64,000 bases of DNA, from the NCBI GenBank assembly GCA_043799405.1, contig JAZDNT010000004.1, forward strand, positions 4,206-68,205, given 5' to 3'. The notes under the pieces were generated by a model. The model ran no database searches and had not been told where the DNA came from. It worked only from the letters and a program-made list of their open reading frames with translations. Below are positions 1 to 64,000 of this stretch, piece by piece; positions within the stretch are counted from its first letter, which is position 1; the number at the start of each line of letters is the position of its first letter. The position numbers and the translations under genes were made by a program. Origin of the DNA: Candidatus Kerfeldbacteria bacterium (lineage in GTDB: Bacteria > Patescibacteriota > Patescibacteriia > SBBC01).

Positions 1-413
1 CCCTTTATCCATTGTATATCAACCCGTTTTTGAATCTTTTTTCCCATGTTTATTAATTCTTTCCATAACTCTGCATGCCGTATAGGATCTCCGTTTTTAT
101 TTTTCCACTGATTTGTAGACCATTCAAAAATCGCTCTTTGATAATTGTCTTTAACGTACAGTGAGTCAGTGTGAATAATCACACGGCCAATCGATTTACT
201 GTCATGGATTTTTGGAACAAATTGCAATGCAGTAATACAAGCAAACAATTCCATTTGAGATATTGTTGCCCCTTGGTAGCCGGGTTGTGGCAATTCGACA
301 GAATGACCCCCTAAACTTTCTGGTAATTTAATAACAATACCTATTCCTCCCCTTCTAGGAGTGTTACAAGCAGAACCATCGGTATATATATTTATTGCGT
401 GTGGATCTTCCAT
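1..413 (-). CDS. rnhA: Ribonuclease HI, 3' end cut by window edge (absent from supplied ORF track)
   Basis: Manual reverse-strand translation from ATG at 413..411: MEDPHAINIYTDGSACNTPRRGGIGIVI..GATISQMELFACITAL..VIIHTDSLYV..NGDPIRHAELWKEL..VDIQWIKG. The motif order DGS / QMEL / HTDS / W-x-KG is typical of RNase HI. The gene is AT-rich (one hand-counted 60-nt line gave about 30% GC). Confidence 0.75.
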   Translation of the reverse strand, partial: MEDPHAINIYTDGSACNTPRRGGIGIVIKLPESLGGHSVELPQPGYQGATISQMELFACITALQFVPKIHDSKSIGRVIIHTDSLYVKDNYQRAIFEWSTNQWKNKNGDPIRHAELWKELINMGKKIQKRVDIQWIK

Positions 414-457
414 ATAGGTTACTCAATATAAGTGCTATAGTATTAACAGCACATCTA

Positions 458-756
458 CTGTCGCCTCCACACTTCACCTAACTAATGGCGGGTTGCGTCT
501 GATAAGACGTATACCGCGCCCGGCCAACGTGTTGGTGGAAACGGTTCCCCTCGGACGACCGTGACTTCGATCCCGAGAGGGAGGCCGTTCCGCCAAACTT
601 GGTATTGCCCCGATATTGGGGCAATTTGGCCTGGACGGAAAGAACCGTTCATCGGTGTACTCCATATCCAGTTAATTGAGTGCAAGTCGACCTTGCTCGC
701 ATTTCCTGCATAGGCAGGGTGGGGCGCTACGTACAGGAAGTGGAGGGAGGCGACAG
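458..756. repeat. About 300-nt segment closed by a long-range inverted repeat (candidate structured RNA or MITE-like element)
   Basis: 458-468 ctgtcgcctcc is the exact reverse complement of 746-756 ggaggcgacag. The pairing extends with cacttc (470-475) / gaagtg (737-742) across a 3-nt bulge. The left arm sits at the AT-rich to GC-rich transition. Confidence 0.4.
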
Positions 757-988
757 AAGACGGGTTGTAAAGGGGCTTTTTCCGTAGCAAAACGCGCCAT
801 TCACCCCCTTTTAATGGCGTTGTCTCCGTCGTATGGTCGATTTGGCTGTTAGGTTATCCTTTGGCAGTCACCGTGCCGCGTCCGTATAGACACCGTTTGC
901 TTAACGAAGCTGTAAACGATCATTCTTCTTCTGTGGGTATCGTCGCGCAAACGGAGAATACTGTCAAGACCCATAAGGATCCTAATAT

Positions 989-1150
989 AACCCCCTCACG
1001 CAGAAGAGGGGGTAGCCGAGCTCTGCTCGGCTGGGGGTACTGGCGTCCGCAGGACTCGTGTCAGGGTAGGGGTTGTTAGGGGCCTAGGGGCTGACGTCGA
1101 AATAAAGCCCCTGGCCCCTAACGAAAAACTCCTGGTTCCCGACAAAATCC
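989..1150. repeat. GC-rich hairpin element copy A1, upstream of the 1230 gene
   Basis: Starts aaccccctcacgcagaagaggggg (7-bp stem ccccctc/gaggggg) and ends agcccctggcccctaacgaaaaac. Both termini recur in copy A2 (2277..2487). Confidence 0.45.
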
Positions 1151-1229
1151 CCAACCGGGGTTTTTGCGTTATGAAGTTTGCCACATATCCAATAAACAAC
1201 TACACTTGAATCTCTTGTAAGAAAAATCT

Positions 1230-1436
1230 ATGCCGAAAAAGCCGTACGACGAAAAACTTCCTCCGGACCTCGCAAAGGCGCTTCATACAAGGCCTACGCT
1301 CGCGGTCATATTCGGGTCGCTTCCGCCAGGGGAACAGAATCAGTACATAGATTCGATAGTTCACGCGAAGACCCTGAAAACGACCCGGGAGCGCATCTCC
1401 GCGACGATCAAAGCGCTCGAAGCGAAGGTAAAGTAG
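1230..1436 (+). CDS. Small YdeI/OmpD-associated-family-like protein
   Basis: 68-aa ORF. The pattern LPPDLAKAL..F..LPPGEQNQYIDSIVHAKTLKTTRERISATIKAL resembles the YdeI C-terminal domain (by eye). Confidence 0.5.
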   Translation: MPKKPYDEKLPPDLAKALHTRPTLAVIFGSLPPGEQNQYIDSIVHAKTLKTTRERISATIKALEAKVK

Positions 1437-1461
1437 GCGACTACCTCAACAACGCGTCGCC

Positions 1462-1653
1462 TTACCGCAGATCAAAAACCTCGAGTATTGATGCCTTCAG
1501 CGCTTTCGCCACATCGCTCGCCAGCTTGAGCGATGGATTGTATTTTTCCTGCTCTAAAAACACGATCGTCTCGCGCCGGACACCAGCACGCTTTGCTAGT
1601 TCTTCCTGTGTCATACCGCGCTTCTGCCGCAGCTCACGGATGTGGTTATGCAT
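1462..1653 (-). CDS. XRE-family helix-turn-helix transcriptional regulator
   Basis: 63 aa. [48 protein letters not shown] is a canonical HTH_3 pattern. Confidence 0.8.
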
Positions 1654-1658
1654 GGTTT

Positions 1659-2210
1659 TTATTTCCTATTACACGGCTCGGAAGGCATTGGAGCAGACGG
1701 GTTACCATGCTTCTCCCACTGGCCGTGGTCGCATATCCAATCATCCTCGGGCGACAGCAGGCGGAGTCCTCCGATTACGATCACGACGAATACAATGATA
1801 CCCAGTACGATATATACGCCGCGTTTCTTCAGGAAAGTAAGCCGGTCATAGAATCTATACGCTAGCATGTAGATGACCATGATGACGCAGGCCGAGTACG
1901 CAAGCGTCAAAGCGATCGTTTCGTTCGACTGGTTCACGTTCCGCAATGCGAATGCTGCAAGGGCGGCACAGGCGGCTATCCAGCAGAATCCGTACATCGC
2001 TACGAGCGCTGCCTGACCGGCGACCGCGCGGTCCCGTTCATCTGCCAGCACTTCCTTCACCCGGCGGCGCAGCATGAACAGCACCATGGACGCGACAACG
2101 AAGATCAGCAGCAGCCAGAAGTAATGTCCGGTTGCAGTTGCACATACAGCCAACGCTGCCGATATGATGAATACGACGGTCTTAGCTGCTTTAAGGCTTT
2201 GTGCGGTCAT
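1659..2210 (-). CDS. Polytopic membrane protein (DUF2178-like), in an operon with the XRE regulator
   Basis: 183 aa with about 4 hydrophobic helices and a 5-nt gap to the downstream HTH gene. A small-HTH plus membrane-protein pairing is typical of DUF2178 loci. Confidence 0.55.
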
Positions 2211-2276
2211 AGGGCTGTGGATAATTGTTAGAAATACCTAACATACACAATGTTAGAATAATTTAACACCATTATC

Positions 2277-2487
2277 AAACCCCCTCTCACAGAAGTCGCC
2301 GACGCGCTAAAGCCCCGCCTGCTAAGGTTGTACAGCGGGCAGGCGCTTTGGCGACGACGCGAGGGGGTGTCCCGACCTCCCCAGACGCTCGCGCGTCTTG
2401 CCACTCCTTAACTAAGAAGGGGCTGTCCCGATTGCGAAGCACATCGGGACGGGGAGGTAGCCCCTGGCCCCCGACAAAAAACAACGT
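2277..2487. repeat. GC-rich hairpin element copy A2, upstream of the 2523 gene
   Basis: Starts aaaccccctctcacagaag and ends tagcccctggcccccgacaaaaaac. A long imperfect hairpin is visible (ccccctc..gtcgcc..cgcctgc / gcaggcg..ggcgac..gaggggg) plus tcccgat/atcggga. Confidence 0.45.
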
Positions 2488-2522
2488 TTTCGCATTTTTC
2501 CCACCAGTGCTATATTAAAAAC

Positions 2523-2927
2523 ATGGACCCGCAACCCGCAAACCCGACCCAATCCCCTGTTGCCCGCTTCCGGATAAAAGTCATGATCGGCGCCGGTTTT
2601 TTCGCGATCGTCGTCGTTCTGCTGCTCCTTCCCCCGGGCAATGTATGCTACTTAAAATCGAATAGCATCCCGAAGAACATCGGTGTCGGGTTGGGCGCCT
2701 ACACCACCAGCCGGACGCTCTGTTTCACTGACCACGCGGTCCAACAGCACAACGCGAACATCTGCATGAAGATCAGCGGCGATTTCACGCTCAAGGTGGA
2801 CTGCGCTGAAAATACCGCGATCGCCGCACGCGATATCACCAAGTGCGCGGTGCTGAAGCCGCTGGATGACCGGAACAGCAGCTGGCAGCACATCTGCGAA
2901 GAGAGCTATCGGCTGAACACCAAGTAG
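2523..2927 (+). CDS. Membrane-anchored Cys-containing hypothetical protein
   Basis: 134 aa. It has an N-terminal TM helix (VMIGAGFFAIVVVLLLL) followed by a Cys-containing extracytoplasmic part, and a terminator hairpin downstream. Confidence 0.5.
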   Translation: MDPQPANPTQSPVARFRIKVMIGAGFFAIVVVLLLLPPGNVCYLKSNSIPKNIGVGLGAYTTSRTLCFTDHAVQQHNANICMKISGDFTLKVDCAENTAIAARDITKCAVLKPLDDRNSSWQHICEESYRLNTK

Positions 2928-2948
2928 CGTTGCACAAACGCACAATCC

Positions 2949-2971
2949 GGCCTTGACACCAAGGCCTTTTT
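2949..2971 (+). terminator. Rho-independent terminator candidate
   Basis: ggcctt-gacacc-aaggcc followed by ttttt, 22 nt after the 2927 stop. Confidence 0.55.
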
Positions 2972-3049
2972 CGTCTACTATCCCCCATCAAACCAAACCC
3001 CTTTGCCGCGAACCCGACCCCCGACTAGATCGGGGGGAGAGGAGGAAGC

Positions 3050-3376
3050 ATGTATCCCCCATGCCTCACGGTCATCGAGGGCGGTAACCCGGATGACCAG
3101 TTCAGTAAGACCAGCATCGGCAGCCATCTGCTGGAAGTACCTCAGCTCGTTCACGAACACGATTCTGACTACCACATCCCGGAGGTCGATGACCTTCCGG
3201 TAATCGCCCAAGACGAGTCGCGGCTGAACCTATTCCTGCTCTGGATCCTCGACGCCTTGATCGCCCTGACCGTCCAGTTCCTGTTCTCGGTCGGTGCTTT
3301 CCGGACACGGGTCGCGTATCCCGCACGCCTCAAGCCCACCGGTACGGACGCTCCGTGGACCGGTCGCGGGTGGTAG
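3050..3376 (+). CDS. Hypothetical protein (weak call)
   Basis: ATG is preceded by gaggagg 5 nt upstream and by the hairpin cccccga-ctaga-tcggggg. It overlaps alternative ORFs on both strands. Confidence 0.3.
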   Translation: MYPPCLTVIEGGNPDDQFSKTSIGSHLLEVPQLVHEHDSDYHIPEVDDLPVIAQDESRLNLFLLWILDALIALTVQFLFSVGAFRTRVAYPARLKPTGTDAPWTGRGW

Positions 3377-3960
3377 CAACAGATGTTCGTCAGGGCCTCG
3401 CCAGAGTACGGTGAGGCCTTAACGTATCAAAAACGTATCAAAAAATAAATTCGAAGGGGGCGGTTCGAAGACAGTGCTTCGTTTCGTTCCGCCCCCATAT
3501 CCAGTCAGGCTTCACTGCCCTTAGGCTCCACCCTTCCGGACGATCGAGCGCTACCGCCACGGGAATCGGTCCCGCTCAGTGGATGTCGGCGGCTCCGACG
3601 TATAGCGCGTGCCCTTCGCGTACTAGGCCCTGAGCTCCTCGCTCGTCAGCATGGACGATGAGAAGTAGTTGGGGCTGGCGCGGGTCATAGTAGACCTCCG
3701 CTCACGGTTCATCCCCCAGCAGAGCTGCCCCGTCCAATTGGGACGCGTTCAGCAGCGCGGCGCCGTTTCGTGCATCTGTATAAGCACGATAACGACGCAC
3801 GTATACAGATTAGTATGCTTATACGAAAAGTTCAAGACGAGCTGTTTTTGCGCTACATAAAAAGCGAGGGGGATCCGTCAAATGCCCGGACCCCCGTCAC
3901 GAACTTCCTCCATCGAACTGCTCCCGGAGCGGCGTAGAGAATTCAGCCGTCCGGGCTACG

Positions 3961-4377
3961 TCAAGCGAACTTCAGGTGCCTTGCCTTCGTCCCGTCGCGC
4001 GAGTAAGCCGCCGCGTCCGTGTTCTTCGTGCCGTCATCACGGTACCAGACGATCGCGTACGCGTCACCGCTCATCGGACTCTCCGCGCAGGTCATGGTGC
4101 GGATGATGTCCGTAGTGGAGCTGCTGTTGCCCCAGGTGATCGCCGCAACGGGTGCGAGCCACGACGTCTCGGGCCATACGATCTCGAGGCCCGTGACCGT
4201 GGTGGTAGCCGCGACCTCCGGCACGGTGTTCGTCATCAGCGGGTTCGCGTTCATCGTGAACGAAGTCGCCTGGTCGGTACCTGCCTGCGATGCGGTGGCG
4301 GCTGGCGTACAGCAGACGAGCGCAGCGCACACCAGCACGAGCAGGAGGTACAACGGCACCTTCGGAGGACCTCTCAT
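3961..4377 (-). CDS. Secreted/lipoprotein-like hypothetical protein
   Basis: 138 aa with an N-terminal signal-like LYLLLVLVCAALVCC. It lies in a high-GC region. Confidence 0.5.
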   Translation of the reverse strand: MRGPPKVPLYLLLVLVCAALVCCTPAATASQAGTDQATSFTMNANPLMTNTVPEVAATTTVTGLEIVWPETSWLAPVAAITWGNSSSTTDIIRTMTCAESPMSGDAYAIVWYRDDGTKNTDAAAYSRDGTKARHLKFA

Positions 4378-4661
4378 GGTCCGCCCTCCCTTGAAGGACG
4401 CCAGGTGCGTACGTAATGGTCCGGTGCAACGAACGAGATGTCATTATCTGCCCACGTACGCTTATGGCAGACAGTAGTATGTAAACATATTCTACAAAAA
4501 AACTCAATAAGAGCGCTAATAAATATACGGCGTAAACCAATGCAATCATTGAAAGTACGAGAATCACCCACACGTGTTGCGTGTGTGGGTGAATTCCCTC
4601 CTCTTTTGTGCAATCCTCCTTGTGGTTGGTCGATCACTGAAGATCAAGCCGTACGTGGAAC

Positions 4662-5102
4662 CTACGGGTCGCCGTAGTAACACGCCATGAGCGCTCCGAA
4701 GGCGCGTTTCGGTTCCTCGTATCCCGGGTGGATCCACGACGCGTGCACGAACGCGCGCATGGCACAGTGGACGATGTCGAGCGCCGCGCATGCAGACCCG
4801 ACATGGAACCAGAGCACTGGGTGGTGCGGTGAGCGCTCGAGCCCGCGAAGCGCGTGGCTCAACGCCTTCACCGGGTTCCCCCTGATGAACTCCCGCTCGG
4901 CGTCCGTGATGCGATCCTCGGCGATGATCAGCGAGTCGGGGTCGACCTCGAGGCCCGGGGTAAGGAGCACGAGCCTGCTGATGATGAACGTGAGCATGTG
5001 TTCCAGGTAACCCCCGAGGAGACTCTTTTCTTCCGTGAGCACGTGGTCTGCAAGCCGACCGAGCTCAGTACTGAGATCCTTTAATGACTGGTGTCCGTTC
5101 AT
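4662..5102 (-). CDS. Hypothetical protein
   Basis: 146-aa ORF in the high-GC island; no motif recognised. Confidence 0.4.
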   Translation of the reverse strand: MNGHQSLKDLSTELGRLADHVLTEEKSLLGGYLEHMLTFIISRLVLLTPGLEVDPDSLIIAEDRITDAEREFIRGNPVKALSHALRGLERSPHHPVLWFHVGSACAALDIVHCAMRAFVHASWIHPGYEEPKRAFGALMACYYGDP

Positions 5103-5314
5103 GCGGCATTCCTCCTTGAATGATGCGCCGCGTGCAATGATTACGGGCTCCCTGTGAAAGCAGAGCCCGTCGAATGGTCGGAAGGCGAGGAGGGGTTCTT
5201 GTTCTCCCCTTGGCTTTCGCCCGAAGGCGAAGCGAGGTGGAATTACCCCTTTAGGAGACCGTCGGTCTCACCTTGGCCTTATTGACCGGTGCTGCGTTGC
5301 TTCTGTGTGCTTCT

Positions 5315-5803
5315 TCACGCCTGCGTACCGAACAGCTCGGGATACGCACGCGCGATAGCCATGCGGTAGATGTCGTCGACGACCTGCTTGATAAGGTCCG
5401 CCGGCACATCCTGCATCGACTTCCCCGCATCGTGCATGATCTGACTACGTTCCCGCTTCGCATCCGTCGGATCGAGCGTGATCTTCCGCCGACCCTTCAG
5501 CCGGACACAGACCCACTCGACGATGTCCGGCGAGGTCGCGATCTCATCAAGCTGCACGAGGTAGTTCTCGTCTGGATAGAGCGTGGGGAACGCCTGGGCG
5601 ATAGCTGCACGCAGCAGGATTGCATGGACCTTCTTGATCGTCTCAGGTCCGATGCGCTCCAACTGCATGCCCGCATCCTTGAGCAGGTTCCCGAAGTCCC
5701 TACGGACCGTCTGGGGGTTGAACGACAGCTCCACGTCCATGATGAGCCGACAGAATGCCCAGAGAAGAACCCTGAGTCCCATGACGCGACGGTTCTCGGT
5801 CAT
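5315..5803 (-). CDS. Hypothetical protein with an internal duplication
   Basis: 162 aa with two related segments: IKKVHAILLRAAIAQAFPTLY and IKQVVDDIYRMAIARAYPELF. Confidence 0.45.
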   Translation of the reverse strand: MTENRRVMGLRVLLWAFCRLIMDVELSFNPQTVRRDFGNLLKDAGMQLERIGPETIKKVHAILLRAAIAQAFPTLYPDENYLVQLDEIATSPDIVEWVCVRLKGRRKITLDPTDAKRERSQIMHDAGKSMQDVPADLIKQVVDDIYRMAIARAYPELFGTQA

Positions 5804-5976
5804 AATGCTGACCTCTCCTGTTTGTACAACCTTGTACAGCCTTCAGCATGATACAGATTAAAAGGAATCCGTCGGCAGCGGTCGCGTGCCTTATCTCACC
5901 TTCCTTTCAAGGTGCATGTGCGTCACGCCGCACCATTGCAACGTGACTACACAACATACGCCGAAAAAGGGATTTT

Positions 5977-6064
5977 GTCAACCCCGTTAGAGAATCTATA
6001 TGTAATAATTATGTGAATTATATTAAGTTGCGACTTTTTTCAACGGTTCTCTAACGGGGTCAAT
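5977..6064. repeat. Inverted-repeat element, copy 1 of 3 (CCCGTTAGAGA arms)
   Basis: gtcaaccccgttagagaa (5977-5994) and ttctctaacggggtcaat (6047-6064) flank a 52-nt AT-rich core. Confidence 0.7.
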
Positions 6065-6230
6065 CCCTCAATCAATAAACAATTAAAAGAAACCGACCCC
6101 GCCTCGAGAAAGCAGGGTCGAATGGACACCGGGTCGTTGTGGTATAACTTTATTGTCCCTCGGGACAACGAGCGTAAGCTGCAGTGGTGTACTGCCTCGA
6201 ACAGCACAGTCCTGCGGTGGACGAACTGCA

Positions 6231-6545
6231 TCATGCAGTCTGCTGCCACGCCTCGAAATCGGGTTCCCACCGGAACATCCGGGGATCGCCGTCCATGGAC
6301 ACGCCAACGAACGGCTTACCGGACACAAGAAGCTGTTCAACGTAGAGGTTCAGCGCCTCTTCGCTGTGTACCGAAACGACGTCGAGGCCATCGGCCTGCC
6401 ACCATTCGGTCAGGTCAGCTCCGAAGAGAGCACGCCCGTCCCATAGTCGCAGGCGCACCAGACGCTCGCCGGACCTGCTCTTCTGCTCGGCAATGAACCG
6501 CCGAACTTCGCACGAACTCCTCGCCGTCGCCGGCATAGGCATCAC
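6231..6545 (-). CDS. Hypothetical protein
   Basis: 104-aa ORF in the high-GC island; no motif recognised. Confidence 0.35.
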   Translation of the reverse strand: MMPMPATARSSCEVRRFIAEQKSRSGERLVRLRLWDGRALFGADLTEWWQADGLDVVSVHSEEALNLYVEQLLVSGKPFVGVSMDGDPRMFRWEPDFEAWQQTA

Positions 6546-6633
6546 CTCCTTGAACGAGCGAGCGGTTTCGCAACAACAGTAACACTGCCGTAAACGTCCT
6601 GCAAGCGGATACGGCGCTAGTCGGTAGATGACG

Positions 6634-7020
6634 TTATTTCTTATGGAACTCCGACTTCAGGTACTCAGTGATGATGTAAATGACGATAACGCTCCAGATG
6701 ACCAGCGGAATGTCCTTCGGTACGTGGTACCCGAACGAATTTCCTCCGATCGATTCGATGACGAACATCATTATACCAAGCACTGCCCATGCGAACACGA
6801 ACAGCTCACCGCGACGGTATGATCTTGTGTGCTTGTGATGCCAGCGGTGAAGCTCCTTGTCTCCAGCGTAGAACACGAGCACGAGAAGGAAGACTTCCGC
6901 GACCGTGTTTGGGATAATCCAGCGCCCCTTCGTGACGAATTCGACGACGTAGCCGACCATCAGGAGGATCGTCGCGACGTTGAACACCCTGATGAACAGC
7001 CTCTGGCGGAATGTGGTCAT
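6634..7020 (-). CDS. Small 4-TM membrane protein
   Basis: I prefer the ATG at 7020 (MTTFRQRLFIRVFNVATILLMVGYVV..) over the track start at 7107. There are four hydrophobic segments. Confidence 0.55.
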   Translation of the reverse strand: MTTFRQRLFIRVFNVATILLMVGYVVEFVTKGRWIIPNTVAEVFLLVLVFYAGDKELHRWHHKHTRSYRRGELFVFAWAVLGIMMFVIESIGGNSFGYHVPKDIPLVIWSVIVIYIITEYLKSEFHKK

Positions 7021-7476
7021 AATATCAGTATACCACGAAAAAAGGCGACAGCGCGGGGAATGCAAGCGGCATTCGGGCGAGTGTAGAAAAAAGTCTGACA
7101 ACAACACCTATTGCATACACATAAAAGACGGCACACACTGAAGATAGCTCGGTACAATGTCGAACAAGTGCGACAATAGTCCGTCACTGTTCAGGTACTG
7201 CACCCGGCCGATCCTTTGGCCAACATCGGAAACCCGGCAGCCGTCACCGGAAGATAAAACGGCACGATGGCTCAACGGTTCGTCAGAATCGATCATCGCG
7301 ATGAGCCGGTGGGGCGCCCTAAACGGAACGGCGGAAGAAATCGCGGGGTACTTACGACTCGGCAGAACGACCGGGTATAGCTCGATACTGCAGGGGGTGG
7401 CATAAGCCGCTACCCCCTGCTCCCGCCTGCTGTTCGCTGTGCAGATAACCACCTTCTTGGTATAGTATGGGAACCA

Positions 7477-8262
7477 ATGAAAGCAAAGCGAATACAACGC
7501 ATCCCGCCCTCTCGCAAGGTCGAGTTCACGCTCGCCCGGATGGGATTGAACGAAAAGGAGATTGCAACCTACCTTGCGATGCTTTCGCTCGGACCGTCGC
7601 CCGTGAGATCGATCGCGCAGAAGACCGGCGTGAACCGCGGCACGACCTACGAGGTCCTCCGGGGACTTATCCGATTCGGGCTTGTCAGCTACTTTCACAA
7701 AACGCGTCACCAGTACTTTGTTGCCGAGGATCCCGTGAAGCTCGAGGCGCTCGTCGGATTACGGCAGAACGAGCTCGATCAGACGAAGCGCCTTGTGTCC
7801 GATATCGTGCCGATGCTTTCGGCGCGCCCAGCACCGACCGCCAGTATCCCGCGTGTCAGGTTCTTCGAAGGACCAGCGGGTATCCGTACCATCCTTGAAG
7901 ACGTGCTCGAGACCATGCAGCGCCAGAAGAGCAAGGAGTACTACGTCTATTCATCCGCTGACGTCCGCGAATACCTCTACGCGAGCTTCCATGACTTCTC
8001 GAAAAAGCGGGTCAAGCTCGATATCAGGGTCAAGACGATCTCGATCGGACCCGGCGGTAAGCTCTGGGGCCTCGACGAGCGGCGGTGGCTCCCCGGCGAG
8101 GAGCGCTCGCCGACCTACCAGATAATCTATAACGGCAAGATCGCGATGATCTCCGTTGATAAAGAGGAACGCCCGGTCGGCGTGATCCTCGAGGATCCGC
8201 ATATCGCAACGACGCAACGGATCATCTTCGAACGGCTCTGGTCAACGCTCGCTCCTACGTAA
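7477..8262 (+). CDS. TrmB-family transcriptional regulator
   Basis: The N-terminal wHTH pattern LGLNEKEIATYLAMLSLGPSPVRSIAQKTGVNRGTTYEVLRGLIRFGLV is typical of TrmB. The exact start is uncertain. Confidence 0.7.
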   Translation: MKAKRIQRIPPSRKVEFTLARMGLNEKEIATYLAMLSLGPSPVRSIAQKTGVNRGTTYEVLRGLIRFGLVSYFHKTRHQYFVAEDPVKLEALVGLRQNELDQTKRLVSDIVPMLSARPAPTASIPRVRFFEGPAGIRTILEDVLETMQRQKSKEYYVYSSADVREYLYASFHDFSKKRVKLDIRVKTISIGPGGKLWGLDERRWLPGEERSPTYQIIYNGKIAMISVDKEERPVGVILEDPHIATTQRIIFERLWSTLAPT

Positions 8263-8273
8263 TCGAACGACCT

Positions 8274-9536
8274 ATGGCACGATACATCGCAGACCTCGAG
8301 ATTCATTCACGGTTCGCCCGCGCCGTCTCGAAGGACATGAACCTCGAGACGCTCGACTTCTGGGCGGAGAAGAAGGGCATCGACATTGTCGGAACCGGCG
8401 ATTTTACGCACCCGACGTGGTTCTCGGAGATCAAAGAACAGCTCGAGGAGGACGGGAGCGGCTTACTGAAACGTCGTGGGTCGAAGAGTAATGTCCGGTT
8501 CATGCTGTCCGCCGAGATAAGTTGCATCTTCCGGCGTGGCAGTACACGGAGAATTCATACGCTCGTCTACGCTCCGAACCTTAAAACAGTAGGCGCGGTC
8601 AACGCAAAGCTCAACCTCGTCGGAAAGCTGAAGTCTGACGGGCGCCCGATCATCGGCATCGACATCAAAGAGCTCCTGAAAATCATCCTCGACGTTTCTC
8701 CTAAGTGCATCATGGTGCCGGCGCACGTCTGGACGCCGTGGTTCGGCATGTACGGTTCGAGCTCGGGCTTCGACTCGATGCGCGAGTGCTTCGGGGATCA
8801 ATTCGACCTTGTTCCCGCAGTCGAAACGGGTCTCTCATCCGATCCCCCGATGAACTGGCGGCTTTCGGAGCTCGACAGCAAGACGATCGTATCGTACTCC
8901 GACGCGCATTCGCCGCGGAACATCGGACGCGAAGCCACGGTCTTCGAGCTTTCATCGCCCACGTTCGGGAGCTACTCGAAAGCGCTCCGCGTCCCTTTTC
9001 CGAAAGAGAAGGATCCGGACCGCATCGACATGACCCTCGAATTCTTCCCCGAAGAAGGAATGTACCACTGGGACGGGCACCGCGCCCACGAACTCCGCAT
9101 GTCGCCCGCGGAAACGCGGAAGGTGAAGGGGATATGCCCGAAGTGCGGAAGTAAACTTACCATCGGTGTTGCACACCGCGTCGACCTCATATCCGACCGT
9201 CCGGAACAGTACAAGCCCTCCGGCAGGCCGCCGTTCAAACACCTCGTCCCTCTCGCAGAGGTCATCGGCGAAGCCCTCGACGTCGGGAAGCTCACGAAGA
9301 CCGTTGATACCGAATACCAGGGCATTATCAAGCAGTTCGGACCAGAATTCAAAGTACTCCTCGACGTTCCGCTCACTGAACTTACAAAAAGCGTCAGACC
9401 GGAGATCGTCGAGGGTATCAAACGCGTCCGCGAGGAAAAGCTCCACATCCTACCGGGGTATGACGGCACCTACGGGGTCGTAAAAATATTTACTGACAAA
9501 GAAAAGAAATCCATCGGGCAGTCGTCGCTCTTCTGA
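8274..9536 (+). CDS. PHP-domain phosphoesterase with Zn ribbon (COG1379 / endonuclease Q-like)
   Basis: N-terminus YIADLEIHSRFARAVSKDM..GIDIVGTGDFTHPTW, plus a Zn-ribbon-like CPKCGSKLTIGVAHRV. Confidence 0.65.
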   Translation: MARYIADLEIHSRFARAVSKDMNLETLDFWAEKKGIDIVGTGDFTHPTWFSEIKEQLEEDGSGLLKRRGSKSNVRFMLSAEISCIFRRGSTRRIHTLVYAPNLKTVGAVNAKLNLVGKLKSDGRPIIGIDIKELLKIILDVSPKCIMVPAHVWTPWFGMYGSSSGFDSMRECFGDQFDLVPAVETGLSSDPPMNWRLSELDSKTIVSYSDAHSPRNIGREATVFELSSPTFGSYSKALRVPFPKEKDPDRIDMTLEFFPEEGMYHWDGHRAHELRMSPAETRKVKGICPKCGSKLTIGVAHRVDLISDRPEQYKPSGRPPFKHLVPLAEVIGEALDVGKLTKTVDTEYQGIIKQFGPEFKVLLDVPLTELTKSVRPEIVEGIKRVREEKLHILPGYDGTYGVVKIFTDKEKKSIGQSSLF

Positions 9537-9542
9537 CGCAGT

Positions 9543-10142
9543 ATGCTTACCGCGTTCCTTGTACTCGCCCTTATCGGGTCGCTCGTCGCGCTCGTCCTTG
9601 CGTTGAATACGCTCATCTCTCTCTTCCGCGACAAGGTGCCATATGTCTCGACGCCACGCTGGGCGATCGACTGGCTCCGCGACAACGTCATGCAGTATTC
9701 CCCTCTCCTTGCTAAGGAGAGGGGCGGGGGTGAGGTTTCTCCCCCTTCTTTACAAGGAGGGGGTCGGGGGGCGGTGTACGATCTCGGCTGCGGCGATGCG
9801 CGCGTGCTCATTGCTATCAAACAGCGCTATCCCACAATCACCGCGATCGGCTACGAACGTAACTGGTGGCCGTTCATCCTCGCGAAAGCGAGGATCCGCG
9901 GGACAGGGGTTAAAGTTTATCGCCAAAACTTCTACCAAGCCGACCTCCGCAATGCAGACGTCGTGTTCTGTTTCCTCATCCACTCGGTTATGCCGAAGGT
10001 CGAAACACTCCTCAGGTCGCAACTCGCGCCTGGTGCAACGGTCTACTCCTACGGCTTCTCTTTTCCGACATGGAAGCCCTCGCGGCGCATCGAAAATCCT
10101 ACGAGGCCGCAGGGAAGCAAGCTGAACATCTATACGGCGTGA
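9543..10142 (+). CDS. Class I SAM-dependent methyltransferase with an N-terminal TM helix
   Basis: Motif I VYDLGCGDARVLI, preceded by VPYVSTP. An in-frame GC-rich insertion sits between them. Confidence 0.7.
   Translation: MLTAFLVLALIGSLVALVLALNTLISLFRDKVPYVSTPRWAIDWLRDNVMQYSPLLAKERGGGEVSPPSLQGGGRGAVYDLGCGDARVLIAIKQRYPTITAIGYERNWWPFILAKARIRGTGVKVYRQNFYQADLRNADVVFCFLIHSVMPKVETLLRSQLAPGATVYSYGFSFPTWKPSRRIENPTRPQGSKLNIYTA
9700..9763. repeat. Twin GC-rich hairpin insertion inside the methyltransferase ORF
   Basis: cccctctcctt-gct-aaggagagggg (9700-9724, perfect 11-bp stem) and cccccttctt-tac-aaggaggggg (9741-9763, 10 bp with one G-U). Together they encode PLLAKERGGGEVSPPSLQGGGRG. Confidence 0.6.
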
Positions 10143-10184
10143 ACACCAGTTCACGATACCGACGTAATACTTTATACTAACCGT

Positions 10185-10913
10185 ATGTCATTACGACCAG
10201 GTGAAGCAAGAATGAGGGCGTCCGAAAGTTTTTTTACTCGCGAACAACAGGAGCGATCCGACACGAACGAATCTCGCCGTTTTCAAGAGAGGCAGGAAGC
10301 CGATTTTCCACTGAAGGAAAGTCCGGAGTCGAAACGACGGCGAAGGCGCATGGCGGACCAGCGCCAGGGAACCTCCGAATACCTTGCGCTGGCGGTCGAC
10401 GTCGATGACCCGGAACGTCTGCGGGAATTCGCCGTCGCCGAAGAACGGCGGCTCGAAGTCGTTCGCGCCGATTTCCCGAGGAATGAAGTGATGCAGAGGA
10501 ACTATGAACTACTCGTCGCTTCGAACGGAAGCGGCAACGACACGATGCCGCCCGAAGTCCACAGGCGGCTCCTGTCGGTCGTCAGGGGAACGAAGGCGAG
10601 CTATGGATCGGCTGATGAGTGGGCGGAAAAACTAATGGAGTCCCACAGGGAAGGAATACTTCGACGCGTCCCCCGGGAAGAGATCGACGACAGGGTCAGG
10701 GGGTTCGCCATTACCGCGCTCCACCATAATGATCTCAAGACCCTCGAAACCACGCTGCTGGTATCGCGCCTTCAACGCGACCCTGCGATCACTGACGCGA
10801 TCAACGAACGAATGGCCAAACTCGAGGGCTCGGACGCCTCAAGGGACCGGGAAATTTTTGAAGAGTTGGCGCGTATCATGGTAACTCCCCGCGCCGAAGA
10901 ACAAGCCGCATAA
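10185..10913 (+). CDS. Highly charged hypothetical protein
   Basis: 242-aa ORF, Arg/Glu-rich; no motif recognised. Confidence 0.5.
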   Translation: MSLRPGEARMRASESFFTREQQERSDTNESRRFQERQEADFPLKESPESKRRRRRMADQRQGTSEYLALAVDVDDPERLREFAVAEERRLEVVRADFPRNEVMQRNYELLVASNGSGNDTMPPEVHRRLLSVVRGTKASYGSADEWAEKLMESHREGILRRVPREEIDDRVRGFAITALHHNDLKTLETTLLVSRLQRDPAITDAINERMAKLEGSDASRDREIFEELARIMVTPRAEEQAA

Positions 10914-10946
10914 ACGTAGGCGATAACGGTTCGTATCGAATCGTCC

Positions 10947-10975
10947 TTGATTTTTGCACGTTAAAACGCTACAAT
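10947..10975 (+). promoter_or_regulatory. Sigma70-like promoter for the tRNA-Ser transcript
   Basis: ttgatt (10947-52), a 17-nt spacer, then tacaat (10970-75). Confidence 0.5.
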
Positions 10976-10993
10976 CTCCCCGCCGCTGTTTAC

Positions 10994-11115
10994 GGAGAGT
11001 TGGCTGATCACCGCCTTTGGCGGGGCCCCCGCCCGAAGGGCGGTGGGTGGTTGAAAGGGACGGTCTCGTCACCGCACATGGCGGAGGGTTGGCTGAGTGG
11101 GTTCGAGGGGGCGGT
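10994..11115 (+). pseudogene. Two tRNA-Ser-like 5'-half fragments
   Basis: ggagagttggctga[39-nt insert 11008-11046]gtggttgaaagggacggtctcg and ggagggttggctgagtgggttcgaggggg both align to the 5' half of the intact tRNA (ggaggagtggccgagtggttgaaggcgcaggtctcg). Neither folds into a cloverleaf. Confidence 0.4.
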
Positions 11116-11241
11116 TACGCCGAGCGAATGAACTGCTTCACTCGCGTCCCCCGAGAACGGGTTGAGGTTTCCGGCAAAGCCGGACCGAGACCCCGGACGA
11201 AAGCGTTTGAAAAATATTCTTTATATCGTCGTGACCAGAGC

Positions 11242-11328
11242 GGAGGAGTGGCCGAGTGGTTGAAGGCGCAGGTCTCGAAAACCTGTATACCAGCAATGGT
11301 ATCGTGAGTTCGAATCTCACCTCCTCCG
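11242..11328 (+). tRNA. tRNA-Ser (anticodon CGA), type II with a long variable arm
   Basis: Hand-folded cloverleaf: GGAGGAG-TG-GCC-GAGTGGTTGAA-GGC-G-CAGGT-CTCGAAA-ACCTG-TATACCAGCAATGGTATC-GTGAG-TTCGAAT-CTCAC-CTCCTCC-G. No CCA is encoded. Confidence 0.9.
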
Positions 11329-11479
11329 CTCTGGTGCGGGACGAATCCTGCACCCTCCGCCATGTGCGGGACTCCACCTCCACTTAATCCGATCAAACAA
11401 GTATAACGGCGACGCTCCGGAAAATCTGTTCCTTATGGTATACTCGAAACGGATAAGCAAATAAAACAAGGGGTGCACT

Positions 11480-13048
11480 ATGAAGAAATCACTCCACACA
11501 CTACTGCTGGCCTTTTTTGTGTGCATACTATTGTTCACGCTCCTTCCGCTTCAAGGAACGGCATACTCAATGAAAGCATTGAGCACGCAAACCCTGAAAA
11601 ACGCGGCAAAGAAGTACGCTGAAGGGAACGAAAAAGCCGGCGCACCGATTACCGTGCGTCACAAGAACGTCATGTACACCTATGTGCCTTTCACGGTAAA
11701 CAGCACGATCAGCGGCACCTTTCCGGGCATCATGCTCGACAGCAAGGCAAAGCCGATCACGAAAAAATCACTGCTCAAAGAGTTGTTCCGATATCCCAGC
11801 CTCATCAAGGAGTTTGCCGACAATCCGTCCGGATTCAATAAACTTGCGGGGAAAAAGGTAACTGCCTTTGCGCAGTACTGCCGCCTCCTGGAAAAACAAG
11901 AAATCAAGCTTGATGCGCTCAACCGTTCCGGTAACGTCGCCGGCGTCATCTACCAAGGCACCAAGCTCGCCTTTGATGCAGTCTCGCTCGTCAAGAGCGG
12001 TACGAAAGGCCTCGCTGCGCTGATCAAGGATCTGGCTAAAGGCACGGTGCAGGACTCCATCTTGTCCTACTTCGTCCCGGCTGATTCACGGGCCGTACTG
12101 CAAAGTACCCAGCGTGCATACGATCATACGAAAACTGCACACACGAAATGCACCGAGGCACTGGCCGCCTGGAACGACGTCCAGACAACGACTGGCAAAG
12201 CCACGACCACCCAAGCCAAATACGCCACAAGTAAAGTTGCAGATATGTTCTACGCGGAGTCCGCGTCAATGTCCGATTTCAGTAAAGCAGTGGAGCGCAT
12301 TAACAAATACCCGAAACTCGTCGCGAAGATCGGCGCGGACGATTACGCCGCGGCGATGACGAACATGACCGCCCTCGTTCAACGACTGAGCGCTGAACGA
12401 AAAACATGGACAGAATACTCCGACAATGCCAATAACAAGCACACCCTCGAACTTTGGACTAATGAGCAGGTACGTCGTGTTACGCCGAAGCTTACGGAAT
12501 GCGAAGCCATCAATCCATCGACAAATTCCGCACTCTATACGTACACCGTGGAGACCGGAATCTGCAGCAGCTATACCAATTCCATCACCTCGAGCTTGCT
12601 CAGCCTCCGGTGCAATCAAAGCAGTGCTGCCTGGCGAAACTATCTAGTGAAACCACTCGACGTTTCCGGCCAGTCTACAGTGAAAATCTCAGCCGACCTC
12701 GGCCTCAATGACCACTCACGCTTTTTCACTGAATGCAGCGGGGTCGGAGTGAAGTACGACGACTACGTCAGCATCATGGTGCTTTCATCCGATCCGCGAT
12801 CGACGCTCGCTGCAGAGTGCAACAAGACCGCGTCCTCTGCTGACTGGCCAAAGTGTGCGGTCTCGCCGATCGATGATGCCGTCATCGCATCGTGCGGCGT
12901 AGCAAAATGTACCGCCTCTCAACACTGCGATCTTACGGTCAGCACAGGAGGAAAGAGCACGCTCTATCTCGTGTATCACGTATCCGACGCCTGGCTAGCC
13001 GACATTGAGGGAACAATGGCCAACGCCTCGGTCTGCCCTGCTTCATAA
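11480..13048 (+). CDS. Secreted hypothetical protein with a Cys-rich C-terminal part
   Basis: 522 aa with the signal peptide MKKSLHTLLLAFFVCILLFTLLPLQGTAYS. Confidence 0.7.
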   Translation: MKKSLHTLLLAFFVCILLFTLLPLQGTAYSMKALSTQTLKNAAKKYAEGNEKAGAPITVRHKNVMYTYVPFTVNSTISGTFPGIMLDSKAKPITKKSLLKELFRYPSLIKEFADNPSGFNKLAGKKVTAFAQYCRLLEKQEIKLDALNRSGNVAGVIYQGTKLAFDAVSLVKSGTKGLAALIKDLAKGTVQDSILSYFVPADSRAVLQSTQRAYDHTKTAHTKCTEALAAWNDVQTTTGKATTTQAKYATSKVADMFYAESASMSDFSKAVERINKYPKLVAKIGADDYAAAMTNMTALVQRLSAERKTWTEYSDNANNKHTLELWTNEQVRRVTPKLTECEAINPSTNSALYTYTVETGICSSYTNSITSSLLSLRCNQSSAAWRNYLVKPLDVSGQSTVKISADLGLNDHSRFFTECSGVGVKYDDYVSIMVLSSDPRSTLAAECNKTASSADWPKCAVSPIDDAVIASCGVAKCTASQHCDLTVSTGGKSTLYLVYHVSDAWLADIEGTMANASVCPAS

Positions 13049-13088
13049 TCAGATACGTGATCGCGTCATGGCCCGTCATGCTTGTGCA

Positions 13089-13132
13089 GGCGGGGCACCT
13101 AACCCAAGTGACCCGCCAATTGTATTTTTTTT
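13089..13132 (+). terminator. Rho-independent terminator candidate
   Basis: ggcggggcac / gtgacccgcc (10-bp stem with 1 mismatch, 9-nt loop), then a T8 run 7 nt downstream. Confidence 0.45.
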
Positions 13133-13183
13133 CGAGTTTCTGTATACTCTCCCTGCTCACGTAGAATGTGAGTGTATTAATCA

Positions 13184-14476
13184 ATGTACTCTATGATGGA
13201 AATCCTTAGGAACATGTGGCGGAGAAAATTCCGGACCCTGCTTACTATCATCGGCATCGCCGTAGGCATCTTCGCGTTCACGGTCATGGGCTCGATGTCG
13301 CTCAAACTCAACAAGATGATCGCCGGCGGAAAGCGCTACATCACCGGTCAGATCACCATCATGCCGAAAGGCACGATGGAAGGCAGCGGCGCTGCGATGC
13401 TTCCGGTCGACACCCTCGACAAGATCGCGAAGGTCGACGGCGTTGACGTTGTTGCCGCAATGGTAGAGCTCCCTCTCAAAGAGATGAACCTGGACGATCC
13501 GAGCGCCAGCTTCAGCATGGGTCCGGCGCCGACGATCGAAGCATTCGATCTCAATGTGCCGTACAAGAACCGCAACTGGCAGGAATTCAACATGAAGGAA
13601 GGGCGCATGCTCGAAAAGGGCGACGGCACTGACGTCATGGTCCTCGGTATCAGCATCGCAACGGACAACAACAAGAAGGTCGGCGACACTATGAACATCC
13701 GCGGAAAGGATTTTAGGGTGATCGGCGTCCTCGAACGAACAATGACCGGACCTGACAACTACGCAATGATGGACATCCAGCTCGCGCGCGAAATGCTCAT
13801 CGAATCCAACCCGTTCCTGAAGTCGCTCAAACAGCAGGCTGATGAAGCAACAAATATATCCGCCGCTGCGCTCGCGAAATTGCCGGAGCAAACGCGCCAG
13901 CAGATCCAGAACGCCAAGACGTTCAACATCAAGGATGTCACAACCATGGCTGCAGTGTCATGGAAGGACGGGCAGGACTCCGAAACCGTCGCGAATCGGA
14001 TCAAAGACCAGTACAAGAAGGACGTCACGGTGCTCTCGCCGGTAGCGATGGGCAAGACGATCGACAAGGCAACGGCAATTTTCAACGCGGTCGTGCTTGG
14101 GAGCGCGCTTATAGCCCTCATCGTCGGCGGCTTCTCAATCATCAATACGATGATCATGTCGATCTCGGAACGGACGAAGGAGATCGGCATTAAGAAGTCA
14201 CTCGGTGCGTCCCGCCACTCAATCGCAGCGGAGTACACGCTCGAAGCCGGCGTCATCGGCATTATCGGCGGACTTATCGGGATGGGATTCGGCGTGTTCG
14301 TCGCAACCATCATCAACTCGAAGATGAAGGGCGACGGCGCGGAAATATTCCTTCTTGCCCCGTCGTTCCTTGGCGAGGTCCTTGCCTTCGCGTTCGTTCT
14401 CGGTATCATAGCCGGCATCATTCCGGCCGTCCGTGCAGCACGCATGAAGGCGGTCGACGCTATCCGCGAACTCTAA
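13184..14476 (+). CDS. ABC transporter permease, MacB/FtsX type
   Basis: 430 aa. N-terminus LRNMWRRKFRTLLTIIGIAVGIFAF, a large periplasmic domain, and a C-terminal FtsX-like 3-TM region (ERTKEIGIKKSLGA). Confidence 0.85.
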   Translation: MYSMMEILRNMWRRKFRTLLTIIGIAVGIFAFTVMGSMSLKLNKMIAGGKRYITGQITIMPKGTMEGSGAAMLPVDTLDKIAKVDGVDVVAAMVELPLKEMNLDDPSASFSMGPAPTIEAFDLNVPYKNRNWQEFNMKEGRMLEKGDGTDVMVLGISIATDNNKKVGDTMNIRGKDFRVIGVLERTMTGPDNYAMMDIQLAREMLIESNPFLKSLKQQADEATNISAAALAKLPEQTRQQIQNAKTFNIKDVTTMAAVSWKDGQDSETVANRIKDQYKKDVTVLSPVAMGKTIDKATAIFNAVVLGSALIALIVGGFSIINTMIMSISERTKEIGIKKSLGASRHSIAAEYTLEAGVIGIIGGLIGMGFGVFVATIINSKMKGDGAEIFLLAPSFLGEVLAFAFVLGIIAGIIPAVRAARMKAVDAIREL

Positions 14477-14483
14477 TACCCCT

Positions 14484-15164
14484 ATGGACACCATCGTCAT
14501 CAGCGCACAACACTTACAAAAATCGTACCGCATGTCAAAAACGAACGTCGTACAGGCGCTCAAGGGCGTCAGCATCGAAATCAAGAAGGGCGACTTCACA
14601 GCGATCGTCGGCCCTTCGGGGTGCGGAAAATCGACGCTCCTGCACATCCTCGGCCTCCTTGACCGCACCGACGAGGGCACGCTCACTATCGACGGGGTCA
14701 ATACGGCAACGATGAAGGAAAAACAGGCGTACAAATTCCGCGCGAAGAAGATCGGTTTCGTGTTCCAGGGTTTTAACCTTATCCCGTCGCTCACCGCGCT
14801 CGAGAACGTCATGCTCGCCGGACGGTACGGCGGTATGAAGCGCAAGGAACGCAAAGAAAAGGCAACGAAGCTCCTCGACACGCTGGGGCTCAAGGATCGC
14901 ATGAACCACAGGCCGAACGAACTTTCCGGAGGCCAGCAGCAGCGCGTCGCGCTCGCTCGGGCGCTCATGAACGACCCGTCGCTCATCCTCGCCGACGAAC
15001 CGACCGGCGAACTCGACAGCGCAACCTCGCTCGAGATCATCGAAATCCTGAAAAAGCTCAATCGCGAGGAAGGACGAACCTTCGTCATCGTCACGCACAA
15101 CACCGAGGTCGCGAACGCCTGCAAGAACATAGTGCAACTGAAGGACGGAAAGAACGCCTCGTAA
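14484..15164 (+). CDS. ABC transporter ATP-binding protein (MacB/LolD type)
   Basis: Walker A GPSGCGKST, signature LSGGQQQRVALARAL, Walker B LILADEPTG. Confidence 0.9.
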   Translation: MDTIVISAQHLQKSYRMSKTNVVQALKGVSIEIKKGDFTAIVGPSGCGKSTLLHILGLLDRTDEGTLTIDGVNTATMKEKQAYKFRAKKIGFVFQGFNLIPSLTALENVMLAGRYGGMKRKERKEKATKLLDTLGLKDRMNHRPNELSGGQQQRVALARALMNDPSLILADEPTGELDSATSLEIIEILKKLNREEGRTFVIVTHNTEVANACKNIVQLKDGKNAS

Positions 15165-15195
15165 CGTCCCTTGAGATGGGGTACACTACGGACGC

Positions 15196-15930
15196 ATGAA
15201 CGCGATCGAAACCCGAAACATCCGCAAGCTCTACAAGGACTTCCCCGCTCTTGACGGGTTGACGTTCACGGTTCGCGCGGGCGAGCTCTACGGCCTGCTC
15301 GGACCGAATGGCGCGGGGAAGACGACGCTTATCCGTATCCTTGTCGGGCTTATCCGCGCTACATCCGGTGACGCAACCGTTCTAGAGCTTTCACCTCGTG
15401 ATCCGAAATTATGGACCATGCTCGGGTACATGCCGCAGGATCTTGCGCTCTACCTCGATCTCACGGTCCAGGAAAATATGGAACTGTTCGGACGGCTGTA
15501 CGGACTGCCGGAAAACGAACTAAAAACAAGGATTGACGAGCTCCTGCAATTTGTCGATCTTGCGCGCTGGAAAAGAACGCTCATCGCAAACCTGTCCGGC
15601 GGCATGAAACACCGGACATCACTGGCGGTTGCTCTGCTTCCGAAACCGAGGCTGCTCGTTCTGGATGAACCGACGGTCGGGGTAGACCCGGAGCTAAGAG
15701 CAGCGTTCTGGAAACGGTTCGATGACATGAGAAGGGATGGCACAACGATCCTCATGACCACGCACTACATGGACGAGGCAGTCCGGTGCGACCGCGTCGG
15801 GCTCATGCGCCATGGAAAACTGATCGCCGAAGGAACGCCGGACGAGCTCAGGCGGGAAACGAACACCGCAACAATGGAAGAAACGTTCCTGTGGCTTGCT
15901 GGCAGGAATAAAACGGAGGGCGCGACATGA
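15196..15930 (+). CDS. ABC-2-type transporter ATP-binding protein
   Basis: Walker A GPNGAGKTT, signature LSGGMKHR, Walker B LLVLDEPTVG. Confidence 0.9.
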   Translation: MNAIETRNIRKLYKDFPALDGLTFTVRAGELYGLLGPNGAGKTTLIRILVGLIRATSGDATVLELSPRDPKLWTMLGYMPQDLALYLDLTVQENMELFGRLYGLPENELKTRIDELLQFVDLARWKRTLIANLSGGMKHRTSLAVALLPKPRLLVLDEPTVGVDPELRAAFWKRFDDMRRDGTTILMTTHYMDEAVRCDRVGLMRHGKLIAEGTPDELRRETNTATMEETFLWLAGRNKTEGAT

Positions 15931-15931
15931 A

Positions 15932-16010
15932 TCCCGTTAGAGAGCCCTTATTCAACCCATCAGGTCATGTTCATCTTTCACATTTTTTACAAGCTGACTC
16001 TCTAACGGGA
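15932..16010. repeat. Inverted-repeat element, copy 2 of 3
   Basis: tcccgttagagag (15932-15944) and ctctctaacggga (15998-16010) flank a 53-nt core. The element fills the whole ATPase-permease intergenic gap, and the right arm abuts the permease ATG. Confidence 0.65.
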
Positions 16011-17134
16011 TGAAATTCAACCGCGTCTTTGCCGTTACTAGAAAACAGTTCCTCGCGCTCCGACACGATCCGCGCAGCATTGCGCTTATGCTTTTAGCAC
16101 CAATTATGGCAATGCTTATCTTCGGATTTGCATTCGGTACGGAACCACACAACGTGCCCGTTGTGATCGTCAATCAGGACCAGGGATTGCTCGCCGAAAA
16201 GATTATCGCGAACATCGATTCAGAAAAGCTTAGTGTCACGTCAATGAATGACGGTGATGCCGCTCGCGCACTGGTACAGGACGGAAAGAAGATTGCCGCT
16301 ATACTGTTCTCCTCGGACTTCTCCAGTAACCTCACTCCGTCAACAATCAACAGCAAAACGATTCTCCCGCATGGTGCATCAGTTACAATCGTCCTCGACA
16401 CAACGAGCCAGCAGCTGTCGTCTGTTGTCAAACCAACGCTCATGAACGCGGCGCAGGCCCTGATTGAGGCCGGCAATGCGACCGTACCAGTATCATTCGA
16501 TCTGGCGTATGCGTTTCCAAAAGCAAAGGACGCCCGCTACATCGATTACTTCGTTCCGGGGATCATGGCATTCGCGGTCACGCTGTTCACGACGCTGCTG
16601 ACGCTCCTCGCATTCGTCGGCGAACGAACGAGTGGTACGCTTGACCGGCTCCGGGTCACGCCTGCGACCGAAGCGGAAATCGTACTCGGCTACGAAACTG
16701 CTTTCGGCATCATCGCGACCATTCAGGGCATCCTGCTCCTTACCGTCGCGCTCCTTATATATCACATCCTCATTGTCGGTCCACTTGTCGTCGCCGCGCT
16801 CATCATAGCGCTGACGGCAATCGATGCTCAGGCAATCGGCATCCTCATCTCTGCAGGCGCCCGTCGCGAAGGACAGGCCATCCAGTTCTTCCCCTTCATC
16901 GTACTTCCAGTGTTCCTGCTCTCCGGCATCTTCATTCCAGTACAGAGCCTTCCGAACTGGCTCCAGCCGTTCTCATACCTCCTGCCGCCGACATGGTCGA
17001 TAGAAGCCCTTCGAGATGTTCTGTTACGCGGGTGGGGCCTCGGTCATGTATGGATCCACGTACTCGTGCTCGTAGGATTCGCGGTTGTCTTCACGCTACT
17101 CGCCGTTGTAAGCTTGAAACGCTCACGACAATAA
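16010..17134 (+). CDS. ABC-2 family transporter permease
   Basis: 374 aa. It has an N-terminal TM, a large loop and a C-terminal multi-TM ABC-2 membrane domain, and is paired with the 15196 ATPase. Confidence 0.8.
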   Translation: MKFNRVFAVTRKQFLALRHDPRSIALMLLAPIMAMLIFGFAFGTEPHNVPVVIVNQDQGLLAEKIIANIDSEKLSVTSMNDGDAARALVQDGKKIAAILFSSDFSSNLTPSTINSKTILPHGASVTIVLDTTSQQLSSVVKPTLMNAAQALIEAGNATVPVSFDLAYAFPKAKDARYIDYFVPGIMAFAVTLFTTLLTLLAFVGERTSGTLDRLRVTPATEAEIVLGYETAFGIIATIQGILLLTVALLIYHILIVGPLVVAALIIALTAIDAQAIGILISAGARREGQAIQFFPFIVLPVFLLSGIFIPVQSLPNWLQPFSYLLPPTWSIEALRDVLLRGWGLGHVWIHVLVLVGFAVVFTLLAVVSLKRSRQ

Positions 17135-17137
17135 TCG

Positions 17138-17491
17138 ATGAAACACGGTTCATCATCAACTATCATTCAACCAGTTCCACGCCAACTGCTTCGTTCAAAG
17201 TATCGCCGGACGCTTTGGAAGAACACGCAACACATCATCAATGAGCTTACGCGCGCCCTTCCTGCATCAGAGGTATACCTCCTCGGCAGTTTTACGACAA
17301 AAAAACGACGTCCGGCGGATGTGGATTATATCGTACTCATAAAAACAAAGGTCCGCCAGAACGCCAACTGGTCCGTCGATATCGTATTCGCGCCTGACAA
17401 TACGCACGGCGAATACGTCCTCGAGGATACAAAAAAATGGATGAAACAGAAATACGGTGCGAAAAAATCTTCCGTTATCCGTATCGCATGA
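17138..17491 (+). CDS. Minimal nucleotidyltransferase (pol-beta superfamily) domain protein
   Basis: LLGSFTTKKRRPADVDYIVL matches the GS-x(n)-DxD NTase motif. Its stop overlaps the next ATG (ATGA). Confidence 0.55.
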   Translation: MKHGSSSTIIQPVPRQLLRSKYRRTLWKNTQHIINELTRALPASEVYLLGSFTTKKRRPADVDYIVLIKTKVRQNANWSVDIVFAPDNTHGEYVLEDTKKWMKQKYGAKKSSVIRIA

Positions 17492-17841
17492 GTACCCCCT
17501 CACTCCTAATCAGCGCACGGAACGTCACTAAAACCTACCATCTCGGTCAAGTTTCCGTACGTGCGTTGCAGGACGTCTCGCTCGATATCAACGAAGGTGA
17601 TTTCGTGATCATCACAGGACGCAACGGTGCCGGAAAATCAACGCTCATGCACAACCTCGCCGTCATGAAAAAAGCCGCCGCATTCGTCACCGATGAAGGC
17701 GGGCTCACGTGCCATGCCGCCATTGTCGCGCGCGAGATGCACAAGCCGTGCATTGTCGGTACGAAGCATGCAACGCACGCGCTCAAGAACGGCGACCTGG
17801 TTGAGGTGGATGCGAATCGTGGTCTTGTAAAAAAGGTATGA
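17488..17841 (+). CDS. Chimeric ORF (P0): ABC-ATPase N-terminal fragment fused to a partial phosphohistidine swivel domain; probable recombination scar
   Basis: MSTPSLLISARNVTKTYHLGQVSVRALQDVSLDINEGDFVIITGRNGAGKSTLMHNLA carries Walker A only. It joins directly to [48 protein letters not shown]. Confidence 0.6.
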   Translation: MSTPSLLISARNVTKTYHLGQVSVRALQDVSLDINEGDFVIITGRNGAGKSTLMHNLAVMKKAAAFVTDEGGLTCHAAIVAREMHKPCIVGTKHATHALKNGDLVEVDANRGLVKKV

Positions 17842-19265
17842 ACCTATTTAAGAACGCGCTGCAAAAAAACACATGGACCCTGTTCGGCCGCTGGAAAGAA
17901 CCGCCGCTCATGGAAGGCATGATCGCGGAGGCGATCACGGACCCTTCGATCGACCCGACGCTGCCGTTTACGCCGAGTATATACACGACGATCCTCCACC
18001 GGCAGCACACCGAGGGAACTGCGTTCGAGCGGCATGTCCGACAGGCAGAAACAATGCTTCGGAAAACTCCGAGCAAGATCGTCGGCCTGATCAGGCGCCG
18101 GACACATTACTGGAACAAAAAAACCGACGCGTTCAAACCGGCAGAACTTACGCCGGCGTTTGCGCGACGCTATCTCAACACCATCGCGGTACACGGCAAG
18201 GTCTGGTACCACTACATGGTGCTCGATGCTGCGCTGCAGCGGCTGTACCCGCCGACCCTCAAACCGAATTTCACGCTCTGCGGCAGAAAACTGACGCCGC
18301 AGACGCTGCTTGCCATCACTGCGCTCCCGAAATTCAGGTTCCCCATGGTAAAAGAGCGGGCGCACCTTTTCAAGATCGCGATACGTATGAAAGCCGGAAA
18401 GAACGTTAACCGTGAATTAACGCGACACGTCAGGAACTACTCATGGACCAACTCGCTTTGCTGGTGGGGCGAACCGTTCACCGCCTCTTACTACCGCCGC
18501 GAAGCACTTTCGCTTTCACGAAAAAACCCAAAACGACTGCTTTCGACGATCGAACAAGAGCGTAAAGAACAGTACAAGGTCGCGAACGCGCTTCTCAAAG
18601 AGCTCAAACGTGTGAATCCCTTTGCGTGGACGTACATCGACATTGTCAGGGACCTTGCTGATCTAAAAGAGCACAACTGGGACGCAGTATCGATAGCAGG
18701 AACACGTATGAGGTCCATGTTCCGGGAAACCGCGCGAAAACACCGGCTCACCTACAACCAGCTCATCATGCACACGAGGGATGAGTTCATTGCATTGCTC
18801 GAGGGGAAGCCTACGCCGTCCCGTGCCATACTCAACGCACGTATGCAGGCTATGACGCTTATCCGTTCAAAGAACCTTAACCTTACTGTTCATGGTGTGG
18901 TAGCTCGTGAACTGCTCATGTATGTAACCACGGCAGTTCCGGACCGAAACATGCTCAAAGGCACGATCATATGGCCCGGGCTCGTTATTGGGAAAGCGCG
19001 CGTGTTACAGGGCGTCGATGAACTTAATAAGATGAAACACGGCGAGATCCTCGTCTGCCCGATGACCGATCCTGACATGATGCCGGCAGTGCACAAGGCG
19101 CGCGCGATCGTCACTGACCAGGGCGGCCTCCTCTGCCATGCTGCCATCGTCGCGCGCGAACTCCGTATCCCCTGTATCGTCGGTACGAAGGATGCGACGA
19201 GACTTCTGCAAACTGGTGACATGGTCGAGGTGGATGCGACGAAAGGCATCGTAAAAAAACTATGA
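17838..19265 (+). CDS. Swivel-domain paralog P1 (variable N-terminal domain plus C-terminal PEP-utilizer phosphohistidine domain)
   Basis: 475 aa with an ATGA overlap to P0. C-terminus [43 protein letters not shown]; mid-domain motif HVRNYSW. Confidence 0.8.
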   Translation: MNLFKNALQKNTWTLFGRWKEPPLMEGMIAEAITDPSIDPTLPFTPSIYTTILHRQHTEGTAFERHVRQAETMLRKTPSKIVGLIRRRTHYWNKKTDAFKPAELTPAFARRYLNTIAVHGKVWYHYMVLDAALQRLYPPTLKPNFTLCGRKLTPQTLLAITALPKFRFPMVKERAHLFKIAIRMKAGKNVNRELTRHVRNYSWTNSLCWWGEPFTASYYRREALSLSRKNPKRLLSTIEQERKEQYKVANALLKELKRVNPFAWTYIDIVRDLADLKEHNWDAVSIAGTRMRSMFRETARKHRLTYNQLIMHTRDEFIALLEGKPTPSRAILNARMQAMTLIRSKNLNLTVHGVVARELLMYVTTAVPDRNMLKGTIIWPGLVIGKARVLQGVDELNKMKHGEILVCPMTDPDMMPAVHKARAIVTDQGGLLCHAAIVARELRIPCIVGTKDATRLLQTGDMVEVDATKGIVKKL

Positions 19266-19423
19266 TCTGGGTCAAGCACTGGAACCGCAAGACGACGCTG
19301 CAGCACGACTACATGTCGCGGTTCATTTGGTTCCGTGATAATCCGTACTATAACTTAAAGAATATTCTCACGTTATATGTAGAACGCGGAAAGGCGGACT
19401 TTTATACGCCGCGCGAGGAGTGA
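19262..19423 (+). pseudogene. N-terminal fragment of paralog P2, cut off by an in-frame TGA
   Basis: The ATG at 19262 overlaps the P1 stop (ATGA). It is in the same frame as 19433..20665. MIWVKHWNRKTTLQHDYMSRFIWFRDNPYYNLKNILTLYVERGKADFYTPREE then TGA at 19421-19423. Confidence 0.55.
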
Positions 19424-19432
19424 GACAGGCTC

Positions 19433-20665
19433 ATGCAAAAACTCGCACGTGAAGCGAAGAGCCCGACGTATGTTTCGCACATGCTCAAAAGTTACCAACG
19501 TGATAGAAAACGGTACCAATACATCTCACGCGAATGTAGCAGGGTCGCACGTCTCCGAAAATCTTCACCGAAACGGCTGCTGTCGCTCTATGAAAGGCTG
19601 AGGAACATCTACCTCGTCGTCCCCTACTACTTCTTCTCGCCATGGGCAATAAACCACGTAACAGCGCCGCAGTTCGAACAGCAACTAAGGAAACGATTCC
19701 CGAAGACCTGGCAATGGCTCTACCGCGCAGTTACCACGCCGACGAAATTGATCTCTATGGACCGGCAATACCTGCAGCTGCTTCGCTACAAGGCAGAGGG
19801 AACTCTCATAAAACGCCTGCCACAGCATGCGAAACGGTACGGATGGCTCGGTGTGTACAGCCTGCTCGACCGGCCATGGACCGGACGCCACTTCCTTTCA
19901 CAGGTCCGGCATGTCCGTGATCCGCGGCGTGCGATCGCCCAAAAACAGCGCGTGCTCGCAGAACACCGAAGGGAATATTCGCGCGCGCTCCGCATGCTGT
20001 TGCCGTATCCGAAGCTCGTTCACACCGCGCGGGTGCTCAATTTCTTCGCGTGGTTTCGGACCGAACGCGTTGATATGCTCCGGGAATCTCTCCTGCTCAC
20101 ACAAGCGTTCTACCATGAGCTCGAGCGTCGCATGCGGCTTCTGCCAAACCACGGACCGCACCTGACGTACGAAGAGATTGTGGAATTTTTGAAGGACGGG
20201 ACGCGACCAGACCCGCGCGCGATCGGGCCATGTCAGTTATTCGGCATCATCAACGACCGATTAGTGCTGATGCGTGACGAAGTCGAGGCAAAACGCTTCT
20301 TTGCACGAATTGTCGGTAACCGAGACATGCGTTCAAAACGATCGGTCAAGGGCACGCCTGCGTGTCCGGGAAAGGTGCACGGCCTAGTCCGTATCGTTAT
20401 GGTACCGGAGGACTGTAAAAAAATACGGAAGGGCGACATCCTCGTGTCGAACATGACGCACACCGACTACCTTGCTGGTATGGCACGTGCAGGCGCGGTC
20501 GTGACGGATGAAGGCGGTATCAGCTGCCATGCTGCCATAATATCGCGCGAGCTCAATAAACCCTGCGTCATCGGCACGAAAATCGCGACCGAGGTGTTCC
20601 GCGATAGCGACCGGGTCGAAGTGGACGCAAACCATGGAATCGTGCGATTATTAAAGCGTGGCTAA
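19433..20665 (+). CDS. Swivel-domain paralog P2 (main part)
   Basis: 410 aa. Mid-domain motif HAKRYGW; C-terminus [43 protein letters not shown]. Confidence 0.75.
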
Positions 20666-21767
20666 ACAATTCACTTCTCGCAGCAATTCGAACACGAAGA
20701 TTTTCCTGATTTTTACTCGGGACTTCTCGCTTGCGACGTGCGAGATATGGCAGGAAGTGCTTATTCGTCATCTGCCGCGGCTCGTCGGGCGCGGAATGCA
20801 CCAACAGATCATCCGATTTAACGGAAAGGCGATCGAGGCGTACCGGTCGGTGAATGAAGACGCGGTGCTCGAGCGTACCGTAACATCGCTGCCTCTTACG
20901 CATCGGGTTTTTCGTCCTTCATACGCGGCAACGTTCCGGAATACCATTGTACAAACAAGAAGAATGTTAACGTCGTACCGCAAAAATCACCGCGAATTGA
21001 CCACAAAGAGTCTCGAAGACCTTGATGCGCGCGTCACGAACGTCTGGTGCATGATGATGCTCTCGAACATGTTACCGCACGCATGGAAGGATTCGTTCAT
21101 GCGCACTCATCCAACAGGCGGACAAACGATTCTCAATTCATTCTACAGACTACGAAAGCTCAGTCAGGGCTTTATTGAGGAAGTCGACGGCTACTGGCTG
21201 GACAACGCAAAAAGACTGTTGCGTAAGCGAAAGCTCCCCGAATGGTACGCGCGATTGCTGCGTCGGAGCGAGTTGAGGGCGCTCGTCCGAGGCGGGAGAA
21301 TACCCAACAGCCAAGTATTCGAGCAACGCCGTCACGGGTACGTACTCTTCGGATTGAACACAGTAGTACATTCATCGTTCAATACGTTCCTAAAAAAACG
21401 ACATCAGTATATTCAGCCGCTCGGTAATATTCATAGTACAACGCTCAACGGGACAGTTGCTATGGCCGGACGACTGGTTCGCGCACGGGCACAGATCGTT
21501 CTCAACCGGGATGATGTTGCTCGCTTTTCAAAGAGGCGCATATTGGTAACGACGATGACGACACCGGATTTTCTGCCGATCATGAAACAGGCGTCGGCGA
21601 TCGTGACCGACGAGGGCGGAATCACCTGTCATGCCGCGATCGTCTCCCGCGAATTGAGGATCCCCTGTGTCATTGGCACGAAGATCGCGACGAAGATTAT
21701 AAAAAATGGCGATCGCGTTGAGGTGGACGCGAACCGCGGAATCGTGCGATTATTAAAGCGTGGCTAA
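20658..21767 (+). CDS. Swivel-domain paralog P3 (short, divergent N-terminal domain)
   Basis: 369 aa with a GTG start inside GTGGCTAA that overlaps the P2 stop. C-terminus [38 protein letters not shown]. Confidence 0.75.
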
Positions 21768-23214
21768 ACGATTCCGACCTCCATTCACGCCCGAATCCAA
21801 TCTTTTCCGGTGGGGACCTATCCCGGGTCGGCTGCTTTCAGTATCTCATTGGGTCGAGCTCTTCGATCGTCGGCCGAGCCGTTTCCACCAGTACTACTGG
21901 CCCTATAGTTTCACGATCTTCCACGACCGGCAGATGCTGTTCGTGAACGGCATGCACGACCTCGAGCGTGTCGGCGCGCGGGTGTTCCACGATTTCATCG
22001 TCGGACCGCGTCGGGAACGCGGGTGGCGGGAATGGCTACGGTGCCGAAACCGTCTTTTGGAATTCATCGCGGCGTTGAATCGGATCGACATCAGATCGTC
22101 ATCAGACGCACAGCTTACATCGCTCTGGCGCGGACTCAACGACCGCATCTACGCGTTCTGGACGCCAGGCGTCATCCCCGAACTCGGCGGGTACGGCGGT
22201 CAGGCGATACTGCGGCACATGCTGCAGCGCGAAAATCTCACGCCCGCCAAACGCATCCGCGCGTATGCAACGCTCTCTGGAACCGACAAACCATCATTCT
22301 ATCAGGAGGAGGAGGTCGCGCTTGCGGAAATCCTAAAGATCCGAAACCCGCAGGCTCGCGCACGAGCGCTCCAACGACACACTGAACGCTTTTCCTGGAT
22401 CGGTAACAGCTTCTTTAGAACGCAGAAGGTGCTGCTTGCCCGCTTCAAGGAACGGCTAGAGCTGTTGCGGCGTAAGAAGAGCCCTGCAATGCAATTACTG
22501 AAAAATTCTCGTGAACTCCGTCGCGACAAGAAAAAAGTCCTCGGATGGATGCAGAAACCGTCGCGGCTGCGTCTCATAAGCGACGGGGTTTCACGTTGCA
22601 TCTGGTGGCAGGACCAGAGGAAAAAGCATGTCTTTCAATACCTCGCACCCATGGATGCCATCGCGCGCGAAATGGAGCGACGCGCACGTATTCCGAAAAA
22701 CACCTTTGACTACGCGTACTTCTGGGAAGTCTCACCTCATCCGTCGCGACAACTGTTGAAGGCGATCGCGAGACGGAAACAGTGGTTCGTCACGAGGTGG
22801 TATGGCAGGCACATGGACGCCTCGGGAAAAGCTGCTCAACGTCTCGGCGAACCGTTCTGGAGGCCCCGACATGAACCATCAACTGACACCCTTCATGGTA
22901 TTCCGATCTTCACATCGATACGACCGATCAACGGCAGGGTGTTCATCGTCCGCACACACAGAGACCTTGCTCGTTTTCCCGCCGGACACGTACTCGTCGC
23001 AACAATGACCGCGCCGGAGTACGTGGTCGCCATGCGCAAGGCAGCCGCGATCGTCACGGACACTGGCGGCATCACGAGCCACGCAGCCATCGTCGCGCGC
23101 GAGCTCAAGAAACCGTGTATTGTCGGAACGCAGCAGGCAACGCACGTACTGAAAAACGGCGATCTTGTTGAAGTGCATTCGAGAGACGGCTACATTAAAA
23201 AGGTTGTAGAATAA
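21760..23214 (+). CDS. Swivel-domain paralog P4
   Basis: 484 aa with the same GTGGCTAA junction as P2/P3. Mid-domain motif HTERFSW; C-terminus [28 protein letters not shown]. Confidence 0.8.
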
Positions 23215-23218
23215 CGCT

Positions 23219-24751
23219 ATGGTGCTTAAAAAATACTTCGACCGAAAAGAAATGTACCTCTACCCATGGTACCTTTCTGATCTCGTTATTACCAAGCAGA
23301 TCGGCGCTGTCACCGGTCGCCGTATTATCCGGCGGGTCGTCACGGTCATCCACCGTGCATTCCTCACCGCGTACTACGACAATCGTGATGTCACATCGAT
23401 CGGCGAATATCTCTTTGGTCGGGTCTTACATGACCGACGTTTCTACCAACACGTTCTGAAGGAGGTCTATGCGCGAAGCGACAGGCTACAGGACTTTTGT
23501 TCTTCGATCCCGTCACCGTCCAAACTGCACACGCTCACATCGCAGAAATTACTGGACCTCTATGACCACTATACAACACTATTAACGAAACTCCGTGCAT
23601 GGGGATGGGTGCCCGTTTTCCTTGACGGCATCGATACGTCCTATCTATCTGAGGAGATCCAACGGAGGATCGAGGCACATCTGCGTGGTATCCGGACAAA
23701 ACCGGATACGGCGCTGAAGATATACGCAACGCTCACCAGCAGCGAACGCATGAGCGAGGTACAGCGCGAAGAAATTGCGCGCCTCAAACTCACTCAATCC
23801 ATTCACGACGATCCGCATTCAAAGACAATCCTGCGAGCTCTTACACGCGGAACATTCGACGTGCTGCGGAAACGATTTCCTGCGGTGATGAAGGTGTGTG
23901 AAAGGCATGTTGCGCGCTTCGGCTGGCTGACCTACGCATACAGCGGGCCGCCGATGGGTCTTTCGTACCTTGCCACGATGCTTTGTGCAACGATGAAGCA
24001 ACGCCCTGCACAACGCCTGCAGGAAATCCAGCGTCATTTTCTCACGATTCGTGCGGCAAAACGCGCCTTGATCCGGAAGTACCATCTTTCACCGGACATC
24101 CAATACCTCGTCAGGGTTTCTGCCGAACTAATGTACATGAAGGACTTTCGCAAGGGCGTATACCAGAAATCGTATGTGGCTATGGATCCGGTTCTTATCG
24201 AGATTGCAAAACGGCTCAACCTTACCCTGACCGAGGTCAAATACCTGACCTTTGACGAGATACGCAAAGCACTACGAGGCGCGTTTCGCGGCTATGCACA
24301 GGCTGCACGAAAACGTACAGAGTGGTGCGCATATGACATTCGGCACGGAAAGGTCCGTGTGCAAGGCGGTCACACTGCACAATGGATCGCACGCACACTT
24401 TCTTCAGGCGCGGCGGCGACGCAGCCGGCAGACTCCAACCTGCATGGTCAGGTCGCCTACCCGGGCATTGTCCGGGGAATCGCCCGGATCGTACTTCTTG
24501 AAAAGGACGTGCCAAAAGTGAAGCCCGGGGACATTCTGGTCTCATCATCCACCAACCCGAACCTCATCCTCGCCATGCAGCGCGCCGGAGCATTTGTCAC
24601 GGACATCGGCGGCATTACGAGCCATGCGGCCATTGTCTCACGGGAACTAAAAAAGCCGTGCATCGTCGGTACCAAAATCGCGACTAAAAGCATCCGCGAC
24701 GGTGATCGGCTCGAAGTCGACGCGAATCATGGTATAGTACGTAAACTATGA
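23219..24751 (+). CDS. Swivel-domain paralog P5
   Basis: 510 aa. Mid-domain motif HVARFGW; C-terminus [37 protein letters not shown]. Confidence 0.8.
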   Translation: MVLKKYFDRKEMYLYPWYLSDLVITKQIGAVTGRRIIRRVVTVIHRAFLTAYYDNRDVTSIGEYLFGRVLHDRRFYQHVLKEVYARSDRLQDFCSSIPSPSKLHTLTSQKLLDLYDHYTTLLTKLRAWGWVPVFLDGIDTSYLSEEIQRRIEAHLRGIRTKPDTALKIYATLTSSERMSEVQREEIARLKLTQSIHDDPHSKTILRALTRGTFDVLRKRFPAVMKVCERHVARFGWLTYAYSGPPMGLSYLATMLCATMKQRPAQRLQEIQRHFLTIRAAKRALIRKYHLSPDIQYLVRVSAELMYMKDFRKGVYQKSYVAMDPVLIEIAKRLNLTLTEVKYLTFDEIRKALRGAFRGYAQAARKRTEWCAYDIRHGKVRVQGGHTAQWIARTLSSGAAATQPADSNLHGQVAYPGIVRGIARIVLLEKDVPKVKPGDILVSSSTNPNLILAMQRAGAFVTDIGGITSHAAIVSRELKKPCIVGTKIATKSIRDGDRLEVDANHGIVRKL

Positions 24752-25350
24752 CCGACCCGATCCCGAAAAAATTCAGGTCGCTCTGGGCACGTTGCGTTAC
24801 ACTCCTAAAGCAGGGAAAGCCCGACGATCTTATGCATGCGCGGGAAACAGTCAGGCTGATCGTCGCCTATCGCGGCCGCCTCCGTTTTGATCCTGATATT
24901 CTGATACCCACCGCCATAATGCACGACATTGGACATTCGGCTATATTACCGGAGCATTTTCAATATGTCGCGGGGTCCAGAAAGTTCAAAAACGCAAAAC
25001 TTGTGCACATGCTTACCGGAGCTAAAATTGCCAATGAGCTCCTCCGGCAACTTCACTACCGTTCTACGGCAAGACGCGAGATCGTCGACATCATTTCGAT
25101 GCACGATATCGATCAATTAGACATCACGAACTGGCGCCGATGGTACGATACCCCGCACAAGCGCATCTTCCATGATTTTGATGCGCTCGATCGCTATACT
25201 CCTGTTCGGCTCAAAGTGATGATCACCCGCAACCCGAGTCGTACCGCGGTCCTAAAGGAACTTCGTGGTCTGCTTAACAACTTTTTCTTCAAAGAATTCA
25301 AACGCACCGCTGAGAGTAATCTTAATAAATTGGAAAAAAGCAATGATTGA
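24748..25350 (+). CDS. HD-domain phosphohydrolase
   Basis: 200 aa with AIMHDIGHS and ISMHDIDQLD. ATGA overlap with P5. Confidence 0.65.
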   Translation: MTDPIPKKFRSLWARCVTLLKQGKPDDLMHARETVRLIVAYRGRLRFDPDILIPTAIMHDIGHSAILPEHFQYVAGSRKFKNAKLVHMLTGAKIANELLRQLHYRSTARREIVDIISMHDIDQLDITNWRRWYDTPHKRIFHDFDALDRYTPVRLKVMITRNPSRTAVLKELRGLLNNFFFKEFKRTAESNLNKLEKSND

Positions 25351-25407
25351 CGTGAACAATACAAATAAAGAAGCATAAAAGCGCGCAGCCACTAGGAAAC
25401 CGTACTC

Positions 25408-26832
25408 ATGGACCCCACACCCTCGAACATGCTCAAAAAACACTGGTTTACCGCGGCGACGACCGGCGTTCCGCTGTTTATATGTACAACCGCAGGAAGC
25501 GGCGTCACCATGGGACGCTCCCTCGGATATAGTTACCGGAATTTCCTGTACCGCATCAAGAACGATTACGCGCACATGAATTACGACCATGCCGACCTAG
25601 AACGGATCTGGCGAACGATGATGAAGAAGATCGGGAAAAATCCTCACTACCTACCAGCCCTTAAAGCGAAGTACCGAAAAACAATACGCCGCAACAACCG
25701 GTTCCTAAAAACTATAACTCCGGTATCTCTGTGGTCAGCCGGTGATGCGCGCCTTCTCTCAATGTTTAAACGCTGTGCCTTTGCGCAGTCGGATTCGGTC
25801 GGCATTGGCCACGTCTGCGAAACCATCGGCATCCACGGCGAATCAGTGTTCAACGACCTGCTCGCGACCACGCTTCTAACACAGAAGAAAAGCGTGACTG
25901 CCGCGGTCGCGACATCGCTCACGGCTCCGAAAAAACCGTCGTTTCTAAAACACGAGGAACAGGAGCTTCTTACAATCGATGATCTTCGCGGAGTAGCGCG
26001 GTCGCAGGCGCTTCGACACCATGTCCGGAAATACAACTGGATCAGGAATACCTACGCTGGACCCGTGCTTTCCGATGCTGCCTATTTCACAAAACACCTC
26101 TTCACGCTCCGTACTGAACAGCAACCACGAATACAGAAAGCACGCGTTGCGCTGCCGCGGCTCCCCCGCTCGATCGTGGGACTCGCCCGGACCATCTCCT
26201 TCATCGCAGAATGGCAGGACGAACGCAAGGAAAACATCCTTCGCGTGATCTCCTACCTCGGTCTTATCGCGAAAGAAATCGAAAAAAGGACAAGAGTACC
26301 CATTTCGCTTCTCGGGTATCTTTCGCTCGGCGACATCACCAATCTGATGAACCTGGACGACATCAAATCACTGACGAACGAACTCCGTCAGCGGACGCGG
26401 GGATGCTTCATTCTCCAGCAACCGAACAGGGAGATCATAGTATCAGGAACGCGGTTCGTATCGTTCAATAAAGGGTACGAGCGCATGCTGAAGCGCGCAA
26501 AAGGCAACGAATCGTACATCTACGGTACGGTCGCCAATCCAGGACGAGCGGTCGGCCGCGTTGTCATGTGCCAAGGGCCGAAGGATATTTCCCGGGTCAG
26601 GCGCGGCGACATACTCGTTGCCTCAATGACGAGGCCGGAGATCATGCCGGCCGTAAAGAAGGCGTCGGCGATCGTGACGGACGAGGGCGGCATTACCTGC
26701 CACGCCGCCATCGTCTCCCGCGAACTCGGCATCCCCTGCATCATCGGTACGAAGGTGGCAACGAGCGTGCTCCGCGAAGGCGACCGCGTCGAGGTCAACG
26801 CGAATCATGGCGTCGTAAGGAAACTGCAATGA
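25408..26832 (+). CDS. Swivel-domain paralog P6
   Basis: 474 aa. Mid-domain motifs HVRKYNW and WQDERK; C-terminus [28 protein letters not shown]. Confidence 0.8.
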   Translation: MDPTPSNMLKKHWFTAATTGVPLFICTTAGSGVTMGRSLGYSYRNFLYRIKNDYAHMNYDHADLERIWRTMMKKIGKNPHYLPALKAKYRKTIRRNNRFLKTITPVSLWSAGDARLLSMFKRCAFAQSDSVGIGHVCETIGIHGESVFNDLLATTLLTQKKSVTAAVATSLTAPKKPSFLKHEEQELLTIDDLRGVARSQALRHHVRKYNWIRNTYAGPVLSDAAYFTKHLFTLRTEQQPRIQKARVALPRLPRSIVGLARTISFIAEWQDERKENILRVISYLGLIAKEIEKRTRVPISLLGYLSLGDITNLMNLDDIKSLTNELRQRTRGCFILQQPNREIIVSGTRFVSFNKGYERMLKRAKGNESYIYGTVANPGRAVGRVVMCQGPKDISRVRRGDILVASMTRPEIMPAVKKASAIVTDEGGITCHAAIVSRELGIPCIIGTKVATSVLREGDRVEVNANHGVVRKLQ

Positions 26833-28352
26833 AAACATCGTTCACCATCGTTGCGCACGACGTCAACTCGCCGCTCATTAGGAATGAGCTGTGGGTGCGC
26901 TACCCGATCCTCTGGAAAAAGCTGTTCGGACTTCCTATTGCAAGGGTCGCGATCTGGTCGAAGAACGACATGATCTCGTACTGCCTCAATGACCGTTCCT
27001 GGGTTGCGCCGAAAAAACAGTTCATACGGAGGATCGAGCGCGACCTTAATTACCTTCACGACATCATCGATCGCACAAACCGTTGGGGTGAAGAGATGAA
27101 TGCCGTGACTGAAATCGCAACAACAGCGCTGTTTCGGGTATGGTCACCCGAAGAGCTCATGCACTTCTTCGATGAATTTGTCCGGTTACAGACGAGACAG
27201 TACGCGATTGGCGTCCTACTGCCGCTCCTTGATTTCATCGGAAAATCCTACATTGAGAATTCGATCCAAACGTTCCTAACAAGCCGTCTACCGCCACAAC
27301 AGGCAGCCGACGCCTTTTCCCTCTTCACCGCCCCGGCGAATAAATCGTTCGCGCTTGAGCAGGAAGACGCGCTTCTCCGAATTGCGCAACGACTTTTCAG
27401 GGTACCATCTATTAAAAGGATGCTGTCAACGAAAAAACCAGCTGAAGTGCTGCGCCATCTCCGTTCAAAGCACCAGTCTCTTGCCTCGCTCATCGAGAAA
27501 CATGCAAAACGGTTCGGCTGGGTGTACTACGTCTATGCAGGCCCTGCGTATGAGCCGAAAGATTTCATCGGCTTTATACAGGACTGGTTGCGGCGGGGTA
27601 TCGATCCTAAACGCGAACTGAAGAAACGAGCCGCAGAACAACAAATGGTTCGGAAACGCCGGAACACATTACTAAAAAAGCTGAAGCCTGACCGCCTGAG
27701 CCGCGCCCTGCTCAAGCTTGCGCCCGTGATCGTCTGGGCAAAACCGCGGCGCAAGGACTACCAGTCGAAGACGTACTGGCACATGGAATTTTTTTACCGC
27801 GAAATCGCACGGCGCTATAAATACTCACTACAGCAGGTCCGTTCCGCGACTACACGACAGCTTTATTCGATTCTGCACGGACGCCGCGTTGCTTCAGCAT
27901 TACTCGACCGTCAGCGCCGTGAACACGTAACCTATAACGACGCTCACGGTATGCATGTCCTCACTGGGAACGCCGCTGCCCAGTTCGCAAAGCAACATTT
28001 TCATGAGGAACAACATGAAACGTCCTCGGACGGACAGCTGTCCGGCACTGTCGCCTACCAAGGAAGTTCAACGGGTACCGTCCGTATCATCAACACGCCA
28101 GACGACATGATAAAGATGCACCGCGGCGACATTCTCGTTTCATTTGCGACAACACCAAGCATTGTTCCAGCAATGAAGAAGGCATCGGCTATCGTAACGG
28201 ACGAAGGCGGACTCACCTGCCACGCGGCGATCGTTTCCCGCGAACTAAAGATACCGTGCGTCGTAGGTACTAAGATTTCAACGAAAGTACTTAAAGACGG
28301 CGACCGCGTCGAGGTGGACGCGGATAAAGGAATCGTCCGGAAACGTATATGA
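26829..28352 (+). CDS. Swivel-domain paralog P7
   Basis: I start at ATG 26829 (MKTSFTIVAHD.., ATGA overlap with P6), not at the track start 26568. Mid-domain motif HAKRFGW; C-terminus [28 protein letters not shown]. Confidence 0.8.
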   Translation: MKTSFTIVAHDVNSPLIRNELWVRYPILWKKLFGLPIARVAIWSKNDMISYCLNDRSWVAPKKQFIRRIERDLNYLHDIIDRTNRWGEEMNAVTEIATTALFRVWSPEELMHFFDEFVRLQTRQYAIGVLLPLLDFIGKSYIENSIQTFLTSRLPPQQAADAFSLFTAPANKSFALEQEDALLRIAQRLFRVPSIKRMLSTKKPAEVLRHLRSKHQSLASLIEKHAKRFGWVYYVYAGPAYEPKDFIGFIQDWLRRGIDPKRELKKRAAEQQMVRKRRNTLLKKLKPDRLSRALLKLAPVIVWAKPRRKDYQSKTYWHMEFFYREIARRYKYSLQQVRSATTRQLYSILHGRRVASALLDRQRREHVTYNDAHGMHVLTGNAAAQFAKQHFHEEQHETSSDGQLSGTVAYQGSSTGTVRIINTPDDMIKMHRGDILVSFATTPSIVPAMKKASAIVTDEGGLTCHAAIVSRELKIPCVVGTKISTKVLKDGDRVEVDADKGIVRKRI

Positions 28353-29866
28353 ACGCGGCACTGACAAGAATGATCAAGAAAACTGAATGGTACCGCCAAG
28401 GCGGCGCAATAACGCCGTGGTACGTATCGCCGCCATGGTCGGCAATTTCCCAGCCGACTGTATATGGGAAAAATACTCCGAGCATATTCGGGGAAGTTAT
28501 TTGTATTCACTTACCCGGTAATCACTGTCTGGCCTATTGGAAATCCGAAGGAATGCGCCGTGTCGCGCGGGATTACCTCGAACGGCAATGCCGTGATCAT
28601 ACCTTCGTCCAGAAACTGCATCGCAACTGGGAACGACGTGTGCTTCCGGTATTCAAACGCGACGTGACGACGATCTGCCGCACTGATCTGCGCGGTATGA
28701 CCAATGTCGAGCTCGAATCGATGGTCACGGGCTTCATGACGAATTTCCGGCTCGGATGGTCCGAGTCGATCTTTCATGACGCGTTCGATCTGGCGGGAAG
28801 CGAAATTCTTGAAAAAGAGTTCGTTCAGGGCGCCCCCCAGGTATCACCGGGACAGTTGGATCGCCTCCTCATGCCGACCGAACCGTTGATCATCCAACGC
28901 GAACGGATCGAACTCTCCGCGATCGCCTCGCGGGTAGGGCGAGGTCGGCTCCGTCGACTGGTGCTCGCTGATTCGTGGGCGACGATACAAAAGGAGTACG
29001 CATCGTTTTACAAGCGCATCGAAACGCACCGCAATGCGTGGAAATGGATGATGAACGATTACGAGCACGTTGTCGATCTACCGATTAACTGGTTCACTGT
29101 CAGGATTCGACGTTATGTGACGCGTCCGAGTGAGCTGCGGCGAGATCGGTCGATACCAATGCATCTTAGGAACGTACGTAAGACGAAACGTGCGCTCATG
29201 CATTCGCTCAAACTGACGTCGCGCCAGCGTGCAATAGTCGAGCTCCTGTCGACGGTCCAGGTGTGGCGCGACGAACGCAAGGCTATGATGACGCAATACG
29301 GCGGTACGGCACTGCGCCACATCGCCCAAGAACTCTCGCGTCGATTCCGCATACCATTGCGGCTGTTCCTGAACCTTTTTGTGTGGGAATTGCATGCGTT
29401 CATGTCCGCCCCGAATGCCATGCGCAACATACTCCGCGTTCGCAAATACGGCACGGTCCACGTCATCGTCAGTCCATCCAAAAAAACTATTGCGAACGGC
29501 AAGGCCAGCATACGGTACGAGCGTCTGCTTCGTCAGATGGTACAGAAACAAAAACTTCATGGCATGACTGCTTTTTCCGGTGTTGTACGAGGTAAAGCGC
29601 ATTTCATGCTGACGCAGTCGGACTTTCCCAAATTCAAACCCGGCGAGATCCTCATCGCGCCGAACACGCGCCCCGAGTACGTGCCGATCATGAAGAAAGC
29701 GGCGGGCATTGTCACTGAAGAAGGTGGCATTACAAGCCACGCCGCGATCGTCTCGCGCGAATTGCGGATTCCCGCCATTGTCGGCGTCCAAGGAATACTC
29801 GAAGCAGTTAAAAACGGCGACCGCGTTGAGGTTGATGCCGTTCATGGTATAGTACGGAAGCTATGA
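28349..29866 (+). CDS. Swivel-domain paralog P8
   Basis: 505 aa with an ATGA overlap. Motif WRDERK; C-terminus [28 protein letters not shown]. Confidence 0.8.
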   Translation: MNAALTRMIKKTEWYRQGGAITPWYVSPPWSAISQPTVYGKNTPSIFGEVICIHLPGNHCLAYWKSEGMRRVARDYLERQCRDHTFVQKLHRNWERRVLPVFKRDVTTICRTDLRGMTNVELESMVTGFMTNFRLGWSESIFHDAFDLAGSEILEKEFVQGAPQVSPGQLDRLLMPTEPLIIQRERIELSAIASRVGRGRLRRLVLADSWATIQKEYASFYKRIETHRNAWKWMMNDYEHVVDLPINWFTVRIRRYVTRPSELRRDRSIPMHLRNVRKTKRALMHSLKLTSRQRAIVELLSTVQVWRDERKAMMTQYGGTALRHIAQELSRRFRIPLRLFLNLFVWELHAFMSAPNAMRNILRVRKYGTVHVIVSPSKKTIANGKASIRYERLLRQMVQKQKLHGMTAFSGVVRGKAHFMLTQSDFPKFKPGEILIAPNTRPEYVPIMKKAAGIVTEEGGITSHAAIVSRELRIPAIVGVQGILEAVKNGDRVEVDAVHGIVRKL

Positions 29867-31404
29867 AACAGACGATCTGGCGAAAAAACTTTTCGATTAG
29901 CCGGACTGCGCTGCACATGCTGCCGCAGGCGATCGACAACATGGTACGGTACCAAAAAGAAACGATCGGCATTAATGCGCTCCGTGACGGCATTTCGGTT
30001 TTCCGCGGGTACGAGAACGAGATGTCGCTCATCCCCGTACGCGAGCTCCAAGCGATGGTCGAGGGTACGATCAATGCCATCCTCAAAAAACCCGCGCACA
30101 TCGAACAGATCCACCGGGATACTATACGGTATAACAACGAGTATTTCCGCTTTGCGCACATCGTGTACCATACCGACCTTTCCATGCTAACAACACAGCG
30201 ACTTATTGCGATATTCGAGAAATTAACACACTACCAAAAGATTACGCACGGTCTGTCGCTTCCGACAACCTGGTTCGTCGATTCGGACGGAGAGGATTTT
30301 TCAAAACTCCTCATCAAAAAAATCGAGAACCTCATTAAAATCCACGCATCTCGACGGAGCGTCGCTGAGGTGTTTAGTTCTCTCACGACGCCCGAAAAGA
30401 CGAGCTTTGCTATGCTCGAAGAAAAAGAATCGCTTCTCGTACTCAAGCGTCTCGCAGCCGATTCGCATGCGCGCGCACTGTTCCTCCGCTCCAACGTCAG
30501 CCGGATACGCAACAGCCTCTTGTCGTTGAAACCGGAGTTAAGAACGCTGATTCTCACCCACTATGAAAAGTGGCGATGGGTTCCGTACACCTACATTGGT
30601 CCGACGTATACGATCGACCACTACCTCGAAGAGTGGTCGAACATGCTTCGCAAGAAGGCCGATATCAGAAAACGTCTCCGGGAGCTCGAACGTTACCCCA
30701 TGATCGTGAAAGCAAAAAAGCAAAAGCTCATCCGCGAACTATCGATTGACCGCGCAACACAGCGACTCTTCGCGATCGCATCCGAGATCGTCTTCATCAA
30801 AGGGTACCGTAAGGATGTCCTGTACTATGGATGCTTCGTGCTTGAAAGGATCCACCGCGAGCTCATGCGACGGTTCCATCTTTCATTAAAGCAAATTAGG
30901 TTCATGACCGACCGCGAAGTCGTTAAGCTTATGCGACACGGTTCGTTCCCGAAACGCGTGCTCGATGAGCGTGCGAAGTTTTGCGTCTATCGGCAGCGGA
31001 ATTTACAGGGCACCATGCTCACCGGCATCACTGCAAGACGCCTGCTCGCATCGCTCACCATAGAGGAAGAAACGGTACGGGACGTGAACGTCCTTTCTGG
31101 TACGCCTGCCTGTCCCGGCTCGGCAAAGGGCATCGTCAGAATCATTAACGTGCCCGGCGACATGGATAAAATGCGGAAGGGCGACATCATGGTATCACAT
31201 ACGACATTCCCGGCACTGGTACCCGCGATGAAAAAGGCGTCGGCTATCGTGACTGATGATGGCGGTATCACCTGCCACGCAGCGATCGTCTCGCGCGAGC
31301 TCGGCACGCCCTGCGTTGTCGGGACGAAGATCGCAACAAAAATCCTCAAAGACGGCGACATCGTCGAGGTCGATGCGACGAACGGAACGGTACGGAAGCT
31401 GTGA
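29863..31404 (+). CDS. Swivel-domain paralog P9
   Basis: 513 aa with an ATGA overlap. Mid-domain motif HYEKWRW; C-terminus [28 protein letters not shown]. Confidence 0.8.
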   Translation: MKQTIWRKNFSISRTALHMLPQAIDNMVRYQKETIGINALRDGISVFRGYENEMSLIPVRELQAMVEGTINAILKKPAHIEQIHRDTIRYNNEYFRFAHIVYHTDLSMLTTQRLIAIFEKLTHYQKITHGLSLPTTWFVDSDGEDFSKLLIKKIENLIKIHASRRSVAEVFSSLTTPEKTSFAMLEEKESLLVLKRLAADSHARALFLRSNVSRIRNSLLSLKPELRTLILTHYEKWRWVPYTYIGPTYTIDHYLEEWSNMLRKKADIRKRLRELERYPMIVKAKKQKLIRELSIDRATQRLFAIASEIVFIKGYRKDVLYYGCFVLERIHRELMRRFHLSLKQIRFMTDREVVKLMRHGSFPKRVLDERAKFCVYRQRNLQGTMLTGITARRLLASLTIEEETVRDVNVLSGTPACPGSAKGIVRIINVPGDMDKMRKGDIMVSHTTFPALVPAMKKASAIVTDDGGITCHAAIVSRELGTPCVVGTKIATKILKDGDIVEVDATNGTVRKL

Positions 31405-32009
31405 CCCATCCAAGGATCAAGCTCGTCCTCTGGGACTTCAACGGCGTCGTCGTGAACGGTGATCATGCCATTCTATCCCGACACTTTGGCCGCATCCACG
31501 GCACTCCCTGGCAGAAGGTGTACGCGATTCTGTATACGAAGTACCTCAATCTCTACGCCATGAATAGGATCACCGACCGCGAGGCGTGGGAAGGCCCCAT
31601 CCGCGAGCTCGGCTGGAAGCAGGATTGGCAAAAGATGAAATGGTGGTACCTGAACCGGCAGCGGCTGCAAAAGACGGTCATCGCGTACGTCCAGACGCTC
31701 CGGCGGCGCGGCTACGCTTGCGCAGTCATCAGCAAAAACATCACTACGTGGTTTGCATACTTGAGGAAACGTCTCGGATTTGAAAAATATTTTGACGGTG
31801 TCGTAGAAACGCAGTCGCTCAATCTGCCGAAATCGAGTCCTCAGACCGTCCGCTATCTCTGTAAGCGTTTCAAGGTCAAACCGAACGAGATCGTCTACAT
31901 CGACGACCAGGCAGCCAACCTCAAGGCACCTAAGCAAATGGGCGTCAACACGATCCTCTACCGAAACCTCACGCAGTGCCGGCGCGAACTCACGAAACTT
32001 CTGGACTAA
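31401..32009 (+). CDS. HAD-superfamily hydrolase-like protein
   Basis: 202 aa with a GTG start overlapping the P9 stop (GTGA). The motif I-like sequence LVLWDFNGVVV has Asn at the second Asp position. A motif IV-like VYIDDQAANL is also present. Confidence 0.55.
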   Translation: MTHPRIKLVLWDFNGVVVNGDHAILSRHFGRIHGTPWQKVYAILYTKYLNLYAMNRITDREAWEGPIRELGWKQDWQKMKWWYLNRQRLQKTVIAYVQTLRRRGYACAVISKNITTWFAYLRKRLGFEKYFDGVVETQSLNLPKSSPQTVRYLCKRFKVKPNEIVYIDDQAANLKAPKQMGVNTILYRNLTQCRRELTKLLD

Positions 32010-32944
32010 GCGCCTACTTTCTCGACCTTCTGCCGTGTAGCGTATTCTTCAGAAAGCAATCCAAGCTCTGCAAGGTCAACGTCATATTCGGTTCCTCGAA
32101 GCATCATTTTAACGGACGACAGCTTCCCTTCGTCATCGCGGCGTATGACAAAATCGACATTGTCAGTCGGTTTGAACGCTCCGCCGATCTCATCGAGGTT
32201 TTTAAATCCCCGTACCGTCTCATTACCGACCGTTCGCATCACTACCTCACGGATAAACGGCTCGATCTTTGGTCCGTGCGTTACATTCTCAAGTTTGACA
32301 TTCGAACCATCATAAAGGTGGCCCGACATTTCGAGATAATGCTGCAGGAGATGGCCGAGGTCTTGCGCGCACTCTCGCGCCGTCTGTCCGCCCGCCGCTT
32401 TAACCTGCTCGGAACCATCAAGGTACGCTTGAATTTGATAATCGAGTTTGTGTGGTTTATCAAGTTCGCCAGCAGCAATCATGGCATCTGCGCGCTTCCC
32501 TGCATCCATCCAAAACGGCGCGACATTCTTCACCGTCATCAATTCTTCCCTCGTCCTGATATTATAGGTCCGTGCTCCGCGTGACGTTCTGACCTCTTCG
32601 TCACCGATTTCAGCGACTTTTCGATTAATGACCGTCGCGCCGGTATTTTGAAGCCCGATATCAATGGTATCTTTCGCGCGTTCAAGTTTTGAAGAATACC
32701 CTTTGACCACTGGCGCCTCATCGTCCGGCCCTTCAAACGCAGCGCCGAGCGCTGCGGCCTGCTCGATGCCCTTGGACGAAAGCTTATCCGCACTCATGCC
32801 TGTCGCAGGATTGACTTCGGGATCGGCGTGGCGGCGGAATGATACGGTCACCTCAACGTTTTTCCCAAATTCCTGTTTCTCCTTGGTTGGATCGCCCTCA
32901 AACGGTAGTTCGCCATTACCTGATCGCATAGAATATCCTTTCAT
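32006..32944 (-). CDS. Divergent histidine-phosphatase-superfamily protein
   Basis: 312 aa with FRRHADPE (RHG-like), YSSKLERAKDT (S-x-x-x-RA-x-x-T-like) and ENVTHGP (second His). Confidence 0.5.
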   Translation of the reverse strand: MKGYSMRSGNGELPFEGDPTKEKQEFGKNVEVTVSFRRHADPEVNPATGMSADKLSSKGIEQAAALGAAFEGPDDEAPVVKGYSSKLERAKDTIDIGLQNTGATVINRKVAEIGDEEVRTSRGARTYNIRTREELMTVKNVAPFWMDAGKRADAMIAAGELDKPHKLDYQIQAYLDGSEQVKAAGGQTARECAQDLGHLLQHYLEMSGHLYDGSNVKLENVTHGPKIEPFIREVVMRTVGNETVRGFKNLDEIGGAFKPTDNVDFVIRRDDEGKLSSVKMMLRGTEYDVDLAELGLLSEEYATRQKVEKVGA

Positions 32945-33108
32945 TAAGTATTGTTACACTAACCCCTAATCCCGCATCACGTCAATTGTCGAAATCGCAA
33001 TTTCGTATGTCAAAACCGGTACGCTCATCACCCGAAGGGTAAATGTTGCGTACCGATCCTTGCGCCGTGTGGCGCCCTTCAAATGAACGATGTTTGCTGC
33101 CCGTGGTC

Positions 33109-33756
33109 CTACTCGACTTCGGGACAGCGGAACGTCATCTGCGGCTCTTCCCGCAGCACGAGCAGGCCTTCAGCCGTCTCTTCCATCGTGTAGCGGATTG
33201 CGTCGCATGGCCCAAGGCACATCTGCGCCCGGGGATCGGACGCGCGCAGCTCCACGAAGGGACTGTGCGAGACTATCAGCACGAAGACCTCGTCGAGATC
33301 CTCGATCTGCGTCGCCAGCCAGGGGTTGGTGGTGAGGAAGTAAACTGCCTTGGCCATGGCCAGCTCGATCTTGAAACGGCGGGCACCCGCAACCCAGCCC
33401 CACCCCTGAAACCAGTCGAAGGCCGGGGTTTCGGTGTGGGCACGACCGGCCTGCGCCGTCGTCTTCGCCACCTCGAAGGGGATGATCGGTAGGGCCGGAT
33501 TCTCGCCGTCCTCCGTGCCGATCACGTTCAGCGGCGGGAAGCACATCGGGCTCTCGCTGACGCCGAGCACCCTGGCCATGATCTGCGCGGTGTCGCGCGT
33601 GCGCTCCGTGTCGCTATGCAGCACGAGACTGTACGGCGTGCCGCGGAGGGTGAAGGCCATACGCTCGGCCTGCATTCGTCCCCGATCCGTCAGATGACGT
33701 CCGGGCGTGTTGTCCGTCTCGCCGTGACGGGCGCAATCGAAGATGAACCTCCTCAT
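33109..33756 (-). CDS. Histidine phosphatase family protein (phosphoglycerate-mutase-like)
   Basis: 215 aa with CARHGETDN, LTDRGRMQAE, HSDTERTRDTAQI and IVSHSPF. GC is clearly higher than the neighbouring genes (hand counts 63-75% on two lines). Confidence 0.7.
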   Translation of the reverse strand: MRRFIFDCARHGETDNTPGRHLTDRGRMQAERMAFTLRGTPYSLVLHSDTERTRDTAQIMARVLGVSESPMCFPPLNVIGTEDGENPALPIIPFEVAKTTAQAGRAHTETPAFDWFQGWGWVAGARRFKIELAMAKAVYFLTTNPWLATQIEDLDEVFVLIVSHSPFVELRASDPRAQMCLGPCDAIRYTMEETAEGLLVLREEPQMTFRCPEVE

Positions 33757-33893
33757 CTTCCTACCTCCCCTTTGGGTTGAGCCGCACAGACTGCGTTTCG
33801 ATAAGTATCATGAACGCCCTGTAACGAACTGATGCGATTTCCGCGGGCGTTCGCACGGAAAGCAAGCCACCTTACTACACAAAGCGGCTGTTT

Positions 33894-33982
33894 GTCAACC
33901 CCGTTAGAGAGTCGCATGGAAAAACTAGGTACGCGTAACAACTAATGAAAATAGTAATAAGGGGCTCTCTAACAGGGTCAAT
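33894..33982. repeat. Inverted-repeat element, copy 3 of 3
   Basis: gtcaaccccgttagagag (33894-33911) and ctctctaacagggtcaat (33965-33982) flank a 53-nt AT-rich core. Confidence 0.7.
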
Positions 33983-34177
33983 ACACTTGACAAATAGGTG
34001 TTATTGGCATAAATTGCTTTATAGACAATATCTATTCAATTCCAAGCAATATTACGATTTTCCCCTAGAAAATCGTAACACTGAGCGCAGCGAAGTGTCT
34101 CCACATTGCTGTTGTCTGAATGGAGATCCCTCACTCCGTTCGGGAATGCAAAGTCAACCATTAATTAACATCGCACT

Positions 34178-36079
34178 ATGCTCGAAGAACTCCTTAATTC
34201 AAGAACGCGCGTAAAGGTCCTCTCGCTATTCTTCCATGATGAGCGGCATGATTACTACTCGCAGGAGGTCATCAGTGCGACCGGCGGGGATCCCGCAAAC
34301 GTACATCGTGAACTCACGAAGCTCGTAAAGCTCGGCGTGCTCGCGATGACGCAAAAGGGCACGCGAAAGTTTTACTGCCTCGATCCCCGCTCCCCTTTCC
34401 ATAAGGGGCTACGGGAGCTCATTCTCGCATCAGGGGAAAAGAAAAAAGAGCGACAAGAGGAGTTCCGATACCTCAACGACGGCGATCCATGGATGCTCGC
34501 GGAGAACATCCCTGATATCGACCTGTTCTTTTCCCAGATCTTCCTGTCGTGCTTCGCAAACGAGTTTTCTGCGTTCACCGGTCGCGCGTACTCAAAAGTG
34601 TTGACGATCTACCGCGGTTATCATTTCTGGTTCTACTATGGAGAAAAGGATTCGAACGAAGTCGGAAACCGGATCGCCGAACGATTCATCAAGGAGCCTT
34701 CATTCGCGTCCCGCGTGAACCGCGAGATCGTTGCTGAAGCAAAAACGCTCGAACGGTTCGCTGCAACGCTTCCCGAAGACGGACTCTCAAAGCTCTCGAA
34801 CGAAAGGCTCTGGCGACTGTACAAAAAACACGACGACGTGCATACGGCATACTACCGATGGGGCTGGATCCCCGTTGCCGCTGATATGTTCCACAATAAC
34901 TTCACTGATGCGCTGTACAAGGAACTTCGTCGTTTAAAGGTCCCTGAAACAAAGATCAACGCGTACTTCGCTACCCTGACACAGCCGACGGACCGCTCCC
35001 CAATCCAGAAGGAGCGCGAGGAGTTCCTCAACATTGCGCGTTCGATACTGGAAGACCCGTACCATCGGACGCTCTTCAAGGAACTGTACGCCGTGTTCGA
35101 AGAGCAGGACGTGAGCCGTATGACGCTTGCCCCGCATACGCCGCAGTATGAACGGACGCTTGAACAACGCGCGCGGTCGCTCCGCTCGAAGATCAAACCG
35201 ACGATCTTCAGGCTCATCGAGCGCCACTACGAACGGTACTTCTTCGTCAAGCACATGTGGATCGGGAAGGATGGCGTCTACACATTCGATTACTACCTGA
35301 AGGAACTCGTGAAACTCATCGGAAGGAATTCCGATGTACGCGTGATACTCGATGAGGCGGAAAAGGAGCAGGCTGACGCGTTGCGGAAAAAACAAGCGCT
35401 CATGAATACACTGAGGCTTACTCCGTCATGGCGGAGCATATTCAACTCGTTCGGCGACTTCATGGTTACGAAGATAATTCGACGTTTTGCACAGATATAC
35501 GCGATCTACCGTATGCAGCCGACCCTCGAAGAGATCGCGCGGCGCCTTAAGATCGACCTGAAGCGCGTTCGGTTCATGCTGACGAGTGAATTCGAGCAAG
35601 CCCTCCTCCACAACGTGATCGATCGGAACGAACTTGAGGAACGAACAAAGTTCTGCGCGTACTACGTCGAGAAAGGCCGCGAGGCGGTATTCACCGGCGA
35701 CGAAGCCGAACGTCTTGCCGCCGCAGTGCAACCGAAGGACGTTAAGGCGACAGATTCGTTCACCGGCCAGATCGGGTGCATGGGAAAAGGGAGGGGGACG
35801 GTTCGGATCATCAACCGACCGTCGGACATGACAAAGATGAAGAATGGTGATGTGCTCGTTTCGATCGCGACCGATCCGGACATCGTCCCGGCAATGAAGA
35901 AGGCCGCGGCGATCGTTACGGAACAGGGCGGCGTAACCTCGCATGCAGCCATCGTCTCCCGGGAACTCGGTATTCCCTGTGTCATCGGCACGAAGATCGC
36001 GACGAGGGTGCTCAAAGACGGCGACCTCGTGGAGGTTGACGCGAACCATGGAACTGTGACGATAATAAGAAAGAAATGA
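34178..36079 (+). CDS. Swivel-domain paralog P10 with an N-terminal winged-helix (ArsR-like) DNA-binding domain
   Basis: 633 aa. N-terminus LLNSRTRVKVLSLFFHDERHDYYSQEVISATGGDPANVHRELTKLVKLGVLAMTQKGTRKFYCL. Mid-domain motif HYERYFF; C-terminus [28 protein letters not shown]. Confidence 0.8.
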   Translation: MLEELLNSRTRVKVLSLFFHDERHDYYSQEVISATGGDPANVHRELTKLVKLGVLAMTQKGTRKFYCLDPRSPFHKGLRELILASGEKKKERQEEFRYLNDGDPWMLAENIPDIDLFFSQIFLSCFANEFSAFTGRAYSKVLTIYRGYHFWFYYGEKDSNEVGNRIAERFIKEPSFASRVNREIVAEAKTLERFAATLPEDGLSKLSNERLWRLYKKHDDVHTAYYRWGWIPVAADMFHNNFTDALYKELRRLKVPETKINAYFATLTQPTDRSPIQKEREEFLNIARSILEDPYHRTLFKELYAVFEEQDVSRMTLAPHTPQYERTLEQRARSLRSKIKPTIFRLIERHYERYFFVKHMWIGKDGVYTFDYYLKELVKLIGRNSDVRVILDEAEKEQADALRKKQALMNTLRLTPSWRSIFNSFGDFMVTKIIRRFAQIYAIYRMQPTLEEIARRLKIDLKRVRFMLTSEFEQALLHNVIDRNELEERTKFCAYYVEKGREAVFTGDEAERLAAAVQPKDVKATDSFTGQIGCMGKGRGTVRIINRPSDMTKMKNGDVLVSIATDPDIVPAMKKAAAIVTEQGGVTSHAAIVSRELGIPCVIGTKIATRVLKDGDLVEVDANHGTVTIIRKK

Positions 36080-37017
36080 CTACCTTCACGAAGACATTCC
36101 GACAGCTCTCAAGGGCCGACGTCGGGATCGCCGGCGGCAAGGGCGCTAGTTTGGGCGAGATGACGCATGCCGGCATTCCTGTCCCGCCCGGATTCGTCGT
36201 ATTGGCCTCTGCGTTCGACCGGTTCCTGCACGAGAGCCAGCTCGATGTCGAGATCGAATCGATCCTCCACCTTCTCAAACACACCGATGTGAACGCTGTC
36301 GACCGAGTATCGAACGAGATCCGCGAACTCATCCTCGACGAGGAAATGCCGAAAGATTTGGGCAAAGAGATCATGAAGCAATTCGCATCGCTCCGGTCAC
36401 CTGCCGTTGCCGTCAGAAGTTCGGCCACTGCGGAGGATTCCTCGGTCGCATCGTGGGCAGGCGAACTTGAATCGTACCTGAACGTCAAAAAGGCGGGCGT
36501 ACTCGATGCTGTAAGAAAATGCTGGTCGTCGCTCTTCACGCCGCGCGCAATCTTCTACCGTTTTGAGAAGAAGCTACATAAACAAAACGTATCAGTCGCA
36601 GTCGTCGTGCAGGCAATGGTTCAGTCCGAGACGTCCGGCATCTGCTTCACGGTCCATCCGGTCACCAAAGACTACGACCAGATGGTCATCGAAGCTGGCT
36701 GGGGTCTCGGCGAAGCGATCGTCGGAGGGAAGATCACGCCGGACACCTTCGTGATCCATACGACCGACTGGACCATCCTCGATGCCAGTATAAGCGAGCA
36801 GACAATGATGATCGTCCGGGGGCCGGAAGGGACCGTCGAGAAAAAAGTACCAGCGGCAAGAGCGAACAAGCAAAAACTGCCAAACAGCGTTGTCATGAAG
36901 CTTGCGAAGATCTGCAAGCACATAGAGGAGCACTATGGAAAACCGCAGGACATCGAATGGGCGTACCGAAACAAAAAGTTCTACATTGTCCAGTCAAGGC
37001 CGATTACAACGCTGTAA
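36076..37017 (+). CDS. Stand-alone PPDK_N-type ATP-grasp (nucleotide-binding) domain of PEP synthase / pyruvate-phosphate dikinase
   Basis: 313 aa with an ATGA overlap to P10. Motifs: VGIAGGKGASLGEMTHAGIPVPPGFVV, VAVRSSATAEDS, VAVVVQAMV, QDIEWAYRNKKFYIVQSRPIT. The protein ends at the domain boundary, with no His or TIM-barrel domain. Confidence 0.85.
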   Translation: MTTFTKTFRQLSRADVGIAGGKGASLGEMTHAGIPVPPGFVVLASAFDRFLHESQLDVEIESILHLLKHTDVNAVDRVSNEIRELILDEEMPKDLGKEIMKQFASLRSPAVAVRSSATAEDSSVASWAGELESYLNVKKAGVLDAVRKCWSSLFTPRAIFYRFEKKLHKQNVSVAVVVQAMVQSETSGICFTVHPVTKDYDQMVIEAGWGLGEAIVGGKITPDTFVIHTTDWTILDASISEQTMMIVRGPEGTVEKKVPAARANKQKLPNSVVMKLAKICKHIEEHYGKPQDIEWAYRNKKFYIVQSRPITTL

Positions 37018-37090
37018 CACAAAAAACGTGACCTAATCGTGTTCGACGAAAACGGCCTTTTATAGTATACTCATTGGGCATACACGCACT

Positions 37091-37975
37091 ATGCGGCAAC
37101 AGAAAAAGAAATCGCGCATAAAGAAGGTAATCATCCCCGCTGCCGGACTCGGCACGAGGTTTCTTCCTGCGACAAAAGCGATGCCGAAAGAGATGCTGCC
37201 TGTTGTTGATAAACCCATCATACAGTACGTCGTTGAGGAAGCCGTCGCGTCAGGCATCGAAGATGTAATCCTCGTCACAGGACAAAACAAGCGCGCGATC
37301 GAAGACCACTTTGACTCGAGCACCGACCTCATCGACTGGCTCGAGGAGATCGGAAAGCATGAGGTCGCGGAGCATATGAGGAAGATCACCTCAATGGCGA
37401 ACTTCATCTACATCCGGCAGAAAGGACCCTACGGGAACGGCACGCCGATTCTTTCAGCAAAACACGTCATTGGCAATGAACCATTCGCGGTGTTATGGGG
37501 CGACGAGTTTCACGATCCCCACGACACCCCACGCCTTAAGCAACTCATTGAGGTCTTTAATAAGTACGGCGATCCCGTGATCACTGGTTACAACGTCGAT
37601 GACGAAGGGACGACGCGTTACGGCATGATCGACGGCATCGAGGTCGAGGACGGCGTGTACCAGGTGAAGAAGATCGTGGAAAAACCGGGGCCCGAAAAGG
37701 CACCGTCGCGCCTCGCCTCGCTCGGCGGATTCGTCTTCACGCCCGACATCTTCGAAGAGCTCGAACGGGTGAAGCCCGGCAGAGGCAATGAGATCTGGCT
37801 CGTCGATGCGATCGTGGCGCTGTCAGAACACCGTCCGATATATGCGAAGCGTATCAATGCCGAATACTACGATACCGGCTCAAAGCTCGGCTGGCTCCGG
37901 GCGAACCTTGAAATGGGACTCACGCACCCCGAGTTCAGTAAACCGCTGAAAAAGATCATCGAAGATCTCTTCTAA
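37091..37975 (+). CDS. galU: UTP--glucose-1-phosphate uridylyltransferase
   Basis: KKVIIPAAGLGTRFLPATKAMPKEMLPVVDKPIIQYVVEEAVASGIEDVILVTG and the following region are canonical GalU. Confidence 0.85.
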   Translation: MRQQKKKSRIKKVIIPAAGLGTRFLPATKAMPKEMLPVVDKPIIQYVVEEAVASGIEDVILVTGQNKRAIEDHFDSSTDLIDWLEEIGKHEVAEHMRKITSMANFIYIRQKGPYGNGTPILSAKHVIGNEPFAVLWGDEFHDPHDTPRLKQLIEVFNKYGDPVITGYNVDDEGTTRYGMIDGIEVEDGVYQVKKIVEKPGPEKAPSRLASLGGFVFTPDIFEELERVKPGRGNEIWLVDAIVALSEHRPIYAKRINAEYYDTGSKLGWLRANLEMGLTHPEFSKPLKKIIEDLF

Positions 37976-37982
37976 AAAAACA

Positions 37983-39383
37983 ATGAAACGCTACATCATC
38001 CTCATCTCGATCCTGAGCGTACCGATCATACTCCTCGCGCTGTTCGTCACCGGAGTGATCAAGCCGAAAGTAACGGCGCCGAAACGAGTAACGCTGACTA
38101 TGTGGGTTACGAAAGCGGATCCTTCGGCGTATACTGCGATCCTTAAGGACTTTAACGCCATTCGTCCGTACATTTCCATCACCATTGAGCGCGTTTCAAG
38201 CGAGGATTACGCAACGCGCCTCAAAGACGCGTGGGCGCGCGGAAAGGGTCCCGACGTCTTCGAGCTCCCTGCTTCATGGATCGGTGAATTCGCTAACGAT
38301 TTCCTTGTTCCGGTTCCGAAAACGACCAACGTATATACGTACACCACACGAAAGGTGCTCCTCCGGACCGAGATGGAGATCAAGAAGACGCCGATAACAT
38401 CCCTGACAGTACCGCAGCTCCAGAGCGCATTCGCAGATGTCGTAACCGATGACGTCGTTAAGGATAAAAAAATATACGGGCTCCCGCTCTCGCTCGATAC
38501 GCTCGTCCTGTACTACAACAAAGATCTCCTCCGCAGCGCGAATATCGCCGAACCGCCGAAAACGTGGACGCAGCTCGTCTCGCTGGCTCCCCGTCTTTCG
38601 ATCGCGGACGAAAGCGGAAAGATCCTGCAATCCGCGATCGCGCTAGGTCGCGGCAGCAACATCGATCACTCGGCTGATATCATCTCGCTCCTCTTCCTGC
38701 AGGACGGTGTCACCATGAATGGGCTCGAGGGAAAAGTGCTCCTCGACGAATCGTTGTCCGAGAAGACGAACCTCGGCGTCAACGCTGTCACCTTCTATTC
38801 GAGTTTCGCGAATCCTTCAAAAGCCGTCTACTCTTGGAACGCCGAGCAGTCGAGGTCTATCCAGGCATTCATGCGCGGAAAGACCGTTATGTTCTTCGGG
38901 TACAACTCCGATCGTAACACCATCGAGGAACAGAGTTCGATCAACCTCGGCATCTCTCCTATGCTGCACCTTCAGTCCGACGGCAAGGATGCCATGCTGT
39001 CTTCCGGCGGAAATGCACTGCAGGTCAACTACGGGAATTACCAGGTCCTCTCCGTGTTCCAACGGACGAAGTACCCGCAGGAAGCATGGAACTTCATCCA
39101 GTTCATGACAAAACAGGAAGCGGAAGCGCTGAAGTACCTTAAGGCAACGCGAGGCGTCGGCGCTCTTCGCAGCATCCTCACCAAACAGGCGGAAGATCCT
39201 GAGATCGGCGTACAGGCGCAGCAGGCGATCAGCGCCAGGAGCTGGTACCGGGGCAACGACGCCGGAAAAACGGAAGCCGCCCTGTCGGACATGCTCGACA
39301 GCGTTGCGGACGGTAAAACGTCTATACTGAACGCCCTTACCCTTGCGCGGAAGCAGATCGAGCTCACAACGCGTAAAAAATAG
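37983..39383 (+). CDS. Membrane-anchored extracellular solute-binding protein (sugar ABC family 1-like)
   Basis: 466 aa with an N-terminal TM. LTMWVTKADPS..GKGPDVFELPASWIGEFA follows the SBP_bac_1 pattern. No adjacent permease genes. Confidence 0.6.
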   Translation: MKRYIILISILSVPIILLALFVTGVIKPKVTAPKRVTLTMWVTKADPSAYTAILKDFNAIRPYISITIERVSSEDYATRLKDAWARGKGPDVFELPASWIGEFANDFLVPVPKTTNVYTYTTRKVLLRTEMEIKKTPITSLTVPQLQSAFADVVTDDVVKDKKIYGLPLSLDTLVLYYNKDLLRSANIAEPPKTWTQLVSLAPRLSIADESGKILQSAIALGRGSNIDHSADIISLLFLQDGVTMNGLEGKVLLDESLSEKTNLGVNAVTFYSSFANPSKAVYSWNAEQSRSIQAFMRGKTVMFFGYNSDRNTIEEQSSINLGISPMLHLQSDGKDAMLSSGGNALQVNYGNYQVLSVFQRTKYPQEAWNFIQFMTKQEAEALKYLKATRGVGALRSILTKQAEDPEIGVQAQQAISARSWYRGNDAGKTEAALSDMLDSVADGKTSILNALTLARKQIELTTRKK

Positions 39384-39384
39384 T

Positions 39385-40614
39385 ATGAAACGAACCATCG
39401 TTATCGGTTTTGCTCTTGCGCTCTTCCTCTCTGTCGCAGCCGCAAAACCAGCGTTCGCGCTGCCGGCAATACTTCCAGACTGCGACCAGACAGAATACTA
39501 CCTAGGGCAAAACTGCGAACCCGGAACAGGAGCAAACTGCACCAAACTAACGGCAGAACAGTACTTTAATCCGAATGGAAAGTACGGAACCCCCGAGTTA
39601 CGCGCGGCAAATCCTCCCGTCGTAATAAAGACGAACAAAGCCTGTGGATTCAACGATTTCGTTAAGCTGTTCACGAACCTCGCATCGTACGGCCTCGGCG
39701 CGCTCGCTGTCGTCGGCCTTACGGTCATTGTCTGGGGCGGGTTCGGCTTCATCCTCGCCATGGGCAACCAGGAAAAGATACAGGAAAGCAAGAAGACCAT
39801 CTGGGGCGGCGTGCTCGGCACGTTCATTGTTCTTATTTCCTTCATTATGGTGAACTTCTTCGTCGGGATGCTCACGGGAACGGGATCAACGCTCTTCTCC
39901 GGAACGGAATATGAACGGCAGTTTTATGGTGAGAAGTGTCCGAACTACAAGAAGAGCTGTTCAAAAACCGGGATAACATACAATGCAACGGACGACAAGA
40001 TGTTTGGTCTTTCTCCGAAAATAGGCTGTAGCGATGATCCGAAAAAGAAAGCTCACCCTGTTGCAGACCTCCAGACAAAACTTAAACAGGTCAACTGCTA
40101 CAGCGACGTGATCGACGGCTGCTTCGGCCCGAACTCACTCGATGCGCTCATGGGATTCCAGAGCAAGAACGATATCTGGCCAAGACAAAATGTGGACGGC
40201 AGCTACGACACGAGTGGCTACGGGATCGCCGATCAGGATACGTGGGACAAGCTCGACCAGGTAATTGCGACTGGCGGTAGCGTTCCGGCGGCAGGACGAG
40301 GATGTGCTGCAGCATTCACTACAACTGTGTCTATCGGTACCGTAACGCAAATGGGCGGACAGCTCTTTCCGTCCGTTGTTGCGCTACTTCCAGGAGGGAC
40401 AGTAACGTGGCACAACTACTCGCTTGGTCAGATAACCGTCCAGATCGATACCCCGCTCAAGGTCGGCGGGACAAAAGAGGCTCCGCACACTTTTAATGAC
40501 GGAGAAGAGTACAGCGTAACGTTCAAAGAGGCTGGTATTTATGACTACCACATTATCAATCCTCAACCCGGACAACCTTCGCCAAAAGGATCGATCGGCG
40601 TAACCCTCGAGTAA
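39385..40614 (+). CDS. Multi-domain envelope protein: TrbC/VirB2-like pilin module plus peptidoglycan-binding-like and cupredoxin-like domains
   Basis: I start at ATG 39385 (MKRTIVIGFALALFLSVAAAKPAFA), not 39343. The pilin-like VWGGFGFILAMGNQEKIQESKKTIWGGVLG is homologous to the three downstream genes. LQTKLKQVNCYSDVIDGCFGPNSLDALMGFQ is PG_binding_1-like. The C-terminal GGTVTWHN..YSVTFKEAGIYDYH is cupredoxin-like but lacks the Cys ligand. Confidence 0.6.
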   Translation: MKRTIVIGFALALFLSVAAAKPAFALPAILPDCDQTEYYLGQNCEPGTGANCTKLTAEQYFNPNGKYGTPELRAANPPVVIKTNKACGFNDFVKLFTNLASYGLGALAVVGLTVIVWGGFGFILAMGNQEKIQESKKTIWGGVLGTFIVLISFIMVNFFVGMLTGTGSTLFSGTEYERQFYGEKCPNYKKSCSKTGITYNATDDKMFGLSPKIGCSDDPKKKAHPVADLQTKLKQVNCYSDVIDGCFGPNSLDALMGFQSKNDIWPRQNVDGSYDTSGYGIADQDTWDKLDQVIATGGSVPAAGRGCAAAFTTTVSIGTVTQMGGQLFPSVVALLPGGTVTWHNYSLGQITVQIDTPLKVGGTKEAPHTFNDGEEYSVTFKEAGIYDYHIINPQPGQPSPKGSIGVTLE

Positions 40615-40670
40615 GGTAGCAATGACGCCGCTCGATGTGGTATTATTCCGATAGGTATTAATCGACCACC

Positions 40671-41039
40671 ATGAAAGGTATACGAATTCTCTTCGCCCTC
40701 GCCCTTGCAGCGCTTCCGCTCGTAACGACGCTGTTTCCCTTCATAGTAACCGCTGATTCTACGCCGTACATCCAGAACCCTATCTCGGGTTGTGATGACG
40801 CGTTGTGCCTCTTCGAGCGGTTCATCCGCTTCTTCCTCGGCGGCGTCGCAGTCGTATCAACAATGATGTTCATCTGGGGCGGATACCTCTTCCTCACGTC
40901 CGGCGGCAATGCCGAACAAATAAAAAAAGGTAAGGACACGCTTCTGTGGTCCTCGCTCGGCATTGTCGTGATCCTAGCAAGCTGGGTGATCCTAAGGTAC
41001 TTTATCGTCAACATCGTTGGATCGGCTAAGAGCGGATGA
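40671..41039 (+). CDS. TrbC/VirB2-like (T4SS-type) pilin family protein
   Basis: 122 aa with a signal peptide and two TM helices flanking IWGGYLFLTSGGNAEQIKKGKDTL. Confidence 0.65.
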   Translation: MKGIRILFALALAALPLVTTLFPFIVTADSTPYIQNPISGCDDALCLFERFIRFFLGGVAVVSTMMFIWGGYLFLTSGGNAEQIKKGKDTLLWSSLGIVVILASWVILRYFIVNIVGSAKSG

Positions 41040-41244
41040 GCAAGTAACCAAAGGGTGCATTTTATCCACAAGAAAATCAGAAAATGCTCTTTTTGAGCAT
41101 TTTTTAATATTGACATTTTCTCATAAACAGTGTACATTAGCGCCAGACGAAGCATTTGCTCTGATAAACGTTAACGGTGTCGCTATCAATATTCAGCAGC
41201 TTACAGCGGACACGCTTCGGTCCGAAAAGAAAGGTGGTGATTGC

Positions 41245-41607
41245 ATGAAGAAACTTTCAACGCTCGCAACAGGTCTCGCGCTTGCAGTTGCCGCAGTTTT
41301 TCCATTAGCGGCTCTTGCGACGCCCTACTCCATTGAAGACATCGGAGGTCAGGTGGGCTTGGGTACTGCGGACCTGAAGTCGACCGTCATCAACATTATT
41401 TCTTGGGTATTAGGCATCCTCGCGCTCGTCGCTGTCGTATTCATCATCTACGGCGGCTTTACGTGGCTCACTGCAGCTGGTAATGAAGAAAAGATCGAGA
41501 AGGCGAAAAAGATCATCGGCTCGGCCGTTGTCGGCCTCATCGTCGTACTGCTCGCATGGGCGATCACCATCTTCGTTGCTGGAACGACGAAGAACGTCAC
41601 GGCGTAA
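41245..41607 (+). CDS. TrbC/VirB2-like pilin family protein (tandem duplicate 1)
   Basis: ATG 41245 is preceded by aaaggtggtga. IYGGFTWLTAAGNEEKIEKAKKIIGSAVVGL. Confidence 0.7.
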   Translation: MKKLSTLATGLALAVAAVFPLAALATPYSIEDIGGQVGLGTADLKSTVINIISWVLGILALVAVVFIIYGGFTWLTAAGNEEKIEKAKKIIGSAVVGLIVVLLAWAITIFVAGTTKNVTA

Positions 41608-41647
41608 TCACGTTATCTATCTGAATTTTTGAAAGGGGGTGAATATA

Positions 41648-42013
41648 ATGAACAAACTCGCTAAATTTGCAACCGGTGCAGCGCTCGTCGCAGCAACAGC
41701 CTTCCCAGTGATCGCTCTCGCATCACCGTACACGATTTCTGACGACGTAGGCGGCTCTGTCGGCCTCGGAACTGCGGACCTGAAGACGACCGTCATCAAC
41801 ATTATTTCTTGGGTATTAGGCATCCTCGCGCTCGTCGCTGTCGTCATGATCATCATCGGCGGCTTCCAGTGGCTCACCGCAGCTGGTAATGAAGAAAAAA
41901 TCGAGAAGGCGAAGAAGGTCATTTCTGCAGCTGTCATCGGCCTTATCATCGTTCTCCTCGCATGGGCAATCGTCATCTTCGTCGCAGGAACGACGAAGAA
42001 CGTCACGACCTAG
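41648..42013 (+). CDS. TrbC/VirB2-like pilin family protein (tandem duplicate 2)
   Basis: ATG 41648 is preceded by gaaaggggg. IIGGFQWLTAAGNEEKIEKAKKVISAAVIGL. It shares a 56-nt identical block with the previous gene. Confidence 0.7.
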   Translation: MNKLAKFATGAALVAATAFPVIALASPYTISDDVGGSVGLGTADLKTTVINIISWVLGILALVAVVMIIIGGFQWLTAAGNEEKIEKAKKVISAAVIGLIIVLLAWAIVIFVAGTTKNVTT

Positions 42014-42032
42014 TTTTTTCCTGTCATTCCGC

Positions 42033-42070
42033 AAACCGTCCCCCGCCGATAGCGGGGGCGGTTTGTTGTT
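42033..42070 (+). terminator. Rho-independent terminator
   Basis: aaaccgtcccc..ggggcggttt forms an 11-bp stem (one G-U), followed by gttgtt. Confidence 0.6.
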
Positions 42071-42097
42071 AGGCGTTCCCTCAGCTACAATACACGC

Positions 42098-44140
42098 ATG
42101 CCTGAGCCACCCATACATCCGCTTCTACTGCGTGCGCGCAAAGCAGGGGAACGAGTTCGCTCGTATCTCATACATAGAGAAAAGGCGCTCCTCATAACCG
42201 GTGCGATGCTGTTCGTCGTTGTATTTTCTTTGATCGGCGCGTGGAAGCTCTGGGCGTTCGGATATAACTCGCTCGACCTCGCGATCTATTCGCAGGTCGC
42301 CTCGACGACGCTCCATGGCCAACCCTTCTCGTTCACGATCCATCCCCACTCGTACCTCGGTGACCACTTCGAGATCCTCTTCATCGTGCTGGTCCCCTTC
42401 TACGCGTTAGTAAAAAGCCCGTTCACGCTCGTCGTTGTTCAAGCAATTGCACTCGCGATCTCTGTGTTCCCGATCGCGAAAATTGCCGAGCGATTTGTCG
42501 GAAAACCCATGCATCTCCTGTTCGCGCTCTCGTTCCTTGCAAACCCTATAGTACAGAATATGTCGCTCTTTGAATTTCATATGCTCGCGTTCGCTATCCC
42601 GATCCTCAGTTTCGCGATTTTAGCTTACCTTAAAGGAAAATTCAGCTGGTACGTCCCCCTCATACTGCTCGCCCTCACGGTCAGGGAGGACGTCTCGCTG
42701 GTCGTTATTGGACTCGGCATCCTTGCACTCGTTGACCGAAGGAGTTGGAAGTGGAGCCTCCTACCAATTATTTCAGGAATTGGGTGGTTCTTCGGGTCCA
42801 TGAGGGTCATTTCCATCCTTAACGGGTACGGACAGTACAAGTTCCTTGCGTACTACGGCTGGCTCGGCGGAAGCATGGCTGAGATCGCGAAGAATTTTTT
42901 CCTGCACCTTGATCGTGTACTGTTACACCTTGTCGCGCCATCGAGCCTTTCCTTCGTCGCTGCGCTACTCCTTCCCTGCGCGTTCCTTCCGCTCATGAGG
43001 TTCCGGTGGCTCATTCCTGTCGTACCGACGTTGTTCCAGCTGCTCCTGATGCAAACGCCGAGCGAGCTCATCGTCGAGATCCACTATCCGTCCGTCTTTA
43101 TCCCCTTTCTGATCCTTGCGTCAGCCGCTGCGTTCCAGGGGATCCTTAAACCGAGCGGCAAGGGCCTCCTCTCAAAATTCGGCAGCGAGCGCCCGGCCGC
43201 GGTCGTCGTATATTTAGTTGTCATCATCTATACGATGCTTGCGATCGGACCGCTCGCGCAATCAGTCCCGGTGATCGCAGCTTCACCGAAGATCGCTAAT
43301 CGCGTTTCCCTTGAACGGGATTTCGTCGCCTCAGTCCCGAACGTGTCTACGGTCGGCGGTTACGAAACACTCACAGACCTTTCAGCTCGGTTGAAGTTAT
43401 ACTCACTGCACTACGAGTTCCTCGGTAAGAAGCAGTACTCAAAAGAATCGTACACCATTCCGTCAGATATCAGCGCGGTGCTTCTCGATATGCGTGATTT
43501 TCTTATGTACCAACTCCTCTATAAGCTGAACGACAAAGACAATCGCAACGGATACTCGCGTATCAGAACGCTACTAAAGGAGCGAGGGTTTATCCTAACC
43601 GCATACGTCGACCGATTTGCATTGTTCGAAAAAGGAAAATCAACTATCAGTGCTCCGCTCTATTCGACAGAACCTCCGATGTCACTTAATGGTACGCCCT
43701 CGCAGCACGATAACCTGTCGTTCATCGGTTGGTCAACGCCTACGAACGTTCTCGCAGCAACAACTCAATTGATGAACAGGCATTCCTATGCCGTACTTCC
43801 CGTAAGCCTTTCTTTTACTAAAACGGACGAAAGCAACGACATCGAGAATATCCGGGTGCAGTACCTTGAAAGAGGGCGCGTTAAACACTCTGTCGTTCTG
43901 CCGCTCGGAGGCGGACTGTTCCCTCCCTCGGATTGGACAATAGGCAAAACCGTTACGAGCAATTACCGCCTTCTCATACCCGATTTCCTCAACAAAAACG
44001 GGCTTGAGGTCTCGATCCTTGTCTACCGCTCAAAAGGCGAGGTATCGCTCAATGGAGTCAGGTCGCTGGTAATTAAGTACCAAAATCCGACAACGCTTGG
44101 AGAGCCGATCGGTCTCGGAACGGTCTCGTTTTTAAAGTGA
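42098..44140 (+). CDS. DUF2079-family polytopic membrane protein (putative GT-C glycosyltransferase)
   Basis: 680 aa. FGYNSLDLAIYSQVASTTLHGQPFSFTIHPHSYLGDHFEILFIVLVPFY matches the DUF2079 N-terminal signature (by eye). Confidence 0.6.
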   Translation: MPEPPIHPLLLRARKAGERVRSYLIHREKALLITGAMLFVVVFSLIGAWKLWAFGYNSLDLAIYSQVASTTLHGQPFSFTIHPHSYLGDHFEILFIVLVPFYALVKSPFTLVVVQAIALAISVFPIAKIAERFVGKPMHLLFALSFLANPIVQNMSLFEFHMLAFAIPILSFAILAYLKGKFSWYVPLILLALTVREDVSLVVIGLGILALVDRRSWKWSLLPIISGIGWFFGSMRVISILNGYGQYKFLAYYGWLGGSMAEIAKNFFLHLDRVLLHLVAPSSLSFVAALLLPCAFLPLMRFRWLIPVVPTLFQLLLMQTPSELIVEIHYPSVFIPFLILASAAAFQGILKPSGKGLLSKFGSERPAAVVVYLVVIIYTMLAIGPLAQSVPVIAASPKIANRVSLERDFVASVPNVSTVGGYETLTDLSARLKLYSLHYEFLGKKQYSKESYTIPSDISAVLLDMRDFLMYQLLYKLNDKDNRNGYSRIRTLLKERGFILTAYVDRFALFEKGKSTISAPLYSTEPPMSLNGTPSQHDNLSFIGWSTPTNVLAATTQLMNRHSYAVLPVSLSFTKTDESNDIENIRVQYLERGRVKHSVVLPLGGGLFPPSDWTIGKTVTSNYRLLIPDFLNKNGLEVSILVYRSKGEVSLNGVRSLVIKYQNPTTLGEPIGLGTVSFLK

Positions 44141-45748
44141 AACGCTGTACAGCGTCACTAGGCTATAGCTATAGACTGATATGAGGTACGGCGCTTTTTC
44201 GGTATTGGAGTAACCGAGCGCCCGTTCTCGCGGTCCGAGAAGAACGTGCGTCACGTTGTTACGCGCGAGGTACGCCTGTCGCCATGAATCGTCCGTTGCT
44301 GGTGTAAAGAACTTCCGAACCTCTGGGAGCTTCTGTTGTATATCAACGGTCTCAACGTTGTGGCCCACGACTACACGCCGACCGCTACGCCCCGGAACGA
44401 AGTTACCGATGATCGTGCCGCTTAAAACGACGGTCGAGTCATTACCGTTGCGCTCGAGCCACGTGAACGCGCCGCGGTAATCGTTCCCCATATAAAAGAA
44501 TGATGGCGTCGTTCTTCCCTCGCGGAGGAAGAACGAAAGGTCCTGCGCCTGTACCCAAACGTTCGATATCCCAAGGGCCAAAAACGCGATAACGGCGAAC
44601 AGGGGCGTTCTGATGCTCTCCCGAAGCGACAGCGTCCGAATTTTGCTGATGACGAACGGAACCGCAGCCGCAGCGCACATCGCGAGCGCAATGTTCAGTC
44701 CGTGCGTTACCCTGCGGTTAAAGAACACGGGTGCATAGATCGCGGCCATGTGTGCCATCGCCCAAACAACGAGCATGCGATGTCTGATCGTTTTTGTACG
44801 AAAGAGTATGGTCGCTCCCACTACTGCACCGACAAAAAGCAAGCCGTAGCTTGCTAGCGTCAGAAGTGGTTGCGTTGTGACAAGAATGTTCTGTAGGGAG
44901 CGGCCCTTTGCGAACGGATCGTACACTATCAAGAGTACGTGGTACATGATCGCGGGTGACGCAATGAACCACATTACGCTGTACCGACCGAGGTCCCGAA
45001 CGAAATCGTGACGCCGTATGATGAACAGCGTGATGAGCGTTCCTACAGTGATGTACGCGAACGAGACCACGTGGAACGGATGGAAGGAGTACAGCGCGAG
45101 CATGCACAGCCCGGCGAACACCGCATCCTTCATGGACGAGCGTTCGGCTGAACGTATCATGAGCCACGCCGTCGCAATGATCAGTATTGTGACCATTATG
45201 AAGTGTGGCGAGTGGCGAAGCGAAAGGAACGTGAACGCCTCGCTCACCCAGAGGTCCATGGGCATTGCTGCGTCGGGGCTACTGTTCACCGCTCTGAGAA
45301 CCGGCTCTACCCATGCCCCGATTCCGCTTGCAAACACTGCAAGCAGGAATGCGGCGCGTCTGCGGAGCACGTCATCAAAAAAGTACGCCGCAAATCGGTA
45401 TATTAAGAAAAGCAGTGCGCCACCGAGGATGATCCTGCTCATGATGTATGTTGCCAGCGGCGCGAGCCTGAGGACCGACCCGAGAAGGCCGAGCGTGAGC
45501 CAGAACGGATTGATGAGCGTTGCTGGCTGCGGTTCGGCAGTAAAGAGGTCCCGAAGTATGAAGTGTCCCTGACGCACCTGCTCGAGGTATGAGAGGTAAA
45601 CGTTCAGATCGCCCGGCGCGACCGAGCTGATCCCGGTGTAGACGGTGCCGTGCGGCGCGGCAACCGCCGCAATGGCAAATGGTAGGTTCGCGAGCACAAT
45701 TGCGAGCAGCGTGATTTTCCACACCCATCGAACTTCAAGGGAATTCAT
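44132..45748 (-). CDS. Polytopic membrane protein, GT-C-like (function uncertain)
   Basis: 538 aa with more than 10 hydrophobic helices and a soluble C-terminal part. Confidence 0.5.
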   Translation of the reverse strand: MNSLEVRWVWKITLLAIVLANLPFAIAAVAAPHGTVYTGISSVAPGDLNVYLSYLEQVRQGHFILRDLFTAEPQPATLINPFWLTLGLLGSVLRLAPLATYIMSRIILGGALLFLIYRFAAYFFDDVLRRRAAFLLAVFASGIGAWVEPVLRAVNSSPDAAMPMDLWVSEAFTFLSLRHSPHFIMVTILIIATAWLMIRSAERSSMKDAVFAGLCMLALYSFHPFHVVSFAYITVGTLITLFIIRRHDFVRDLGRYSVMWFIASPAIMYHVLLIVYDPFAKGRSLQNILVTTQPLLTLASYGLLFVGAVVGATILFRTKTIRHRMLVVWAMAHMAAIYAPVFFNRRVTHGLNIALAMCAAAAVPFVISKIRTLSLRESIRTPLFAVIAFLALGISNVWVQAQDLSFFLREGRTTPSFFYMGNDYRGAFTWLERNGNDSTVVLSGTIIGNFVPGRSGRRVVVGHNVETVDIQQKLPEVRKFFTPATDDSWRQAYLARNNVTHVLLGPRERALGYSNTEKAPYLISVYSYSLVTLYSVSL

Positions 45749-45753
45749 ACATT

Positions 45754-47340
45754 CTACTCGTTCATGGCCCGCTCATAAAGCGCTACCATTCCATCCGGTG
45801 TATGTGGAAGCGTGGGTTCTTCGGTAATAGCCCAACCGTGCTCGTTAAACCACTGCACGATCAACTCACCACGGAAAAAGTGTTCGTCATTGGCATACAC
45901 AAACCAGATTCTCGTGCGGTTCGCTGTCACCGCGGTCATCCACGGCCCGAGATTTTCCGGCGTAATGACCTGTGCAGGATTGTATCGTGCAAGCGTCATC
46001 TCGTAACTATACTGTTTCGGTATTTCAATGGGAAGCACGCCACGGATAGTAAGCGCAGTGCGGGCATGTCGCCGTAACGTCAGTTCGTCAGGCCATTGGT
46101 GCACGAGAATGAGATCACTCGACTGGACGTTCTGATCTAGGTATGGCGCGACAGACTGCCAGGGCAGTGGTTCACCACGAACGAGCGCAGGAAGCTGCGT
46201 GCCTGTATATACAAAAACGACGCTGGCAGTAAGCGCCGCAAACACCGCTGACTTTTTCCACCAGATCCCGATACCGTTTGCTAAGAGTAGAATGAAGGCG
46301 ATGCAGCCAGGAAGGAAATATTTCGGCATCGGACGGATAAAACATGCCGCGGAAAGAGACGTGACCAGAACAACCATCAGGTACACCGTACGTTGATGTT
46401 GGCGGTCTGATAAGGCACCGCGCGCGGTATTGATCATGCGCCACAACACCATACCCAATGCGGCTGCCGAAATTACTACAAACAGAACTCTTGAATATAG
46501 GAACACCGGGATCAGGCCGGGAAAAAAGAGATTGGTCCCATGGTGAAAGGCCACGAAATCACGGACAACTTCAAACATTCCGTGAAGTGGGCTGTTGATG
46601 TCAAAATTCCACACAGGATACCCCAAAGAATGTGCGAAACGGTACGACGCCACATAGAGAAACCATGGAAAAAAGACAAAGAGAGGCGCAGCCGCTACTA
46701 CCGCCAAATCCCTGACAATCCTTTTTAGCGGTCTGCGATACATCATAATGATAACGCATTGGGCTACAATGACCGTGAGCGCCGTGATGTGCGTCATGAG
46801 GGCGAGCGATGCCACAGTGGCATACGCCACAAACCCTGCGACGGTCTGTCTCGTAAACCAATTCCAAAACGTACTGATCAGTAGTACAAGCAATAACGAC
46901 AGAAGCGAATACATCCGCGCCTCTCGCGACATGATCAGTAGTGCTGCCGAAGATCCTGCGATTGCGAAAGCAACGACCGATGTTCTGTGGCCCCACCAGC
47001 TCTTCGCCACGTAGTACATTGCAAGCACTGCTGCGCCTCCGCACAATACCGAGAACATCCTCAGCGACGCATCGCCGGATCCAAAAAGTTGAGTCCAAAC
47101 TTTTACTATACCGTAGTACAGCGGCGGATGAGAACCTTCAGCCCGAACTACGGCCAGTAACTTCGCCCATGACAATTTTGAGATAAGCGCCACATACGCC
47201 TCGTCAAAGGAAAACCCAAAGTTAAGGGAAATAAACCTCATGATAATCCCAAATACTCCGATTGCCACGAATGCTGTTACTAATACCTCCCGAATTCCAC
47301 GCTGCATTGTTGTGCCCGTCTCTGACAACTTAATATTCAT
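45754..47340 (-). CDS. ArnT/PMT-like (GT39/GT83-type) membrane glycosyltransferase
   Basis: I start at ATG 47340 (MNIKLSE.., ATGA overlap with the upstream stop). FSFDEAYVALISKL..GSHPPLYYGIVKVW is typical of the PMT_2 family. Confidence 0.6.
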   Translation of the reverse strand: MNIKLSETGTTMQRGIREVLVTAFVAIGVFGIIMRFISLNFGFSFDEAYVALISKLSWAKLLAVVRAEGSHPPLYYGIVKVWTQLFGSGDASLRMFSVLCGGAAVLAMYYVAKSWWGHRTSVVAFAIAGSSAALLIMSREARMYSLLSLLLVLLISTFWNWFTRQTVAGFVAYATVASLALMTHITALTVIVAQCVIIMMYRRPLKRIVRDLAVVAAAPLFVFFPWFLYVASYRFAHSLGYPVWNFDINSPLHGMFEVVRDFVAFHHGTNLFFPGLIPVFLYSRVLFVVISAAALGMVLWRMINTARGALSDRQHQRTVYLMVVLVTSLSAACFIRPMPKYFLPGCIAFILLLANGIGIWWKKSAVFAALTASVVFVYTGTQLPALVRGEPLPWQSVAPYLDQNVQSSDLILVHQWPDELTLRRHARTALTIRGVLPIEIPKQYSYEMTLARYNPAQVITPENLGPWMTAVTANRTRIWFVYANDEHFFRGELIVQWFNEHGWAITEEPTLPHTPDGMVALYERAMNE

Positions 47341-48869
47341 TGACGTTCGTACCGTACAAGGAGAGGCGGGACGTTGTGGAAGGCATCGCGATACTCTGTC
47401 TTCGAATAACCGCGAAACGTAAACCACTGGTCAATGAGATTTGCGCGGAAGTACCCATCCGCTATCGGCACGTCATACAAGAACCAAACGCGCGGAGCGC
47501 CGCCGACGTAGCCCGAGAGCGAATTGACCGTTGTCTCGCTGAGTGTGTTCCGAAAATTGTACCTTATGTTGTCTATAAGTGTCGTCGTATTTTGAGCCTG
47601 TAGTGGGAAGTAGCCGGATACGGTGAGCGAGCCGGTGTAGTACGGCTGAACGGCTATTTCGTCATTGAATGGATACACGAGGAGACGATCACTATTGCGC
47701 TCGCTATCTGATACAATTTTTAATGCCTCACGATAGGTTGCGTACGGCATGCGTGCCTGAAGAACTGCGCAAAACAGCGAACCGAGGATGATGGTTCCCG
47801 TGAGTGCGGTACCGAGGAAGCGATGCTTTGTAATTTCTGATAGACCACTAGCAATTAGCATGATGATGAACGGAACGAATGCGGTAGCGTACCTCGGTAG
47901 CGTAAGGCGAACAAGCGAGCAACACACGATCCCAAACAACACTCCGGACAGAAGAAAAAGCACAAGGCGACGGAAATCAGATTGCTTTGTCTGACGTTTC
48001 CATTGACCATACACGGCGCCAAGCGCGCCAATGATGACCCCGCATACGACCGATCGCACAGCGAAGATAGGCAACGATTCTCCAAAAATTGGCGGCACAA
48101 TAGTACGGAACGGTAACAACAGCAGTTCCCACGGCGTTGCGGATTGCTGCTGTATGCCGAGCGTGGTGGAGGGGTGCGTAGCGAGCGGACCGAACGCGTA
48201 TACGATCCAGGGCATCCACAAAGCAACGGCCAGCGCTCCGTGTATCACAATCTGCTTCCTATGATGCGTTTTAAACGAGAGCAGCCACAGCGTTAAAAAA
48301 AACGCTAAAGCAAGGTAGGTGTAGTGCGTTAAGAATCCGAAAACATGAACGATAGTCAGCGCCGCTAAATACCGGTTTTCTCCGCTTTTTCCGTACATCC
48401 ATGCGAACTGGATTGCGAGTGCCGAAAAAAACAGGAGCATCGTATACATCCGGTACTCCGTTGCCTGCTGGATCAGCATGCCCGAGACGCATGTAATTAT
48501 CACTGCGTAGCGAGCTACGTTCTTTCCGACGATCCGCGTTGTTCCGTACCACAACGCAAAAAGTGAGGCAATAAGAAAAAGAAACGGGAGCGTTCGTGCC
48601 GCGGCCTCACCGTGCCCAACGAGCGATTCCCAGATGCGGGCGACAATAAAGAACAGCGGGGGGTTATTTTCATAACGGAACAAAGAAAACATGGTGCCCC
48701 AGGACTGATCTCCGAGCACCTGTACGAACCGCTCCGAGTACCACAGTTCCTTTCCAGAACCGAGAAGCCAGACGAAAAAAAGTATGGCAGCGCCAACTAC
48801 GGGGAACAACCACTCGCGCGCCTCTCTGTTGCGCGATGATGCTACCTGCTGCTTTGCCATAGATCCCAT
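47337..48869 (-). CDS. ArnT/PMT-like membrane glycosyltransferase (paralog)
   Basis: 510 aa. YSERFVQVLGDQSW..ENNPPLFFIVARIW is the same signature as the downstream paralog. Confidence 0.6.
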   Translation of the reverse strand: MGSMAKQQVASSRNREAREWLFPVVGAAILFFVWLLGSGKELWYSERFVQVLGDQSWGTMFSLFRYENNPPLFFIVARIWESLVGHGEAAARTLPFLFLIASLFALWYGTTRIVGKNVARYAVIITCVSGMLIQQATEYRMYTMLLFFSALAIQFAWMYGKSGENRYLAALTIVHVFGFLTHYTYLALAFFLTLWLLSFKTHHRKQIVIHGALAVALWMPWIVYAFGPLATHPSTTLGIQQQSATPWELLLLPFRTIVPPIFGESLPIFAVRSVVCGVIIGALGAVYGQWKRQTKQSDFRRLVLFLLSGVLFGIVCCSLVRLTLPRYATAFVPFIIMLIASGLSEITKHRFLGTALTGTIILGSLFCAVLQARMPYATYREALKIVSDSERNSDRLLVYPFNDEIAVQPYYTGSLTVSGYFPLQAQNTTTLIDNIRYNFRNTLSETTVNSLSGYVGGAPRVWFLYDVPIADGYFRANLIDQWFTFRGYSKTEYRDAFHNVPPLLVRYERQ

Positions 48870-49531
48870 ATCATCCGGAAGTACTCGCTGGCAATCTTTG
48901 AGGTAAGCTTACTTTCCCCCTTCGTGCGGCCACGGAAACGAAAGCCGACCTCTGCGACGTGCGTCGGACGCAACCGAACGAGGACTTCGAGCAGAATCTT
49001 GAATCCGCGCGGTTTCAATCGGTGCGAAATCGAGACGAACGTTTCGCGCCTCATCGCGAAATAACCGCTCATCGGATCCTGAACGCGAACGCCGAGCACG
49101 ATGCGGGCAACCTGTTTCGCACACCAGCTGAATATCCGGCGCAAAAGTGCATCCTCGGTCGACCCTCCTGATGCGAAGCGTGAGCCGATTGCAACCTCGC
49201 TTCCCGCTTCGATGTTCGCGACCAACTGGGGGATGATGCTCTCATCGTGAGACAGGTCGGCGTCCATGATCACTACGATGTCCCCGGTCGCTCGCTTTAC
49301 AATGCCATCGATGACTGCTGACGCTAATCCAAGCTTCGTACCGCGCTGCAGCAATGTAACCCTGTACTGCGAGGTCAGTCGTTCTGCGATCTGCCCTGTG
49401 CCGTCCGGCGATCCGTCATCGACGACAACGATCTCATACTCGGGATTTATCGCCGAGAGCCGTTTAACGATCTCAGGAAGATTGTCAGCCTCGTTGTAGG
49501 TCGGAAGCAGTATTGAAATACGGTGGTTCAT
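48842..49531 (-). CDS. Polyprenol/dolichol-phosphate mannosyltransferase-like GT2
   Basis: ISILLPTYNEADNLPEIVKRL..VVVDDGSPDGTGQIAERL..VVIMDADLSHD. Confidence 0.8.
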   Translation of the reverse strand: MNHRISILLPTYNEADNLPEIVKRLSAINPEYEIVVVDDGSPDGTGQIAERLTSQYRVTLLQRGTKLGLASAVIDGIVKRATGDIVVIMDADLSHDESIIPQLVANIEAGSEVAIGSRFASGGSTEDALLRRIFSWCAKQVARIVLGVRVQDPMSGYFAMRRETFVSISHRLKPRGFKILLEVLVRLRPTHVAEVGFRFRGRTKGESKLTSKIASEYFRMIWDLWQSSR

Positions 49532-50859
49532 GTCGTTCCTTTGTTATGCTCAACTTCGGTAATGATCAAGCCGATCATCAGTAGTAGAATGATAACATTG
49601 ACGTGCGCCGCGAGAAAGTAGCGCGAAAAGAACCAGTAGCATGCGAGTGTCGCTGTCGCAGCAAAGAACGACCGGCTGACCGTCGGTCGCTTTATCAAAG
49701 CGATGCACAGTACCACGGCAAGCGGCAGCGTCACCGCGATCTGGAAAACCCAGAATGGGAATGACTGGCTGCCCGTGACAATGCCTGCGTTCAAGAGGAA
49801 TCTCCCGATCCCCTCTCCGGAAATCGGGTAGGCCGTCGAACCGAGGAAGAAGCGTACCGTATCGTCAAAAAAGCCTGATGGTGACCAGAGAAAGAACGGC
49901 ACTATGATCGCTGCCGTCGAAGCGAGCAAGATTAAAAACACCGAAGTAACGGAGCGCGCGCTTGCCTTTACCGTTGCAATAAAAATCGGAACGAAGAACA
50001 GGGCGGTGATCCAGGCTGTTTGTTTCGTCGCAAGCGCAAGACCATACACAATAGCAGCAAAAACTACTTTCTTTTTTACCAAGAGTAAAGCGGTGAGCGC
50101 GAGTAAGAATATAGACAAAATGTCGTTAAATCCATAAAGAACACTGATCAAGAACGGGCTCAATGAAAACGCGGTAAAGAGCTCGACCCGGCGCGGTGAA
50201 TGCGCGAGCGATGCCCAGAGCACTATGAGGAGCAGCGCAAACGTAACGCCGTATACGATCCGCTGGTCATACCAACCGAACAAGGGTTTTACTACGACGT
50301 AGAAAGGGGCGCTGACAACGAAAAAACCCGGCAGGTAAACGTAGTGGTCCCAGCCGGGGTACACGCCATTTACGTAGCTCGTCTTTGTGCTCTGTCCGAC
50401 CCATTCATCAACGAGTGATCCGCGGTAATCGGCTGCGTAAGGATTCTGCGCTTTGAACATTTTCTGAAGCGCTGATTCGGTGAGGAGCAATTCGTCATGA
50501 AGTTCGGTTTTCGGTACCAAGGCAATGCTACAAAAAACAAGAAGCACGACGAAGGCACCGATCGCAACCGCTGGCCACTGCATGGGCAGTATCCGTTTCC
50601 GTAGGTCTTCGTACATGCAGATACTGACAATGATCACGATGGGAAGCTGTATTATGGCAGTCCCGCTAAACGAAAGCTGCAGCTGCCATGAAGCGAGCAG
50701 TGCGAACATCGGGCCCAAAAAGATTATGAGCCACGTCCGAAGCGAAAGCTTGATTAACCAGCGCCATATCTCCCGAAATGATTCTCTGATGTATTGCACC
50801 GCATCAGCCATACGGGACATCATTGGACGCAGACGCTGCAAACGAAAGAATGAGCACAA
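49528..50859 (-). CDS. Polytopic membrane protein (DUF2029/GT87-like), paralog 1
   Basis: 443 aa (start uncertain, alternatives at 50823/50811). KAQNPYAADY..GWDHYVYLPGFFVVSAP aligns with the upstream paralog. Confidence 0.55.
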   Translation of the reverse strand: MCSFFRLQRLRPMMSRMADAVQYIRESFREIWRWLIKLSLRTWLIIFLGPMFALLASWQLQLSFSGTAIIQLPIVIIVSICMYEDLRKRILPMQWPAVAIGAFVVLLVFCSIALVPKTELHDELLLTESALQKMFKAQNPYAADYRGSLVDEWVGQSTKTSYVNGVYPGWDHYVYLPGFFVVSAPFYVVVKPLFGWYDQRIVYGVTFALLLIVLWASLAHSPRRVELFTAFSLSPFLISVLYGFNDILSIFLLALTALLLVKKKVVFAAIVYGLALATKQTAWITALFFVPIFIATVKASARSVTSVFLILLASTAAIIVPFFLWSPSGFFDDTVRFFLGSTAYPISGEGIGRFLLNAGIVTGSQSFPFWVFQIAVTLPLAVVLCIALIKRPTVSRSFFAATATLACYWFFSRYFLAAHVNVIILLLMIGLIITEVEHNKGTT

Positions 50860-52081
50860 CGGAGATCATCGCAAGGTGGCTGTCGTTGAAGTACCGCGAG
50901 AAAAAGAGCATCACAAAAGTGAATGCGCTGTACGCAGCGAGCATTCGAGCAATAGAATTCGAGCGCTTCTGCCACCTCATCAGAAAAACAAGTGCCGGGA
51001 TGCCGATCGCGATCTGCCATGCCCAGAAAGGATACGCGCTCCACATCGAACGGATCCATCCTGCCGACAGCATGAGACTGCTTGCGCCAAATCCAGATAT
51101 CGGGTAGCTCTGCGGCGCGCTCCCTGTTGCATACCGGAGCGTATCGTCGATAAAACGCGACGGCGACCAGATAAAAAATGGACCGACAATGAGGACAGAG
51201 ACAGCTGCCGATACGAGCGCCGCGGTTATCGTTTTTCGCACTCTCTCTTTTGTGTCCGACGCAACAAAGACGTACGTAAGAAAGAAGGGCGCGATAAAAA
51301 GGGCGGGCTGCTTGCTCGCGAACGCAAGCCCAAAAACGATGGCTGCGGCAATCATCCTCTTCCGTTGTAATAAAACAGCGGCTAACGCTATCCACGCCAG
51401 AAAGAACACATCATTAAACCCCGCAATGAAAAATTGGATGAAGTAGGGATTAAACAGTAGCAGGATAAGCAGTATCGGAACTTTTTTAGAATCCTTTACA
51501 AGGAAAATCGTCGAAACGATCAGCAGCAAAAATGATGCGAGGTAGAGAAAGCGGATATCAAAAAAGCCAACCGTCGCGCGGCTTAGCCAGTCGAGGGGCG
51601 CACCTATGACGAGCTGGAGCGGAGGGTATACGTAGTGCTTCCATGCCGGATTCTCCCGCGTCGCCTGAGAGAACGCGTCAGGAAATGCGCCAAAGGGACC
51701 GTTTGAGTAGTTGAATCCATAAGGGTTATTGCCCTTCTGGAGTGCATGTATTGCGTCTTCCGTCTGTACTGCTCCATCATGCAGGTACAGGTAAGGATAG
51801 CTTAAGTTCCGGGCAATCACCTGAAGCCCGAGGAGAGAACCGATCAAAAAGACCCCGAGGAACCCGATGATCAGGGTCTTTGCGAATGTCACATGCTTCC
51901 ATTGCCGCATGAAACTAACCGTAAGGTACGCAGCGAGGAGAACGAGGGGTATGAACGAAAAAACAAGAAAGTGTTCATTGAGCGTGAAGAGGTAGACCGA
52001 TGCCCTTGCGTAGAACAGCGGTATGAACTTCAGGACGAAAATGAACAGTAAAACGGCGTCGATTCCTACCATATACTGCAT
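50804..52081 (-). CDS. Polytopic membrane protein (DUF2029/GT87-like), paralog 2
   Basis: 425 aa. KGNNPYGFNY..AWKHYVYPPLQLVIGAP. Confidence 0.55.
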   Translation of the reverse strand: MQYMVGIDAVLLFIFVLKFIPLFYARASVYLFTLNEHFLVFSFIPLVLLAAYLTVSFMRQWKHVTFAKTLIIGFLGVFLIGSLLGLQVIARNLSYPYLYLHDGAVQTEDAIHALQKGNNPYGFNYSNGPFGAFPDAFSQATRENPAWKHYVYPPLQLVIGAPLDWLSRATVGFFDIRFLYLASFLLLIVSTIFLVKDSKKVPILLILLLFNPYFIQFFIAGFNDVFFLAWIALAAVLLQRKRMIAAAIVFGLAFASKQPALFIAPFFLTYVFVASDTKERVRKTITAALVSAAVSVLIVGPFFIWSPSRFIDDTLRYATGSAPQSYPISGFGASSLMLSAGWIRSMWSAYPFWAWQIAIGIPALVFLMRWQKRSNSIARMLAAYSAFTFVMLFFSRYFNDSHLAMISVVLILSFAASASNDVPYG

Positions 52082-52136
52082 TTAGTGTTTCGAATCATCA
52101 TTGCACGCTCCTGTGGTCCCTCCGGTACACGTGGCG

Positions 52137-53807
52137 CTACTGCACCGTGTATACGTTCGCGTCGGGTCCGTGAAAGGCAAGGACGAAACGCTGATCAGAT
52201 TGAATGAGCAGCTCCATAGCCGGATGGTCGTGCGCAACGATCACAAAATCGGCATTGAACGAGCCGCGCACGATTGCATGGATGTCGCCCTGCTCTTTTC
52301 CGAGCGTGACGTTCGCCCACTGGTAGTACCGGGCGTGATCCTGCAGATAGAGAAATGTCGGGTCTAACCCCGCTATGTACCTGCTCTCGCTGTTAAAGTA
52401 GAACAGCATCGGAAAGTCGTCCCAGTCGCTGTGGAACACAACAGCGCCCGGTGTGCCGTGGTCCTTGATCCACCGCGACTCTTGTTCGTACAGATGGAGC
52501 CCGAAACCGTTTGCAAGGTCCTTACGTTCGCTCACGAAATCTCTTACAACGATCGTTGGAACCATGATCGCGCAGTACGTAATGACCGCTACGACGCCGA
52601 TGCGCGCCCAGAAGTTCTTGAATATTCTTCGCCACAGGTAACGGAAGAACGCGCGCCACCGAATTCCTTCAAGCGAGTCTTTTAACGAAAACGCGGAAAA
52701 CAGAAGCGTAAATGGAACGTAGTACTCGACGTACCTCCGCGACTTAAGGGTCAGCAGGAAGAAGAAGAGCCACAGAAAGAAAAGCGTGATTGAGCGGGTC
52801 GACTGCTTTCGAAGGTATATAAAGAACAGAACAAGCGCTACGAGAAGCGGGATCGACGCGAGCACGGTGTTCGCGACCAGGTCGATGAACTTATACGGAT
52901 ACCACTCTCCTCCGACACCGATCGTTTTTTGATAGTTTAGAGCGCCGATCCTTATAAGCTGATCAAAGTAGTAGCGGATGTTCGAGGAGAAAAACGGGTT
53001 CGCAACAAGCCCTATCCCGGTCCCTGCAACTACTGCGATCGCCAATCGAAGGTTCAAACGCTTTATTCGGTCGTGCCTGAACGCCCTTCCTAAGAGCGCA
53101 CGAATCCTGTGTACGAGCGTATTTGAGTCTTCTTTCCGTACGATGCGTCGGTGTACAGCGCTTACGGTCGCGAACAGTAGTACGCTTACAACGAGAAGCG
53201 GAAAGCCCCCGTAAAACCATACGTACGAGAACGACAGCGCGGCAAGGAGCCACGGTCGGTACGAGAATGCAGCGGCGATTCCGAGCAGGAGGAGCGTCAG
53301 GGACAGACTCGGCGCTTTCGCAAGGTTCATCCTGAACGTAAACGGGTTAATGAGGAGCAAGACGATGGTCGTCGCAAACGCCCACGGAACGCTCCACCGC
53401 CGCATGAACCAATAGAACGTCAGCGCAAGCAATGCGCCGAACATAATGGTCGCGAGCTTAAGTCCGATCAGCGGATCGGTAAGGGAAACGAACGGAACCA
53501 GAAGAAAATGGTAGAGAAAGTGCTGGTCCGCAAAGCAGTGAGCAAGCGTAGTGAACGGCAGCGCAAAAAAGTACGCGCTGAACTGACCGTCGCGTATGAG
53601 CACGGCCATCTTTGCGTGGTAGAAGGAATCCGGGTCGGCAAAGATCGGCACGTACTGAAAGTACGCGAACAGCAGGAAGGCGAGCGTGAATATCGTAAGG
53701 TATCCGAGCCAACCGCGATGCTCGCGGTACCACAGCATCAGTTGAGCTCGAAATGGACGAACGTGGGACATACTACAAGTATACTGCCAACTGCTACAGA
53801 TAGCCAA
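52137..53807 (-). CDS. Polytopic GT-C-like membrane protein with STT3/AglB-reminiscent motifs
   Basis: 556 aa. FADPDSFYHAK sits in the first loop and HSDWDDFP in the C-terminal soluble part. The resemblance is by eye only. Confidence 0.45.
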   Translation of the reverse strand: MAICSSWQYTCSMSHVRPFRAQLMLWYREHRGWLGYLTIFTLAFLLFAYFQYVPIFADPDSFYHAKMAVLIRDGQFSAYFFALPFTTLAHCFADQHFLYHFLLVPFVSLTDPLIGLKLATIMFGALLALTFYWFMRRWSVPWAFATTIVLLLINPFTFRMNLAKAPSLSLTLLLLGIAAAFSYRPWLLAALSFSYVWFYGGFPLLVVSVLLFATVSAVHRRIVRKEDSNTLVHRIRALLGRAFRHDRIKRLNLRLAIAVVAGTGIGLVANPFFSSNIRYYFDQLIRIGALNYQKTIGVGGEWYPYKFIDLVANTVLASIPLLVALVLFFIYLRKQSTRSITLFFLWLFFFLLTLKSRRYVEYYVPFTLLFSAFSLKDSLEGIRWRAFFRYLWRRIFKNFWARIGVVAVITYCAIMVPTIVVRDFVSERKDLANGFGLHLYEQESRWIKDHGTPGAVVFHSDWDDFPMLFYFNSESRYIAGLDPTFLYLQDHARYYQWANVTLGKEQGDIHAIVRGSFNADFVIVAHDHPAMELLIQSDQRFVLAFHGPDANVYTVQ

Positions 53808-53863
53808 GAAACGCCGCGTTCCTATCCAAGCATGGACGACGGGAACACGACGTTTCCTAGATG

Positions 53864-54934
53864 TTACCGCGCGAGGCGCTTCTTGAACTCATCAACGGCG
53901 CTGATTTCGAGGGGGTTTACGCGGTTCAGCACTGAAAGGTAAAAGCTTGTATACCCGGAAAGAACCAGGCTATCCAGCGCCTGCGAGAGAGGATCCTGGC
54001 CGGTCGCGGAGAACGAGACCGAACGTAACCCCTTTCGGAGGGCGATATCTGCCGTGATGCGGAGCCTCTTCGTAACGGCGGCGTCATACAGCGACGATCG
54101 AGCGCAAACGATCGTTCCTGATCTGATCTCGCGGGGAAAGCGGAGGCCTTCGAGGAGGTGGTGGTTCAGTTCCGGCAGAGGAAAGTACGTTGCAAACACC
54201 TTTGCTGTCTCGTTGAGCTGGTTCGCGAATACGTGCATGCTCCCGACAAGGTGCTCCGCGCCGATAAGTATCGGAAACCTTCCGAAAAGTGAACCAGCTA
54301 GCGATTTTGCTTCGTTCTGATCGGTAACGATCATCGGTCCGAGCTTCGTAGCTCGGGTGCCAATATGCGCGATGCATCGACGAATATCGGTCCCGGAAAC
54401 ACGGAGGAGCTTCATGCGTGAGAAAAGCCCTACCTGCCCCATGACGCTATATCCCAAACCCATGCGCGGCTGCCCGGACGGGTTTGCTTTGCCGTCGATC
54501 TGGTACCACGGCAGACGATGCCGCCTGAAGAACGCCGCAAGCTTGCCCCCTGCCGTCAGTCCGGTTATTCGGGCGCCTGTCCGCTTCGCTTCGGCTGCAG
54601 CGCTCATCACTTCCTCGGTGTTACCAGAGTAGCTTGAGAGCACCACAAGGGTCTTTTTATTGACGGAATGCGGAATATGGTACCCATTGACGATGGTCAG
54701 GGGGACAGGAAGAGAACTGAAAAATACGCTCTTTATGACGTCTGTCCCGAGCGCTGATCCGCCCATCCCGCACACAACGATACTGTTTACAGAACCGTAC
54801 GCGCTTGGAAAACCAACGGCGCGTCCACCGCGATAGCCGCGAGAACACTGTTCACCGAAACGCTCAAGGGACGCAAGGGTAAGCGCGCGAGGCGTTGAAC
54901 GATACAGTGCAATACGATCAAGTAATGACGACAT
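53864..54934 (-). CDS. Bifunctional phosphoglucose/phosphomannose isomerase (SIS domain)
   Basis: 356 aa. IVVCGMGGSALGTDVIKSVF and VVLSSYSGNTEE are SIS motifs. Confidence 0.65.
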   Translation of the reverse strand: MSSLLDRIALYRSTPRALTLASLERFGEQCSRGYRGGRAVGFPSAYGSVNSIVVCGMGGSALGTDVIKSVFFSSLPVPLTIVNGYHIPHSVNKKTLVVLSSYSGNTEEVMSAAAEAKRTGARITGLTAGGKLAAFFRRHRLPWYQIDGKANPSGQPRMGLGYSVMGQVGLFSRMKLLRVSGTDIRRCIAHIGTRATKLGPMIVTDQNEAKSLAGSLFGRFPILIGAEHLVGSMHVFANQLNETAKVFATYFPLPELNHHLLEGLRFPREIRSGTIVCARSSLYDAAVTKRLRITADIALRKGLRSVSFSATGQDPLSQALDSLVLSGYTSFYLSVLNRVNPLEISAVDEFKKRLAR

Positions 54935-55108
54935 GCGACATCGACTATGAATAACGTTGGTACTCTAGCAAACTGCTTTATAAATGCAAGGACGACTTTT
55001 TTTATCGTTCGCATTGATTGACCAAGTGGCGAAAAAATGATAGAATCAAAACCACTGGGGGTTTCTTTCTTGATGCGGTTATTGCGTGCATTGATACAGG
55101 AGATCTGT

Positions 55109-55822
55109 ATGTCCGGACACTCAAAGTGGGCGCAAATAAAACGACAGAAGGGCGCTGCCGACACTAAGAAGGGTGCGGCATTTACAAAACTCGCTAACGC
55201 CATCACTATCGCCGCGCGTGAAGGCGGCAAGGATCCGTCAATGAATTTTAGGCTGCGTCTCGCGATCGAAAAAGCGCGTGAAGCGAACATGCCGAAGGAT
55301 AATGTCGATCGCGCGATTAAGCGCGGCATCGGCGAGGCGAACGATCGGCCGATCGAGGCGATCACCTACGAAGGGTACGGCCCCGGGGGCATTGCAGTTG
55401 TCGTCGAAGCGCTAACGGACAACCGGAACCGGACAACTAGTGAGCTTCGCTCGACTTTCAGCAAGTACGGCGGCACGCTTGCCAATACCAACAGCGTGCT
55501 CTGGATGTTCGAGCGCCGTGGCTTCCTCGAGGTTCCAAGTAACAACCGAGATGCAATCGAGCTTTCTGCGATCGACGCCGGAGCGCTTGACTTTGATGAG
55601 ATCAACGGAACGCTTGCTATCTACACCGATCCGAACACGCTCATGAAAGTACGCGAGGCGATCGCCGGTATCGGCGCTTCCGTTGCAACGGCCGAAATCG
55701 TCCTTGTGCCGACGACAACGGTCATCCCAAACGAACAGGATCGTACGAAAACCCAAGAGCTGCTACTCGCCCTCGAAGAATTACAGGACGTCACCAACGT
55801 TTCATCAAATGCCGAACTCTAA
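55109..55822 (+). CDS. yebC: YebC/PmpR-family DNA-binding regulator
   Basis: MSGHSKWAQIKRQKGAADTKKGAAFTKLANAITIAAREGGKDPSMNFRLRLAIEKAREANMPKDNVDRAIKRG. I start at ATG 55109 (RBS caggag), not 55037. Confidence 0.9.
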   Translation: MSGHSKWAQIKRQKGAADTKKGAAFTKLANAITIAAREGGKDPSMNFRLRLAIEKAREANMPKDNVDRAIKRGIGEANDRPIEAITYEGYGPGGIAVVVEALTDNRNRTTSELRSTFSKYGGTLANTNSVLWMFERRGFLEVPSNNRDAIELSAIDAGALDFDEINGTLAIYTDPNTLMKVREAIAGIGASVATAEIVLVPTTTVIPNEQDRTKTQELLLALEELQDVTNVSSNAEL

Positions 55823-56294
55823 CCTCACTGTCCTCGGTATCGATCCGGGCATCGCGCGCGTCGGTTACGGGGTCGTAGCTATTTCGTCGGGCTCGCTGTC
55901 GCTTACTACGTACGGCGTCATAGAAACGCAAAAAGGTAAGGCCGTCGGAGCAAGGTTGTGCCGAATACAAAAGGAGCTGTCCCTGATCATCAAACGGTGC
56001 AAGCCTGACCGTATCGCGATCGAAAAGGTCTTTTTTGCAAAAAATGCATCTACTGCGATGGTGGTTGGGGAGGCGCGTGGCGTTATACTGCTCACTGCAG
56101 AGGAATATGGCATTCCGGTCGCCGAGTTCACCCCTTCGGTCGTGAAACAATCCATAACGGGTTACGGGAACGCGGACAAAGCACAGATACAACGTATGGT
56201 AAAGGCGCTCTTTAGGCTCCGAACCATACCGCGCCCCGACGATGCTGCGGATGCCATTGCGATCGCTGTCTGCGGAACGGCAATGAACGTATGA
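55809..56294 (+). CDS. ruvC: Crossover junction endodeoxyribonuclease RuvC
   Basis: MPNSNLTVLGIDPGIARVGYGVV.., IAIEKVFFAKN, DAADAIAIAVC. I start at ATG 55809. Confidence 0.85.
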   Translation: MPNSNLTVLGIDPGIARVGYGVVAISSGSLSLTTYGVIETQKGKAVGARLCRIQKELSLIIKRCKPDRIAIEKVFFAKNASTAMVVGEARGVILLTAEEYGIPVAEFTPSVVKQSITGYGNADKAQIQRMVKALFRLRTIPRPDDAADAIAIAVCGTAMNV

Positions 56295-57376
56295 AAAGAA
56301 GCCAGAAAAAAATCTCTCGTCTACTAGAGACCTCGCGCGAGGTGATCCGCGACGCCGTTCTCGATAACGGCGCCATTGTCGCTGCAAATACGGATAAACC
56401 GTACTACCCGCGAGAAGCCGCGAACTACCGCTACGTGTGGCCGCGGGACGCCTGCTTTACTGCGATGGCAGCCGAGACGCTAGGAATACCCGCTGCGGAC
56501 AAGTTCTTCCGATGGCTCGAGGTCAAGCCCGAGGACTTCCATAAAGACAAGTTGCTCTTTTCCAACTATTCGACGAACGGGCGCATCGGCAGTATGGGCC
56601 GAATGTTCCAGCCCGATCAAATGGGGACCGTGCTCTGGGCGATCCACCGCTTTACTAGTGGCAAAACAGAGCGCGCGCTTCCCTACCGTAATCTCATAGA
56701 ACTTACGTGCGAAGGCTTATGCGTTGCATGGAATAAGACGTTTTTTCTTCCGAATACCGTTGATATCTGGGAAGACGGGTTCCGCCAAACCTCTTCCCGA
56801 ATCGAAAATAACTTCACCTACTCTCTTGCGGCCTGTGGCCGTGGTCTGATGCTCGCGAACGACCTGTTCCCTCATAAACAGTGGAAGCAGGTAGCGACGC
56901 AGATGCAAAAAAAAGTCAACGAGGCATACGACAGCACGCGTGGGTACTTCCTTCGAAACCACGGAAAAATCGACGATCTCAACGTTGACGCATCGATCCT
57001 CGGTCTCGTATGGCCGTTTGAGGCTGTGCTGCCGACCGACCAAAAAATGCGCTCAACGATTGACACGATCGAGCACATACTTGTTGTTGATGGCGGTGTA
57101 CATCGCTTCCAGTTCGACTACTTTGATTCTGAAGGAACTGCCTGGGAAGGGGGAGGCGCATGGCCGGTACTCAACTGCTGGCTTGCGATCGTTCTCAATC
57201 GAATAAGACAACGCGAGCGTGCGCTCGCCTATTTTTCGTGGGTCGTTGACCACGTCGATCGGTTTATACCGGAACAAATATTCCCTGATTTCCGCGTTGG
57301 CATCACGCCGCTCGTCTGGAGCCACGCCCTGTTCGTCCTGGCTGCCGAAGAGCTACAATTACTAGAGACCCGATGA
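56291..57376 (+). CDS. Glycoside hydrolase family 15 (glucoamylase-like) catalytic domain protein
   Basis: NGAIVAANTDKPYYPREAANYRYVWPRDACFTAMA, VDIWEDGF, GGAWPVLNCWLA. Confidence 0.65.
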   Translation: MKRSQKKISRLLETSREVIRDAVLDNGAIVAANTDKPYYPREAANYRYVWPRDACFTAMAAETLGIPAADKFFRWLEVKPEDFHKDKLLFSNYSTNGRIGSMGRMFQPDQMGTVLWAIHRFTSGKTERALPYRNLIELTCEGLCVAWNKTFFLPNTVDIWEDGFRQTSSRIENNFTYSLAACGRGLMLANDLFPHKQWKQVATQMQKKVNEAYDSTRGYFLRNHGKIDDLNVDASILGLVWPFEAVLPTDQKMRSTIDTIEHILVVDGGVHRFQFDYFDSEGTAWEGGGAWPVLNCWLAIVLNRIRQRERALAYFSWVVDHVDRFIPEQIFPDFRVGITPLVWSHALFVLAAEELQLLETR

Positions 57377-58851
57377 AACCGCTACGAATCTACAATGCCG
57401 CATCCGAGGTCGCGCCATTCTCTAAGAGCGGCGGACTTGGTGACGTAACAGCCGCACTCCCGAAACACGTAGCACGCTTTGGCCACAACGTATCGATCGT
57501 AACGCCTTTCTACGGATTTATGAAGAACCAGAACTTGAAGCTCGAGGACGCTGGGGAGAGCTCCGTCGCGGTCAATGAAAAAACGTATACAATCCGGTAC
57601 AAACGGCTCGCCCTGCGCGATAAGCTCGACGTATTCTTCACTATGAACGAAGAACTGTACGGCAGGTACCAAACGCACATGTATGGACATGAGAACGACG
57701 CGCTTCGCTTCTATGTCTTCGATCATGCTGTTCTCCGCCTCATAGAAATGCGCGGTGAACATCCAGACATCATCCACTGTCATGACTGGCATACAGGGTT
57801 TATCCCGAACCTCATCAGGGCTGACGAACACTTTAGAGAGTACTTTAAGAATACAGCCACGGTCTTTACCATCCATAACATCATCTACCAAATGCAAGGT
57901 AACTGGTGGAACGTCAGGGAAGACCGGGTCGACGATGGTCGTTGCATGCTTCCGAGCGATCCCGGGAAAATCCACTGGATGAACTTCACGCGACGCGGGA
58001 TCATGCACGCCGACGCCATCAACACGGTGAGCGTCCGACATGCCAAGGAAATACTCACTCCGGAGTATGGTCAGGGACTCGACCGCCTCTTGAAACGAAG
58101 GGAAAACGACGTGTATGGCATTGTCAATGGCATTGACTACGCCGTCTTCAATCCGCAGTTCGACCCCATCATCTGGCGCCGATACGACTGGAACTCTCTC
58201 GACAAGAAACTAAAGAACAAACACGAGCTTCAAAAAATGGTCGGGCTTGAGCAGGATACCGATATTCCGCTCATCGGACTTGTCCATCGCCTTACGGAGC
58301 ATAAGGGATTCAACCTTCTCCAGGCGATTCTACCGATCCTGATGCGTCTTAGGCTCCAGATGGTGATTCTCGGCACGGGCGAGCGCGACTATATGCGGAC
58401 GTTCCGAAAAGCGGCGAAACAGTCGCCCGAACGCATCGGGTACCTTGAAATCCCGATGAGTAAAGAGAACGAACAGCAGGCGTCTCGGATCTACGCCGGC
58501 TCTGATATGTTCCTCATGCCGAGTCGATTCGAGCCGTGCGGCGTTTCCCAGCTCATCAGTCTCCGTTACGGCTCAATACCTATCGTACACGAGACGGGCG
58601 GCCTCTCTGATACTATAAAAGACTTTAATCCGCGTACCGAGATTGGAACTGGGTTCGTGTTCTCAAAGTACACGCCGGAAGACCTTCTCATCGCCATTGT
58701 CCGCGCACTGGAAACGTTCAATTATCCGAAGGTCTGGGAGCGTCTCACCTGGCAGGCGATGCAGGAGTCGTACTCATGGGACATTCCCGCAGAAAAGTAC
58801 GTTGAGCTCTACCGTCGCGCACTTAGAACGCACAAAACAAGGGATCAGTAA
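57373..58851 (+). CDS. glgA: Glycogen/starch synthase (GT5)
   Basis: IYNAASEVAPFSKSGGLGDV, HCHDWHTG, PSRFEPCGVSQL. Confidence 0.85.
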   Translation: MKPLRIYNAASEVAPFSKSGGLGDVTAALPKHVARFGHNVSIVTPFYGFMKNQNLKLEDAGESSVAVNEKTYTIRYKRLALRDKLDVFFTMNEELYGRYQTHMYGHENDALRFYVFDHAVLRLIEMRGEHPDIIHCHDWHTGFIPNLIRADEHFREYFKNTATVFTIHNIIYQMQGNWWNVREDRVDDGRCMLPSDPGKIHWMNFTRRGIMHADAINTVSVRHAKEILTPEYGQGLDRLLKRRENDVYGIVNGIDYAVFNPQFDPIIWRRYDWNSLDKKLKNKHELQKMVGLEQDTDIPLIGLVHRLTEHKGFNLLQAILPILMRLRLQMVILGTGERDYMRTFRKAAKQSPERIGYLEIPMSKENEQQASRIYAGSDMFLMPSRFEPCGVSQLISLRYGSIPIVHETGGLSDTIKDFNPRTEIGTGFVFSKYTPEDLLIAIVRALETFNYPKVWERLTWQAMQESYSWDIPAEKYVELYRRALRTHKTRDQ

Positions 58852-58853
58852 CA

Positions 58854-60089
58854 ATGCGCTGGGCTAACTTTTTCCATATTTATCAGCCGCCACACTGGCC
58901 GCGCGCGATTATCCAAAAAGTTGCGAGGGAAAGTTACCGTCCATTGATTCAGTTCTTGCTCGCCCACGAGCATATACGGATCACATTGAACATCAGCGGC
59001 TCGCTGACCGAACAGCTTACCGCCGGATCACAGCACCAAGACATCATTAAAGGTATCCGCACGCTCCTACGGCGCGGACAGATCGAGGTTGTAGACTCGG
59101 CTATGTACCACGCGATCCTCCCCCTGCTTCCGGAGCATGAGATCGTACGTCAGGTACGACTCAACCACTCAACGAACCGAAGGGCGTTCGGCGCCTTGTA
59201 CCATCCCCGCGGCTTCTTCCCGCCAGAGATGGCGTACGGTCCGAGACTCGGAACGATTCTTTCCCGACTTGGGTACTCATGGATCGTGCTCGATGGGATT
59301 AGCCATCCAGGATACGTTGACTACACAAGAAAATACACGATAAAAAATACGAACCTTACCGCGGTTTTCCGCAATCGGTATATCAGCGACTACCTCGCAT
59401 TCGAGATCAAGTTGTCACAAACAAATCGTTTCCTAGATACAGTGCAGCGCTGGAACAACCAACGCGACGTGCTCATCACTGCTATGGACGGAGAAAACCT
59501 CGGCCACCACCGACACGCAGCAAAGCGCGTATGGCAGCGCCTTGTCCATGAGCCTCACGTCGAGACCGTAACAATATCGGAGCTGCTGCAGCTTCTCCCG
59601 GGGCCTGACCGTGTCTCGGTGCGCTCTGCTAGTTGGTCCAGCACGAGCGCCGACATGAAGATGGGCGTCCCTTTCGCGCTCTGGAAACATCCGAAAAATT
59701 CTCTTCACCGCCTGCAGTGGGAGCTGTTCGGAACGGTCTTTGCGCTTGTACAAGAGCGCCGGAAAAAAGGCAGCCTGCCCTCATCGCTTCAAAAACAGTT
59801 CGATCAGACATCATCGAGTGACTGGTTCTGGTGGGCATCACGCGAACCGTGGTGGGACATTGATATTGTTGTTGCCGCAGCGCAACGACTGAGGCTTCTT
59901 GGGGATCAGCTAAACGATAATCCCAACATCGCAGAACGGATGAGGGCCCTCGTTGACCGGATCACCGACACTGCCGAACGATGGAATCGACTAGGTATCG
60001 CTCAGCGTCACGCAGTACGATTCCTAAAAAAAGAAAACTCTCCTCGCTACCTCGGCGGGAAAAGTGTAACATATAGACACGATTTATAA
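58854..60089 (+). CDS. Glycoside hydrolase family 57 protein
   Basis: MRWANFFHIYQPP, TAMDGENLGHHRH, SDWFWWAS. Confidence 0.65.
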   Translation: MRWANFFHIYQPPHWPRAIIQKVARESYRPLIQFLLAHEHIRITLNISGSLTEQLTAGSQHQDIIKGIRTLLRRGQIEVVDSAMYHAILPLLPEHEIVRQVRLNHSTNRRAFGALYHPRGFFPPEMAYGPRLGTILSRLGYSWIVLDGISHPGYVDYTRKYTIKNTNLTAVFRNRYISDYLAFEIKLSQTNRFLDTVQRWNNQRDVLITAMDGENLGHHRHAAKRVWQRLVHEPHVETVTISELLQLLPGPDRVSVRSASWSSTSADMKMGVPFALWKHPKNSLHRLQWELFGTVFALVQERRKKGSLPSSLQKQFDQTSSSDWFWWASREPWWDIDIVVAAAQRLRLLGDQLNDNPNIAERMRALVDRITDTAERWNRLGIAQRHAVRFLKKENSPRYLGGKSVTYRHDL

Positions 60090-60103
60090 CCGGAACGAAC
60101 CGT

Positions 60104-61477
60104 ATGCTATGGGCTAACTTCCTACATTTCTATCAACCCCCGACCCAAAAGCCGTACTGGGTGAAACGGGTAACCGACGAGGCGTACCGTCCGATACTCC
60201 GCGGCATGCTCGAGCACAAACACTCAAGAACAACGATGAACATCAGCTCGATCCTCGTCGAGCTCTGGGAACAGAACGGCGCGCTCGATGTCATCGAGCT
60301 GGTAAAACAGCTTCTTAAAAACGGACAGATCGAGCTTACTGGATCAGCGAAGTACCACCCGTTACTCCCGAGGCTCCCCGACGACGAAATTATTCGGCAA
60401 ATCACGCTCAATACAGAAACTCTCCGTAAGTACTTCGGTGATCTCTATAACCCGCGGGGGTTCTTCCCGCCTGAAATGGGTGTTTCGGACCACCTCGCGC
60501 GCATCGTTGCGAAGGAGGGTTTCGAATGGATCATCATGGACGAACTGTCGTTCAGCCGGACGGTCGGTACCATCGACCATGGCAAGACGTACGTCCTCGA
60601 GGGCGCCCCTGAACTGGAGCTGTACTTCCGCGAGCGCCGAATGAGCTATAAAATTCTCTCAGGACAACTCGGAACCGGCAACCTCCTCGTGGACAGCCTT
60701 GCTGACCGACTCAAGAAACACGAGTACCTCCTCACTGCAATGGATGGGGAAACGTTCGGCCACCATCGCCCCGGTATGGAACACCTCCTCTTCGAAATCT
60801 ACGAATCTAAAGCGATTAAGACTGCCCTCATCTCCGATCTCTCAAGAGAGTTCCCGGAGACGGTCGCGATTCCACTCCTCCCGTCAACATGGGCGCTCAT
60901 GGAAAAGGACCTCGAGCGTAACGTGCCATTCGCCCGGTGGGACGACCACGGCAATGTCATCCACGAAATGCAGTGGCGACTCACCGATCTCGCCATTCGC
61001 ACGATGCACGCCTCGAAACCTGGCTCATTACACTATGACAAGGCCCGCGCGCTCCTTGACCGCGCGCTCCATTCGGATCAGTTCTGGTGGGCGTCGGCAA
61101 AGCCGTGGTGGTCGCTCGAAATGATCGAGCGGGGCGCAATGGAACTGCGCGACGTCGTCATTCTCGCATCTGGTGCAACGGCCAAGGATCGAACACAAGC
61201 GCAACAGCTCTACCTCGATATCATCGTCAAAGGGTTTGACTGGCAGCGAGATGGAACCGTTGATACGCTCTCAAAACAAGAGGATGAAGAGGTCAGACAG
61301 CGGTCCGATCAAGGCATCCCGAAGCTACCAAAGGCGGAAATCGAAAAGATCATAAAGAACCTTGAACGAGAGATGAAGCTGGTCGCTGGACGCCAGGAAT
61401 TTGAGCGTGCTGCTCAGCTCCGTGACCGTATCAAGGAACTTCGCCAGTACGAAGCTCACGACGCACCCGCGAAATGA
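60104..61477 (+). CDS. Glycoside hydrolase family 57 protein with a C-terminal UVR motif
   Basis: MLWANFLHFYQPP, TAMDGETFGHHRP, SDQFWWAS. The C-terminal GRQEFERAAQLRDRIKELRQ is UVR-like. Confidence 0.65.
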   Translation: MLWANFLHFYQPPTQKPYWVKRVTDEAYRPILRGMLEHKHSRTTMNISSILVELWEQNGALDVIELVKQLLKNGQIELTGSAKYHPLLPRLPDDEIIRQITLNTETLRKYFGDLYNPRGFFPPEMGVSDHLARIVAKEGFEWIIMDELSFSRTVGTIDHGKTYVLEGAPELELYFRERRMSYKILSGQLGTGNLLVDSLADRLKKHEYLLTAMDGETFGHHRPGMEHLLFEIYESKAIKTALISDLSREFPETVAIPLLPSTWALMEKDLERNVPFARWDDHGNVIHEMQWRLTDLAIRTMHASKPGSLHYDKARALLDRALHSDQFWWASAKPWWSLEMIERGAMELRDVVILASGATAKDRTQAQQLYLDIIVKGFDWQRDGTVDTLSKQEDEEVRQRSDQGIPKLPKAEIEKIIKNLEREMKLVAGRQEFERAAQLRDRIKELRQYEAHDAPAK

Positions 61478-63507
61478 CCGTTCGCGCACAGCCGCATCTA
61501 TTAACGAACCATCGCTACATGCGACGTGTGTTTGCGCGGCTTGTACGTCGTTACTACCCCCGTGGAACGACGATCGTCTCGCTGAAAGTAAAAGAGGTCG
61601 GCTCGTTCCGCTTTAAGCGCGCACTTCGGTACGAACTAGGACTAAAGGATCCGGCAGGAAGGCCAGCTTCTGTGCTGGTTCGCGGGAACGTTCCGAGCAG
61701 TGATACGCAGAACGAAGCGACGGTCGCGGACCGCGTACAGCGCGCCCTTGCAAAGCACGGGTTCGCGTTCGGTACCCTTCGTTCACCGGTTTCATTCGGT
61801 GTTGTTGCGCCGCTGTGCCTCAACTTATACGAAGAGTGCCCTGGTTTGACCCTTGAGCGGCTATTGCGGACAAACGATAAACGGGCCATTGTCCTCGTTA
61901 AAGACGCGGGCGCCTGGCTAGCAAAACTCCACCAAAAAAAGCTTGGTGTTAGTCCAAAACGGACCCCCGATGACAATATTACTGAAGCGGCTTTCTTCCA
62001 GGATGACGTGATCCGGTACGCCCCGCGCTATTCCGAAAACATGATACGGATTCTTGGCGCCGCTGTACAGAGCCAGCAGTACATTGTATCGAACTTCTCG
62101 CGCACGCTCCGCTCAATCCATGGTGACCTCAACCTCGGAAACGTGCTACGCGGGCGGGATGAATGCACTGGATTCATCGATTTTGGGAGAAGCGTTGTTT
62201 ACGATCCGTTGAGCGACGTCGGTAATTTTCTTGCGCAGTTGGATTTCCTTGCGTGGGAAATGCCCCGCCTCAAACGAGAAAAAAAGGTGCTTTTCGCGGT
62301 ATTCCTCAAAGAGTATAAACGTTGCGTGCACAATCTTGGCCCACGCGTTGCACAAAGAATCGGCTTGCATCATGCGTGGTGGCTGCTCCAAATCCTTGCG
62401 TATAAACTTTCAACGGATGCGCACTTTGGTCGCCGGGTAGCCGGACGAGCGCTTAACGCTACCGCCAACCTTCTCGCGCAAAATAAATTTCCGGTCGCTC
62501 CCCCACTTATAGAAGCGGATCGCTCTACACTACGGATCGCTCTCACAGATACCGCTGTTATGCACGGCTTTTTCCAGAACAAGCTTACGTCATTCTTCCC
62601 TGATACGCAAAAAGTGGAGCGCATAACTATTTCGCAGCCACACGCTCTATCAACAACGAGTTTCCTGACCCGCTATCGGCTCGTTATTATGCTGCCAGAC
62701 GGAAGGCTTGTACAAAAAAATGTTCGTGGTAATTACGTGTCCAAAGAAACGCTACGGATCATGCGGGCGACCTATCATCATACAACCGAATTCTTTGATA
62801 CTATTCGGCCGCTCTACTTCCTTACGCGTCCTGGGTATGTGCTGTACGAAGAGCTGTCAGGGGAATCTCTACGAGCCGTGCCAATACGTTCGCAAAGGTT
62901 CATCGGACTGATCCGACCAATCGCCCGCGCGCTCGCTACATTTCACTCGATCCCTGTTACTAGCATCAAACGTCTTTCTTGGAATAGTGAGCAGGCGCTC
63001 GTTCATAGCAACGCTTCGCGCGCGATGAAGGGCGTTCGATCGGGGCGCCATACAATTCGCAATGCGTACGAAACGCTCGTTCAAGCGGAGCGACCGATAT
63101 GGAGCGCCCATCGCGCAATCGTCCATAACGACTTCCAGGCCAGCAACATTATACAGAACGCGAAGAAGGTCGGTTTCATTGATTTCACTATGAGCGGGGC
63201 GGGCCATCCCGCGATTGACGTTGGAAATTTTCTCGCACACCTGACCGTAATGCTTTACGGAAAAGTAGGACAGCGGCGCGTAACCGCACTACGGAAACTG
63301 TTCATTACAGAATACCTTCGATGGTGTCGTGGGATACGACGAGAGAATTTTCTTTCGGCTGTTTCGGTATTTGAGCTTCGCGGTTCCCTAGATATTCTGG
63401 CTATCACGCTTACGAACCTTGGCACGAACGATCCGAACAGGCGGCGGTACGTTGGCCTTCTGCTGCGCCGGTTCGCCGAACTACGCTGTGGTATAGTACC
63501 AGCATGA
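61474..63507 (+). CDS. Tandem double aminoglycoside-phosphotransferase-fold (APH/maltokinase-like) kinase
   Basis: 677 aa with two catalytic-loop copies: IHGDLNLGNVL..GFIDFGRS and VHNDFQASNII..GFIDFTMS. Confidence 0.6.
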   Translation: MTVRAQPHLLTNHRYMRRVFARLVRRYYPRGTTIVSLKVKEVGSFRFKRALRYELGLKDPAGRPASVLVRGNVPSSDTQNEATVADRVQRALAKHGFAFGTLRSPVSFGVVAPLCLNLYEECPGLTLERLLRTNDKRAIVLVKDAGAWLAKLHQKKLGVSPKRTPDDNITEAAFFQDDVIRYAPRYSENMIRILGAAVQSQQYIVSNFSRTLRSIHGDLNLGNVLRGRDECTGFIDFGRSVVYDPLSDVGNFLAQLDFLAWEMPRLKREKKVLFAVFLKEYKRCVHNLGPRVAQRIGLHHAWWLLQILAYKLSTDAHFGRRVAGRALNATANLLAQNKFPVAPPLIEADRSTLRIALTDTAVMHGFFQNKLTSFFPDTQKVERITISQPHALSTTSFLTRYRLVIMLPDGRLVQKNVRGNYVSKETLRIMRATYHHTTEFFDTIRPLYFLTRPGYVLYEELSGESLRAVPIRSQRFIGLIRPIARALATFHSIPVTSIKRLSWNSEQALVHSNASRAMKGVRSGRHTIRNAYETLVQAERPIWSAHRAIVHNDFQASNIIQNAKKVGFIDFTMSGAGHPAIDVGNFLAHLTVMLYGKVGQRRVTALRKLFITEYLRWCRGIRRENFLSAVSVFELRGSLDILAITLTNLGTNDPNRRRYVGLLLRRFAELRCGIVPA

Positions 63508-64000
63508 AAGTACTATTCGTCGCATCCGAGGTTGCTCCCTACGCAAAAATTGGGGGCGTCGCCGATGTGATCGGGGCACTCCCGATTGAGCTGAAAAACC
63601 TAGGCATCGATGTCGGTATTATTATTCCGCGCTATGAAAAATTGACCGAAACACCCGCCCTCGAGGTACTTCTCCACGATGTTGAGGTCCACGTCAGCAA
63701 AACGGAACGCTGCACCGTGTATCGCGGCACACTTCCGCATTCCGATATACCGGTGTACTTCATTGAGAACATACAACACTTAAGCCGTGGGCCAATTTAC
63801 AATGAGCACGGCGATGTCAACCCGTTTTCCGAAATGACCAGATTCCTGTTCTTTTCGGCTGCTGTTACATCAGCGCTACCGCTGCTCGGATGGAAACCCC
63901 ATGTAATACACTGCCACGACTGGCATACCGCCGTAGTCCCAGCGCTCCTCAAGGCCTCAGGAAACCACGATGCTAGCACGCTTCTTACGATCCACAATAT
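63504..64000 (+). CDS. glgA: Second glycogen synthase (GT5), 3'-truncated by window edge (absent from ORF track)
   Basis: The ATG at 63504 overlaps the preceding TGA. Manual translation gives MKVLFVASEVAPYAKIGGVADVIGALP..HCHDWHTA. Confidence 0.8.
   Translation, partial: MKVLFVASEVAPYAKIGGVADVIGALPIELKNLGIDVGIIIPRYEKLTETPALEVLLHDVEVHVSKTERCTVYRGTLPHSDIPVYFIENIQHLSRGPIYNEHGDVNPFSEMTRFLFFSAAVTSALPLLGWKPHVIHCHDWHTAVVPALLKASGNHDASTLLTIHN

Follow-up and report, generated by a model that had tools for sequence, protein, structure and literature searches.

Split dikinases with a separate ATP-grasp subunit have been established experimentally in the form of HpeHI, CreHI and the phenylphosphate synthase PpsAB (PMC12167813). 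The genes of the two subunits are adjacent, the H subunit consists of an RPH-like helical domain followed by a C-terminal swivel domain, and the catalytic histidine lies in a GGxxxH motif no more than 50 residues from the C-terminus. These systems act on phenolic substrates in Actinobacteria and Proteobacteria, have one H per I subunit and carry no DNA-binding domain; HpeH was found to be a mixture of monomers and dimers (PMC12167813). The residue two positions before the catalytic histidine is a threonine in PEP synthase/PPDK, where it is a regulatory site, and a methionine in RPH and HpeH (PMC12167813). RPH itself is a single chain made up of the ATP-grasp domain, the RIF-binding domain and the swivel domain. 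Among DNA-binding proteins, the ArsR/SmtB repressors (AntR, CadC, SmtB, SqrR, BigR) have a five-helix winged helix and palindromes at their own promoters. An N-terminal DNA-binding domain on an enzyme or enzyme-derived sensor that represses its own operon is found in BirA, PutA, NadR and the ROK repressors Mlc and NagC, and the catalytically dead members of the ROK family are pure regulators.

We analysed a 64 kb stretch of DNA of a Candidatus Kerfeldbacteria bacterium, which is referred to as the window. One of its genes, P10, and the gene directly following it share with HpeHI, CreHI and PpsAB all of the features of gene arrangement, domain order and motif position given above. They differ in that the carrier subunit has an N-terminal winged helix (wHTH), ten H-like paralogues are present per I-like gene, the host belongs to the Patescibacteria and the residue two positions before the catalytic histidine is Thr, not Met. 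The parts of the two genes are as follows.

34178..36079, + strand: wHTH-P10 gene, ATG start, 633 aa; ArsR-type wHTH, RIF-binding-like helical domain and His swivel domain
34178..34438, + strand: wHTH domain, aa 1-87; recognition helix aa 39-51, wing aa 55-68, fifth helix aa 75-86
34439..34489, + strand: low-confidence linker, aa 88-104; block-mean pLDDT 64 (aa 81-90) and 72 (aa 91-100), below 50 at aa 88-92
34490..35755, + strand: helical substrate-binding-like domain, aa ~105-526; homologous to the RPH rifampin-binding domain and HpeH (Foldseek)
35756..36076, + strand: phosphohistidine swivel domain, aa ~527-633; PF00391 E=3e-26 (residues 555-625)
36076..37017, + strand: ATP-grasp (PPDK_N) partner subunit; PF01326 E=2e-102, the sole one among the window ORFs scanned

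The full-length AlphaFold model of P10 (pLDDT 90.8) matched RPH-Lm in Foldseek with E~1e-12 over ~600 columns. RPH-Lm (PDB 5fbu, 5hv1) is the best structural match to residues ~105-633, and the proposed chemistry runs from ATP via His~P to the phosphorylated substrate, AMP and Pi. P10 differs from RPH in being part of a split system and shares only 15% identity with it. An assignment as RPH equivalog was rejected (NF041857, 73.7 bits against a cut-off of 999). PEP synthase/PPDK was rejected as well, since PF00391 was matched without a TIM-barrel and PRK06464 reached 126 bits against 598, over residues 529-627 only. A reading as a defence system was rejected: PADLOC gave no match for the core of P10, for its ATP-grasp partner, for another of the carrier paralogues or for either of the two phosphatases encoded in the window. 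No record was obtained by exact look-up of the P10 protein sequence.

P10 is one of ten related phospho-carrier paralogues and none of the other nine has a wHTH. Over 390-550 aa its core shares 26-33% identity with P4, P5, P7, P8 and P9, and it retains His589 (codon 35942-35944), the catalytic histidine by its motif GGVTSH, as had been proposed in the original prediction. Since the alignment with P5 begins at residue 91 of P10, the first ~90 aa represent an added module. The core is 50-62% identical to ~540-aa orthologues from Patescibacteria and DPANN archaea. G584, G585, T587, H589, R595 and E596 do not vary across 78 orthologues, and the catalytic motif is the same with and without a fused module. 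The start of the ATP-grasp gene overlaps the P10 stop codon in the sequence gaaATGAct, so the ATGA overlap noted previously is present. Of 80 related loci, about half have an ATP-grasp gene no more than 10 kb away.

We assessed the nature of the N-terminus by several approaches. Taken alone, it stayed below threshold against ArsR-type Pfam and NCBIfam models (E~1e-3, 19 bits; curated cut-offs of NF033788 and NF041413 range from 55 to 155 bits). PADLOC PDC-M05A, a model of wHTH-nucleotidyltransferases, matched aa 2-82 with E=2.4e-14, and the closest sequence relatives of the domain are the winged helices of ~200-aa nucleotidyltransferase (MNT-type) proteins. In the orthologous N-termini HTH_20 (PF12840) was detected in 6/13, with a best E=2.5e-7, and HTH_5/ArsR (PF01022) in 5/13; a profile built from them found the structures of ArsR (6j05, E=5e-4), MarR, CadC and SmtB. 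The AlphaFold model of the region (pLDDT 85) shows helices at 9-20, 28-35, 39-51 and 75-86 and a beta-hairpin at 55-68. Its top Foldseek matches all belong to the ArsR family (TM 0.6-0.77, rmsd 1.6-3 A, probability 1.00), with AntR at TM 0.77 and rmsd 2.3 A, followed by CadC, SqrR, SmtB, HlyU, BigR and PagR. Fold, Foldseek, PADLOC and orthologue profile thus agree with the ArsR/wHTH assignment predicted earlier. In contrast to the ArsR/SmtB repressors, metal- or thiol-sensing sites are missing: the orthologue alignment contains no conserved Cys or His cluster such as the alpha3N Cys motif or the alpha5 His/Asp/Glu site, and at the position of C67, the only cysteine of the P10 wHTH, all orthologues but one (P0005) have R, K, F, T, V or E. 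In place of sites in the wHTH dimer, an enzyme of ~540 aa would serve as effector module. The linker between wHTH and core is predicted to be flexible.

The fusion is not confined to this assembly. Among the 80 best relatives at species level (GTDB; Patescibacteria), 26 have it, and full-length matches to P10 were obtained 12 times from independent assemblies, so that an assembly artefact can be discarded. A non-wHTH N-terminus or a fusion unique to one assembly had been named as observations that would speak against the original prediction; what we found was an ArsR fold and wide recurrence.

We then turned to the region upstream of P10, where the following elements were located.

33987..34015, + strand: sigma-70-type promoter, -35 TTGACA at 33987-33992, 17-nt spacer, -10 TAAATT at 34010-34015; conserved in relatives
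34013..34029, no strand assigned: putative operator 1 (op1), ATTGCTTTATAGACAAT, 13/14 consensus positions; overlaps the -10 box
34034..34050, no strand assigned: putative operator 2 (op2), ATTCAATTCCAAGCAAT, 10/14 positions, degenerate; 21 bp from op1
34053..34179, + strand: window-specific 127-nt insertion between op2 and the start codon; strongly structured, RNA fold z=-4.35

In the fused orthologues two 17-bp palindromes of the pattern ATTGTYT-N3-ARACAAT cover the stretch between the -10 box and the start codon. The consensus, which corresponds to the site type of locus L059, is ATTGTCTTATAGACAAT. The double palindrome lies within 200 nt upstream of 21/25 fused genes and of 0/54 non-wHTH orthologues (Fisher p=1.7e-15), with a background density at the non-wHTH loci of 0.06 sites per kb. 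At two more fused loci a small ORF has been inserted and the palindromes lie further out, at -320 to -404, while L012 and L071 have weak sites only. The spacing is exactly 21 bp in 17/17 site pairs. In the clade of the window a symmetric half-site variant, ATTGC...GCAAT, is perfect and unique in each of L006-L010. Residues of the recognition helix showed no clean pattern of correlation with the half-site variants. In the core tree the fused orthologues are spread over 4 or more separate groups with unfused ones in between, and still have a common motif; common ancestry of the promoters could account for part of the link between motif and fusion.

Within the 64 kb of the window op1 is the sole match with at least 13/14 positions, where 0 are expected. 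The counterpart of op2 in the relatives abuts the start codon, whereas in the window the 127-nt insertion separates the two. This insertion has no Rfam family and no second copy in the window. It holds a perfect 11-5-11 palindrome at 34052-34078, which we rejected as an ancestral operator since alignment to the relatives places it in sequence unique to the window. Given the degenerate op2 and the insertion between operators and start codon, control may be weakened or altered here.

Taken together, sequence-specific DNA binding of P10 at its own promoter is strongly indicated by these comparisons. The idea of a DNA-binding factor gains from the strict tie of the double palindrome to wHTH-fused orthologues, with predicted binding at the factor's own promoter. 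A broader role as regulator of the locus, which had also been proposed, was not borne out, as the promoter of P10 itself has the only strong operator match within the 64 kb. The other paralogue operons have no operator in front of them, and no site upstream of 17838 or 25408 reaches 11/14.

The wHTH might instead tether the dikinase to DNA or chromatin for the sake of a DNA-associated substrate, or act as a dimerisation or protein-contact domain, with the palindromes belonging to another factor or forming RNA hairpins. Winged helices do sometimes mediate protein contacts, and the palindromes would be partly transcribed and could fold, as the structured leader in the window illustrates. Such a role is nevertheless very improbable: besides being restricted to genes with the fused wHTH, the palindromes are the only strong matches within the ~20-kb loci, and their geometry is that expected of dimer operators at -10/+1. 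Moreover, D38, N41, R44, E45 and L46 in the region of the recognition helix are invariant in the orthologue alignment, and different DNA-binding modules on the same core are accompanied by different repeats.

These alternative N-terminal modules comprise an XRE HTH, a 45-aa module resembling RHH proteins and a YYYL module. The wHTH and XRE HTH are confirmed by sequence or structure matches, while the RHH-like and YYYL modules are putative; for YYYL no family match was found. The 45-aa (class-C) module gave nothing as a ribbon-helix-helix domain in Pfam, NCBIfam or a PDB profile search, nor in hhalign against a CopG sequence; the hint is limited to a beta-alpha-alpha pattern, one NCBI name (DUF2683) and the tandem-repeat sites. 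In the archaeal orthologues carrying this module, 2-3 tandem ACTAAGT repeats with a period of 10 lie between the TATA box and the ATG at 6/8 loci. Other palindromes are found at the genes of XRE-fused and YYYL-fused orthologues, and second wHTH-fused paralogues have distinct 11-5-11 palindromes. Each module is accompanied by a separate repeat motif at the promoter of its gene, and one deeply conserved member of the carrier array has gained DNA-binding modules, in part putative ones, more than once.

We consider it probable that P10 is the substrate-binding/phospho-carrier subunit of a split dikinase of the RPH/HpeHI type and at the same time the autorepressor of the operon that includes the ATP-grasp gene. 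Its partner as an enzyme would be the ATP-grasp protein, whose gene follows and overlaps that of P10. Since a conserved pair of palindromes at the own promoter coincides with a DNA-binding domain, P10 probably also switches off its own operon; DNA binding and repression by P10 are what we infer from this combination. Two P10 dimers may occupy the two palindromes, which at a distance of 21 bp would present the same face of the DNA. Since the putative sites take in part of the -10 box and reach as far as the start codon, RNA polymerase would be shut out by the bound protein. Repression would act on P10 and on the translationally coupled ATP-grasp gene, which would be needed by all ten carrier paralogues. 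This would place P10 with BirA, PutA and NadR among the enzyme-repressors ("trigger enzymes"). With these proteins and the ROK repressors it shares the logic, whereas the enzyme folds are unrelated; the likeness is one of analogy, not homology.

Release from DNA would follow either from occupancy of the helical domain by substrate or from the phosphorylation state of His589. Six cluster representatives bear on this point: they are colinear over wHTH and core, and have lost the histidine and the GGxTxH motif while keeping the DNA-binding domain. They show that phosphotransfer is not required for the architecture to be kept, and by analogy they seem to be pure regulators like the dead ROK members. 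Ligand occupancy is favored over His~P as a general signal for this reason, and phosphorylation cannot be the universal one.

A switch gated by His~P, in which phosphorylation of His589 controls DNA binding and is set by the ATP-grasp partner against discharge to substrate, is accordingly rather unlikely. For it speak the full conservation of swivel domain and catalytic motif in the fused orthologues, the translational coupling of P10 to the ATP-grasp gene and the GGVTSH motif, which has Thr at the regulatory site of PEP synthase/PPDK where RPH and HpeH have Met. Against it, besides the His-less representatives, no structural link connects the swivel domain to the wHTH and the linker is predicted to be flexible. 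If such a switch were true, P10 would sense how ATP-grasp activity stands against the supply of substrate, like PRD regulators in the PTS. The PRD regulators (MtlR, LicT, LevR) control transcription by His phosphorylation from a relay of the PEP-utiliser family; P10 as a PRD-type PTS regulator was rejected, as Pfam gave no PRD, EIIA or EIIB match and the phospho-His of P10 sits in the swivel domain itself. The more far-reaching proposal also seems doubtful to us, namely that the wHTH-dikinase carriers form a new class of one-component transducers in which the phosphohistidine swivel domain gates operator binding, is charged by the shared ATP-grasp subunit and discharged onto a scavenged metabolite. 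The operon under its control would provide 6-10 substrate-specific carriers with their single ATP-grasp subunit, making P10 the master valve of a PTS-like hub-and-spoke system specific to Patescibacteria and DPANN.

The His-less relatives, together with the nine other carrier paralogues available for catalysis, would also fit a pseudo-enzyme that performs no turnover and whose helical domain is the ligand module of a one-component transcription factor. For P10 this is improbable, because its core keeps all invariant catalytic residues and a high identity to the unfused orthologues, and because the translational coupling to the sole ATP-grasp gene is seen at P10. An enzyme-repressor remains the reading we prefer.

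A literature search found no description of a wHTH-dikinase-carrier architecture, which would be a new type of enzyme-repressor for the PEP-utiliser superfamily. In Patescibacteria and DPANN archaea the genomes are tiny, recognisable regulators are few and the metabolism is largely uncharted, yet these organisms keep arrays of up to ten RPH/HpeH-like carrier genes served by a single ATP-grasp gene. P10 and its palindromes yield a concrete candidate operator-regulator pair in organisms with almost none known. They also offer a handle on the substrates of the carriers, since the effector releasing the repressor should be a substrate or product.

Two further elements lie on the upstream side of the promoter.

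33109..33756, - strand: histidine-phosphatase-family gene (Pfam), divergent from P10; neighbour kept in the closest relatives (synteny)
about 33895..33981, no strand assigned: IR element copy 3, element ~33899-33977 with a TCAA duplication at its flanks; just upstream of the -35 box

Synteny around the fused gene is conserved in the related loci L006-L010. A second histidine-phosphatase gene of the window lies at 32006-32944, and a weak ATTG-N9-CAAT site upstream of it (32985-33001) is at chance level. The inverted-repeat element is located 200-280 nt upstream of P10, at about 33898-33978, in agreement with the ~200 nt reported for it previously. Two further copies are present in the window, where its arms give 6 matches against 0.3 expected. 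As an operator or control site it was rejected, since the corresponding promoters of the close relatives L006/L011 and L010 lack it. Variable 4-bp duplications flank the element and 74 unrelated metagenome contigs contain it; it is a MITE-like repeat, dispersed and mobile-looking, outside the regulatory design.

P10, one of the swivel-domain paralogues of the window, is encoded immediately upstream of an ATP-grasp gene:

34178..36079, + strand: P10 ORF, ATG start, 633 aa
35936-35944: T587-S588-H589 of P10
36076..37017, + strand: ATP-grasp ORF with a complete PPDK_N domain (PF01326, E=2e-102)

The TGA stop codon of P10 overlaps the ATG of the ATP-grasp gene in the sequence gaaATGAct, as the original prediction had stated. 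P10 contains a PEP-utiliser swivel domain (aa 555-625; PF00391, E=3e-26) with the catalytic motif GGVTSH, which includes His589, and its core is 26–33% identical to the paralogues P4, P5, P7, P8 and P9 across 390–550 residues; the predicted relationship to the other paralogues and retention of the catalytic His thus hold. Since P5 aligns only from P10 residue 91 onwards, the first ~90 residues represent an added module.

This module had been proposed to be an ArsR-type winged helix (wHTH). Taken alone, the P10 N-terminus gave sub-threshold matches (E~1e-3) to DUF7342 and HVO_A0114 in Pfam and to ArsR_Rv2640c and HTH_metalloreg in NCBIfam, and no match to PDB sequences. The assignment was upheld by its relatives and by structure prediction. 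Among 13 aligned orthologous N-termini, in which L5, S8, L15, D38, N41, R44, E45 and L46 are invariant, six match HTH_20 (best E=2.5e-7) and five match HTH_5/ArsR. A profile of the orthologous N-termini retrieved ArsR 6j05 (E=5e-4), MarR, CadC and SmtB, and the PADLOC model PDC-M05A, which describes a wHTH protein of ~200 aa, covers P10 aa 2-82 (E=2.4e-14). The AlphaFold model of full-length P10 (pLDDT 90.8, pTM 0.79, alignment of 78 sequences) shows helices at 9-20, 28-35 and 39-51, strands at 55-60 and 63-68 and a helix at 75-86, followed by a low-confidence linker at 88-104. Modelled in isolation (pLDDT 85), the domain retrieved ArsR/SmtB repressors throughout in Foldseek, with AntR at TM 0.77 and rmsd 2.3 Å and further matches to CadC, YgaV, SqrR, SmtB, HlyU, BigR and PagR; the N-terminus of the full model again led to ArsR-family proteins. 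No metal or thiol ligands are conserved in the alignment of the 13 N-termini, which argues for a predicted ArsR-fold DNA-binding domain and against a metal sensor.

We searched 5.8 billion proteins with P10 and obtained 172 matches from Patescibacteria and DPANN archaea, most of them ~536–541 aa long and 50–62% identical to the P10 core. P10 is far more similar to these orthologues than to its paralogues in the same genome, which marks the orthogroup as ancient and conserved. Twelve matches extend over 100% of P10, wHTH included, and originate from NCBI, ENA, JGI and Logan assemblies. GTDB species-representative genomes contain 170 relatives, and the best 80 of these loci comprise 26 wHTH-fused, 8 with a module of 45 aa and 46 unfused proteins. 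The closest relatives share the synteny of the window: a divergent histidine-phosphatase gene, wHTH-P10, 0–3 genes and the ATP-grasp gene, then a GalU-like gene, a solute-binding protein and a PG-binding/pilin gene. Given the full-length matches, the fused GTDB loci and the shared synteny, the fusion is real and common and not unique to one assembly. An exhaustive search with the wHTH profile returned 5064 representatives at E<=1e-3. The subfamily also occurs on distantly related carrier paralogues of ~580–607 aa (ten among the top 150), on MNT-type nucleotidyltransferases and in small stand-alone proteins.

We then compared the upstream regions of wHTH-fused orthologues with 40–75% protein identity to P10. 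They share a common design, consisting of a TTGACA/-10 promoter followed by two 17-bp palindromes ATTGTYT-N3-ARACAAT, the first overlapping the -10 box and the second ending at the start codon. In a four-way alignment of the window with its three nearest relatives the promoter TTGACAAA-N17-TAAATT is conserved, and conservation continues to the ATG. The window carries the following elements at this promoter:

33898-33978: copy of the dispersed inverted-repeat (IR) element; further copies at 5981-6060 and 15931-16011
34013-34029: candidate operator op1, 13/14 positions, sole site of this quality within 64 kb (0 expected)
34034-34050: candidate operator op2, degenerate
34053-34179: insertion of 127 nt found only in the window, between op2 and the start codon

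Calling sites at >=12 of 14 specified positions, we found them within 200 nt upstream in 21/25 fused GTDB loci, as well as in the related loci L008 and L010 and in the window. They are almost the sole matches in each ~20-kb locus, and between -250 and +30 none of 54 non-wHTH loci contains one, against a background of 51 matches in 828 kb (Fisher p=1.7e-15). The spacing is exactly 21 bp in all 17 site pairs. T2, T3, C14 and A15 never vary, and 34/35 sites have G4. In the clade of the window the half-site has changed symmetrically to ATTGC...GCAAT, and each of the loci L006-L010 contains this pattern once, in perfect form, exactly at this promoter. When the core sequences were arranged by neighbour joining, the wHTH-fused proteins formed at least four groups with unfused ones between them; the motif therefore follows the domain and not a single clade. 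A search for palindromic operators had been proposed for three gene starts: candidates are present at the P10 promoter, and scanning the window revealed no palindrome site near the other paralogue operons. The double operator makes the reading of P10 as a wHTH-dikinase fusion directly testable.

In two loci, L046 and L048, the sites lie at -320 to -404 with a small ORF inserted between them and the wHTH-P10 start (~2374-2778 and ~9660-10001, respectively; GIY-YIG-like C-terminus, judged by eye). These ORFs and the 127-nt insertion of the window suggest that the position just before the start codon is prone to insertion. The insertion of the window separates the ancestral CAATAT precisely from the G of the start codon, whose ATG it restores, and has TAT repeats on both sides. 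Its fold (z=-4.35) comprises three hairpins, beginning with a perfect 11-5-11 palindrome, TTACGATTTTC-CCCTA-GAAAATCGTAA. It matched no Rfam family, and the window contains no other copy of it.

The IR element consists of the arms CCCGTTAGAGAG and CTCTCTAACGGG, which are conserved terminal inverted repeats of 12–13 nt, and a variable interior of ~50 nt (total 74–82 nt). A role as control site of the P10 gene is not supported: the copy at the P10 promoter is present in the window and L008 but missing from L006/L011 and L010, and at the filled site the TCAA of the empty site TTGTCAATACC is duplicated. A metagenome scan revealed 83 dispersed copies on 74 contigs (loci L091-L164), all of them bordered by 4-bp direct duplications that vary in sequence, mostly TTGA/TCAA as part of a -35-like TTGAC. 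The element thus behaves as a mobile MITE-like repeat. Some copies form tandems with a distance of 6 nt. Conservation is much stronger in the arms than in the interior, an unusual pattern for a simple MITE.

Other N-terminal modules are found on the same core, namely an XRE-type HTH (HTH_3, E=3e-19), an archaeal module of ~45 aa (MVKALIELDDETNKILNLVKAKHGLKDKGQAIEYIVKKF), RHH-like by pattern only in DPANN, and a module containing KKxYYYLxxSxR (YYYL). Their promoters carry different repeats:

L015, L023, L030, L039, L042, L045: DPANN loci with ACTAAGT repeats upstream of the match
L052 ~11951, L065 ~11983, L066 ~11984, L069 ~12235, L075 ~11975, L080 ~5619: second wHTH-fused carrier paralogue beside the P10 orthologue

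Among the eight archaeal orthologues that carry the 45-aa module, six show 2–3 tandem ACTAAGT repeats with a period of 10 between TATA box and ATG (13–14 of 14), and elsewhere in 1.29 Mb only chance-level matches (12 of 14) were detected. One XRE-fused orthologue has AATTACGA-N10-TCGTAATT around the -10 box, and the adjoining second XRE-fused paralogue two GACTAC/GTAGTC palindromes; in this locus (L165, 1096-5744) the two adjacent genes, each with its own palindromes, are followed by PPDK_N. Two archaeal genes with the YYYL module (L167 and L169, around 2900-3000) have TTACCCTTT-N~20-AAAGGGTAA in common directly upstream of the TATA box. The second wHTH-fused paralogues possess individual palindromes with arms of 9–11 nt between -10 box and ATG, and the 11-5-11 geometry of the insertion palindrome in the window is that of these candidate operators. 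Such differences would imply diverged operator specificities within one locus. Different modules with different cognate repeats, always at their own promoter, look like the signature of autoregulators.

Residues ~105-633 of the full P10 model match the rifampin phosphotransferase (RPH) RPH-Lm in Foldseek (E~1e-12, ~600 columns). In the experimentally known split dikinases HpeHI, CreHI and PpsAB the ATP-grasp protein forms the I/B subunit, and the H/A subunit combines an RPH-like substrate-binding domain with a swivel domain; ATP pyrophosphorylates the His, and after hydrolysis of the gamma-phosphate the substrate receives the beta-phosphate (PMC12167813). HpeH occurs as a mixture of monomers and dimers (PMC12167813). 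P10 and its ATP-grasp partner show the same split and, from their domain content, appear to fit this kind. P10 is neither a PEP synthase nor a PPDK, as it lacks the TIM-barrel domain and, at 126 bits, stays below the cut-off of 598, nor an RPH (74 bits versus 999, genes split). Two residues before the His P10 has Thr, which PEP synthase and PPDK share and use as a regulatory phosphosite, whereas RPH and HpeH have Met (PMC12167813). This Thr is kept in 8/10 carrier paralogues, P10 included, these being the ones with a retrieved motif. Catalytic residues are conserved in fused and unfused orthologues alike. A natural fusion, P0034 (902 aa), joins a YYYL-type module to the core, the swivel domain and a PPDK_N ATP-grasp domain, which supports the ATP-grasp protein as partner of the P10 orthogroup; the order of the swivel and ATP-grasp domains, deduced from length and Pfam list, would be the reverse of RPH, with ATP-grasp at the C-terminal end. 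Six homologues (P0139, P0141, P0142, P0144, P0148, P0177) are colinear with P10 residues 1-630, but GGxTxH is replaced and the His absent; these are probably pseudo-enzymes acting as pure regulators.

We propose that P10 dimers would bind op1 and op2 and repress their own operon including the only ATP-grasp gene, after which no terminator was found. Release from DNA might be set by occupancy of the helical domain or by phosphorylation of His589. His-less relatives suggest that ligand occupancy may suffice as signal; gating by the phosphorylated His may operate in catalytic members. The neighbourhood of P10 is rich in phosphatases (HAD, HD and histidine phosphatase, plus acylphosphatase in L001), which, speculatively, fits turnover of phosphorylated small molecules. 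By analogy, P10 resembles BirA, PutA, NadR and ROK repressors in function. The enzyme half is of the known split-dikinase kind and the DNA-binding half has an ArsR fold. Our literature search found no description of a wHTH combined with a split-dikinase carrier, nor of four module types on this core each with a cognate repeat motif.

Ten swivel-domain genes are present in the window (starts 17838, 19433, 20658, 21760, 23219, 25408, ~26830, 28349, 29863 and 34178) together with HD, HAD and two histidine-phosphatase genes, and a single ATP-grasp gene was found among the window ORFs scanned. Up to ten carrier paralogues per ATP-grasp gene are seen in the window (17838-31404 and 34178-37017) and in the loci L001 and L012-L090, with HAD, HD, histidine-phosphatase and acylphosphatase genes in between; the more distant L001 has an array of six paralogues with HAD, PPDK_N and acylphosphatase genes. 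A carrier array with one ATP-grasp gene is a recurrent type of locus in Patescibacteria, and its layout suggests a hub-and-spoke dikinase system for many substrates. Directly upstream of paralogue P1 lies a short frame (~17490-17840) in which the N-terminus of an ABC-ATPase (Walker A, GRNGAGKST) continues in frame into the C-terminus of a swivel domain, probably a recombination remnant. A TrmB-family transcriptional regulator is encoded at 7477-8262 (PF01978, E=7e-14), upstream of the ABC-transporter and dikinase region, and the archaeal locus L004 likewise has a TrmB gene near a carrier paralogue.
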